A stretch of DNA of 64,000 nt from Plasmodiophora brassicae (Eukaryota). Of this stretch, positions 1 through 64,000 are shown piece by piece. How positions within the stretch are numbered: the stretch's first letter is position 1; each line of letters begins with the position of its first letter. The translations under genes were made by a program, and so were the position numbers. The notes under the pieces are model-generated. The model was not told the origin of the DNA, did no database searches, and saw only the letters and a list, made by a program, of their open reading frames with translations. The stretch is from NCBI GenBank assembly GCA_036867785.1, contig CP145411.1:1302001-1366000 (forward strand), written 5' to 3'.

Positions 1-1410
1 ACCATTAAGGGCAAGCGGGATACCAACCCAGTAGTTCTTCTTATCCACCGAGACGACGACGTTCCTGAGTTCTGTCTCCTGCGACACTTGTTAGCGTGGG
101 TCAGTTTGTCGAGAACCGGACCCAACCGATCGGTATACCTCTTTCCGCACGCCAAGAAGCCTGATAGCCCGTTCCCGAAGAGCACGTTTCTACGTAATGC
201 TGGGAAGATTGTTGAAGCAGTGACCGAAAGAGATGGGCCGTGGGGGACTCACTGGATGCGGAAGACCGGTGGCCTGTTAGGGACCTGGGGCGGAGCGTCC
301 GACATCGACCTCCAGCACGCGTTCCGTCATTCCTCGATGGCGATAACGTCACAGTACAAGGCGGACTCCTCAGCTCTGCTTGAGCATGCGAAGAATCAAC
401 CGTATGCCAGCTCACTGCATTGAGGTTCAGTTTACTGATATCATTCCATTAGGGACGACGCCATGATTCGACTTGCACCGCGATGGCGTCCCATTTACGT
501 GGAGAACCTGCAGATGTGCGTCAATATGAATGCGCGCCAAGTAGACGACGACCTGGTTAGCCTTGCAAGACGCTTCGTCGATGATTTGATCCAGCAGGGC
601 TGTCTGCGAAGCAGAGACCGTCTAAGCGGCCGCCATCTCTGCGCGGGTATGTTGAAGAGCCGTGCAGCTGAGGATATCCAGCAGGAGGTCGACTGCTTGG
701 TCTCCAAGTTCCGTGACGACGGCTATAGTCGCTCGATCGACCGGCTTCTGAGCCTGCTCGCTCGCAAGCACTCGACCCTTGAGGCAGCAGGCGCTCGTCT
801 CGTCCCTGCGTTGTCAGAGGATGACGATGATGATCCTGACGTTGACGAGTCCGGATCCGATGATGACGAAGTCGTCGACGGCGTGGTTGTACCTGCCGGT
901 CGACAAGTCCCAGTTGACGGTCGCAACGAGCCCAATCGTAGCGCCGTCCTGGATCCGCGCCCTGCAAAACGACGTCGCGTAGGCGGGGACGACAACAGCA
1001 GCAGGAGTGGAACTACCCAGACGGATGCATCAAGGCCACGAACAGGAGGTGGACGCGTCAGCAGCGCGTCATCTTCTAGGCGGACACAACGCGTGTTTGG
1101 CGAATTTGACGTCCCGGCGCGTCTCCAGCTGGCCGCTGATCGATCGCGTCCTGATTACGCCGGGACGAAAGCTACGTTGAACATTATTCGCGAGGTTGCG
1201 GAAGCAGCGAACGACGTTCCTTCCAACCAGTTCTCCAACGCGTTCCGCGTCTTCTATGGCCAGACTGTCAAGCCCGTGCTGGCGTGTCTCGGTGCACATT
1301 GCGGTGGCGACGAGGATGAGTTCATCCGTCGATGGGGCGCAAACTTTACCCCGGGAAGATTTTCGTCCAAGGCCTGTAACGGCGGCGTGTCGTGCAGGTT
1401 CGGCCAATAA
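1..1410 (+). CDS. Tyrosine recombinase, Crypton (CryptonS-like) type; 5' end outside window; intron 402-452
   Basis: Frame 1 reads TIKGKRD...CLLRHLL...YLFP...THWMRKTG...FRH...SQY, i.e. the YR H-x-x-R, H and catalytic Y. A 51-nt GT..AG intron (402-452) removes the TGA and joins it in frame to ORF 463-1410. Confidence 0.8.
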
Positions 1411-1680
1411 ACGGATGATGGCAAGGTCACTGCGACCGTGACGCTACTGGGTGCCAGACCGACTGGATACTGTCTCGACTGTGACTCACGCCAAAAATAG
1501 CTGCATCACACTGCATCCCGTGCCCCGACGCCGTCTATCTAGTAAGTATCTGCTTACCCTAACGTACCCACGTCAGATTCTATTTCGTATTACATTTGTA
1601 CATAACGGTCTCGACGTTTACGCCTGCGGTCCGCCGCTGGGTGTACGCGCCAGAGTTGTCGGCTTCCTCGGACTTGTCAC

Positions 1681-4600
1681 TTGCCGCAACCTGTGTCGCC
1701 TCGCTGCACCGACATGCTTCTGACCCCACGTGTTCTTCGTGCCAGGAAGGCTGCACGAACGGATGCGGCCAGTTCGATTCCACCATCGGACAGCACTAGT
1801 CCATCGTCTCCAGTGCCCATCGTCGACACTCCTGTCGTCAATCATTCGCCCGAGGATTCCGATTCATCTGTTTCCGATTCGTCGTATGACTCCGACCATG
1901 CATCAGCGGGTGTCGCCAAGATGCATGCTACCTATGATGCTGAATCGAACATATCCAATGTCGATTTTGATGTCGGGGAAGCCCTTCCGCCCGATGCTGA
2001 TGAATGCCTAGTCGAGTGCTCCGAAGCACTAGCGGCGCTGCTGAAAGCCCGCATTCCCGGGTTTGTCAGGCCCTCTGCTAAGCCTAGCAGTGGTCTGCAG
2101 CAGACTTTCTTCGTCCTCGACGAGATGTGCAAGTCCTCCCTGTCCGACGCCGCGTTTACTCGCATGTCTCAAGTTATTCATTCTACGGCGAAGCAGGCAA
2201 AGTTGCAGTGCGTTGGGGAATTTATCGCTGAGGTAACACGCACGGTTGCATTGCTTTCTATGGGACCCTGAGGAATTGTTTGTTCCAGCTTGAGAAGTTG
2301 AAGAGTGTTATACCAGACTCACCGGATGATCAAGCCCGCTGTACCATCGACTCCATGATGGACGAATACCGGAATTCGGCCCGCGTTCTGGAGCGTAAGC
2401 CGCCACTATTCACCGACATGCGTGATTTGCGAGCGCGCTTCGATGCACTGGACCTGACTTGCCCGTTTATCGAGTATAGGTATTGTGATGAAGGCCATGT
2501 TTGGCCTGCCCATAACGTGAACCGTGTACGGCCGCCGTGCTGCCGAAATCGTACAAGTTCCTGTTATTATCTGCCAATGTTGTTGCAGGTTCGCGCAAAT
2601 GATGAGATCCATTGCTCTTTTGACATTTCCATTGTGACAGATCATATTGCAGTGGGGCTGCAGATTCCTGGCGGAAAACATGAATGAGCAGCTACAGCAG
2701 TATAGACGGACTCAGGTGCACCCATACCACACGTTCAACGATTGGAGTGATGCTTCCGTTTTTCAGGAAACGTTTGCTCCTTTCATGAGCGAATGCGATT
2801 GGTAGTCCACTTCACCTGCTTATTATCGCGTCCGTGTGATACTCTTCAATAGGGAAGACGTCTTTCCCATTGCAACATCTGTTGGCATAGATGGCGCGCG
2901 CGTTACGAAGTGGACGAACGAGTCCTTGATCCCGATGCTGCTCGTAAATCTCGCATTGAGACAGGAACTACGGTGCAACCGCGGCTTCGTCATGCTCATT
3001 GGCCTCATGCCGGCCAGTTCCCCGAAAGCGGTCCAGCATCTTTTTCGCCGGTTTGATATGCTTTATCCCTGTTCAGATTGCAATAATATAATTAAATTCA
3101 ATCTTCAGGTTACAAGTCGTGGAGCACAACATTGGCTTCAAGTTTGCGGTACCTTTCCGGGACGCGTCCGATGGGTCCCTTAAGTGGATGCGTCTTCTCC
3201 ACGTCCACCAGGTACTCATCGTTGCTCGAGCGCGTCTGCCAGTGTTCTGACATATGTCAGGGTCATGATTATGTAGAACTGGCAAAAGTGGCATCCTTGT
3301 CGTCACAAGGGCTGTCCAACGCGTGCAACCGCTGTGATGTCGCGGGCATCTACTGCAGTGACCGCAAACTGTTTCCGCACGTCTGGGGTTGTCTACCGAA
3401 TGGGCACCCCCCGTTCGACGAAGGTGTGAGAGAACCTTCAAGAAGGCACCCTTGGCAGCAAGGTGGGCGTCCATAAGGGACGCAATTCGCGACATACCTA
3501 ATCGTGAGTATTACCGACTTAGCTGAACCATAGATATTAACGTCTACGTTAGGGTTCAAATCGAAACCTGCCAGTGCATCTAGAACTGATGCGTATAGTA
3601 CCGGTCTGGTATCCGGATTTAATAGTACGGTCATGTTCGTACTATGCACGCTACACTGTCTTCTGCTAAACTTCCTGCCTCGCGTTTTTGATATCATCAA
3701 CTTCAAAGGCCATCGAAACTTCTACATCCCCCCGGTAAGGTTGCATGCAGTGTGCGCGATGAATCAGTGGGGTAATTGACATGTTTAATTAGCTGGAGGA
3801 ATACTTCGGACGGACTGTCTTCCATTCTTGTTCAAGCCTCGATGGAACTTGCAGCGACTGTCCGCCGTGGCACATTCCAGTTGACCCTACACGGTATCCT
3901 GCCACTGCAAGTGGAACCTCTCTGTCGAAGCGACTGCACGAGGTCCTGGACTCTATCAAGTGGCCTACTGGTAACTGTAAGGTCATGGTATAGTGACGCC
4001 GTATTTGATAAGGAAAGTTTAGGAAACGGAGATCGGCCTTCGAATTGCTTCAACAGGTCTGGCTGGAAGGGTCACAATACCATGCCCTGGATCGGCGACT
4101 TTGGTATCGCTGTTTTCTTCTCTCTCTGCAATCCTTCCGTTCTCTTGAATAGCCTGACACGGATGCGTTTCTGGTCGGCATTCTTTACTTTTCTTCACTG
4201 CGCAAACCTCCTTTTGTCAAAGGCAATTCCCAAGTCTGCCCTTGACAATATTGCTTTGGAATTTCGCGCCGCTCTCGCTGAGATGGAGTATTTAGGGCCA
4301 GCGACCATGATGACCATATCAGTAAGAAATGCTTCACACGAGTGCTTTGATTGTGTTGACGGCTGGTCGCAGGCCCATTCCATAATGCACATCCCTGATA
4401 TCGTTAAACAATTCGGCCCAATCAAGGGATTTGTCTGGAATTACTACGTGGAGCGATGGATGCTCTACATGAAACGCGCGTTATCCGCGACGATCGGGTT
4501 CGCACGTAACATCGTACAAGCGTTCCAGGTGATGTCGGCGACAGCGAGGAACCGGTAAGAGAACAGCACCAGGTTATTGTCATCATTGAGTTATTTACCG

Positions 4601-5565
4601 AGCACTTTGTCAGGGCTGACTATGCCGATTGTTTCCCAACGCATACCGGAAACCGGTTTACGTTCGGAGATGCAGAAGAGGTCGACGAGCAGGGTCAGAA
4701 CGGGCTCGTGTTGGCGTTAACTGTGGACCAACCCGGCAGCGACCTGCTACTGTCGAGACACGATCGGGCTTGGCTGCACCGCCATATGTACGGCAGTCAG
4801 GAATGGTGCACTGCCCATGCACATCCATACTTCGACGAGTACCGTGATGCATGTCATCAGTTTGCGCACGACGTCGGTCACTCTGTACGCGAGTACGTTG
4901 ACATGTTCCGCGACGTCGACGCGTTTGACGAGTGGTGTTTAACCAACTTCGGTCGGCGGTTGCTTCCCACGAAAGTCAAAGTGTATCACCGGGCGTATTA
5001 TGGTACGAACCCGCTGCATCAGCGCCTTGCGCAAAGTTGTCCTTACTTTGCTTTAGGCAATGTGCTATGGAGGACGACGCAGCTGGATCGCACGTTTCCA
5101 AGGAGCCAGAATGACCTGGTCTACACGATATCAGGAGATGAACATTACACCGGCCAGATCGAAGCGATTGGTCAGTTCGAATTCCCTGGCGGCCCGCCGT
5201 TCAACGTGTTCATCTGTCAACGGTAATTGGGAGAAACTGCTGTTACCCAAGTGTCTGCATTTGAATCCGGTCATTTGCACAGTTGGTGGAGGATGTACGT
5301 CCCCAAGAAACTGCGAATTGGGAATCGGCGCGTCGAGTTAAAGCTGCCACGATATATTACCGGGGATGGGTTGGCGTCCGGACGTGAACTGTCGCCGTTC
5401 TTTCCGATCAACCAGTCGGTTCCGGCGAACGTCGTCTTGGTGCCCACGAAAATTCCAGAGATGATCTCGCACAGTGGGTCGAACATGCGCGCCAGCTTTG
5501 TCTGTGTGCTGCCGAGGGCCAATGCGATTGTGGCGTCGTCCGTTGCATGGTCTACGAGTGGATAA
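1681..5565 (+). CDS. CACTA/EnSpm-type transposase (Tnp2 + DUF4218-like), multi-exon
   Basis: Motifs VGIDG..SLIPMLLVNL..R..MLIGLMP..PK, HDYVELAKV..CNRC, CTLH, and HSIMHIPDIVKQFGP..WNYYVER. The ORF segments checked (to about 3735) join through short GT-AG introns such as 2233-2288. Start is uncertain. Confidence 0.75.
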
Positions 5566-6457
5566 GTAAACGATGTTTGGTTGTACGTCCAAGCGCGGTG
5601 CTGAAGGCTTGTAGCACATTTGTATCCCCATCAGCGCAGTCCGTGGGCAGGCGGAAGAATGTATCACCAATGTGTCCACTGATGTAGCCGATTTGTAGCT
5701 CCTTCGCAAAATTGTATCCCCGCTGTAGCCGATATGCTGCCTGTGTGTACCCAGCAGTCAAGAATCAGGGTCGTGAAGTGGATGATCGACGACGAAGGTC
5801 GTTCCTTAATGTACTTACATAATGAAATTTGAATTTTCATGGTACATTTCGCGTGTATTTACCAATGTTGTACTATATATACTGAGGTGTGCCAAGAGCA
5901 CCTGACCCTGAATAGTGTGTATCACACTAATTATGAACTAACACTAATTGCGCATACAGACTAATTACGGTAATCACTGTAAGACGTTGAGAAGAGCAAT
6001 ACAGGAGCGCAATTCTAAATTTTGTGGGTGCTCTACGTCGTCCAAAATCTGGGCCCAATTGTTTCTCGTTTGCTGCAAAGAGCGACTGCTGGTAGCTACG
6101 ATGGGCGAACAAGTTCACAGCGGAGCCAATGATCATGATCTTCATGATAGCCAGCCCCGTAAAGCGATTCTCCCTGTCCCTGGAACAGATGCACACACTG
6201 ACCTCGGTGGTTGCCACGCAGATGCGTCTTTGAGCGAGAACCTGTGAAGAAAGCCCAACCTCACTGATGACCAACGACGGATGGCAGTGGAGTCCCTGAT
6301 GACTTGCAAAAGGTACACAGCAATTCCTGAAACGCTTCTCTACGGCACCTCCCAGACCGTCCCAAGGAAGTTTAATGTGCGATCGGAGACGATCAGTGTC
6401 ATTTGGAAGCGCGCACTCGAAAATCTGTCCTATGAAAGGCCTATCGATGGTCCCGTC

Positions 6458-7768
6458 TAGTGGTCGGCGCGGTTTGGTTTGGTTTGGTTTGGTTTTTTGA
6501 AGGCCAAACCAAACTAAACCAAACTGAACTATATCTAAGAGCTCGAAACCGGAACCAAACCGAACCGGGCCTCCGAAACCGAAACCAAACCAACAAACCG
6601 TGGTTTAGATGAATCACAACAGTGTGTGGCGTAAAGTCCCTAATCCAACTCCTTCAGAAGAAGGTCGACGACATCGTCATTGTCGGCGAGGTCACGTTGC
6701 TGATTGGCATCCAGCTGAGGGGGAATAAACTCGACACCAGTCTCAGACGATGACAACAAATCGTGGTCGCTGATGCTTGCTCCATCTAGGCGATGACCAG
6801 GTATGACCTCCTACGCTCCCAATCTGCTTCGAACGCGATACGGGTGGCGCCGGGGAGTAGGGGTCGGCGCGGTTTGGTTTCGAACCAGAAACCGTGAACC
6901 AAACCGAAACTGCGCGGTTTTGGTTCCAGGTGGACCCAATTAGTTTGGTTTGGTTTGGTTTAGTTCGAGGTCCGCCCAAACCGGTTCAAACCGGTTTGCT
7001 TCCGGTGGAACCTGTTTGAACCGTGGTTCGCACCGAGTGGCTATATATGGCGGATGCCCTAGTAATACAGGAATCTCGAGCCGCGACCGCCCTGTTCGGC
7101 GTCTGCACAGTGGCCCCAGCGCCGCCCGTATCGCGTTCGAAGCAGATTGGGAGCGTAGGAGTTCCTGTTCTCGTGTCTGTCATGCCCGACCGCGATTTGT
7201 CGTCATCGTCTGAGACTGGTGTCGAGTTTATTCCCCTCAGCTGGATGCCAATCAGCAACGTGACCTCGCCGACAATGACGATGTCGTCGACCTTCTTCTG
7301 AAGGAGTTGGATTAGGGACTTTACGCCACACACGGTTGTGATTCATCTAAACCACGGTTTGTTGGTTTGGTTTCGGTTTCGGAGGCCCGGTTCGGTTTGG
7401 TTCCGGTTTCTAGCTCTTAGATATAGTTCGGTTTGGTTTAGTTCGGTTTGGTTTAGTTCGGTTTGGCCCTCAAAAAATCAAACCAAACCAAACCAAACCG
7501 CGCCGACCCCTACTGGGGAGACGCCGGACAGTGCGTTCGCGGCTCGGGATTCCTGTATTACTAGCGCATCCGCCATATATAGCCACTCGGTGCGAACCAC
7601 GGTTCAAACCGGTTTCACCAGAGGCAAGCCGGTTTGAACCGGTTTGGGCGGACCTCGAACTATACCAAACGAAACCAAACTAATTGGGTCCACCTGGAAC
7701 CAAAACAACGCAGCAGTTTCGGTTTGGTTCACTGTTTCTGGTTCGAAACCAAACCGCGCCGACCCCTA
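6458..7768. mobile_element. Outer hAT-like MITE copy (contains nested copy)
   Basis: Termini TAGTGGTCGGCGCGGTTTGG...CCAAACCGCGCCGACCCCTA, with GGTTT/AAACC subterminal repeats. The internal sequence is the reverse complement of the inner copy. Confidence 0.8.
6858..7512. mobile_element. Inner hAT-like MITE (655 bp) inserted in opposite orientation into the outer copy
   Basis: TIR TAGGGGTCGGCGCGGTTTGGTTT at both ends. 8-bp TSD CCGGGGAG (6850-6857) / CTGGGGAG (7513-7520). Confidence 0.9.
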
Positions 7769-8347
7769 GACTTCCGACAGTGAAAAGAGGGCGTGCTGGA
7801 CGGAAAAGGGTCGCCGTCGAACGAGAAACAATCACAGATATTCCCGCGACGAAGCGTCATTCTGGAGCCTCGTCTGCGAGACTCAGACCGACATTAATTT
7901 CCTGTCACTGCACTTGTCGATTGTTACGCGTTCTGGAGCCTCGACTGCAAGACTCTGACCAACATTTCCTGTCACTGCAGATGTCGATGATTGAAACAAC
8001 GCGGGTACCTGGCTCGAACCGATACAAGGCGCCGAATATTGGCAAGTCCAAGCTCCGCCTTAAAGGCAAGCTCCCTGATGTGATGGCGTGCCTTGACGCC
8101 ACTGAATATAGCGAATTCGCCCGAAGACCATTCACGAATGATAATGAGAGCACATGACAGCACTCGGCTTCGTTAATGTACACAGCGATCTGCATTTATT
8201 ATGATAGCCTCTCGGCACCAATCATTCCTAGCTTGGACGGGCGCTGGCAAGCCATGAACCACAATCATAGCCTCTTTTTGAAACAGTGCAAAATCCAGAA
8301 TCACGGTCTTTTTGTGAAACGGAGGGAGTACGAATAAGTTATAACTA

Positions 8348-10520
8348 CTTACGGTGGAAACAAATATTTGCATCACTCGGAAGAAACACTTGGATCACTC
8401 GGAAGAAAGTTTTGCATCAACAGGAAGAAATAAGTGGATCAATCGGAAAAAATGTTTGCATCATCCGGAAGAAATCTGTGGATCAACCGTCAAAAATTAA
8501 TGGATCACCGGGAGCCGACGTTAGCTGGCGACGACGAGGCGGCCACCTCAGCATCGAACGCTGCAGCGCAGCAACGTAGCTCGAGAGGTACACCTACTTG
8601 TCAGTGCCAACATTTGGAGGATAGCTTACAGGATCCATCGTCTGCAGCTCGGCGCGGCCGTCCGGCGAAGAACCCAGAAAGCATCCCGCGGCTGGATCCG
8701 ACCATCGCGTGTGATCCACGAGTCGCAGACATCCGGTTCACCCCAGCGGTTTCCGGTACCCTGCACGCTGCCAATCAGCGACGACTTGATGAACAACGAC
8801 GAGTTGCTCTAGAGAAAAGCCGTCAGCGTGCATTGCAACAACTACAGCAGCTCCAGTGTGCAGTTGATCATGTTCGCGAGGTCGCGAACAGGAAAATCGA
8901 ACGTTACAGGTCGATATCGGATCGCGAACGAGCGTTCGCTCAAGAGTTGTCCCAGTGGCAAGTCAAGATGCTAGCGGGTGAAGTCGACATCGACTCTGTT
9001 CCGGTTCATTTCCGAAAGGCGCTTGTCCCCAAGAAACCGCACATCTCTTTGGAAAGCGAGGAGATGATCAACGCTCTTGATGGGTCCAAGTCTCAGCGCG
9101 ACATTGCTGCTGAAGTTGGGTGTTCGCAATCGACTGTGTCTCGCCATGTCAATGGGGTTTCGAAGCTAGGCTGAATCGGGGAAACGAAGAGGCCGCCCGG
9201 ACAAACTTTCCGATGAGATGATCAATGCGGCTGCCAGATTCATGTTCCTCTGCATCGGGGCGACAATTGCCGTCGCTGCTAAGTTCTTGAAAGTGGCTTT
9301 CAACGTCCGCGTCACCTCTCGAACCCTCAGCAAGCATCTTCGTGATCGAGCCGGCTTCCGTCTAGGGGACTTCAAATCCTTCAACGTCAAACGTAACGCC
9401 ACTGAGACCACTGAGATGCGCTTCCAGTACGTTTCGCGTTTGGAGTCGGACGAGTACCGTCGAATATTTGGACCGAATCCACTCTACGATGCGGTTTACT
9501 TCGATGAGATGCCTCTTACACGCGTGTCAAACCGGAAAGTCTGGTCAGTTCGAGGCTGGGTCCCGTCTCTCTCTCTGAGGAGCCTGTTATGTCCGGCAAG
9601 CACGTATCACTACTGCTAGCGTTGTCGCCGGCCCTTGGTCTCATCTGGTACGAAACAATTGACACAACAGTTGACGGCGACGTGTTTCTGGAGTTTTGCA
9701 AGAGCATGGTCCAGCACTACGTGCAGACGACATGTGACAATTCACGCCCGCGCCTCTTCATTCTCGATAATGCCCGCATTCATCATGTCCAGCGCGTCGA
9801 GACGTTTTTCAAGGGGGACAGTGTCTCGAAGCACTTCAAGATGCAGTTCTTGCCTGAGTATTCGCCATTCCTGAACCCTTGCGAGGAGATCTTCGGGCTG
9901 CTCAAGATACGCATTTGGGTCAGTTCTGCGACAGAGTCCTCGGTTCACATAGGGAAGGCGACTATGAAGCGATGCTAACTGGATGAGGTGAATCGTATAT
10001 CAGTTGACGATATCCGGCGAACGTACGACCATATGAGGGAGTTCCTCGCGTACTGTAAGGATCGACGACCCGTCTTCACGCAGAAGCTCTACGAGTCGGC
10101 GCATCACGGAGATGAAGCGCGCACGTGCCCAGCCCTCCCCCTCGACGTCGAGGATCTGCTGAATAGTTACTTGCCGCAGTTCTATGACGAGTTTACTCCA
10201 GATGGCTGTCAGCATTTGCGCGATGTGTTCGGTTGCTCGCGCTTGACGAAGGAATTTATCGAGAAGTTCTGCGACGGTCACGTTCATGCAACGCAATTAG
10301 AAGATGCTGCTCCCGAAGGCGTTCCGAATGATCCACGGGTCACCATTCACTGAAAGCCCACGTTATTCCCATGATCAGTCATGACGGAAATAATACATGG
10401 ATCATGATCCACATGTTTTTTCCGCTTGATCCACTTATTTCTTCCTGTTGATGCAAAAATTTCTTCCGAGTGATCCAAGTGTTTCTTCCGAGTGATGCAA
10501 ATATTTGTTTCCACCCTAAG
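8348..10520 (+). mobile_element. IS630/Tc1-like DNA transposon with about 110-bp TIRs and TA TSD; transposase disrupted
   Basis: TA|CTTACGGTGGAAACAAATATTTGCATCACTCGGAAG...CAAATATTTGTTTCCACCCTAAG|TA. Encodes an HTH (SQRDIAAEVGCSQSTVSR) and DDE motifs YFDE, ILDNARIHH, FLPEYSPFLNPCEE. Frameshifts near 9170 and 9570 and a stop at 9976-9978. Confidence 0.9.
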
Positions 10521-11797
10521 TACTGTATATGGGGTTTACAAGGCTGGGACATGTTAGACAGTCTGACGCAGTGTTTATTGAGATTGGGGAAACAACGGCA
10601 GCAACCCGATATCATTATTGAATACGTTTGTCAACGGTCGTTTCATCGAATGGATTATTCAGCTTGTTGTTATGCTCCTGGAGAATTCCACTGCCGGTAA
10701 ACGACGGGCAAGGGTGCCAGATCATCCGATGAGAAGCCTCTGGCACCCGAAACAGCTCGTCAGGAACAGGCTCCACGACGCTGACGAACAGCTTTCAATT
10801 GATGCACCCTGTAATTTAGACATGATCGGTACTTGACAATGTGGAGGCTCATTAGCCACCCCTACCCATTGGCCATGGTACGAAGTTTGGATCGCTGTCG
10901 TCGTGCGCCTCAGTCACTCGATGACGTCGAATCTCCAACGACACGCAGAGAGAGAGAGAGAGAGAGTTAAGAGTTGAGACTGAGATTGAGACCGGGCCTT
11001 GGCGGGCAAACCTGCAAGTTGCGGGCTTGCCGCACTTTCCTTTGCGGTCAGGCCGACCGGCCGAGGCACTCAGTCCGCACACTCTCTTCCATCTGCTTGT
11101 GATAACCGCAAACGTGGCTTGCAGTTGCAGTGCTTCAGGAGTACGGGTCCGCCTGTACCAGGTATACATACACTCAGAATCCGAACGCTGGAACGGAGAC
11201 AATCCAATTCACCTGCCCCGCCGTTATTGATGGTTGATTGTTCGAAGATGCAGAGCGCGTATGCGATGTCTCCGAAAGATGTACACATGGATGACCAGAA
11301 TCCAAGAGAACGTAACTGTTGCACGGGAACGCCGGCATGTACTCGTACAACAGTAAGAACATCGACAACATAAAACTGAGCCGCAGCAAACATGATCATC
11401 GTCGTCGCCGTTATCATGCACGCATACAGGTCTGGTGCCGCGTCGGCATCTAACGGTTCTTGACAGCGGGCAACTTAGGACGTCTGCCTATCTTTAGAAG
11501 GCACATGAACGTTCAACAATGAATCCGGTGATGTGAAGACATCGCTCCCTTACCCATTCCGTGAGAAGTGGGTGAGCCCGTTCGACGTGCCGTCGTTTGC
11601 TGTGTCATCTTTCAGCATTCTCATACAGAGCTGGTAGGTCAGGGCATCCTGAACATATTCACGCGTCTTGAGATGTCGAGTAAGCTTCTTCTGTGCCGGG
11701 AATGCCTTGGAGTAGACGCCACACGTCGCGGTCATCGCGTTTCAAAAATGTCACAGCGCATGTCGGATTTGACCATTTGCGATGGATGAGGTAGCCG

Positions 11798-13604
11798 TGT
11801 CATGAGTCATCTCCACCACAATGACTCACGCCACTCACCTTCCGGCATCTAGCCACCTTCCGGCACCAAGCCACGTTCCGAGACCAAGGCCTTCACCAGC
11901 CGCGCCCTGGTCCTCAGTCAGCATTCTCATGTCTACTCGATACACCGCGTGATCGGTAGTCATCGCACACTGTCGTGCACCAGCGTTGTCAGGTAGTTCT
12001 CCACATTTTTTTGCGATGAACCAACCGACACGAAGGTGGAGAAAAGGGCTCCTAACCATATCCTCTTCCGCGCGATCATTGAGGTCCGACAAGCACGGCC
12101 TCTCCAACAAGCAACAGCGCGATGCACGACACGCTAGATACCCGCATGCGCCCGCTGACTCCATGCAGGATATCGTCAAGCGCCGTCATCAACACGACCC
12201 CCGGTTCAGACCGTACCATCCGCGCCGGACGCAAATCCACCGGCCGGTACCCGACATCATCGGGGAGACTTTCATCCACATGGAAGTCGCTCTTCCGGCA
12301 CAACAACCGGCACCATTCCAGCCGTCGCCCCCGTTCCGCATTCACCGTACTGGGTACCTTTGCCCGCGAATCTCCCGAGGTTCCACGAGTTCTATTGCTC
12401 AACTTCCAGGCGCAACTGTCTACAAGCGCAGATCTTCCGTCAGCCACATCTGCATGCACGTCGTTCACGATCCCTAGTCAACGGCGCCTCTTACGACCCT
12501 CCTGCCCTGGGTAGAGTTTTCTACAAAGTCTTCTCCAGCGGCATTACCGGCTCCGCGCCACCCTCATCATCCGCATCAATCGGTCTCAGCCGTCTCCGGC
12601 GCTGAACATCCCAACGTATATGGCAACGACATCGCCATCGTCCTCGGTAACGACATCACCGACGGTCCTACCGGCTCCACGCCACCCTCATCATCCGCAT
12701 CAATCGGTCTCAGCCGTCTCCGGCGCTGAACATCCCAACGTATATGGCAACGATATCGCCATCGTCCATGGTAACGACATCACCGACGGTCCTACCGGCT
12801 CCACGCCACCCTCATCATCTGTATCAATCGGTCTCATCGACCTCCACTCAACGACTTCAACCGGCTCCTCGCCACCCACATCATCCGCATCAATCAGTCT
12901 CAGCCCAGGAATGTGCCACTCCGGCACTGAACGTCCCAGCGTATATGGCAACGTCATCGGCATCGCCCACGGTAACGACATCACCGACTGCCATCGAACA
13001 GACCTAGCGGCATCACCGCCACGAATGCACATCCACTCGTTTTCTTGACGTCCACGGCATTGATATCGCCGCCCAAGCGCGGACAAGCAAATTTACACTC
13101 AACAATGGCCCAGAAGTGTGCCATCTCCGACACTGAACGTGTCAACATCCAGGTCCGAAGCAGCTCCCGACACTTCTCTCACCCGCAACTCCAGAACCCT
13201 GTCACAGATTCTGCGAGTCCGAAACAAATATGAGCCGCGTCTCCAGCCAGATCGCACAGTTCTCAAGTTGCGAGCCAGCCCAATCACATCAAGCCGCACA
13301 TCACGCGCACCATCAAGATTCACTTGACCCGCAACCTCATCAAGCCGCTCATCACGCGCACCTTCCACCCCCACATCCCTTTTTGGCGGGGGATGATGTC
13401 ATGAGTCATCTCCACCACAATGACTCACGCCACTCACCTTCCGGCATCTAGCCACCTTCCGGCACCAAGCCACGTTCCGAGACCAAGGCCTTCACCAGCC
13501 GCGCCCTGGTCCTCAGTCAGCATTCTCATGTCTACTCGATACACCGCGTGATCGGTAGTCATCGCACACTGTCGTGCACCAGCGTTGTCAGGTAGTTCTC
13601 CACA
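11798..13604 (+). mobile_element. Non-autonomous LTR retrotransposon (TRIM/LARD-like), 1807 bp
   Basis: Identical 208-bp LTRs (11798-12005, 13397-13604) with TG...CA ends, 5-bp TSD AGCCG, and a purine-rich tract GGCGGGGGATGA before the 3' LTR. No recognisable gag/pol. Confidence 0.93.
12548..12990 (+). repeat. About 123-bp tandem repeat (about 3 imperfect units) inside the LTR element
   Basis: Repeated CCGGCTCC..CCACCCTCATCATCCGCATCAATCGGTCTCAGCC..GTATATGGCAACGA..GGTAACGACATCACCGAC. Confidence 0.85.
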
Positions 13605-13758
13605 AGCCGCGCGGCGGGACAGAAAAAGAACGTCGTATCTCGCCAAAAACTACTGGGGTATTGTTTTGGAGAGGGTACGGCGCGGTGCGGGAAATAATGA
13701 GACGCGACGGAGCCCCCTATGCAGGCAGTTATAACTAGGCCCCCTGAATCCTGTCAAC

Positions 13759-13828
13759 TGTAGACCGGACCGCCAACTAGGCCACGAGAGCAGCTGCTCT
13801 CGTGGCCTAGTTGGCGGTCCGGTCTACA
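13759..13828. mobile_element. 70-bp perfect palindrome with TGT...ACA ends and CAAC direct flanks (micro-MITE)
   Basis: 35-bp arms with no spacer (centre CAG|CTG). CAAC at 13755-13758 and 13829-13832. Confidence 0.75.
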
Positions 13829-14067
13829 CAACGCGGCAAGAGCGTTGGTCGAAGGCAGCGCAGGGAATGTCGCGGCAACTCAATGCTGGCGAGGAGAGTA
13901 ACGCAGTGAGGGGTTATAGTAAACGACCGGTCCCAAATTTATCTGGAGCACATGGAGGCTCTGAAGATGTAAGAATCTGTTTGGACGGGCTAGTTGGCCT
14001 GACGACTAGACAATGGTCCTGACACGTATAGTGTATTTGGTCGACGTCGACGTACTGTAGTCATTTA

Positions 14068-16956
14068 TCAGCTAGCTCGACGCTGAGGGGACGCGACGGC
14101 TGGAGGGCGCTGTCTTCGGCCTGTGTCGGCCAGGCTGCCCCGAGAGGCGGATGACGGATCCAGATGGCAAGATGTTGAAGTTCGGCCTTGGTGTCTGAAC
14201 TGGTGTCCCGCAGGACGATATTCGCTCGGAACTACACTGGCTCCTAGAGCACGCGAAGATGATGTGTCAGCAGTCACATCGGAAGGCGCAGCAGCATGCA
14301 ATTAAGGTACCTGGCAAGAATCCGGCCTTGTGCGTTGTGCGCCACACGTAATGCTTGCTCCTTGCGCGTCGCTTCGACGGCTAAGCCCTTGTAATAATCA
14401 CGCTCCTTCAGGGCCGCATTCACACGATCAATCGTGCAGTCGTCACCCAACTTCCCAAGGGCTATTTGATAATGGCCCAGTAACATCAACAAACGGCAAC
14501 ATTGCGGTGGCGAACAGATGATCTTACGTACCATTGTGCAGCATCGCGCGGATGGCCGCCTTGTTGTCATCGACTCGATCGATCTGATCTAGCAGCGTCC
14601 GCAGCCTCTCTTCGGTGGTGTCGTCATCGGCAACATGCACGTTCAGCTGATTCTCGCCAAAGGACCTCGCCGACCATGCGCTCTGGGGTCGACATTTAAT
14701 ATTCGTTTGTTGCCCCTCATGAACAGGCAGCGGTGCTCCCTGTACGGTAACATGTCAGTGGCGACGTCTACGTAATGGATCACAGTAGTCTGTGGCAGTG
14801 TCGAACATACAATGGTCAACGGGACGCGGGTCGGTCGGCGACGCTGGTGCTGGTGCAGCTGTTCAAGGTACAGCTTCGCCTGGAATATGGTTGCATCGAG
14901 GGCCGGGCAGGCCGTCGGTACGGGACACTGCCCGTGTAAGTCGGCCTCGCTGCTCTTTAGCCGGCGAATCCCCGATTTACCGTGCTGCGTCCTGTCGGCA
15001 ATCAAACTTAGTGTTTGGCAATGTGCATGCACGTCCAGTGCAGACATACCCTTTCTCAATGCACTCGATGATGGTGGTCAGGTACCTGATACCACCAATG
15101 GCTTTGCGCAACTCATCCGACAGGTTCGTTAGGCGGTCCTGCATGGCGGTGCGCTCGTGGACCCAATCGGTACGTTCCGTTTTGTGAGCGGCTATGGTTT
15201 CTGCCTTCCACCCTTCATATTGCATGTGAAGGGCGTCAAATTCCGTCTTCTTCGCCTGGAACCATTGCTTGCGCTCAGCAGCCAGGGCCCGGTCGTACGC
15301 CTCCTGGATGCCTCGTCGGTACTCGGCCAGGTGTTCGCTCTCCATCGTGATCTTCATCAGATGACGTCCCGCTTGCCGGTCCGCCAGCATGCGCGATCGC
15401 TCTCCGGCATCGACTAGCAGCCGCTGGCACTGATCGTTGGCGGCAGCGACCCGTTCCCGTAGTTCAACCTCCTTCATCATCACTGCCAGCGCAAACCCGT
15501 TAGTACGTTTGACCCTGTCCATGCACATGTAGTGGGCGGCATGGTCTTCGGCTGCCTTACATTGTTGCTCCAGGCGCTGCACTTGCTGTACGAGTGCCGT
15601 GCGCTGGGCGAAGGCGGTGCTCTCGGCAGTCATAGCCGTAGCAGTCACCCGAACAAGCTCCTTATTCGTCTCCTCGAGTCGCGTTTTCAACGTCTGCAAT
15701 CGGGCCCCGTAGTCCGCTTCGATGCCTTCCCGTAGACGAGTCTGCGACGCACAACGCCCGGTCTGTCGCATGGCTGCCGGTCCCTGTCGCTCTTTGCGCC
15801 CGCCTGATGATTCTGTGCGACCAGTTGCGCCTTCCGCGTCCGTGCTCAATGGAACACTGGCTCGCACTGAAGGGCCAGGGTTTGTGCGATCGGATCGGGA
15901 TCCGCTGCCGACGGGTACCATACTCACCTCTAAGGCGGTCCCGCTGGCGCTTGTGTCCGTCTTGCCAGGTGCGCCCGCGGGCTGGCACGCAGGTGCCGAT
16001 CCTGGTCCTGATCCCGGTACAGCAGCACCGGCGGATGGCGCCTGCATGGTTCCAGACGCTGCCCGAGGCGTGCTAAGCGAGACCCGACGGTCTGGCGGCC
16101 CGCATAATCGTCGCAATCGTTGGATCTCGTCATGCAGGGCGTTGATGTCGTCCTGGTTCATGCTTCCAGTCGGCATGCACCGACGTACGAACCAGATCGT
16201 GTCGGTGATGGGCGGTGTCACCATGGGCGCCACTGTGCCAATCAGCGTGATACGTGTCGTTGCTGTCAGCATCGACGCCAGACGCTGGCCGAATGCCGTT
16301 CTCAGGCGACGCCGTCCAATGTACCCCTGAGACAGATCGGCGACCAGGTCGGCAACCTCGGCGCTAACGTCAGGGCCATCCAGGCGGCCCATGTCGTTGG
16401 ACACCTCGACGAATGCGATCGGGCCGCAGCTCACCAGAACGGGTCGGTGCGCGTCAAACGCTTTGCCAGATTGGATGGCGCCCAGGAGCTGCCCGGGTCG
16501 TGCCACGCTGAATGGCACCATCTTGCTGGTACGATATGAATCAGCCATGTCCTGCAGGTTGCCGTTCGTGTCACAGGTCTCGATGCTGACAGGCAGTGGA
16601 GATGCGGTCGGCTGTCGTCGTCGAAACAGATCTTCAACGACCCTTGGTATCAGGCCTCTATCGTTGCCCTCGTCTCCAAGCAGCGTGTACGATTTGCCCG
16701 TCTGACTCGGACCGTATGCAATGACGACGGATGGATGCCCGTCGAGGGCCCGGTCGACAATCGTGTTCGTCTCAAGGGCGTCGCACATGTCCGCCTGACT
16801 GGCACCGCCCCCAACAACGCGCGACACCGTCAATGGCCCTCCTGCCGCCTTGACGCACAACCGATTTGTGGACAGGATCTCCACGCCGGTCGCACCCCCA
16901 CTCCTGGACAGGTGCCCCGGCCGAACGCGTACGACGACAGCGACATTGGATGCCAT
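14068..16956 (-). CDS. Highly divergent kinesin-like protein with coiled-coil tail; 3' exons approximate
   Basis: NVAVVVRVRP, SQADM, ALDGHPSVVIAYGPSQTGKSYTLLG, GLIPRVVEDLF, ITLIGTVAP, then a coiled coil. Intron donor near 15049. Confidence 0.7.
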
Positions 16957-17213
16957 GACAGCCAATGAGAATTCCTATATAGCGCATAGGCGCCGCACGA
17001 TCGATCGGATCCTGTATCAGGTACCGACCGCTAGAGGCGACGTACATATAGTCATTCGCAGCAGGGCGTGCCGCTTGACCAACCTGTAGGCGGATCGCCC
17101 AGTAACGATCCGCCAGCGCCATCGTCCGTCGTGGCCGGCAACAGCATCGCCGAATCGCTGAGTCTGGCCGTGCTTCCAGTCTCACCCGTCAATCGTTTCT
17201 CCCCTCGACCATC

Positions 17214-19463
17214 ATGGCCAGCACCGACGACGCCGTCGCAGGGCCGCCGCTCGCCGACGACACGTTCTTCTTTGAAGGTGCGCTCAGCTTCCTCATCTAA
17301 TGGTTGGCATCGCCCCGCTGACCAGGTCGCCTTCCAGAGGTGGAAATCGACGACGACCTGGATGAAGGTCCGGGTCGGTACGAGGAGGTGCCCGAGGTCC
17401 TGTCGGACGACAGCGATGACAGAGAGTTCGACCTGCGCCGGGCCATTAATTCCGTCAAGATCGACCGGGCTGGTGCTACTGCTGCTGCTGGCGCTGTTCC
17501 GCGTGGTGCTCCTTCGCCTGATGCGGCTGCTGCTGAAGGTCCACGTAGCCCCGTGGCATCAGGTCGGGACCTGTTATACGTCACCCGACCGCCATTCGCT
17601 TCCTCTGAATACGCATCGTCGTATAGAGGCAGTGGGCTCTGCACCACAGCATGCGTTAGGGAAGGGACCATCGGCGGGCGCCCCGGTCATCGACGACTTC
17701 TTCCGCAACTTCCTGCTTCAGCATCAGTTCCATTCGACGTTGGCCACGTTCCAGGCGGAATACTACGAGAAGTCGGCGTCGATCTCGGGCGCTGGGCCCG
17801 GGGTCATACCCGACGTGTACAGGGAGAACCAGGTGCTGGGCGCTCAGCTCGACCAGCTGCGAAGCGACCTGCAGAAGGCACGTGAGCAGGCGCGCTCGGC
17901 CAAAGCCGTCTGGGACCGGCTGAAGAAGGAGAGGGACTTCCATCGCCTCCACCACCGACGCGTCGTACAGGAGAAGAACAAGCTGGCCGACGACATGAAA
18001 CGACTCCGGGCGGTACAGGGCGCGCCGGCACCATCGTGGCAGCCGGTCCTGACCACACGTGCCCACGTAGCATTACTCGACGTTCAAACCAACGATCAAG
18101 TTGCTGAAGGAGAAGTACGAGAACACGATGAAGGAGAAGATGATGATGAAGATCGAGAGGGACAAGCTGTTGGCGCAGATCGATGCGCTGCAATCGCAGG
18201 TGAAGCTGCTGGAGGGAACCGACGACAGCCCGGCAGCAATAGGTGCAGGTGCTGGACGATCGGGCAACCCAGTCGAGTCGCCATCATCGGTCACACGCAG
18301 CCAACGTTCCATTCCAGGGGCAGGCGCCCATCACCAGCAGCAGCAGCAGCGGCAGCAGCATGAGCCCGCCCAGCGCCATACCGATACGCCGTACCCACCT
18401 GACCGCCTGCCGAACCCATACGCGGACGCGCACATCGAGCCCGGCTCCATTCACAAGTTCGGCCTGCAGAAGACATTCAAGGGGCATTCCATGGCGGTGA
18501 CCGACGTGGCGAGTCACCCGCGGAAACCCGTCATCGCCACCGTGTCGGACGATCGATCCTGGAAGTTATGGTCGGTGCCGAGCGGCGACCTGATCATGAG
18601 CGGCGAAGGGCACAGGTGACGGTCCCTCGCTTCTTCGGTTCAGGGAGGCTCCCCTAACAGCATCGACGACAGGGACTGGATCGGGGCATGTGACATGCAC
18701 CCGACGGGCAGCCTGCTGGCAACGGCATCGGCGGACGGCACCGTCAAGATCTGGGACTTTGTCGATGCGTCCTGCCGGGTGACGCTGTCGGACCATTCGC
18801 AGGTCGTCTGGGGGTGCGCCTTCCACTCGCAAGGTACGCGCGACAATGCCAGCCCGCCTGCCCGCCCGTCCCACAAGGGCTGAGCGAGCGCCCCTAGGTG
18901 ACTTCCTGGTGTCCTGTTCAACGGATCACACGGCCAAGGCCTGGGACCTGGCCACGCACCGCTGCCGGCACACGTTCCGGGGCCACGTCGACTCCGTCAA
19001 CGCCGTCCAGTTCCAGCCGTTCACGTCGACGTTCGCGACGGCCAGTGGCGACAAGACCGTGTCGCTCTGGGACCTGCGCTCCGGCCTGTGCACGCAGACG
19101 TTCTTCGGCCATCGCAACGCCGTCAACCACGTGACGTTCAACCTGGGCGGGACCGTCGTTGCCAGCTGCGACGCCGACGGCCTCGTGAAACTGTGGGATA
19201 CGCGCACCATCTCGCAGGTCCTGGAGATCGGCCCGGCGACGCCCGGCACCGCCACCAGCCAGACCGTGTTCGATCGCAGCGGCGCATCGATCGTGGCCGC
19301 CTCGGACGACGGCCAGGTTCGCGTGTACGACACGACCGATGCGCTGCTGCAGGGCACGCTGGCTGGCCACGAAGACGCCGTACAGTGTGTGGCGCTCGAC
19401 GCCACTGGCGCCCTGCTCATCTCGGGCGCCTCCGACTGCACGTTCCGCGTCTGGTCCTTGTAA
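17214..19463 (+). CDS. SPAG16: Flagellar central-pair WD40 protein PF20/SPAG16, multi-exon
   Basis: APVIDDFFRNFL..TLATFQAEYYE, KLKKERDFHRLHH-type coiled coil (RLKKERDFHRLHHRRVVQEKNKL), MKEKMMMKIERDKL, then about 7 WD40 repeats. Confidence 0.88.
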
Positions 19464-19561
19464 TCGTACTGCTACAGGCCCGCACGTCGACGCATATGGG
19501 GATGTGTATCGAGCGCGTCTTTGGGAGGGGACGGTCCGGATAGAGAGACGGCAGCGAGTCC

Positions 19562-20497
19562 TCACGCCTCGTGAAACATGTACCGGATGACCTCGGTCTG
19601 CGTGGACGGCGCCCGGCAGGTGCACTCGTTGACCTGGCTGTACCCGAGGTCCTGCATCATATCGCGTACGACGTGCAGGCCGGCGCGCGACGACCGCGAG
19701 TCCTCCGCCGGAAATCGGATATGGATTCGACGGGCGCAGACCGTGTCGACGGCGTTGACCTGGACGCCCCGCGCCCTGAAGGCCTGGTCGGCGAGCCGCT
19801 GTTCAACGGCGTCGATGACGGAGGATGGCCCCTCGAGCAGGTAGGGGACATGGTCGTCCTGCACCTTCTCCAGGACGGCGACCTGGCTTTTGCGGTACGC
19901 CGGGTGCATCGGGTCACTGGCCAGGGACAGCGGCGTGGCAGGATTCGGACCAGGGGCAGCGGGGAGGCGCGCCGGCCGCCACAATCGGGGAATGAAGGGC
20001 GGGCGCACAGCACAACTGTGCGCAGTTGCCGACCGTTGGGCGCGCGGCGCGGCGCGCTGGTCAACCACCCGACTCCGACCCGATCCCATTTCCGGCGGCC
20101 TGCTGTAGACAAAACCGTCCCGCCGCCGGACACCACCGCCGCCATCCGCTCCGTACGTTGGCCGATAGGTTCCAGCGCGATGGCGAGTGCAGTACACGGT
20201 CGGGGCGCGCGCGCCATCGAGTGGCGTCACGATGCCCTTGGCCGGCGTCGACCTTAAAACGCATGCGTGCTCCACATATCTATGCACGATATCATACGGA
20301 GACGTCGCTGGACAGGCAAACGACTGCGACCGTGCGTGTTGGAGCAGGTCCGAAGCGGAGGCAACTGCGCCTGAGTGAGAGGAGGGGGGCGCTACGTAAC
20401 TTCTCCCGTTCCCCGGACCCGCCCCCCCCCCGCCCCCGCCGTCCACTGGTGTTTTGCGTGTCCCGTGTGGCGCCCGGTGGCCGTGTCGCTCGCGCAT
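19562..20497 (-). CDS. Hypothetical protein (possibly spliced)
   Basis: Long ORF with a globular-looking C-terminus (QVAVLEKVQDDHVPYLLEGP...VIRYMFHEA). No recognisable family. Confidence 0.45.
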   Translation of the reverse strand: MRERHGHRAPHGTRKTPVDGGGGGGAGPGNGRSYVAPPSSHSGAVASASDLLQHARSQSFACPATSPYDIVHRYVEHACVLRSTPAKGIVTPLDGARAPTVYCTRHRAGTYRPTYGADGGGGVRRRDGFVYSRPPEMGSGRSRVVDQRAAPRAQRSATAHSCAVRPPFIPRLWRPARLPAAPGPNPATPLSLASDPMHPAYRKSQVAVLEKVQDDHVPYLLEGPSSVIDAVEQRLADQAFRARGVQVNAVDTVCARRIHIRFPAEDSRSSRAGLHVVRDMMQDLGYSQVNECTCRAPSTQTEVIRYMFHEA

Positions 20498-20568
20498 CGT
20501 CGCCCCACCCGCGCGCGCCTGTCGTCGACGCGTCAACGCCGGATCCCGCCTGCTGCCGTGGCTGCGTC

Positions 20569-23500
20569 ATGGTCTGTGCCACTGCATGCGCCGATGATCA
20601 TCTCGGCGTCGCCCTGTCGGGACCCTATCCAGACAGGGCCGCCGCTGGCTGGGCCGCCGTCGTCCACCAGGTCACGGCCGAAGCGACGTGGACCACCGCC
20701 GATCATGATGGCCTGGCCCAGGCCCTTGCTGACGTCAGTCGCATGCTGGCCGCCCGTGCCGACATGACGGACGCACAGGTTGCTGCCTTGACCGGTCACC
20801 TTGTCGGCCTGCTTCGTCGGCCCCACCTGCCGATCCCGTTGCAGACCAGCGTCATGGCGCGCCTGGTCGTCCTCCTGCGACGATACCGGTCCTGCAATAT
20901 GATTGGACATATCGATGCCGACCTGCTCTACAAATTACTGGCAGATGTGCACCTATCAGCTGGCGTGAGGCAGTTGCCGGCGGCGTCGCCGAAGTTGCTG
21001 CGGGCACATCGTGAGCATCTGCAGAAACTCGTCGCCAAGGCCAAACGGTTCTTCGCTCCTGATACGCCATCCAAACTCCAGGACATACTCTGGAAGCATT
21101 CGTCCAGTCCGCATAATACGTCGTACTACGTCGAGATCGCAGTCCTACATCTGTTCATGTCCGTTTCTGTCACGTCGCGTTTGCGTTGTCGTTATCTAAT
21201 TTGCGCGTGGTACAGGCCCGTTGTAGAGTCGCACCTCGGCTGGATCCCTGAGCTCATGACGCGCTTGTCGCGGACGGATCCGAACTCGGCCACCACGTCG
21301 TTTGCTCTTTCGTTGCTGTCCCGTGTGGCTAAAGCACTACCGGCGACGGATTTGTCGGCGTATATCCAGCTCTTGTTCCAGTTGTATCTTCACCAGCTTC
21401 CGTTAACGATTGCTGGTGTTGCGAACCCGAACAAATCGCAGGCCTCGCAGAATGTTTATCCGAGCGAGCTTCACTGGCTTCTTCCTTCGCATGGAAGTTC
21501 GCGCTATCTTGCCAAACTCGCCGTGTATTGCATTGGGCAAGGACAGACGATCTCGAATCTTCGTCAGCTGTTCCATACGACGGCTACGTTCTTTCATCCA
21601 TCCAATGGCGGGCCGTGGACCGACACCCTTGCGGATCTGCTGTTCTTCACTGCTCAGTACTTTGTCAGACGGTACTGGACCCTGCAACGGTCGGCATCGC
21701 CTGTGCCCGAAGAGACGGTATCCAGCTTTCTCGACATTGTTCTTCCCGTTGCAATGAGCGCCATCTACTCTCGATCGCCGAAAATGTGTTATTGTGCACA
21801 GGCATGCATTCGTACCGATACTGGAAAGAATACGTCTAACTGTGACCGCGTTTCGTAGGCTGCACTTCGACATCTGTCATACGTCGCACCTCAGCGTATA
21901 TTCCCTCCGATTCTTGACGAAATGTCGTCCAATTTGACCAATCCTTCACACGCCGCTCGAACGTTGAGCAGCCTGAGCCTGATGGCTTCAGTTTCTCACC
22001 CATTGTTCCATCGTACCATTAACCCAAGCGGGGCAACAGTTCTGCTGGATCTTCTATGGGGAGTTCTCGAACACATCGACGCCGTCAACTTTCTCAAATC
22101 GGCGGCGACCATGTCTTTCATAGGGACAATCTTTTACAATGTTGCACTGCTATCTGGTGCATCCTGCATGACCGACGACGACGAAGACGCGCGCCATGCG
22201 TCGCTTGCCTTTCCGGAATGGGCCCTTGCATTTCTGGAGAAGATATGCGAAGCCCTTCGCCACGCCGATACCCTTGAGAAAGGGCAAAAACAGGACCAAG
22301 GCGTCGCCCGTATGGTGTTCCGCATGATGCGTCCGTTCTTCTGCAACCTTTCTGCCGACACGCATCGTTCCTGCTGCGAGTTCTTGCTAGCGTTCCTGAC
22401 GAGCCACTCTCAGATCCCCGCAAGAAAGTACTTTGGCGTCATCCTGCGCGTCGCGAGCCTCGGGCATTCCAAGCAGCTCCTCGACATTGTAGCGACCCCG
22501 ATTATCCATCGTTTGGCTGGTGACGGGAGCAATGCTGCGGAAAGCCTTTCCATATTTTCGGACGGCGAAGCAGAATGGCAACTGTATTTGCTGTCCAATG
22601 CGGTTCGCTTCGCAGGCGGGGATGCTCTGCTTGCTCAAATTAAACCTATCGGAGCTCTTGTTGACGCAGCTACGTTGCACGAGAGCAAGACAATGCGGAA
22701 GGTACTGCCGGCGTTGATCGTTAAAATGTTCCTTGATCTCACGCCGTTCTATAGGTCGGACGCAAACTCTTGCGCAATACGCTGCGCGCGCTGACTGAAA
22801 CGTACCCTACTGAATTCCGCCCCTTCGGCCCGAAACGATGGCGTGATCCAGCTTGGGCTCATTGGCAGTCATGGGGAACGTTTGTCAATGACGTTGAGGA
22901 TGACCTGAGTGTTGAATGGCACTGTCCCTCGAAAGCAGAAGTTGAAGCGGCATCGTGTCTCGCGTCCGTTGTGCTGGAGCGATCACGGCCTTTGTTATCA
23001 GCCTCGTCACACCCGAATCTGGAGGACACGTTAGGACAGTTGATGAATGTGCGCGCTGTTCTCGAAGGCACGTCAGCCGTCGCCGGTGACTTTGAAGGGA
23101 CGGCGAGCTCTGCGTTCCACTTTGGAGATATCATTCGCATCAGTGGTGTTTCGCTCCGAACCTGGCTCACTCGGTCTATCATTTTCGTCTCTCGTACTCT
23201 CACCACCGGGGATAACAGTGAAGCGTTCAAACCGGAGATTTGGACGGTATTTCTTTCGGTTTGTGATGGTCTTTTCAACGGTTTGTCTGTTCGTATTATT
23301 ATATATGGAGTCTCCATATAACTGAACATGATGGTTGATATTGTAGTAGTTGAAGCGAGCTCTGAATCGGTCGAATCGTTGACGACTACGAACAAGAGCG
23401 CCATTTCGTCGCAGCGGGAGTACGCATCAGGTCACAAGTGCAGTTCCCGCGCCCTCTTGGTCGAGCAAGCTTTGTGCCGGTATTTGCAACTGGCAAGACT

Positions 23501-26255
23501 TGCCCGATCCCGTCTGTCCCTTACGGCCGATGTCGTGGAGTTGGTCGACCACGTACGTTCTTTAGTGCTTGTCGACTATGCCGCTGTACGAGCACGCGCG
23601 TCATCCCTTCTTTCGTCCGTACTGGACGCTTGGCCCTCTCTCCGCCAACCAACCGTTTCGTCGTTGACTGGTGTTATTCGGTCGCACCAGTCGTCGGATA
23701 AAGCTGTTCTTGGCGCTAGCGAGGCCATGCGCCAATCACGACTGGCGAAAGGCATTGCGTCTTCCTGGGACTCGTGGCGACTGCTCGCCATCGCGCTGTC
23801 TGACTCTGGTCACCACAAGGATGACCTTGTTCAGGTAATGGGTCTGCCACTGTGGTCTACCAAGTCGTGTTCGTCGTTGAAATGTTGATATGTCGTTTAG
23901 GCCGAGCTCATCGCCTTGTTCACGGTTACCGTGGACCAAATGCACACACTGCCCGTTGACGTTTCCCCATTAATTGGAGACCTCCTTTGCATCGTTAAGA
24001 CACCCGGCCTGCACTGGCGCTGTGAGCTGACTGCGGCACGGTTTCTGCATTCCTTAATTCGATTGCCAAATCCCGATCTTCGGATTATTGAGTTCTTCAC
24101 CAAAGCGGTGCAGTCCGACTTCGTCCCGTTGCGTCGAATTGCGTTATCAGCCCTGACGTTGATGGCTGATGGAAAACCCAACTTCGGCCTCCCTATGGAG
24201 CATCCGGCACCATCCGACTTGGAACTTGCTTCTGCAACGCGTACCACGTTTTACGATCGCAATGACTCGGGATGGGAGCCTGAATCGACATGTATCGCGT
24301 ATTCAAGTGCATCTCCAGACGTTGTCAAACCTTGCCTGGATCTGTCGTCGTTCTCCCTCGATGTCCTTGTCAAATCGCTTGAAGAGGTACATGGTCGCCA
24401 ATTGCGTTGGCTAAATGTTGGTCCATATCTAAGGGTTTGTCTTCATTAGGACCATCATAAACTGTCGTCGGCCAAGGGTGAGACAGGGGCGGGGCATGTC
24501 ATTGCCAGGACGGTCCCCGACTTTACGCAAAGCCGTCTGTGCTGGCCACGGACCGCGTTAGGCTCTGTGCATGATCTACTGTCTATTGAGCATATCATGC
24601 TGGTGTCGGGACTTGGCCCTTCAGCTGCACCTCGTTTGGTGTCCATTGCCAGATCGCTCCTTGATCGTGACCAGCAGGCCCACAATTTCCGTGATGGCCA
24701 CGTAACCGCGGCAGAGATTTTCGCCGGGTGTGCGCAGTATCACCCTGAAGGTGTGTCTGACTTGCTTCTGGCTGGTATTGATCACTGCACACCGGACCTA
24801 GTGAAAGACTGGTCAAGCGCGATTCGCTTTGCAGTCACTGACTTCGACCCACTCCGGGTTATGTGGTTAGTAGACCTTGTTGTGGATCAAGCTCTTGGCT
24901 CCCGAATATCTGCGTATGCTCCAAAGGATCTCTACAAACGTCTCGCGTTCTTGCAGTGCCTACTGCTAGAATTCACTTGGCGAGCGCCCCATATCAGAAG
25001 CCTAGTTTGCCAACGGATATGGGAGAATCCGGTCCTGTTCGCCAATCCATACACTCAGGTGCGCCAAGAAGTTGGGCGTACGTTGGCGTTCGCGTTGTAT
25101 TCGAGCAATCGACCAGGATCGTCTCGCCCGACGAACATGTCCGATATACTTGATCGACAACTGTCGACTGCTAAACATGACAATTCCGAAATTAATTCTC
25201 TTGAGACGGTACGTTCGCCTCGATGCAATGCTGTCCCTGTCTCATGTCGCTGGCAGATGCTGACATGGGCGACGTTTACCGTGGCCAACTGCGAAGCCTG
25301 CTATGCCGCTGATATCATTATCAAGCAAGTCCCGGCGATCATTTCGTCCTGTCACCATCCCAACCCGGAGACTGCGGCGCTCGCCAAGCACTGCCTTGCG
25401 GGAGTTTCATGGCTTCAGTACTCAGTTAGTGTTCGCCAGCTGGTCTGGATATATGCGTCCATACTAACGGCGTGTTTTGTCCAGGTGGAGTCATTCGATG
25501 CGATGGTTCAAGCGTGCACGGTCCTCTGTTCGCATACGTCGTGGCACGTTCGCAGCACTGCGCTGTCGATAATGAGAACTCTTGCCGTGCGTCACACCTT
25601 CTTCCTGGACGCCTCGCGAGTAACATCTTTGAGCACGCTCTTCGAGAAAGCACTTGGTAGAGTGGCCGGGCAGCAGTCTCCGCTTACGTGTCATGCTGAA
25701 CCGGTCTACAGCTGACGAGCGTATCGAGTGCCGCGAAATCGCATCCCAGAACGTGACAGGGCTAATGTCGTGCTCGGCGGAGTTCATTTCCATCGACAAG
25801 ATCTCGCGAAGGTGAGGCGGTCAATGCGTCAGCTGAAAATTACTTTGCGTCGGCCCGACTGGATATGACGGTGTCCGTCTCTGCAGGTTTATGAAGTCTG
25901 CCAAGACATCCGCAAAGGACAGCGGCTCGTTGTTGCAGCGCCACGCTGGCGTCCTGGGCCTAGCAGCTCTAATACGGTCCGAACCTTATGGTGTCCCCGA
26001 ATGGCTGCCTGGTGTCCTCGCGTTCTGTGCACCCTATATTCACGACCCGGCACCTATCGGTACTGTCTAGCAGATCTTGGTGCAGATACAATATCAGGAT
26101 CTGATGGCCAACATGCAGGTCCGCTGATGCGGAAGGTGTTCGGCGACTTCATGAGGACGCATCAGGACACGTGGCACGTCGACCAAGAGAAATTCAACGA
26201 GGATGAGTTGACGGCCGTCAAGGAGGCTGTTATTGCGCCGTCGTATTTCGCGTAA
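20569..26255 (+). CDS. PSME4: Proteasome activator PA200/Blm10, multi-exon
   Basis: TFFHPSNGGPW, IDAVNFLKSAAT, ALTETYPTEFR, RHAGVLGLAALIRSEPYGVPEWLP, and C-terminus FMRTHQDTW...APSYFA*. Confidence 0.92.
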
Positions 26256-26293
26256 CGCTCATACACATCATGTGTTCGATCACGTCGATGTAT

Positions 26294-26978
26294 TTATGAC
26301 GTTTCCGGTTTGGCGACTTTGCGATACTCAAGAGCATGGCTGTGTGGGCACTGCATCTGCTGCCAGCTGACAGGGACCATCACGTGGCCGGTGGTGCTCC
26401 GTGCAACGATGACGCCAAGGTCATCCTGGACTGTCGACAGGAAGTATGATTTGGAGTCGCCCAACGAGATGACAGTGGCAAGGACGATATCGCCAGGTCG
26501 AAAACATCGGTACATTTGCACATCATCCTTCTCCAACGCGCGGACATCTTGAACGCGAATGATGCCTGGGAAAGGCTCTGGTAGAACGATCCTCCCTACG
26601 CATATGATCTCGGTCGTCGCGAACCGAATACTGTGCACAAATCACTTGTCAGCGACACCGACCAGACAACGAGCGCGACTGCGTACTTGATCTTGGTAAC
26701 GCGGACTGTGACTCGATCACCGACTTTGGGGATGACACCAGGAGCTCGCCTCCGACGCACAGATACAATCTGTCGGCAGGCCGTTAACGTTGCTGTTGGC
26801 AGTGCCGAGCACAGACTACCTGAGCGCCGGGTGTCCCGCCTTGCTCGACAGTCAACGTGCCAACCACCGAGGCAATGACGGCACCGTTCGCAAGATAGGT
26901 CCCATCGGCGGCAGCGACGTCGGCACCCTGGGCGAGGATTTGCCCTGGGGCGACAGCAGTGCCTGGGCTAACAATCAT
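26294..26978 (-). CDS. EXOSC1: Exosome complex component CSL4 (2 introns)
   Basis: FPGIIRVQDVRALEKD..MYRCFRPGDIVLATVISLGD..YFLST..LGVIVA..MVPVSWQQMQCP..EYRKVAKP. Confidence 0.93.
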
Positions 26979-27463
26979 CGCGACTACCTATCGCGAGCGG
27001 ATTCCGCCACGGACTCCGTCACGGTTATCCCGCAGGCCCATTCTGGCCATCTCGCTTCTGGACTCTGGTATTTAGTGTCAGACGGATCGTCGCTGGCGTT
27101 GTTGACAGCCCGACATGTGGATCTTGTACAATTGCCGTTCCTGGTGTCTCTGACGGTGCCACGGAACGCGCCGAAAGGGCAACGTTCATGGAATTACGTT
27201 CTCGTCAACGTGACGATCGACCGCAAAACCGTCGGCATCCCGATAGCGCGGACGAGTCGTCGAGTCCGTCAACTTGGTCAACTGGCCACAGGTAACCGTC
27301 ATGGACACAAGTCAAGCTTTCTGGCCGGAACGGGGCGGAACGGCAACTTCGTGTGCGTGACACACGTCTTGGCGCTGTCGTGTGGTATAATCTGCGGGGA
27401 TTCGCCGCTGTTCCCCCGTGAATATCTGCGTCACTCCAGGAATCTGCCAGCGCTGCGACGACC

Positions 27464-28693
27464 ATGCGAGTTCGTCGTGGCAGAGCGCTAGTCATTGGTG
27501 CGGTCATCGCCGCAGCCTTGGTGAGCCTCGTGTCCATTCACTCGGTGCTGCGATCATCGGTGCCAACGTTTACGGCATGGTCCAGCGTACGGACACCTGG
27601 TCAACCTCTGGGTGATTGGTGGAATACGAGCACACAACACTGCCAGGCGGCTCGTGAACACGGACGGACCGTTGCGCTGATCCGCCGGAACCAGTTCCGA
27701 TCGGACTGCAGTACAGCCAAATACCTGAAGGCGTCCATCTACGATCAGGGGCAGTTCGGGTCGTCGTTGTGCTTCTACCGCGGGTGTCTAGCAGCGGCCA
27801 TCAACACGGGGCGCATCCTGGTCATCGACTGGGACGCCCTCCCACACAGCGGCCACCTGGACCCATGGACGAATTGCAGCGTGCCGCCCAATGCCGACGT
27901 TCAACAGTGCACGTTCCGATCGGACGGCCACGTCAACATCGACTCGGTGAAGAACACGCTGTACGAGTCGCCACCGGACGCCCTGGCCGACCACGGGCGC
28001 CTGTGGTGGAACATTCACGCGCTGGCGTTCCTGGCGTCGCCTCGTCGTGGCATCGCCCCCGATGCTCTCGACGCCGACCGATTCGCAGGCATGCACGTCC
28101 GGCGAACGGATAAGGCCCGTGAGGCGCGGCCCGTGCCCATGTCCGACTTCGTGCACGAACTGGACAGGGTCGCCTCTGCCGCCGCCGCCGACGACGACGA
28201 CGACCGCACCATGGTCGTCCGTATTGCCACCGATGATCCCGAGGTCGTCCTGCCTGAGTTCGACGAGGTCACCAGGGGCCGCAGCCCCTCCAGGTTGCTG
28301 CATCGTTTCCTGAGGAGCGACCATCCGACACCGCGTGCCGAGACGGCGGATGAGGCGGTGAACGCCGTTGTCGATCTGCAACACAGCAATCCGCTGGCGG
28401 TGACGTTCTCGTCGAATTTCGGGCAGTGGGCGATGGCCCTGAAAGTCGCGCACGACCTGGACGCGGGGCGCTCCGGCGAAGTGATCCTGTTCGACGCCGA
28501 GTGGTTCGGCTGGGTCATACCGGATCCGACCGCGATCCTGGGCGCCGAATGGACGACGGATGCTTCCAGGGCCCGGCGTGCCAGGGCGCTGTGCAGTGAC
28601 GGCCAGTTCTACGAGTTCGACGACTTCCGCAAGCGCCCGAAGCACTGCGCCTTCTCGACGACCCGGATCCGCTACTCGTTCGACGACTGCTGA
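27464..28693 (+). CDS. GT23 alpha-1,6-fucosyltransferase-like type II membrane protein, intronless
   Basis: N-terminal TM helix, GQFGSSL, GMHVRRTDKAREA, IATDDP, TFSSNFG (FUT8-type GDP-fucose motifs). Confidence 0.8.
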   Translation: MRVRRGRALVIGAVIAAALVSLVSIHSVLRSSVPTFTAWSSVRTPGQPLGDWWNTSTQHCQAAREHGRTVALIRRNQFRSDCSTAKYLKASIYDQGQFGSSLCFYRGCLAAAINTGRILVIDWDALPHSGHLDPWTNCSVPPNADVQQCTFRSDGHVNIDSVKNTLYESPPDALADHGRLWWNIHALAFLASPRRGIAPDALDADRFAGMHVRRTDKAREARPVPMSDFVHELDRVASAAAADDDDDRTMVVRIATDDPEVVLPEFDEVTRGRSPSRLLHRFLRSDHPTPRAETADEAVNAVVDLQHSNPLAVTFSSNFGQWAMALKVAHDLDAGRSGEVILFDAEWFGWVIPDPTAILGAEWTTDASRARRARALCSDGQFYEFDDFRKRPKHCAFSTTRIRYSFDDC

Positions 28694-29039
28694 TACGTTG
28701 TGTGTGTGTGTTTGTACATATATATGAATGGTTGCACCTGTCATGGTCTGCCGAGCGCCTGCCTCAACCAGGTGATGGTGCGCGGGATCGTCGCTGGCCG
28801 TGTGGTGGTGGGGCGGCCGCAGGGCACTGGTCACTGGGCCACTGGGTCGGTCCGCTGCGCAAGACGTCGGCGGGAAGTCCGCCCCGGGGCGCGGTCGTGG
28901 CGGTGGTGGGCCGCAGCCGCACTCGCAGGGTGGTGCCATCCATCCGTCCATCTATTACTGGATCGCTGCGTCCCCTTGGCCCCCTCGATGCGCGGCGCCC
29001 CTCGCTGACATGCGCCTGCACCCACCACGCGTGACCGAC

Positions 29040-30334
29040 ATGGGCGACGACCCGGAAGGCAGGCCGGCTGCGCACGGCGACATTGATCCCATACTGGTGC
29101 AGGCGCTCGGCAACGACCGCGACCGCCCGCTCCTGATGCAGTTCGAGGCGCAGGTCGAGGCGTTCCTGCGCGACCCCAACCAGGACCGCGTCATGTTCCC
29201 GCCCATGTCGTCCTACCATCGTCTGCTGCTGCACAAGGTCGCCGACCTGTACCGGATCGAGCACCCATCGTTGCGCACGCCCGACGGCCAGCGCCACCTG
29301 GTCCTGGTCAAGCTCGACCAGTCGTCCATGTCGGTACCGGACGCGTCGTATCCTGCCCCTCCGTTGCTGAACGCCATCCCACAGACCTGACCTGCGCCTC
29401 TGCGACCTGGCCGTGCCACCTGCGGCGCCGGCGAACGCGACATCGGCCGGCGCCGTTGCCCCGGCACCGGTCCGCATCATGAGGCGGCAACCTGGCCCGT
29501 CCGCGTCGGGTGTCCCGTCATCGGCCTCCAGGACAGGCTCGACCGGCGACGCCGCCGTCGACACATCGCTACAGGTACGTCGTATGGGGCGACCACCGCC
29601 GCGTGTGTGCTGATGAACGGTGTCGCCGCCGCTCTGCCACGTAGACCCGAGAGGAGGCGTACGCGCGCGCCCGTGCCAAACTGTTCAACCTGGACGACGG
29701 CGCCGCTGACGACGACGACGACGACGACGGCCGTGCCGATCTGTACGACGACGGCGACGAGGACCTCCCGGTCGTCGATGACGAGGACCAGGACCTGTAC
29801 CGACGCAACGTCGTCCCGTTCAGGAGCGTGTCGTCGGGGTACGCGCCGCCCGTGCCGCCGTACGAGGCGGCAGGGCCGTACTGGCCGCCGTCGTCGTCCA
29901 TGCCCAGGCAGGCGGCGGCGGCGGCGGGCCCGTACGCGCCCCTCCAGGCCGACCAGCTCTTCATCAACGAATCCGTCGTCGACGTCGACACCGACTGGGC
30001 GGAACAGAAGCGACCCGACGCCGACTCGTTCACGTGTACGTTTGCTGGCGTCGGCGGCAAATCGCTGGCGTGTGTGCGTGTGCCGATGCTGACCGTGCGT
30101 TGCGGTTGTCCAGTCTGCACGAGCATGCTGGAGGTGTACGATCTGCCGGTCGGCGCGAGGAACTACCAGATCGACATGCTGCTGGACGACCTGAAGCAGC
30201 GCCCGTGCACGCTGCGGTGGCTGTCGGACGGGCGCGTCATTGCCGTGTTCGGCAGCGCTCGCGCCGCCCTTGACGCCATGCAGAGCACGTCGAGCGCGAC
30301 CTACAAGCTGCGACCGTGGTCGGGCGGCACCTAA
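29040..30334 (+). CDS. R3H + SUZ domain RNA-binding protein with R3HCC1-like C-terminal domain, multi-exon
   Basis: FPPMSSYHRLLLHKVADLYRIEH (R3H), REEAYARARAKLF (SUZ), MLEVYDLP..LRWLSDGRVIAVFGS. Confidence 0.8.
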
Positions 30335-30459
30335 CGCGACGACGTTTGCTGCTGCACCCCCCATGTACCAATCGATGCGGATTCATAACTGGGACAGGTG
30401 TGCGGTCTGTCTGTGGGTGTGTGTGTGTGGGTGTGTGTCCGCCTGGCAGGCTGGGGCCG

Positions 30460-32324
30460 TCAGTGCTGGGGCTGGCGGCGCTTGACGCTCTTGAACTTGG
30501 CGGTCAGCGGCCCGTAGTCGCCCGTGTACTTGCCGGCGAACGAGATCTCCTGGTCGCACTCCCAGTCGACGCGCTGGATCCAGGTGCCGATCAGGATCTT
30601 GAACAGGGCCAGGCCGACGCCCGCGCTGTACAGGGCGCAGCCGAACCGGGCCGTCTGTGGCGCCGGGTCGTGGGCGGCGTCGACGAACCCGAACGTGAAG
30701 ACCTGCGACTTGAGCGACGGGTTGTCCAGGAAGCGCCGCGCGTTGAACTGGCCGGCCGCCTCCCCGAAGACGGCGTCGTCGCGCAGGCAGAGCGGCAGGG
30801 CGGCGCAGATCAGGTCGCCCTTGCGCACCTGGTACAGGGGGCCGCCGGTGCTGGGCACCTGCAGGTCCTTCATGGCCTTCTTGAAGATGATGGTTGGGCG
30901 CAGGAAGAACCGCTGCCACTCGTAGGCGAACGACTCCAGCAGCGGGTACCGGTCGACCGTGTCGAAGCGCAGCGGGTCGTTGCCGATCTCCCGGCGCAGG
31001 TCGTCGAGCGTGGACCGCTGCTCGGACAGCATGGCGATGGCGGACGCCAGCGGCAGGCCGATGCCCGCGATGCCGTTGAACTGGATCAGGAACTGGAGCC
31101 ACCGGTCCAGGTCGTCGGTCGTGTACTCCAACGCCAGCGCCATCTTCCTGTACGGCTCGTACAGGTCCGAGTGCCGGATGATGTCCAGGCCCTCCTCGGA
31201 CAGCGCCTTGGAGTGCGACGCCGCCAACTTGAGCGTGCAGGCCACCTGAGCAACCGGGCGCGCACCCGGTCAGTTCGGGGGCAGGAGCGGCACCCAGCGA
31301 GTCGCGGCGACCGACCGTGCCCAGCAGGCCGCCCAGCCAGTTGCTCGTCTGCAGGTCGCTGACCACGTCGGGAATGTACGTCGTCATGGCCTTCAGGCTG
31401 TGCAATCACCGGCGCGGCGCGGGCATCAACAGCCTGGTGCGGCTACCGGTACAGCGCGCGGCCCGTACCTCGGCGGCGTCGTGTCCAGCAACCACTTGAA
31501 CATGAACTGGCCGGCGAACTTGGTGGCCACGTCGCCGATCGTGTACCGGTCCGGGTGGCGCAGCAGGGCCGGCAGGAAGTCGTCGTAGACCATCTGCTGC
31601 GACTGCCGCAGCGCGTCCTCGACGTGCCCGAACCGGCTGTGCATCAGGGCGACCGTGTACGCCCGGTCCAGCTTGTGCCCGTTGGCGTCGCTGGCCACCA
31701 GCGACGGCATGGCCTGCTTCACCAGGGTCGCGGGGACGCCCAGCGGCCCGAACCTGCACCGACAGACGTCAGCAACCGCCAGGCGACCACGACAGCATCG
31801 GGGAGGCGGCGGTCGTCGCACCGTTTGAAGTCTTCGCGGTCGAGGTCGGCCGACGGGCTCCCCAGGAAGAACTTGGCGGACGTGTGATCCGTCAGGACGA
31901 CGACGGGCAGGCCAATGTGCATGCGGAAGACGGGGGCGCCACCGGCGGCCGCCCGCCCGTCAATGAACGTGCCGATCAGGTTGGTGGCCCAGCGCACGAC
32001 GTCGATGGCGGGCAGCGGGTCGAGCGGGCCCGCCCACGACGCCAGGTACCGGGTCACACGAACGAGGCGCGTCTCGGCGTTGGCGGGTTCGACCACGACG
32101 GGTGCGGGTTCGCCAGGCGCGTGCTCCTGGTCGTGGGCCCCGCCGCTGCGCTCCGGGACGGGCCCAGGTGCGGGTATGCCTCGCACCTGGGCCGGCGCCG
32201 GCTGCTTCGAGGCCGGCTTGAACGCCGGCTTGCTGCTGTCGTCTTTCTTGCCCAGGTGGTGGTGCTCCTGGTCGGTCGCATGGCCCTGCTTGTCCTCGTT
32301 GACGGCGAACGCGTCGTCTGGCAT
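30460..32324 (-). CDS. Cytochrome P450 resembling CYP74 clan (AOS/HPL/DES/EAS-like), 4 exons (about 32324-31822, 31753-31469, 31397-31317, 31245-30460)
   Basis: VFRMHIG..VVVLTD, I-helix QFNGIAG, YEWQRF (ExxR), VRKGDLI..LCLRDDAVF, FNARRF, and a heme loop FTFG-(16 aa)-C. Confidence 0.72.
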
Positions 32325-32672
32325 GGCGCTGGCAGCGGTCGTGTCGAGGCCCACGAACGACCTCGGCCCGATCGAGATTCTAGTGAGGGAGATCGCCCTA
32401 CCAGGGGGGACGGCGTGGATCGCAGACCATACCAAGATGTTGCAGAGACGATCACGCGCTGACGCGGACGATCGCCACAAATCTTACCCGGCACCAGATC
32501 GATCCGCCTGAGGGCGGTACCATCCACCGCGAGGGCCCAGGTCCATATCGGAATCGGGCCCAGCTGCCCCCCGCGCCCCCGATGCTGGTTCCCAGTGGCA
32601 CGTCTCAGATACAGCAACCGCCTCGGCCGGGGCCTGCGCTTTATGTGCAGAGAACGAGCGGCGGGCACATGG

Positions 32673-35600
32673 TCAGATGGTTCCGTTGGCCACGTTGGTG
32701 ACGACCAGGGGCATCAGGCGCGCCGCTGCCGACCCGACGACGACGGGGACCTGGGTCGGCCCGACGGCGGCGCCGTCATCGGCCATGATCGTGTCCTGCC
32801 TGTTGAGGGACCCCTTGAACAGCACGAAGGTCAGCAGCGGGACGTGCTGGAGGAAGGCGGCGTTGTAGGCGATGCCAAAGATGGTGTACTGGACCCAGGC
32901 GCGGGACGTGGCGTCGTCAAAGTAGATGCCGTACCAGAGGATGGTAAAGACGCAGGCGCCGATCAGCGCGTAGACGACCATGTAGGCGAGCGAGTGGATC
33001 ACGACGCCACGATTGGCGGCCGCGTACGCCCGGTCCATGTCGGCGGCGCGGTCCCGCTCCAGGACCGTGCCGGGGGCGGGCGGACGTCGCGTGGTCGCCT
33101 TGTCGATGTCGACGTCGCCCTGGTACGACGACAGCGGCTTCTTGAGGTACAGGCCGGTGCGGAACCGGTACAGGGAGGTGCGCGGGAACAGGACGTCGGC
33201 GCCAAAGTGTCGGGCCCAGGCCTGCTCGCTGGCGACCGCCTGCCGATGGTGCAGGTAGAACAGGTAGGTGATGGCGTGCTGGGCGGGGACCATGATCAGG
33301 GCGGTGCAGACGGTGGCCCCCAGCCACTGCTGCCAGGTCGTGTACTGGTACCGGCCGAACAGGGCCGCCAGGACCATGTTGGCCAGGACGCTGAACGACA
33401 GGACCAGGACGCGCTGCGGCCGCGACATGAAGTTGTCGTGGTGGAAGAAGATGGTCACGAACATGTGGTGGAGTTTCCACCAGAGCAGGCCGCGGCCGAG
33501 CGCCGACCGGTCCGCCTTGGCGGACAGGGCCGACCCGAGCACCATCTCGACGCCCAGGCGCTGGTTCGGGCGCTGCAGGAGCGTGCCCCGGTGCAGGTCG
33601 CCGTCGACGACGCACTCGACCGGGATCGTGAACCTGGACGCCGGCGCGTTGTCCGGCTCGACGAGCACGTCGATGCAGGTGGTCGCCGCCGGCACGAGCT
33701 GCGCGACGACCGTGTCGAAGATGATGTCGCGCTTGCGCCCCTTCTTCCGGTCCGACACGGTCTGCACGACGCTGTTCGCCCCGCAGGCGATGGTCACGCG
33801 GCACGCCTGGCAGTCGACGCCCTTGAGCTTGCGGATGCGCGTGTACAGGGCGCCCTGCTGCGTCACCAGGTTGCGGCCCTGCTGGAACAGGGCGCGGCGG
33901 TGCTCGCTGCGGACGCGCTCGTCCAGGCGGTACCCGAGGGCGGTGCCCACGACCAGGAACGCGAGCACGGCGCCGACCAGCTCCAGGACCGGGCGGCTGA
34001 CCAGGTCGACGTGGCCCGCCAGGAGTTCGCGCCGCGACCCCGGATCCGGCGTGCGCACGTCGGGCACGAACGCCTGCAGCTCCACCGAGAAGTCGGTCAG
34101 GTGCGTGCACGCGCACTGGATCGCACCCCCGGTCGACGTCGTCGTGTTGTCGGCGCCGACCGTGACGCACCCGGCGTCCGTCCAGCGGTCGGCGCCCGGG
34201 TCGTACGACACGCAGACGGCGCGCCGGTCGCACCGGGCGCCGAACCAGCCGGGCGGGCACGTGCCGCCGGCGCCGAGCCCAGAGCAGTTCCCGGTGCAGG
34301 GCGCCGTCTCCGGGCACGCCACGCTGACGACGATCGGCGCCGACAGGTTGTGGACGGCGACGGGCGCGCTCGTGCCCGCCGCGTACACGTTCAGCGTCGT
34401 GGCCGCCGAGCAGACGGTCGCATTCGTCGCGTTCGTCGTCGTCGCGTTGTGCGGCTGCACGCGCCACTGCACGGCGCTGACGCCGGCGCCCGCCCCGATC
34501 ACGCCCGGCACCGACGGCAGCGCGTACGCGCCCGGCAGCGCGATCGGGCGCGCGCCCAGGGCGCGCTGCGTCGTCACCGTGAACAGGTCGCCGTCGGTGG
34601 CCGACACCGGGTCCTGGCCGACGACCTGTGTGCGCGTCAGACACACACACGCACACGCACACACGCACCGGCCGGCCGCGCACGCACCTGATCGCCCAGC
34701 AGGATCGGGCCGATGCCGTTGACGACGTCGAGGACGTCCGGGATCAGGTCGTGGCGGGCGGCGCCGGCCAGCGCCCGGTAAACGGCGCCGGCCGTCGCCG
34801 CCACGGCCGGCATCGCCGCGGCCGACGCCGCCGACGCGTTCATGGCGTGCCTCGTGATGCGCAGCGCCGTCCTGGCCGCCGCCGTCGTCAGGTTGGCGCC
34901 CGTGGCGATCGCCGCCGTCGTCACGGCCAGCGCCTGGACCTCGTCGGGCGACAACGCCGCCGCCGACGACGACAGCGACGACGAGGCGGCGGCGGTCGCG
35001 TTCTGCGCCATGGCCGCCAGCAGGAACGTGGCGATCCGGGTGCGTTGGGCGCCGGTCGCGCCCGGGTCGCCCAGCAGCGCCGCCCCGGTCAGCACCAGCG
35101 ACTGGAGGGCGGCGGCGTCCCGGGCGCGGGCGGCGCCGGCCACGCCCGCGGCGATCGACGCGAACAGCGCCGCCACGGTCTGGTTCCTCGGCAGGACCGT
35201 CACGTTCGCCGTCGCCAGCGCCGACGCGCCGCCGCCGGTCATGGCGCGGACCGCGACCCGGGCGCCGCCGTCGCCGGGCATCGCCGGCAGCACCGTCGTG
35301 ATGCAATTGCTGAGCGAGGGCGCCCCGCCGCCCAGCAGCGCCGTTGTCGTCGTGCCGTCGGCGGAGACGAGCGCGAACTGGTAGGCCAGCGGCGAGAGGG
35401 TGTCGGGCGACGACCAGCCGTTGGCGCAGATCGTGAAGGGGTCGGCCAGGGCGCGCCCCGCCTCCGGGTACACGGTGACCGTGCCGCGCGTCGGCGGCGT
35501 GCACGTCCGGAACGTGGTGGACGACGCGCCCAGCACGCCGGTGCCGTTCCACAGCTGGATGGCGCACGTGTACCAGGTGGACGGGTGCAGGGCGCCCGGG

Positions 35601-38031
35601 CGCACCTTGGCGATCGGCGCGTCCGCCGGCGTCAGCATGGCGTCCGCGCCCATCACCGCCCCGTTGCACTGCCATCGCAGGCGCGTCGACGCCGCCATCG
35701 ACCCGGACACGGCGCCCAGCATCGTCATCGGGCTGTCGGCGTCGACGCAGGCCTGCGGGACGGCGCGCACCGACACCGACGCCGCGTCCACGTCGCCGCC
35801 GCTACCGCCGCACACGGTCACCGTCGTGGACGCCACCGCCCACCGATCGTCGTCGCCGGCGCCGCCCGTCGTGACGTTGACGCGCACGGCCAGGTCGACG
35901 CAGGCGCCGGCGACGCGGAAGAAGCCGGGCGGGAACGCGAGCAGGGGCGTGCGCAGCAGGCTGACGGCGCCGGACGGGTCGCAGGGCGCGCCGGTGCCGC
36001 CCATCGTGCACGCCCACGCGTACTGGAGCGGGGCGGCGCGCGCGTCCGGGTCGAACGAGGCCGACGCGTCCAGGGCGATGCGGGCGCCGGACACGGTCTG
36101 CCCGCCGCCGGCGATGACGGCGACCAGCGGCGAGCGCACGACCCGGACGACGACCGAGGCCGAGGCGACGACGCCCGACACGGTCGCCTGCACCGCGAAC
36201 ACGTACACGGCGCCGGCCCGCAGCATGCCCGCCTTGACCTGGCAGACCGGCGTCGTCGTCGACCAGGCCATCGTCGAGAGCGACGGCGGCGTCGCCATCG
36301 CCGTCGTCATCGCCCAGGCGTACTCGTACGGGTCGTCGGCGGGGGTGGTTGACGGGAGCGCGTCCGTCGTGCACGGCGTCGACGGCGTCACCCGGCTGAC
36401 CAGACGGAGCGGGTCGCCCGCCCGCACCGTCAGCGTCGTGCCGGCGCCGTCGATCGACACGAGCGGGACGGGGCGGCCCAGGACCTGGACGGTCCAGGTC
36501 GTCGACGACGAGGACGGCGTTGCGGTCGCGTCGGCGCCCACCACCGTCAGCGTCACCGTGACGTTCGTGCCGGGCGCCCGGGGCCACATTTGCATGGCGG
36601 CGCCCTGCGATTCGATGTGGACGCCGGGCAGCGTCGACGACCAGTAGTAGGCGGCGACGAGGCCGGTGGACCCGGCGCCCGACAGGCGCAACGCGTCGCA
36701 GGGGCCGATCGCCGTCGGCCCGTTGATGACGGCCTGCAGGCTGGGTCGAGGCGGCGCCGGCCCGCTGCTCGTGCCGACGTCGTCCTGCGCCGGCGCCGTC
36801 AGGTTGCGCACGTCGACGAACAGGGCCATGGTGACGTTGGCGCCCGGCCGCCCGGGCACGAAGGTCAGCACGGCGGACGACGACTTCGCCGACGACCAGA
36901 CGCCGACGAAGGCGGCGATGGACATGGCGTCGAGCGGGGCGTTGAACGGGCAGGTCGCCGTGACGGGGTCGCAGATGGACATCCAGGAGCCGGGCGGGGC
37001 GACCCAGGCCGGCACGGTCGCCTGCATGCGGATCTGGGTGCCCGGCGCCGCCTCCAGGCGCAGCACGACGGGGCCGGCGATCGGGGCGGCCACCGCCTTG
37101 ATCATGTAGTAGCCGAGGGCGTCCACTGAGCGGCACAGCGACCGCGTCCCGTTCGCCAGCGGGATCGGCGTCAGCGGGCAGGCCTTGGACGTGCGCAGCG
37201 GGGACACCATCGGCACTGGACAGATGGGGGCGGGTGCCCGGTCAGCAGTACTGTCCGGGCGGTCCCACCGCCCGACGTACCGAATCGCAGGGACAGGGTC
37301 CAGTGCTCGACCTCGGCGTCGGCCGGCGTGTACCGTATCGTGGCGAGGCGCTGCGACGCTTGGAACGCGGGCGCCAGCGCGGTCAGCTGCGTCGTGGCCC
37401 CCGTCGCCGGGTCGCTGACCAGGACGACCGGGGCGACCGTCGTCGCCGCCGACGACGACGTCAGCGTGAGCACGGGCAGGTACTGAGGCGGGGCTTCCAG
37501 CGCCATGGTGCACGCCGACGACCCGGACACGATCGGCAACGTCAACGACGGGTCGGCGAACGACAGCGAGCGCACGTCCGCACAGGTCAGCGACAGCGGC
37601 AGCGACAGCGGCAGCGGCACGGCCATCTGTACCGGGGGCGGCGTCGGCGCGGGCGACTGAACCTGCGGCGTCGGCGCGGGCGACAGGGCCTGCGGCGTTG
37701 GCGAGGGCGACAGGGCCTGCGGCGTTGGCGAGGGCGACTGGACCTTCGGCGTCGGCGAGGGTGACACCTTCGGCGTCGGCGAAGGTGACACCTGCGGCGT
37801 CGGCGAAGGTGACACCTGCGGCGTCGGCGAAGGTGACACCTGCGGCGTCGGCGAAGGTGACACCTGGGGCGTCGGCGAGGGCGACAGGACCTGGGGCGTC
37901 GGCGCGGGCGACGGGATCTGCGGCGCCGACGTTGTTAGGGTGGGCAACGGCTGCGCGGCCGACAGAGCATGCCGGCAGGACAGGAGGAGGGCGACGACGA
38001 CGGCCGCAACGTTCGAGCGCCGCGATCGCAT
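32673..38031 (-). CDS. Polycystin-1/PKDREJ-like receptor: signal peptide, Pro/Ser/Thr repeats, REJ, GAIN/GPS, several TM helices (introns about 37271-37127 and 34687-34626)
   Basis: LDASASFDPD..YAWAC, PPTRGTVTVYPEAGRAL..FTI..GWS, CACTHLTDF (GPS), SRPQRVLVL..ANMVLAALF. Confidence 0.8.
37640..37920 (-). repeat. 21/24-bp coding tandem repeat encoding (V/L)SPSPTPQ
   Basis: Units such as CGGCGTCGGCGAAGGTGACAC, about 11 copies. Confidence 0.9.
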
Positions 38032-38056
38032 GGGTCGAACAAGATTCCTCCTAGGT

Positions 38057-38057
<1 letters not shown>

Positions 38058-38095
<38 letters not shown>
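38058..38095 (+). repeat. 38-nt poly-G tract
   Basis: Uninterrupted G run 26 nt upstream of the minus-strand REJ gene ATG. Confidence 0.9.
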
Positions 38096-38096
<1 letters not shown>

Positions 38097-38233
38097 GGAG
38101 GGAGCGACACCCGACCCCACCTTAAGTGGGTATAGGACGGTACCGTGGTCGCGCTCCCCAGGTGTGTGCCGATCGGTGCAGGCGAGGTATCTGACAGGTA
38201 CACGGCGGCGCGGCGTACCACCATCTTCATTGG

Positions 38234-39742
38234 CTAATGGGGCGACGGGACGGCCGGCGAGTTCGCAGGGCCAGCAGGCGGCGCCGCCTCGCCTGTACCG
38301 GAGTCCGCCTCCCTGTGGTCCTCCTCGACCTCGACCTCCAGCGACGGGGCCGGCGGCCTCGGATGGCGACGCCGAGGGATCCTGTACAGGCCCATGCGCA
38401 GCTTGATGTAGGCGAGCGTTGCCGATGCGACGTCGACACCGGTGGCCGCCTCCAGGCCCTCGAACCCGGGCGACGAGTTGATCTCGCAGATCTTGTACCT
38501 ATGGAGGCGAACGGGGGGCACCATTAGTCGCTGTCGGACGGCCCCAAGCCAACGCGGATCGGGGATGGGCGCCGGCACTTACGTGTCCTTGTCGATGAGC
38601 AGGTCGATGCCGGCGACGTCCAATCCGGTTAGACGGGTCGCCTCCAGAACGAGCCACTCGACCTGCGGCGATATCGTCACCGGGCGTACGCTGCCGCCTT
38701 GATGGACGTTGGCTTTGAATCCTGAGCAGCCACGCCGCCCGATCGTCAGGTAAACGCGTTGACCGAACACACGCGCGCCACCACTAGCCGCACCTTTGTT
38801 GGCAACCCTCATCATGCAGGTGACGACGCGGCCGCCAACGACGAGGACGCGCAGGTCGCGGCCCTTGCTGTGCGCGAGGAACTCCTGAAAGATGAGCGGC
38901 TCCTTCGGGTCGAGCAGGTCGACGAGGTCCTCCAGGTTCTCGTGGTCCTTGACCAGGATGATGCCCTTGCCCTGCGACCCGGACGACTTCTTCACGATGA
39001 TCGGGTACTCGAACTGCGACTCGACCACCTTGAGGTTGATCGGGAACTTGGCCAGCAGCGTCTTGGCGATGGGCAGGCCGTGCGCCGCCATCACCTGCAT
39101 GGTCTGCAGCTTGTCCCTGGAGATCTCGATGCTCTGGCACCCGTTCAGCACGGTGACGCCCATCTTCTCGATCTGCCGGACGACGGCCAGCCCAAAGTAG
39201 TCGACGGCGGCGCCGGTGCGCACCAGGACGATGTCGGGCATCTCCACGTTGTACCCGTCGTACAGGATGTCCTCGAGGCCGTCCTTCGTCGCCAGCAACT
39301 CGAACTTGCCGGTGGCGACGACCTTCAGGACGATGTTGCGCGCGAACGACGCCTCCCACAGGCGCCGCTTGACGTACCCGGTGACGCCGTCGTCGCGACA
39401 CAGGCACCAGACGGTCAGGGCGGGCTCGTCGAGCGTCTGCCCGTAGAAGGCGGCGTCCTCGGCGTTCAGGAACAGGACGGACGGGCCGCAGTGCCGCGGG
39501 CGCAGGCCGAACCTCGTGAAGTGGGCCGGCACCCTGACGGGGATCGTGCCGAACGCCGCGTACGTGTCGGTGGCCGGGGCCGCCTCCACCACGGTCGTCG
39601 GCAGGCGACCCAGCGGCGAATTGCCGGTCTTGACCCAGACGACGGGATCGCGCGCGCTGTCGTCGGCGACCACGGACACGGCCGGCGACGGCACCATGCT
39701 GGTCACCGCCGACGACAGCGCCTCGTGAACGTCATCGTCCAT
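38234..39742 (-). CDS. RimK-family ATP-grasp ligase (2 introns)
   Basis: PDIVLVRTG, ISRDKLQT, YPIIVKKSSGSQGKGI, IFQEFL..GRDLRVLVVGG, ANVHQGG, LDVAGIDLL, CEINSSPGFEGLE. Confidence 0.9.
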
Positions 39743-40312
39743 CAACGTGCGCCTGCGTCTGGCGTATAGGTCGGTCGGTCGGTCGGCCGCCCACCACCCC
39801 ACCACCCGGGATCAGAACGGCGTCGTCGCCCGCGGGCCGACCCTTCGGCGGCGATCGGGGCCCCCCTCCCGCAACTGCAGTCGACGACCACTGCCGTCTG
39901 CTGACTCTGACGACCCGCGGGACTGGGCCGGGGGAGGACCGGGCGCCGTCCGCAACCCGCAAGTCCGCCGCCGCATCCGCATCCCGTCCGGCCTGCTATT
40001 ATACGCTGTGCCATCTATACGTCCTAGACAACATGGATCGACTGTGGGGAAACGCCTTCAGGCAAGATGGCGTGCTGCCGGATCACTGGTTGGAGGGGGG
40101 GATGAGACCCGGATCCGATCAGTGCTCGGATCGTGAAGCGAGGGGACATGGTGACCAGCGGTGGCGACCGTGACGTCACGGGCGGCGACTGGCACTCGGC
40201 CCGTCAGCGCGGAAGCCCACCGACCCCGTTGACGTCATTCGCGATTCGAGCTATTGCTACCGACACACACGCACACGCGCGTAGGAGGCACACCGCGGTG
40301 CGCGCGAGCGAC

Positions 40313-40633
40313 ATGCCACGTCCGTCGTCCTCACTGCTGGGCCAGCGGCCGTACAACTGGACGTGGGCGGACCTGGCCATGATACAGGAGTTCGAGGAGC
40401 GGGAACGACGGGCTGCCGCTGAGGCGCTGGCCGGCGGCGAACGCGACGAGAACGGCAACGTTCGGCTGCCACCCGACGTCGTCACGCTGTGGGACCCGAT
40501 AAACCAGCGGTGGCGCTCGACGGAGGAGCTGACAGCTATGGGCCTCACTGGTGCACCCGGGTACAGCAACGAGGCGCGTACGGCGACCGCGCCCGGCACC
40601 GAAGCCGGCGAGTCGCCCGACCCATGCGAATGA
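40313..40633 (+). CDS. Small hypothetical protein
   Basis: ATG-started 106-aa ORF with GC3-biased codons, followed by an AT/CA-rich 3' region like neighbouring genes. Confidence 0.5.
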   Translation: MPRPSSSLLGQRPYNWTWADLAMIQEFEERERRAAAEALAGGERDENGNVRLPPDVVTLWDPINQRWRSTEELTAMGLTGAPGYSNEARTATAPGTEAGESPDPCE

Positions 40634-40949
40634 ATACGTAACAGAAATACGCACACACATGCACACCTATGCTGCCATCCCAATGGACTATCTTCAGCTG
40701 TTGATTCTAGAACGCTCCCGACAAAGTTGTGCGTGTCTGGGGAGCAGGGGGCGCCCAGTACGTCTCCGGAACAGAGCGGGCCCTAGCGAAGAAGACAGCC
40801 CAGCCGGCGATAACGTCGCCCAGCAGATAGTCCCAGTTATTTGTTGCCCGAGGCCCCCCAGCACATCGCAACGGTCAGGCGGCAGAGATTGATCTCGGGA
40901 CCGATCTCTGGGGGCGGGTCGATCCGTTGCCCGTCCAGTAGTATTGTAA

Positions 40950-41279
40950 ATGTTGGCCAGGCGTGCTGTCCCGTGTAGGCGCTGGGCGCCGCGGCGCCAG
41001 GCGTCCCTAGACGTGGAGGAGCAGGGCAGACAGTATCGGGCGTTCCTGCGCCGTGTCTACTACGTCCAGAAAGCGTACGCGCGTATCCTTCTCGCGCGCG
41101 GGTATTCGCCGGCCCAGATCGTCGACCTCGTCGACCGTGTCGTGCTGGAGGGCGCGGAACCCATCGTCGACGTACGCGAGCTCGAGGACCGCATCATCTT
41201 CGAACGTCTACGCGACCTGCGTATCGCCTACTTTGGACTGGCCAACGAAGACACCGAACGGCATGGCAGTCTCACCTGA
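40950..41279 (+). CDS. Small hypothetical protein, possible mitochondrial presequence
   Basis: Arg-rich, acid-free N-terminus (MLARRAVPCRRWAPRRQ) followed by a helical domain. Confidence 0.5.
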   Translation: MLARRAVPCRRWAPRRQASLDVEEQGRQYRAFLRRVYYVQKAYARILLARGYSPAQIVDLVDRVVLEGAEPIVDVRELEDRIIFERLRDLRIAYFGLANEDTERHGSLT

Positions 41280-41488
41280 CGTCGCACACACACACACACA
41301 CACACCAGCTAACATCCCCAGGATCTATCCGATGATATTAATATACAGCAAGTAGTAGCACGAGCGACAGTTTCGTCCAGGTAGACCTTTGGCGGCACCA
41401 TTCCGCTGGACCATGTGAGAGGCAGATATTTCAGGAGAGGTCGTCGATATCGGGTAGCTGGGCGGCACAACGGATCCGGCGCCGTGCG

Positions 41489-43447
41489 ATGAGCCTGTTC
41501 GCGTATAAGACTGTGACGAAGGGGGCGCCGGCGACCGCTGCAGTCCCGGTCGCGTTGCCGCACCTGACTCGACCCGACCGAGACCAGGCCGCACGCCGAG
41601 GCCCCGATTTCGCCAGTACCGCCCGTATTCGCCCAAGCAGGCATGTCGACCTGGAACGCACCATCATGTATGGCACGGGCGTGCAGCCGGTGCAGGGCAG
41701 GGCGTTGAACGACCGGGCGGGTGCGTGGCAGATGTGCACACGCGAGGCAGGCCGCCGTGCGGTTCACGCGCGAGTTGCACCGGGAACGCGGCCACGCCGA
41801 GCTGGGCATGAGGCAGATGAGGAATCGGTACCGTACCAAGATGCACCATATCGTCGACATGCAGAAGCGTATCCCACCTCCGGTACGTGGCGTGCCGCCG
41901 ATGAATCAGTCGCCGCGTCTGATACCGGCCAGCTAGGACTTCTTCCTGAACCAGGTCCAGGGATGGCACCGTCGCTGCCAGGACTTGCAGAAACTTCTCG
42001 ACGGGCAGCACAAGATTGGGGAGACGCAGGCAGGCGCGTTCGACGAAGAGCTACGTTCGTGGCAGGACAGAGTCGGCCACTTACAGCAGCGAATTGCGGC
42101 CTACGATGAAGAGGCCAGACGAGAACAACCGCCGGTTGCAGGTAAACAACGCGCCTGGTAAGCGTATGTGCCATTGACCACCCGCAGATGAAGACGAACA
42201 AGAGGAGCGCACTCGGCAGGCCATGACGACGTCAGAAGTGGAACCCCCGCCCGAAAGAGACGACGTCGTCCTAGGCCAGGGCAGCATCGACTCAGACCCG
42301 GATATGATCCCGGAGGAGGAAGATGAGCAGCAGCAGCGGCAAGACGGCAGTATCGAGGGCAGCGATGAGCATGAACGGAGCAGCGACAACATTTCAGAGA
42401 TGACCAGTGGGCGTTCATCGGGAAGCGATCCCGACGATGACGCCTCCGCCGCCGCCGACGACGACGACAGAGATGACGGCAGCGCATCGGCGTCAACAAG
42501 GCTGTCGTCGTTGAATACCGACGCTGACGACGGCGAATCTGTCAGTGACGTGTCAGAGCCTGTCATTGCTGTTACAGAGGAGCCGGAACCCGATCCGGTG
42601 CCCGTTCAGCAGGCGCGACGTTCGTCTAAAAGCATCCCCCGGCACCCATCGATCATGGCGCTGGAATCCATGCGCAAGTCGCAGGTGGACCTAGCGCGCA
42701 ACGCCCAGGCCGAATACGAACGGTGGACGCAGAGGCAGGCCCGTATCGCCAGCGAGGTCGCCAAGCTGCGCAGCGTGCGCCTGACGCACCTGCACAAGGT
42801 GCGTGCTGGGCAACAACGCGTGCCTGCCACCGCTCATTCCCCTCCCCTCCGTCGCAGACGCTCCAGGAGCTTCGATCCACCGCCCGGGCCGTCGACAGCG
42901 ACGTGCAGGCGGCGCAGGCCTCGTTGGAGGCCGCCGTCAGCGAGTGCGCCGACATCACCGACCGCCAGAACGCCATCCTCGCCGACATCGACGCCATCGG
43001 CCGCAAACGTGTCGAGTTCGCCGAGGTCGGCACCGTCCAGCAGAGCGAACGCCACCAGGCGGAATTCGTAAGCCGTATCAGCGCGCGCATCCCCCACAAC
43101 ACTGCTTGCTGATCACGCCTGACCGCGAACAGTTGGGTCGACGTCTCCGCGCCGAGTTCGGCGAGGCACTGCGACACCTGGCGCCGCTGCTGAACACGTT
43201 CAGCACGGGGTCCGACCAGCTGAACGTGCTGGTCACGTGCCCGGTCTGCCTGCAGACGCTGCGCTGCCCGATGATGGATTTCGACGCGCGCCAGTTCCGC
43301 TGCCAGGCGTGCCTGGGCCGGGACCCGTCGGTGCCGGCCGTCACCTGCGCCGAGCTCGAGAACTTCCTGTCCCGGATGGACGTCCTCCAGACGCACATCG
43401 CCGGCATCCGCCAGATGCAACGAAACGTCGCCGCGCGCATCCTCTGA
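41489..43447 (+). CDS. Hypothetical coiled-coil protein with acidic region and C-terminal CxxC..CxxC, multi-exon
   Basis: ORF segments can be joined by GT-AG introns. Contains TCPVCLQ...CQAC. Confidence 0.5.
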
Positions 43448-43522
43448 TGATCGTCGGCCGGCATATTCGGTGTTTGTATCATAACGAATAGGTTAATGGA
43501 CGGGCGGCCGGCCCTGCTACGG

Positions 43523-44832
43523 TCATTTCACAGCGCAGGCGTCCGATTGCTGTTGTGCGCTGCCATCGCTGCTGCTGGATTCGGAGCCGTCAAAGTTGAA
43601 CTCCTTCTTCATGTCGGCGATGTGGCCCTGGACCTCGATCTGCTTCCGCTTCGCCTCCTCGAGGTCGGAGGCGGCGCCGTCGGCATCGTACGCGTCGAAG
43701 AAGAGCTCGACGTAGAAGTTCGGGCACTTCTTGTCCTTGTTGATCTTGTCGAGGTCCTCCTTCGCCAGGCGCACGTACCCGTGCTTGATGAACTGCGTGT
43801 TGATCCAGAACGAGAACCGGTGGATCCGGGTCAGCAGGTAGTTCATCGTGAACTTCACCTGCACGTCCTTGGCCAGCAGCACGTGGACCGGTTCCAGGTC
43901 GGCCGTCGTCGCATCCGACCGCAGCGTCCGCCAGGCGTGCCGCCAGGTCTCCGACGAGTAGTCCCCGGTCGTCTCACAGCTGATCTGGATGCCGTCGAAC
44001 CGAGGCACGCCGTCGCTGCAGACGATCCTCATGAGGCGCATCGGGTCCGGCGCGGGCAACTGCCTGCCGGCCTTCTGCAGCGCCATGAACTCCTCGTAGT
44101 AGTAGACCCATCGGCGCTGGCTCGGGATCGTCACGCCTTTGCTGTTGAACGTGCGCACGAACCCGTAGTAGCTGGACGACGTGCAGCGTCAGCGGGCGGG
44201 CGCCATGCGCGTGCGTGCCCCCGCACCGTACGTACCTGAGCGCCTGCGCCGCATGCTTCCACATGCCGCAGTACAGCAGGTACGTGGCGATCGTGACGCC
44301 GGTGCGCCCCTTGCCGGCTTTGCAGTGGATGACGACAATGTTCTCGGGGTCGGCGTTCAGCCACTGGTGGACGTCTTCGAGGAAGACGGTCATCCGGTCG
44401 AACGCCGGGCACGCGTGGTCGTCGAAAGGGAACCGCATGGCGCGGTTCTGGAATTTGCCGATGTCGTAGGAGCGCTCCGAGCAGAGGTTGTACACCTTGT
44501 AGTGGCCCTTATGCCTGGCCTCCAGGAACATTTGCACGTCCTTCATGTCGTTCCTGTACATGGCCTCGATGCCCTGCGATGGGAACCCCCTGCGAATTGC
44601 ATCGTCTCAGCGAGGAAGTCGCAAACGACGGGCGGGCGCGTGCGTACATGGCGATAATCCGGTCGGTGATGTACGTCAGGTCGAGGTCGAATCCGTCCGC
44701 GACGAACCTCCTCTTCTGCTTCGACACTTTGGCTTTGAGTGAGTTCAGGCCGCGCGAATGCGACTCCTTCTTGTCGGCGTCGAATTTGGCGAGCTGGGCC
44801 TTGCCCTGGGCCAGTATGGCCTCCTGGTCCAT
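43523..44832 (-). CDS. PTEN: PTEN-like phosphoinositide phosphatase (2 introns)
   Basis: VSKQKRRF..GFDLDLTYITDRIIAM, YKVYNLCSERSY, HCKAGKGRTG, GVTIPSQRRWVYY, and a C2 domain. Confidence 0.93.
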
Positions 44833-45201
44833 AACGGCCGGGGTGACCGGGCGCCCCCGACGTCGACGGCGCCGTCGATCACGCTGATCGACGAGGTCTG
44901 ATGTGTGACTAGATGCGGATCTGGGCCACTGTTGTACCGCCGCCGCTGCTGGTGCTGCTTGTGGTGGTGGTGGGCGGTTCTCCTTCGATCGCGACGCCAG
45001 ACAGCAGGTCGCCTGACCCGGCGCCCCGGACGACATGCGCCGCGCCACCACCAATTCCACTATGCCCGGCGCAGGGGTGCCTTGATCGCCAGGCGCGCAC
45101 ACAGACGTCACTGACCACATCGGGACGCGGACGAGCCCACAATTAATCCAGACCATTCCCGAACATGGGCGGGGTCGGCCCCGGTCCGTGTTTTCATTTA
45201 G

Positions 45202-46449
45202 TCAGGTCAGTGGCACGCCGCACACGTTCGTCGGGTCCGCCTGGCACGCCGGGCAGGCGAGCGCGTGCGAATCGCGCGCCTGCCGCTGGAACCAGGGGCG
45301 CGCGCATTCCCAATGGAGCACGTCCCAGCACGGGTGCAGGATCGCCAGGTGCTGCCCAGGCCCGATGTGCGACAGTTTCTGCCGGCAGACGGCGCACGCC
45401 CCGTCCCCGGTGGGCACCGTCGACGTCAGCGTTAGCTGGTCCATCAGCGCGTGCAACCGCCGAGACGCGGTCAGCGTCAGCACGCCATCGTCGCCGTCGT
45501 CGTCCTCAGCGTCGCTGATGGCGGCCTCTCCTGCGTCATCGGCCTCCATGCTGCCGTAGAGTAGGTCGGTAGCAAGATCGACCTCCGGGTCGTTCAGGCA
45601 CCCGATGCGATCCAGCAATTCGTGAGGCAGTTCTCCCTGAGGACCGCGCTCGATCAACGGGTCCAACGCGAACGGGAAGTCGAGCAGCAGCGGCACCAGG
45701 TGATAGTTTCGGCGGCGGACGGCCTCGTAGAGCACGGACCCGTGCCTGCGCGTCGCCTTGCATGATACCTGAAGGCGTGCCAGGACGTGGACGGCGCGCT
45801 TGGCCCGTACCTTGTCGGGCAGACCAGCCACAGCCATTGGCAATGACGTGTTCCCCGACAGGACGTCGTGGCCGTGGTCGTAGAACAGCTTCATGGCCAG
45901 GCGAATGGGCTGGGTGGTCGGGTCGGCATCCAGGGCGTTGACCAGGGCTCTGGGTCGCCTCGCATCACTGAGGACGACGTCGACAGAGGCAAAGGCCCGG
46001 TGCCAGCGGATATCAGGGCCGTTCAGCGTATCACGAAGAGCGCCCATTACCGGGTCGGGGATGTCAAACAGGGCACCGTTGAAGTGTCGCAGGAGGGCAT
46101 GGCTCTCCCGGGCCGTTAACGTGAACTGATCATCCGGGCCGATCCACGAGACATCGCCAGTCAAACGGACCAGAGTGCACCTGGCCGTCACGTCCTGTCG
46201 AATCATCCAGGCTTCCAGATCATCGCTTGTCATGCGGATTTCGCCGAGAGAGTCGTCGCCAGGTAATGCGGTTTCGTTGACAGCAGGCAGCTCGACCCGA
46301 TCCGAGTGCATTCGCCGCTTCGCAATCGGCAGCGAGGCATCAACGCAGGACAAGGAACGTCCGTGCTTCCCTCTGGCACCGTCGACGACGCATCGGACGT
46401 CCAGAACAAACACGACAAAGAGAAAGCCGAACGCACCGATCGGTACCAT
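45202..46449 (-). CDS. Secreted RING-finger family, copy 1
   Basis: Hydrophobic N-terminus, basic motif, shared DDQFTLTAR.S.ALLRHFN domain, ankyrin-like LYEAV..NYHLVPLLL, and C-terminal RING. Confidence 0.85.
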   Translation of the reverse strand: MVPIGAFGFLFVVFVLDVRCVVDGARGKHGRSLSCVDASLPIAKRRMHSDRVELPAVNETALPGDDSLGEIRMTSDDLEAWMIRQDVTARCTLVRLTGDVSWIGPDDQFTLTARESHALLRHFNGALFDIPDPVMGALRDTLNGPDIRWHRAFASVDVVLSDARRPRALVNALDADPTTQPIRLAMKLFYDHGHDVLSGNTSLPMAVAGLPDKVRAKRAVHVLARLQVSCKATRRHGSVLYEAVRRRNYHLVPLLLDFPFALDPLIERGPQGELPHELLDRIGCLNDPEVDLATDLLYGSMEADDAGEAAISDAEDDDGDDGVLTLTASRRLHALMDQLTLTSTVPTGDGACAVCRQKLSHIGPGQHLAILHPCWDVLHWECARPWFQRQARDSHALACPACQADPTNVCGVPLT

Positions 46450-46836
46450 GTCGATTGATTTGCGGGGCCGGTGTGCGGCTCACGGCGACCCCGCTGCAGC
46501 AGCGGCGAACTGCGCCGCGGATCGCACTTTTCTGCGCAACGCGCTTTGTACGATGACACCTCGTACGTTACAGTACGTGCCGGTGCACAACAGGCGTCAC
46601 CGCATCAACTATTGCACCATGGCAGGTCGCGAGTTGAACTCTGGTGCGCCCCGGTAGCCCGTTGACGCTAAACGTGCGTCTTGCATGGCGCGCATTGCCA
46701 GGATTCAGGTCGCACCTCTTTCCATGTGTGGTGCGGAGAAATACGTCATTACAATCATGTCAGACTCCAATGGAACGTATCGTCTGGGCGGTATGTAGAC
46801 AGCAATACCGTGAAGAGGGTCAGGCGTGTACGCACG

Positions 46837-48412
46837 CTAAGCCGAGGGCCCAGGGCGTAATGCCTTCAAGACCGATTGCGGAAGGTTCCCCTTTTCTGAC
46901 AGAAACGCATCCGGTTTGGGGATGTCGACGTCTTTGGAATCGGGGTATTCTACGTTAAGCGCCGATGCATACACCTGGCAGAGCAGTTGCTTGCTCTTGA
47001 TCGTCCGGGTGACAAAGTTGCCCCACGTGCAGCCACCAATGACGCTCGCACCTAATGATGACCTAGACGACCAGCGGAATTAGGGGAATACATAAATGGG
47101 TTGATCATGCTCAACGAGACCAACCCAAGTGATACGAAGATCAGACTGCTGGGCTTAAACCTGCTATACTTGGTCGACATCGGCTTTCCCCGGGCCAGCG
47201 CCTTGATGTTCTGTGCAGCGATGTGCGCCATCTTTGTTGCCAGGAACGTGAACTCATATTTATCCGCATTGCTGTTGCCCCAAACAATCAGCGATCCGCC
47301 GCCGTCTGACAATGACGGCGATTACCAGCAATCGCCGATAGCGAACACGTGTGTCTGGCCTTCGACCTGAAGGTACTCATTGACTTTGATGTGGCCCGTT
47401 TCACTGACTGGTATTGTGTGCTCAAAACAGGAATTGTTGGTCTGGACGAGCAAACCGTCAGTCGGCCAGGTGCCGTGTCACACCCTGCAATGCTCATCCG
47501 GTACTCGAGCATATCCTATACAGAAGAAGATCCGGTCGACTTCGAGGATTTCCCCGTTGCTTAATGGGACTTTGACCGGCTTCGCGTCCGCCTCAACGTC
47601 GGGGCCGGGCCGTGGTGCACATTCTGCTGCGACACCAGTCTTGACAACGATTCCCATGCTCTCCATCGTTGCCTTTATCCTGCTACTCAGCTTATCGGGA
47701 TAATCGGCACCGATCAGTTTCACGCTTCGCGATACCAACGTGACCTGTGTGCGCTGAACGTCAGCAGGGAACGTCACGTGCACATCGCGGCGACGACACC
47801 GATTTCTGAGGATAATGAGCTTTGATCTCCCCAGCCAGTTCACATCCGGCTGGACCTCCACCAACGACGAGAACACGTTCGTCAGGTGCCAAAGCCTGGA
47901 CCGCTTTGGAGTACATGATACGCGCGTCCTGATACGCTGTCGGGGTGGTGTCCTCTGGGAACGCGTAGCTTGATCCAGTGGCGATGACGACGAAGTCAGC
48001 TGCGATAGCCGTGTCATTCCCTGTCAACTATAGGTACAATGCTTTAAATATTTACTGGACCGAAGGTGCTGTATAGAAATGGAACAATGTGCCCAACCTG
48101 GATGGAGGGTCCGTCAACTCGTGCCACTTCGCCAGATACCACGGTTCCGTTCTTGAGGGCTTTCGCATATGGAGGAGTGACGTTATGGGCGAAATCCGGC
48201 ATGACGGCCGCTCGTAGGGCGCCAACCGTGTGCATGAAGTAGTCCTTGCGGTCGATGACGAACACGTTGAAGTCGTTATCGAGCAACTGAGCCACTGTGA
48301 TACCGCCGTACCTGCCACCCATATATATCAGGTCGGCCCAGCACAGAGCTGTTAACAAGTAGACGCGTCCCAACCCGCCACCGACGACGAGTACCGTCTT
48401 CTTGTCAGCCAT
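46837..48412 (-). CDS. AIF-like/FSP1 (AMID) FAD-dependent NAD(P)H oxidoreductase, multi-exon; 3' end approximate
   Basis: VLVVGGG..YGG, DFVVIATGSSY, VLVVGGGPAGCELAGEIK, HVFAIGD, AHIAAQNI. Confidence 0.85.
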
Positions 48413-49118
48413 CGTGCCTGTAGACTAGAGGTCTTCGTCAACCGCCGTCGTTTGCCAGTCGAAACCTCCTGAAACTGGCTGCACCTGGTCACAAGGTCAA
48501 GACGATTCAGGGCACCTTTCGCTGCTGTGCCGCACTGGTGTACTGTCGCATCCCATTAGTTCCTGGTCGCGACGCTGTTACAACCGCCTTCATGCGCGCG
48601 ACCTCGATCGTCCCTGTAGGCGATACGTGGTTCGACTTCGCGCGGCACACCTGCTCGCCATACGCCGATCCCTGTGCTTGCCTCGATCCAGCATTAATAT
48701 TTGACCGGCGACTCATTAGCAATATCGTCGAAACGGGCATAAGTGTCGGCCAACGTCCTGTAATGTTCACTGCGAAGGCAATGGCCGCTGTTATTTGTGT
48801 AGTACGAACTATTGTCAATATGCAAACGGACGCCCTGTTCCTTCGAACGCAGTCGTCAGCCGCCGAAAATTGTCAGTGTACGGCTTGCACGAGGCCCATG
48901 GTTAAACTCCCAACGTTTACGATGATTCCCGCGTCTCGACTTGCTCCAACGCGGCCACGTCCGGCAGGGCTTGAACCTGTGGCCAACTGCCCAAGTGCCA
49001 ATTGTCCACTACCAACAGGTCCTCAGTCTACGTAAACCATTGCCGACGAATACTCGAGTACATTCAAACCAGCATTAGGTTCCAGACAGTGTATTGAGTG
49101 TGCAGGTCGCTGGGGCCA

Positions 49119-50357
49119 TCACGCTTTGGCCGGGTCGGCTCGGCACAGTGGACACGAGAAAGGTTGCGCAAGACGCCCTTGTCGTTTGAACCAGGGGCGC
49201 AAGCATCCCCAGTGGAACACGTGGCGACACAGTTGCAGAATGGTTAGGCACTGTTCCGTGCCAAACAGCCTCTCCTGACAGATAGCACATTCTGCACTGC
49301 TGCCCGACGATATAGATGGCGTAAACGTTATCCTGTCGGCGGCAATCCGCAATCGGTGTGATGGAGTCAGAGGGCCCTCAACGTCATCACCGTCGCTGTT
49401 GACACTCGTTGCCCCATCTTGCTCGTCTTCATCATCGTCCGTTCCGTCTGCTCCATCAGGCATCTTGAAACAAACCAGCAAGTCTTGAACAAATTCGGCC
49501 TCGCGGTCGACGTCGAAATCACTCGTGCGCTCTAGTAGTTCGATCGGGTGTTCGCCATCAGGACCTCGCTCATTCCATGGATTCAACGATAACGGCTGGT
49601 CAAGCAGCAATGGGACCAGGTGATAATTCCGACAGCGTATGGCTTCGTACAGCATGGACCCGTGCTCTCGAGACGCTTTGCACGATGCTTGCAGGCGTAC
49701 CAGAACGTGAATGGCGCGCTTGGCACGATGTCTATCACTCAGACGCGCCACCGCGATTGGCAATGACGTGTTTCCCGTTAGGACGTCGTGGCCATGCTCG
49801 TAGAAGAGCTGTATGACCAGGCGAATAGGTTGCGTGCTTGGGTCAACATCCAGGGCGTTGATCAGAGTACCGGGTCGAGAGGCATCATTTACACTGACAT
49901 CCAGAGCAGCGAAGGCACGATGCCAATGGACATCCTGATCGTCCAGCGTCGCTTCCAGGGATTCCATTGCCCAGTCAGGGATGTCGAAAAGGTCTTTGTT
50001 GAAGTAACGCAGGAGGGCCTGGCTCTGCCGAGCAGTGAGCGTGAAGCGATCATCGGGCGTGATCCACGAGCTTTCGCCAGTCCGTCGTGCTACAGCGCAC
50101 TTCACAGCAACCTCCTGACGAATTTCCCATTCTTCCAGATCGTCTTCGGTCATGGGTATCTCATCGAGGCCGCCGGCATCGTCAGGCAGACCGGTTTCGT
50201 TGACAACAGGCAGGTCGACCAGGTCCGGGCGCATCCGCTTCAGATTGGTGGGCAGATGATCATCGGCGCCGGAAAGGCCGCGCTTCACGGCTGCACCGGT
50301 GACGACGTCCAGAGCAGCCACAGCAAGCAGAACGACGAGAGTTCCTGCCACCACCAT
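49119..50357 (-). CDS. Secreted RING-H2 family, copy 2
   Basis: Same architecture as copy 1. RING CAICQE..CRHVFHWGCLRPWF..CPLC. Confidence 0.87.
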   Translation of the reverse strand: MVVAGTLVVLLAVAALDVVTGAAVKRGLSGADDHLPTNLKRMRPDLVDLPVVNETGLPDDAGGLDEIPMTEDDLEEWEIRQEVAVKCAVARRTGESSWITPDDRFTLTARQSQALLRYFNKDLFDIPDWAMESLEATLDDQDVHWHRAFAALDVSVNDASRPGTLINALDVDPSTQPIRLVIQLFYEHGHDVLTGNTSLPIAVARLSDRHRAKRAIHVLVRLQASCKASREHGSMLYEAIRCRNYHLVPLLLDQPLSLNPWNERGPDGEHPIELLERTSDFDVDREAEFVQDLLVCFKMPDGADGTDDDEDEQDGATSVNSDGDDVEGPLTPSHRLRIAADRITFTPSISSGSSAECAICQERLFGTEQCLTILQLCRHVFHWGCLRPWFKRQGRLAQPFSCPLCRADPAKA

Positions 50358-50709
50358 GTTCGTCTAGGTAGGTAGGTCGCGTTGGTTGTCTCGGCCAATG
50401 CTGCGCGAGGGCACTCTGCGGGGCGGTGCGCGCACTGGTCAACAAAGCCCGATCCGGCGAATTGCGACTGTGCACAGAATTCTCCGAAACGCCGACGAGA
50501 TCAAAAATAGCCCCCGTCCACTGACTTGGCAAATGAACCGGATGAAACGGGAATTTGTTGAGGCCACCGGCCTGCGTTGGCAATATGCTCTGTCTGAGTT
50601 GAGCACCTGGCCACCGGTCGCTTTATTGCAGTCGAACTTGAGGTGATTCCTGTCATTGCCCGCCCCCCCAGAACATCCAAGACGAGCACAGCAGCTACCT
50701 ACATAGCTA

Positions 50710-51330
50710 ATGGGCGCGCCAGGGCATGGATGGCGCGCTTGGCACTCATTTCATCGCCCAAACATGCCACGCCCAATGGTGCACTCCTATCTCAAGTCAG
50801 GACGACGTAGACATGCTGGGAGAACAGCTGCATCAACCAGGCTAACAGGTTGCGTCTAGAACGACATCCAGAGCAGCGAGTGTCCGATGTCAGCAGGCAT
50901 CCGGGCCGGCACGCATCACATACGGAGAGGCCATTTACTGGTCGGGAATGTCGAGCAGGTCGTTGTTGAAACAACGCGCGCAGGAGCGCATGGTGGCGCT
51001 GACGTCGGGCGCCAGTGAACGTGAACTGGTCATCTGAGCGGATCTGAGACGTATTGCCAGTCGATCGGCCATGCATTATGCACTGCACCTGGTCGCCACA
51101 ACTTATCAAGCCCCCCCCCCCCCCCCCCCCCCAGGCTTGCGCTTCTCCACTCTAATCATGTTCAAATTACGAGCGCCAGGCAGTACTGCGGTTCGTTGAT
51201 AGCGGGGCAGGTCGAGAGTCTCCAGGAGCACCCGCTTCTCATTCGTCAGACTCGTCTCGCTGACGGGTGCGCGCGCGCTCGCACAGTTTGCGACATCGAA
51301 GGCAGCGACAGCGATCTGAGCCGTGAATAG
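50710..51330 (-). pseudogene. Degenerate truncated copy of the secreted RING family
   Basis: Fragments EKRVLLETLDLP, RSTGNTSQIRSDDQFTFT, LMQLFSQHVYVVLT and AKRAIHALAR lie in shifting frames. A poly-C run at about 51111-51132 interrupts it. Confidence 0.75.
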
Positions 51331-51481
51331 TGGATACGCTCGGCAGTAGTTGTTCGCCGGGCGGCTGTCTGCCAATGTCCAGATATAAACCGATCCGGGG
51401 AACTGCGCCCCCCGTTCTAGAAATAGCCGTGCAAACCGGGCCCAGTCGACCTCATGCGCACGGGGTTCCAGAGTGAGGAGA

Positions 51482-52777
51482 ATGGCATCGCCGGTCGCAC
51501 TGACATTAGCGCTGACGTCTGTCCTGGCTGCTCTGGGATTCGTCGGCGGGGCGAGGGTGAAGCGCTGGCGAGCGTCCGATGACGGCGGCCCGTCGCAGAA
51601 GTCGAAACGGTTGCGCGTAGACCGCCTCGAGCTGCCTGTCGTCGATGAACCTCCACTGCCTTGCGATTGTGGCCTGAACGTAATCCGCATGACTCAGCAT
51701 GAGCAGCAGGTCTGGGAGACCCGCCAGGAATTGGCGCTCAGGTGTGGCCTCATCCGATCGACTGTCGTTGCCGCATGGGTCACGCGGGACGACCAGTTTA
51801 CATTCACCGCCCGGCAGAGCCAGGCTCTCTTGCGACACTTCAATAAGGACCTACTGGACATCCCTGATCATTCAATGGACACCCTGCATGCACGTCTCGC
51901 TGGCCCGGACGTTTTATGGCATCGGGCCTTCGCTTCGCTCAGTGTCGTCCTGCACGACGCGCGAAGACCCGGGACCCTGATCAATGCCCTGGATATGAAC
52001 CCGAACACGCAGCCTGTTCGTCTTGTCATGCAGCTATTCTATGAGCACGCCCATGACGTTGTAACGGGAAATACCTCGCTGGCAATAGCTGTGGCTAGCC
52101 TGCAGGACAAGAGACGAGCCATGCGCGCCGTCCATGTCTTGGCGCGCCTGCATGCGCCCTGTAAAACGACACCGAAACACGGATCCATGCTGATCGAAGC
52201 GATCTTGTCGGGAAACTACAACCTGGTCCCGCTGCTACTTGGCGTCCCGTTCCGGTTGGATCCGCTGGTCGAACGTGGGCCTGGTGGGATGCTGCCGTAC
52301 GACCTACTGACTTTGACGGCCGACCCAGACGAGCCCGATGTCATCCGAGCCATCCTCACGTTCCATCGGGTCCTGTCGCCCGATGATGAAGAGAGCAGCG
52401 ACGATGATGAGGACAATTATTTAATTGATGAGCGGGAGGGCACTTACGACGGCGACCACTCAGATGACCCGGGCGCTGACGCCGTCGCACCCGGGCACTG
52501 CTGGACGATTCCGCGATCGTTGCGACGGCTGCAAAAGTTGATGGACGTGATCACCGTAACGTCGATCTTGCCGCCCGGTCCGGACGCGTGTGCCATATGC
52601 CTGGAGAAATTCGCGGTTGCCTTACCTGGTCAGCGTCACCTGGCTGTCCTTGGTTTCTGTAGCCATGTGTTCCACTGGGGTTGTATCCGTCCCTGGTTCA
52701 TTCGACAGTCCCGACACGCGACGCGGTTCACCTGCCCCATGTGTCGAGCCGACCCGTCCGACGACTCCGACGTGTAA
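51482..52777 (+). CDS. Secreted RING-H2 family, copy 3
   Basis: MASPVALTLALTSVLAALG signal, KRWR-x-KSKRLR, RING CAICLE..CSHVFHWGC..CPMC. Confidence 0.87.
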   Translation: MASPVALTLALTSVLAALGFVGGARVKRWRASDDGGPSQKSKRLRVDRLELPVVDEPPLPCDCGLNVIRMTQHEQQVWETRQELALRCGLIRSTVVAAWVTRDDQFTFTARQSQALLRHFNKDLLDIPDHSMDTLHARLAGPDVLWHRAFASLSVVLHDARRPGTLINALDMNPNTQPVRLVMQLFYEHAHDVVTGNTSLAIAVASLQDKRRAMRAVHVLARLHAPCKTTPKHGSMLIEAILSGNYNLVPLLLGVPFRLDPLVERGPGGMLPYDLLTLTADPDEPDVIRAILTFHRVLSPDDEESSDDDEDNYLIDEREGTYDGDHSDDPGADAVAPGHCWTIPRSLRRLQKLMDVITVTSILPPGPDACAICLEKFAVALPGQRHLAVLGFCSHVFHWGCIRPWFIRQSRHATRFTCPMCRADPSDDSDV

Positions 52778-53230
52778 ACCGGCCTCTGAGATGGCCCAAT
52801 GATTAAATGGTTCCAATGATGTGGCCGGGAAGGGCGTACAATGGAGTGGACCCAGGGTAACGTATTCGGTCACGCAGACTGGCTTACCGGAGTCCAGCCC
52901 TGCCTGGACAGCGTGCACGATCAACGACGGTCACTACGAGCGCACCGGGCGCACTTCACGAACCCACTGACGCAGATTCTGAGGGCAGCGGGGACCTTCC
53001 GGTCCGTGATTTACCGGGGTGATAGATCCCAGTGGCTTCGTGAAGTGCGTCAGTGCGTTCGTAAAAAGTGCGTCCAGTTCCTTCGTAGATTGCGCCAGTG
53101 CGTTCGTAAAAAGTGCGTTGTGGCGTCTGAGCGCGCGTGCTGCGCAACAGTCATGAACCTCCAGAAATAGCTTCGCCGTCGGTCTGCCCACTGTCCATTG
53201 CCGGCCGAGGGCCCGAGTTTGCCGCCGACC

Positions 53231-54206
53231 ATGATGTCGAGGGTCGCCCTGACTGCCCTGTGGATCGTGGCTGCTATCGACATCAGATACGCTGTTGGCG
53301 TTGATGGCGTGAAGCGTAGATGCGCGCATTGCGGTATTGCTTCGCAGCCGAAAGCGATTAAGCGGGTGCGCCTGGACCATCTTGAGGTGCCCGTCATCGA
53401 CGAAACGGCACTGCCTGACGACGATGACCTCGACGAGATCCGCATGGCAAAGCAGGAGCTGGAGGCCTGGAAGGCCCGACAAGATGTGTCGGCGAGGTGC
53501 GCACTAGTCCGATCGACTGGCGACGCCTCGTGGATCACGCCGGCTGACCAGTTCACGTTTACTGCCCGGCAGAGTCAAGCCCTGCTGCATATGTTCAACA
53601 ACGACCTGTTTGACATCCCCGTTAAGACAATGGTCACCCTGGATACGCTGCTGGCCGGCCCAGACGTCCATTGGCACCAAGCCTTCGCCGCACTCGACGT
53701 CGTTCTTCACGACGACCGACGCGCTGGTACCTTAATCACAGCGCTGGACCTGGATCCCGACACCCAACCCGTTCGCCTTCTCATGCAGGTCTTCAACGAG
53801 CACGGCCACTGTGTTATGACCCGAGATACAAGTCTACCAGTAGCGGTGGCCCGTCTGCCCGACACGACTGACGCGAAACGCGCCATCCACATGCTGGCCA
53901 GACTACAGGCGTCGTGCAAGCCGACCTACGAGGTCGAGTCGACGCTGGACGAAGCGATACGCTGTCGAAATTACGAACTCATCCCGCTGCTGCTAGATGC
54001 GCCGTTCAATCTCGACCCGTTGGTCGAGCGTGGCCCTGATGGGACGACACCGTACGACCGCCTGCTCGTGACGGCTGACGACATCGACGATCCCGACCTA
54101 CAGCGTGCCGCCGAGACGCTCTGTCGCAGTACAATAGGAAACAGGCGGGAAGCGTTCGGTGATGACGACCCGGATGGCAGTAGCGTCGTGTCGGATACAG
54201 ACGGAG

Positions 54207-54238
<32 letters not shown>

Positions 54239-54538
54239 CCGTACACGCCGGTGCCGGAGGCAATGCAGCGACTACAGGACCTCATGTATGGAATAACGCT
54301 GGCGACGCCCGTGCCCTCCGACGTGGCCGACGCCTGCGCCATATGCCTGGGCAGCGTTGCAGGCGTCCTGCCTGGACGCTATCGGGCAACGCTGCCGTTG
54401 TGCGGCCACGCCTTCCACTGGGCGTGCCTCCGTCCCTGGTTCGTCCGGCAGGCCTGCCGATCCGGCCAGGCCTTCTCCTGCCCGCTGTGCCGCAACGACC
54501 CGACCGCCACCCCTTCCCGCAATCGACATCACCTCTGA
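53231..54538 (+). CDS. Secreted RING-H2 family, copy 4
   Basis: MMSRVALTALWIVAA signal, KRR-x-KRVR, RING CAICLG..CGHAFHWAC..CPLC. Confidence 0.87.
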
Positions 54539-54670
54539 TAAACGATGCCGCAATTGGGCCGCCATCGAACGAAGGGTGCGGGGGGCGGGCCCCGCTGACT
54601 CTCTGCGCCACGCGGTGCGCCTCAGCGCCTGACCTGAGAGCGCGTGGGGCGCGCGCGCACACGCGCCACC

Positions 54671-56424
54671 ATGCCCGACTGCTGCGTATGCCTGACCGCC
54701 ATGCTCGAGGACCTCTGCGTCCTCAAGTGCGGGCACGTGTTCCACTCGTTCTGGTATGGTGGACGCGCGCGCCAGGCCCCCGGCGGTCCCGGTCCCTGAT
54801 CGTGTGTGCGCCCGCGCCCACAGCATCTACTCGTGGATCGAGCAGAAGAAGGTCTGCCCGCTCTGCAAGGCCGACGTCCACCGTTCGCACGTCCGACCGC
54901 TCTTCATGAACTTCAACGAAGGCGGCGGCGACGCGCCCGGCGACGGCGACGACGTCGCTGCCGGCGCCCAGACGGCGGGCGGCGCCGCCAGCGACCGTCG
55001 AGAAGTCGAAGCGGCGCACGCTCAGATCGTTCGTCGTCGTCGATTGGTCGCGCGCGGGGTCGCCCATGCTGATTTCGCGGCTGCGTCCTGTGTCTAGGAT
55101 CGATATCGGTCGGAGATGCAGGCCCTGGCCGACCAGCTGCGGCAGTCGCAGGCGGGCCTGCAGGAGGCCATGCTGGAATGCGAGCGCATACGACGCGAGA
55201 ACGCCGCCTGCCGCAACGACGCCAGGCGGAACATCGCCGACCTGCACAGCGAGAAGCTGGCGCACGTTCAGGTTCGCTCCCCCCGGGCATGCGTCATCGT
55301 CCCCAGCATCTGACGGTCGTCGCCGTAGACGAAGGAGCGGCTGAGCGAGCAGGTCGATGAGCTGTTGCACGTCATTGACGAGCAGAAGGCGGAGATCGGT
55401 CGGATGGCGCTTCGCGATCGGATAGCGTCGGTCGCGGATGTCGATTCCGTCAAGGCGGTGTCGATCCTCGAAGGGCACTGCCGCGGCATGTCAAGCGACA
55501 CCAAGGTCAGGTTCCTCAAGGACCAGCTGCTCTACACGCACGACCTATACGCCAAGTTCGTCGTCAGCCTGGGCGGGATCTCGCTCGGGGCGGCTGACTC
55601 TCATCGTTTGGGTGTGCGAACAGGATGAAACGCCGATCGCAGACGCTGGAACGGGAGGTCTCGTCGTGCGAAAGCAGGAGTAGGCTGCTCTGGTTGCATT
55701 CTTTAGCGGGGGCTATCGCTGACCGACCCCAAAGTACAGTCGCTCGAGGAGACCATCCGGAAGTCTCGACGTGGCGCCGCGCCGCAACCCGCTGCTGAAT
55801 CCGACACCGTCGACGACGACGATGTGCTCGTCGTCGAGGACGTCATTGACGAGGCGATCGGCCTCAGGCCGGATCGTCAGCGAACTCGTACGGCGAACGG
55901 CAACGACACATTGGTATCACACGCGCGCGCGTCTCACTCCTCTCTCTGTCCAGCACGTTTGCTAAACCGGCCGGGCCACGTCGCGCCGGACGATTGCATG
56001 GCGCCGTCGAGGAAACGGTATCAGTTGCACCTGCCGCGAATGCGGATCCGCTGGCTGACTGCCGCTACCGTCGGTGACAGGGCGTCTCCCGAGAACGTCG
56101 GCCCCGAGAACGTCGATCCGGAACCAGGATACCCTCGTCCGCAGACTGTTGTCGACCGCATGCGGGTGCAGCCGTTGCCAGTCCTTCTGTAGAATGCGCC
56201 CACCCTTCGGTTCCGATGCCGCCGCCCACCTGACTCTGTCTGGCAACAGGGCACGATCCGACAAGCGGAGGCCGAGGTCGGTGCTGCCGAACGGGTTCGG
56301 AGGCTCGTCGTCGTCGATGTCGGTCATGTCTACGTGGGCGCCGAGCGGGCACTTGCGGCCAGACGCGAAGATCCGCCCCAAAGCCAAGTCTGCCGATATC
56401 AGAGCCATGTTCGGCAAGCGCTAG
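54671..56424 (+). CDS. TRAIP-like N-terminal RING E3 ligase with coiled coil, multi-exon
   Basis: MPDCCVC..CGHVFHSFCIYSWIEQKKVCPLCK, a coiled coil, then NGFGG and a PIP-like ADIRAMF near the C-terminus. Confidence 0.7.
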
Positions 56425-56539
56425 GATAAACTGGTCCGGTTTGTCGCACGTCCCCTGCAGAGCGCGGGGGAGGGGGCACCATGTCCCTGATCCTCCCCCA
56501 CGATGTCGACACAACCTGTTGTATCCTACCCTACTATCC

Positions 56540-57885
56540 CTATTGTATTGGATCGATGTTGCCCTTGATGGAGAGCTTCTTCACGATCTCGTAACTTGCG
56601 AAGGTCAGGGCGCTACCGGGGACCTGCATCAGCATTCGTGGGCCAATGCCTTTCGTCATGCCCGGTAGACCTGGGCAGCGACTGACGTCAGTACGACGGC
56701 GCGGGTGTCGGCGACATCGCCATCACCGTATACCTTCTCTAAACACAATACGATACAGGACAGTCCAGAACCCTGCGCTGGGCTTGCCCAGGTCTGCAGA
56801 CTGCACCCTGGTCTTGGCGACATCGAGCGGGTTCGAGACAATGACGCTGGCGGCACCCGCCATGGCCCCCGATATCAGGAACGTTGTCAGCGGCGGCGTC
56901 CCACGACGCTCGTCATGCAGGACGCTCTTCGTCAGCTCGTACGTGCCGAACCAGGCCGCAGACGCTGCGCCCAGAACCGTGTCAGTGGGCATCCGAGCAC
57001 TGGACGACGCCACCTTCCCCTACTGACTTGGGGCATGCGACGCAATACTGCCGATGAGGCCTCGATACAGGCCAGGTATGCCATCGGATCGCCACACGTC
57101 CCGGAACACGGTCCTGGCATTGGGGACGACGACACGCGCGCCGCCATTCGCACCCGCGTAATCGAGTTTCACTGTAGAGACCATCATTCGGACGGAGACA
57201 ACCTCGGCAGGCGTGTGCGCCACCATGGAGATCGTGTCGGCTGCGAACCCCGCGATCACGCCGACGCCGCCCTTGGACAGGGTCGTATCCGCGTCGGCGT
57301 TCATGAGCATTTGCTTCACTGTTCACAGCAGGACGCCTTTCAAACGGGCCGCACGTCAACCCGGGCCATCGACGTCTTACGGTATTCATAGACGCCAAAG
57401 TAGATGAGCTGCCCGGGCAGGTTGCCGACTGTGCTGGGCATTAAACCGCGGAACAGGCCCTGCCGCAGCGAACAATGACTGGACGGACGACGGCGGGGAG
57501 CGACACACGATCGGCCTACCTGGACGCCTTCCCGCTTCAGTAGGACCCGGGCGCTGGTCCAGGCGTCCAGGGGCATGCCCGTCCCCCGGTAATGCTGCTG
57601 TCGGACCTTGATGACCTCGAACGGATGCAGTACGGAATCATGGGCCAGGATGAAGACCTAACGCGGGCCGGGGTCAGTCAGGGGCAGCGCGCGCGTCCCC
57701 CCGGCCGCGCAGCGTACCGTGTTGAAGACGAGGTACCGGCGCAGGTCCATGTGCCGCCAGCACACGTCGTCGATCGACTCGCCGGCCATCTCGCTGGCGG
57801 CTCTGTCGAAGCAGGCGCCCAGGCCGGCGGTGGCGCGGTCGCCCTGCGCCTGCTGCTGCTGCTGCTGCTGCTGCTGCGTGGGCAT
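56540..57885 (-). CDS. Mitochondrial carrier protein (SLC25A44-like), multi-exon
   Basis: HPFEVIKVRQQ, TPAEVVSVR, NPLDVAKTRVQ carrier signatures, and GLYRG. Confidence 0.9.
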
Positions 57886-58135
57886 CGCTTGGGCCCACCG
57901 GACAGCCGAAGCCCGCACGGAGTCCACGGGCGATTCTGCGGCTGGAGCGTTACCTGACCTCCCCCTGCGTAGGTATCCCGCCCCTACGAGGACCGACTCG
58001 CAAGCCAACGATCGACGACCGGTATGCCTGGTCCAGGTGGCGGCAGCAACCGGAGCCGCACACACTGCGCGCGTGACGTCACGTGAAGCGTACGACGTCA
58101 TCACCGACGGGTGTGCGGGTTTGTTTATCGACGGA

Positions 58136-59922
58136 TTACGCGAAGATGTTGACGACGACGAGAGTGGCGGCGAGGAACGGGCCGACGAGGTCGAAATAGG
58201 ATTGCAGGATGTCGAGGAGCTTGCCCCGGGACACGGGCTTCAGGTCGCCGAAGCGGAGGCGGTGTCCCCGGATGTCGAACTCGATGCCGTCGACGGTCGT
58301 CGTTGTCGCTGCCGCTCGGATCGCGGCCGATGCCGACCAGTCGTCGTCGCAGGCCTGGGTCGACACGTCGGAGAACACAACGTAGGCGGAGGTGTCCAGG
58401 GCGGGTAGGCATTGCTCCAGGCTGTGCCACGTGTACCGTTCAGGGCACAGTCTAACGAGAACGGTCAGCCGACGAGCACAACTAGGAGACGCGTGCGACA
58501 TGCGACGACGGACACCTGCGTTGGGGGGAACTGGGCCTTGTACCGCATCTTCGGGCACGTGTGGATGTAGTAGCCGAGGTAGTAGAACTTCAGGTCCCGT
58601 AAGGACGCGTGCGCCTCTGTCGCCATCGATATCTCATGCAGAGCGGAATAGACGCCCAGCGACAGCGCTGCCAGGTCCGGGTCGTAGAAGAAGTAGACGG
58701 ACGAGACCTGCGCGCATCGGCAAGGTCACATCGAGGCGAGCACGCGGTCAACCAACGTCGGGCGCCATACGCATCGTGGGAGGATGTCGACGACGGACAC
58801 GCCAATCAGCCGCCCATCGAACCGGTACTCGACGTGGAACGACCCATACTGGATCGACGGCGCCGACGACGCCGTCTCCACAAGCGGGGTGTCGCAGAGG
58901 AAGTTCTTGTACTGCTCTCGTGTCACACGCGCGATCGGGTCGCCGTGCACCGCCACTTGATAGCGCTGGTACACGAGGAAGGCCTCCTCGCGGAACCGCG
59001 ACCCCACAACCGTCGTCGTGTACCGGACGTACGGCGGCGACGCCGCTGGCGCTTGCTGTGCCGCACGCTTCTGCCGGTCGGCGGCATGGCGTTGGCGTCG
59101 ACTGGCGGCAACGGCGGCGGCCCGTTCTGCAGGCAACGTGAACAGAACGAATCCGTTCGCATCGGCGGCCACACTGACGACATCGCGTAGCTGCATCGAC
59201 GTCAAATCCATCGCGACCTTCTCGGCGACGTCTGCCGGCGTCGCCGAGAAGCCCGTCGATCGCCGCAGGTGACTCGCAATGGCGAACGCGACATTGCACT
59301 GCAACGTGGCCGACTTCTTGAACGTGAACGCTACGTCTCGCGCGTCGAACAGGCGCGCAGCAGCGTCCTGGACGGCGCACCGAAGGTACGACTCGAACTG
59401 GATCGCGTCGGAGTCAACCGGCTCGTTGACGACCTGCATCGAGGCGTCATCGGACGGCTGTCGCGTTCTCGGGCCGTGCTGGATGTACTCGCGAAACCTG
59501 TTTCGAATCTTGCGATGCTTCTTCGTGGGCCGGAACTCCTCAACAGGCAACCGTATCGTCCTGAGGGGGGCAACATCACACGTCGCAGTGGAACACGCCA
59601 TGCCGGCCTGGCGTACCAGTTGGGACAGCACGACCGACGATTGTCGGGCTTGTAGACGTACGTCCCGGATCGTCTCCATCCTCGATCGATGAGCACCTGC
59701 AGCGTCCAGCTGTCACGAACCTGCCAGCGTCGTCGGAACGCGCGCGCGCGCGCCCTGCACCTGGTAGTCGACGGGCGTCAGACGCTCGGCGACGATGCCG
59801 AACGACGACCGCCCCGTGCGGCTGCCCGAGTGGCAGTACCCACACTTGGAGTCTCCCGGGCCGCATATGGCGACCTCGGACCGAGCGCCACCTGGCGCCG
59901 GCCCCTCGATCGCGACGTCCAT
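58136..59922 (-). CDS. ATE1: Arginyl-tRNA--protein transferase, multi-exon
   Basis: [80 protein letters not shown]. Confidence 0.93.
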
Positions 59923-60151
59923 CACCTATCACGACGACGCGGCACCGACGCCAAAAATGGCCTGACGACGAGTGACGGGAACGACCGCATGGTAACAACC
60001 CCGCGCGGAAACTGCACCACGTGTAACGCGTGTACCACTCCACAATACAGGGCAGACCTGCACGGGCGTGATTCGCAATGCAGTCGCCGTTTTTGGACCC
60101 GCAGACAGACGGAGGCGTGCGTACAGACGTTGCAGCAGCGTCGTCCCGGGT

Positions 60152-63100
60152 TTATTTGCTGCGCTTCAGAAAACCGAACACGCTGTTGTCTGGAGGCGAA
60201 CGGTGAGTTTGGCGAATGAGTGCGCGCCGACAGTGTCCCTACGTGCAGGGTTGCGGTCAGCTCCGCCTTCGGCGCGTTGCTGGATGAGTTGCGAGGACAG
60301 CCCGGTCGAGGCCGGCGCCGCATTCAAATCTGCCAGCTGGGTTGTGCGCGTTCGCCTCCCGAACGGAGTCACATCTGTATCCGAGTAAGTACCAGCTATG
60401 GGGACGCATTGCCCGCGTTACCATGGCTGATCTCAGCAAGCGCTGTTGATCGGATGGGTTGCACAGCAGGCGTGTGCCTCGGCTGTGCGGGTCGAGTGGC
60501 AGGGGACGGTGAAAATTCAATAGGAATTACGGGAGGCGACGATTGCCGGCTCTGAACATCATCATCATCGTCTCACGACACGAATAGGCGAGAGAGCGAT
60601 GTTACCTTTGGGGGCGTTGTCGTGCCAGGACTGGCTTTCCTAGGTGACGCCTGCGATTCAGGTACGGCAGGTTTCTCGGCTGGGGCGGCCTCCTTATTGT
60701 TGGGCTTCGAATCAATGAGCAGTCGCATCCGGTTGGCAAGCGCCGTCTGGTTGAGGTGTTCAACGATTGCCAGAGCAACCTTGCGTGATTTCGGCAAATG
60801 AAGTCGGGTCGCCAAGTCGAGAGCACGACTCGGGTTCTCTGACTTACAGGCACGCTTACAATCATTCCCTCAGCAGCCCACACATCAGAGGATCGATGGG
60901 CACGCCCTTACCCGGATCATGTCGATCAGCAGCGCGTCTTTCTGAGCATACAGTTTCCTGAGCGCCTGTTGGTCCGCCGGGCGACTGCTGGTGTCCGATC
61001 GAGCGCAGCGGGCGCTGATCAACATCCCTGTTCGGAACGCAGCTTGCTCAAGGGCAGATGTATCCGACTCGCCAACCAGTAGCGAAAAATGGAACGCTAG
61101 GGGCACAAGGATGGGACGGCAGGACGCCACTGGCCGGTCTTGTCCGCCCTTCAGCAGGCCAACCATAAGCTCGGTTGATGTTGCGCCGACCGGCCAGATC
61201 GATGTCGACCGGGAGCTTGCAATATGCGCTCGACCGTCCAGTACAGGGGTCCACGAATACCATGTCGTCGAATGCCGCACAAGCGCACGAACGTAATACG
61301 CCGAATCCATTGTCAGCAGGACGTCCTTCACAAACACGTTTTGTTAGACCGGGAAGGCACGACGCCGAAAATCGAATCATACGTCTTCTGAGAAGCCGAC
61401 CCACTTCAGAGTGGTGCCAGGTGTGAGCGGGCACCGGCCAACCGACACTTGTCGCAACTGCCGGGTGGGCTTCAGACGACAAGCACAACCGAGACAGCGA
61501 TAAACTAACCTCTTTCGACAGGTCATACACAGCATACTCCAAATCGTCACGATACCCAGAAATGATTGCCAGCTGCGTGGTGTCAGAGCTGAGAGTGCAT
61601 GTCAGATGCACACACGACGACAAGACAACGAGACTCACCCGGCGGTGGCAACCACGGGCCGAGACAGACTGAACATGACCCGGTGAATTCCCGAGAAGCT
61701 CAGAACGCGGACAATGTGGCGATCAGTGACGATGACAGCGGCACGCCCCGCCAAACATAAGCTTAGGACGTCCTCGCCAGATGGCACGGTCATACTGGGG
61801 TGACCACAACGTGTTAGACATGTAATCCGATGCGTCGCACAGGTCCATACCTCCAGTCACTATTGGAAGCCCATGCATCGATTGATCGGTAGAAAACTGT
61901 GGAAGGACGACCTTCACGGGCGGCACTTGCAAATAAGGCCTGGTAATACACCAGTAAACATGTATAGTATCCAGCAACAGCTTGTCCGTCCTACCGAATG
62001 CTTCCCCAGGGATCCGAGGGTGAATCCGAACCTGTCCGACACCCGAATACGCGGACGGGAGTCGACATCTGCGAAATTGATCTGGACCCGCCTTAGCGAG
62101 CCGTCGACTGGAGACGACTCGATTGACCCAAACAGCGTCCAAGCCATTAGGAACGGGTCGCTGCCTGCGCTATGGAGTTAGAGATGCACACAGTTGAAGG
62201 CAGTCACAAACCATCAGGTGCTGTCGCCCCGGGCTGAAACGGCCGATGAAGTCTGTTGGACGGATAATGGTCAAAGACTTCTGATTCATCGTCGGCCATG
62301 TCATCGCCGGGCTCGCCGTCATGTTCATCGTCTTCACCATCTCGCTCAGCACGTCCATCGCGCTTCCACAAACGAGGGCGCTTCCTATCGTTATCTTTTT
62401 CTGGAGACGTTTCTTCCATGGAGGTGTCATTACCACTCCGAAGATCCTCGTCGTCCCCATCGTCGTCTTCCCGGACACGACTTTTGTCACGCTTGCCATC
62501 CCTGGAAACCTCACTTAGACAGAGCAGCACATCATGTAAAATGCCATACACAGGAACAGCACGCTGCTTCTCTGCGAGGTTCTCAACAGGGCCTTCGGAT
62601 ACCAGATCTTTCCATAAGCACAGGTTTCCCATAGTTGTCAGGTAGGCGACATGCGTGTCAGTCGGACACCACCCGATGCCCTGTGAAGATACGATAAGGG
62701 CCCTCAGTTCGCAACGCAAAGCGCAACGCTTCAGACCGCGCACAAATCGACAGTCTCCTTCGTTGTAATCAGCGATCCCGTGAAAGCATTCCAAACAGCA
62801 ATCTTGCGATCCATTCCAGCAGTGGCAATGTAGCGTCCACAGCGGGACCAGCGAACGATCGACACCTGGGACTGCGTCAGCGAAGCGCACAGGAGGCCGC
62901 ATGACCAGACCGACATGATCAGTATGGCCACCCGTCAGCTTGACTGTTGTCTTCCATTTGCCGCCGACGCGTTCCATAATAACGGCATCCGTTCGGGCGG
63001 GTGCTGCTAGCTTCTGGCCACACCAGTCAAGCGACATGGCCTCATCCGAGTCGAACGCGGTTTTAGCCATGACAAAGCTGTCGTGCTCTTTGAAGTCGGC

Positions 63101-63775
63101 CCTGTCGCTGACGTTCCATATGAAAACGCGGCCGTCGACGCCCGCTGACGCCAGCAGTTCCCCAGATTCGTCGAAGGTGACGAACTTCACAGGGCATTTG
63201 TGTCCCGACAGCAAACGCACTTCCGACCGTTGCTCCAAGTTCACGAGTTTGATGTCAACCTCGCTGTTGAACACATCGGTGAACAATGATCCGACACACG
63301 CCTCTGCGGAAACGTACTCGCCGGCGACGGCCAGCCACGTTGATGACGCGTCGAAGGCCACCGACTTAACGTCACCAATGAGTCTTGTCGCGCAGAAGCT
63401 GAACGTCGGCTCCGTGAACCCCGAACCGAACTCGAACACGTTCACGCCATGCCCGGCGGCACACGCGAATCGATGACCCTGCACAGGAACACTCGGCGTC
63501 GAGACCCAGCAAACGCGCACGCGGTACATACATCGCGTTGGAATGCAATGGCAGCGACCGGATCCATTCCGTCCTCCATCTGGACCGACTCCGACATCGT
63601 TTCGACGGCGAACCCCTTGACAACGGCGTCAATCCCGCCCGTGAACACGAACCTGGGGAGCCACGATCACGTCCCGGTCCCGTCGCCTGCGACGCATGCG
63701 CCGATACCTGCCCTGCGGGTGCCATGCGAGGGCGCCCGGCCCCGCCGCATGGGCGAACACGCCGCTCGACGTCAT
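60152..63775 (-). CDS. WDHD1: WDHD1/AND-1/CTF4 replisome WD40 protein, multi-exon; 3' end approximate
   Basis: N-terminal WD40 repeats, acidic linker, RPFQPGAT, FLMAWTLFGSI, WTPVLD..IWPVG (SepB domain), and C-terminal LPKSRKVA..LANR. Confidence 0.85.
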
Positions 63776-64000
63776 GCGCTGCGTCTGCTGCTGCGGTCGC
63801 GCGCGTCGGAGACCGGGGTCACCCCAGACGAAAATGCCGCTGACTCGCGCCCCGCCGCGCCCTGTCCATTGCTCGCGTGCACATACCCACTCGGACGTCC
63901 TTGCATATAAATGTATATAACATAGTAGGTGTATATACGAATGCGGATTCGAAACGACCTGCGCGATGGGCGCAACACCATAACCTGTCGGCCGCATCAT

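Follow-up and report, generated by a model that had tools for sequence, protein, structure and literature searches.

The hydroperoxide bicyclases and the Ectocarpus enzyme CYP5164B1 form a separate P450 clan, CYP5164, whose brown-algal members include the Ectocarpus bicyclase CYP5164A3 and CYP5164B1 itself, an epoxyalcohol synthase (PMC10813956). The same 2024 review lists under accession CEO97746.1 the bicyclase CYP50918A1 (PbHPB) of the clubroot parasite Plasmodiophora brassicae, which turns 13-HPOT into plasmodiophorols A–C (PMC12843491). In the available portions of the literature on this clan, which do not extend to the 2021 original, two bicyclases are named, there is no description of which residues direct the epoxyallylic intermediate towards ring closure, and we found no passage describing a second bicyclase-type gene in P. 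brassicae; the available part of a 2025 review on clubroot hormones (PMC12559101) mentions no parasite oxylipin P450.

The gene described here lies on contig C3 of the P. brassicae genome, in a window of 64,000 nucleotides (the whole stretch of DNA analysed; CP145411.1, positions 1,302,001–1,366,000), and the probable plant-parasitic protist to which an earlier note had attributed this DNA from its letters is thus P. brassicae. It spans positions 30460–32324 on the minus strand, the exact start-to-stop extent of a gene with four exons encoding 551 aa:

31822..32324, minus strand: exon 1, with the start codon, a low-complexity N-terminal extension of ~75 residues and, as far as SRS-1, the beginning of the P450 fold (VFR..VVVLTD); one X5 contig covers 30446–32367, and residues 1–63 of the paralog model have pLDDT <50
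31754..31821, minus strand: intron 1, 68 nt, GT-AG; position and phase the same in CYP50918A1; joint in X5, X8 and X9
31469..31753, minus strand: exon 2, from SRS-1 (the same RFGPLGV in the two paralogs) to the region of helix E
31398..31468, minus strand: intron 2, 71 nt; joint in X5, X8 and X9; position common to the paralog
31316..31397, minus strand: exon 3, the F-helix/F-G region (SRS-2/3), visibly diverged between the paralogs
31246..31315, minus strand: intron 3, 70 nt; joint in X5, X8 and X9; position common to the paralog
30460..31245, minus strand: exon 4, with the I-helix FNGIAG (Asn347), ExxR at 399–402, SRS-5 (R406-P-T408), FTFG-(16)-Cys493 and the stop codon

Many splice combinations leave the frame open, and the four-exon model was chosen among these alternatives because contigs from runs X5, X8 and X9 skip exactly the three introns listed. 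The removal of all three is seen as CT..AC joints in these runs (three of the four examined, from three studies), and a single X5 contig covers the whole coding region; in run X1 a contig is unspliced across the three introns. The runs are presumed to be RNA, a type recorded for none of them, so that the spliced joints are themselves the evidence for splicing, and contig depths in these runs cannot rank expression. Searches of the protein collection brought up the gene's own product only as an exon-1 read-through (P0010), and not as the full-length protein. Convergent with the P450 gene lies an R3H-domain gene (28776–30334, plus strand), whose intron near 30035–30114 is skipped in all four runs; one X1 contig skips this intron but retains the three of the P450 gene.

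The closest relative of the C3 protein is P0002 (CEO97746.1, UniRef100_A0A0G4IRM5), the P. brassicae protein named hydroperoxide bicyclase CYP50918A1, with 71.1% identity across 543 aligned positions (73.8% when the count starts at residue 85); a further record with the name 'hydroperoxide bicyclase', P0003, differs from P0002 at six residues. Across the genome searched (25.3 Mb, 20 contigs), P0002 is encoded letter for letter by a locus on C7, and the last exon of the C3 gene has one close relative there (71–72%), as it has one in the protein collection, P0002. A search for further paralogs with P0005, a 40%-identical relative, found the loci on C3 and C7 and, beyond these, a single match at E 0.096. 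All three introns of the C3 copy are common to the CYP50918A1 gene in position and phase, and the latter (L034) has a fourth, inside the haem-loop insertion, which is absent from the C3 copy. Between the paralogs NG86 dN/dS is 0.29 in the core and 0.31 overall, with dS ~0.6; the gene is intact and under purifying selection.

The two proteins share, besides their organism, the ExxR motif, the ARFGCALY haem segment (identical as far as ARFGCALYSAG), an identical SRS-1 and a similar disordered N-terminal extension, and their I-helices differ only conservatively around FNG(I/V)AG. In contrast, they are encoded on different contigs (C7 and C3), their haem loops hold 17 and 16 residues respectively, the F-G region has diverged, and ~29% of positions differ.

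A phmmer search with P0002 gave 116 representatives, and 94 P450 domains, near-duplicates included, were aligned. The quick tree comprised 61 rows, after 35 of the 94 had been dropped as duplicates, fragments or gappy and two outgroup rows added, while the careful mixture-model tree comprised 27 rows; the outgroup was two domains of one protein in both. Both agree in placing the C3 protein as sister to CYP50918A1 (100/100), joined next by P0005, within a 9-row clade that also holds sequences from Chrysoparadoxa, brown algae and chytrids (99/99) and a larger 15-row clade (98/100) lying apart from the plant, placozoan, hydrozoan and bacterial CYP74-clan rows; these trees leave the deep branching between the protein's clade and CYP74 unsettled. 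Grouping with two plant-type rows was rejected by the AU test (p-AU 4.65e-6 and 5.73e-5; 16 rows, LG+G4), and a recent transfer from the host plant is rejected by the tree and the AU test. Chytrids also carry members of the clan: P0006 (Podochytrium) is the third-best match to the bicyclase at 42%, and P0019 comes from Siphonaria.

This placement fits the CYP5164 clan. The brown-algal CYP5164 enzymes are in one published clan with PbHPB, and the brown-algal matches, from Nemacystus and Cladosiphon, fall in the same supported clade as the C3 protein; we infer that these matches belong to CYP5164, the named Ectocarpus enzymes being outside our set. The Nemacystus and Cladosiphon matches differ in having ~29–31% identity to the paralog and a Gln at the I-helix Asn site of the C3 protein. 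Under P450 naming practice, more than 55% identity to a named member indicates the same subfamily; judging by its identity to CYP50918A1, its sister position and the shared introns, the C3 protein is assigned to subfamily CYP50918A. The earlier note had taken the longer haem-loop insertion and CALY as signs of a new subfamily, a proposal that falls away as both are present in the 71% identical CYP50918A1, with its loop of 17 residues.

The enzyme type and its presence in P. brassicae are thus already published, and the C3 gene is a second, sister copy. Reportedly, the abstract of the 2021 paper states that the genome has two expressed CYP74-clan-related genes, one of which was expressed and assayed; if this holds, the C3 gene is presumably the other of the two, and its existence is already in print. 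Probably unassayed, the C3 gene belongs to a known enzyme type that was first described in this same organism.

The motifs on which the earlier note had dwelt are borne out by the spliced product. FNGIAG starts at residue 346, in place of the AGxxT motif, so that the acid-Thr oxygen-activation pair is absent from the I-helix and Asn347 stands instead (in the profile this Asn lines up with FNTWGG of the Arabidopsis AOS); ExxR is EWQR at 399; and FTFG at 473–476 and the CALY Cys at 493 leave 16 residues between G and C. The haem loop has 13 extra residues here, 14 in PbHPB and nine in the plant rows, and is therefore an insertion but not the nine-residue one. The motif features are not due to chance because 83 of the 94 aligned domains have the Asn and 89 have the haem Cys, in a set of rows that includes near-duplicate cluster members. 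Two haem-loop styles occur among these domains: plant-type CYP74 has WSNG-(12)-C, and the C3 protein belongs to a group with FxFG...GC. At the family level, the last exon matches Pfam p450 above the cut-off (E 5.6e-7, 29.1 bits), and its best PDB sequence matches are Arabidopsis AOS (weak, E 6.5e-4). The C3 protein is, with high confidence, predicted to be a hydroperoxide-converting, O2-independent P450. That this copy is instead decaying after duplication, or is an ordinary monooxygenase that depends on NADPH, is extremely unlikely in view of the open 551-codon frame, the spliced joints in three studies and dN/dS ~0.3, together with the retention of all catalytic motifs and the lack of an acid-Thr pair for O2 activation.

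As the earlier note had observed, the N-terminus lacks a hydrophobic anchor: over 19 residues the Kyte-Doolittle mean peaks at 0.24 within the first 100. A secreted effector is rejected on the same lack of a hydrophobic N-terminus, as judged by Kyte-Doolittle values. The enzyme probably works inside the parasite cell, because it has no signal peptide or anchor. The database name of the paralog suggests mitochondrial targeting, and the first 20 residues are net acidic in both paralogs (one basic and six acidic in the C3 copy), unlike a usual mitochondrial presequence.

With the plant CYP74 enzymes (AOS, HPL, DES and EAS) the C3 protein has in common the P450 fold, the I-helix Asn, an extended haem loop and presumed homolytic hydroperoxide chemistry. 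An AlphaFold model made for CYP50918A1, rather than for the C3 protein, has a P450 fold (pLDDT 86.6); its top six Foldseek matches are allene oxide synthase structures, and in VIA the AOS structures score Z 30.9–31.6, with rmsd 3.5–3.9 Å over ~430 residues and 14–16% identity, against 29.2 for the next P450. AOS would be the top fold match in any case, because the library of solved structures has no closer clan member. Membership of a CYP74 family implies more than 40% identity, and membership of the plant family is rejected by the 14–16% structural identity, measured on the paralog, and by the AU test, the plant enzymes also differing in their WSNG-(12)-C loop (FxFG-(16)-C in the C3 protein) and forming a separate clade. 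Of the earlier reading as a CYP74-clan-like P450, the CYP74-like character stands, but the lineage falls outside plant CYP74 (AU p ~5e-6), inside a clade of algal and chytrid relatives with a characterised bicyclase.

The description of the gene as of jasmonate-pathway type was not upheld, as the lineage lies apart from plant CYP74, bicyclases are placed in CYP5164 (PMC10813956) and the products of the paralog are plasmodiophorols A–C, not jasmonate precursors (PMC12843491). An allene oxide synthase making jasmonate precursors or mimics would agree with AOS as the nearest solved fold, with the production of AOS products besides bicyclase products in brown algae (PMC12843491) and with the conjugation of JA in vitro by a parasite GH3 (PMC12559101). 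It would also agree with the SRS-1 of the C3 protein, where the F/L toggle site, identical in both paralogs, aligns to Arg168, or with a one-residue shift to the neighbouring Phe; however, the same Phe is present in the paralog, a bicyclase, the fold match is the expected one, grouping with plant CYP74 was rejected, and the protein carries no signal peptide that would take it to host plastids. We regard this activity as very unlikely. A search for allene oxide cyclase (PF06351) gave no match in the genome, a result that is uninformative as the control genomes were equally blank.

We favour, as the probable explanation, that the C3 gene is a functional duplicate of CYP50918A1, a CYP50918A enzyme of the CYP5164 clan with bicyclase products like those of its paralog. 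A lipoxygenase, from one of three loci in the genome or from the host, would supply a fatty-acid hydroperoxide such as 13-HPOT; the ferric haem, aided by Asn347, would cleave the O–O bond homolytically; and the alkoxyl radical would rearrange to the epoxyallylic radical that all CYP74-type enzymes share. Ring closure onto the omega-3 double bond, the step presumed to form plasmodiophorols, would then yield plasmodiophorol-type bicyclic oxylipins in the C3 protein, with epoxyalcohols as side products. O2, NADPH and a reductase would not be needed.

The difference most relevant to specificity may lie in SRS-5, which reads L-R406-P-T408-I in the C3 protein and M-G-P-R-V in CYP50918A1. An ungapped alignment sets Thr408 against the Thr of PPVTAQ in the Arabidopsis AOS sequence, and a numbering offset of +27, established from F137L, makes this residue Thr389. 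The carboxyl group of the substrate is bound by Thr389 in AOS, and the peroxide is contacted by Asn321 (PMC6627107). This swap, at the site where plant AOS has its carboxylate-binding Thr, may give the C3 protein a specificity different from that of CYP50918A1. Since one or two substitutions can flip the product outcome in CYP74-type enzymes (PMC10813956) and SRS-5 differs, a different substrate or product is given a modest chance: the enzyme might use the same hydroperoxide chemistry with diverged specificity, mainly as an epoxyalcohol synthase or with a preference for other hydroperoxides (9-hydroperoxides, or those of linoleate or C20 acids), and this might be the activity that the pair had ancestrally. 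The C3 copy keeps R-P-T like its nearest outside relatives (P0005 IRPTI, P0008 LRPTI, P0007 IRPSF), where CYP50918A1 has G-P-R, and both copies have been retained at dS ~0.6. However, x-P-R is widespread in the larger family, there is almost no change in SRS-1 and the I-helix, and neither copy is more ancestral overall, because at the sites that differ between the paralogs P0005 matches the C3 protein 21 times and CYP50918A1 21 times. Diverged specificity is therefore, in our judgement, on the unlikely side, though it deserves weight, and a functional duplicate with bicyclase products remains our preferred reading. The 71% identical natural pair, differing at SRS-5, offers a ready test of the determinants of ring closure, and bears on the question of a single oxylipin or more than one in the clubroot parasite.

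The lipoxygenase search that the earlier note had in mind gave matches at three genome loci, one on C2 and two on C8. A further-reaching proposal is that the C3 product differs from that of CYP50918A1, as set by the SRS-5 swap, and that, with three lipoxygenases, one of them fused to a third hydroperoxide-type P450, the parasite has a branched oxylipin pathway draining or mimicking the host 13-HPOT/jasmonate pool in gall formation, possibly by way of an undescribed oxylipin; taken as a whole, we consider this improbable. The C3 enzyme may also divert host hydroperoxides.

The C2 locus (~157,990–161,600; L031:2990–6600, plus strand) is predicted to hold a single gene that sets a hydrophobic N-terminal stretch before a P450, a PLAT domain and a lipoxygenase with iron ligands and a C-terminal Ile, ~1,130 aa in all. 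A 719-codon open frame contains its P450, PLAT domain and lipoxygenase start; GT-AG models extend to 1,129–1,137 aa, three of the six with the full iron-ligand pattern. The P450 of this fusion has FAGTIG, with neither the I-helix Asn nor the acid-Thr pair, and is nearest to bacterial clusters by language-model features. On C8, two similar intron-containing lipoxygenase loci lie ~17 kb apart on the minus strand (939,502–940,491 and 957,473–958,473; L032 and L033), with no CYP74-like P450 found in the 10-kb stretches around them.

Fusions also occur among relatives of the bicyclase. Thirty proteins were picked from the 116 representatives (top matches and long proteins), and seven of these are fused to lipoxygenase, four to a haem peroxidase/dioxygenase domain, while nine have an acyl-CoA-binding domain; these domain partners link the wider family to hydroperoxides of fatty acids by a line of evidence separate from the paralog. 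P0016, P0019, P0023, P0036 and P0101, one of them from a chytrid record, have the order P450 – acyl-CoA-binding domain – lipoxygenase, and in other relatives the fusion partner is a haem peroxidase, patatin, C2 or hydrolase domain. Our literature search by fusion terms found no paper on P450-LOX fusions.

An oxylipin gene cluster in the window is rejected, as none of the 108 ORFs scanned there (a subset, chosen by GC pattern and length) matches an oxylipin-related family and the lipoxygenases are on C2 and C8. Directly upstream of the P450 gene is a large gene with REJ and GPS domains (32676–38050, minus strand; polycystin-like), followed by a RimK-like ATP-grasp ligase (38582–39811, minus strand; Rimk_N and RimK). 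The first part of the window (1–14000) is gene-poor and of lower GC (0.51–0.57), with a DDE_3 endonuclease ORF (9508–9975) and an HTH ORF (8434–9171) that are probably transposon remains. Four RING-finger ORFs of 414–462 aa, each with the RING at the C-terminus, lie close together at 45205–54535 and probably represent a local gene family.
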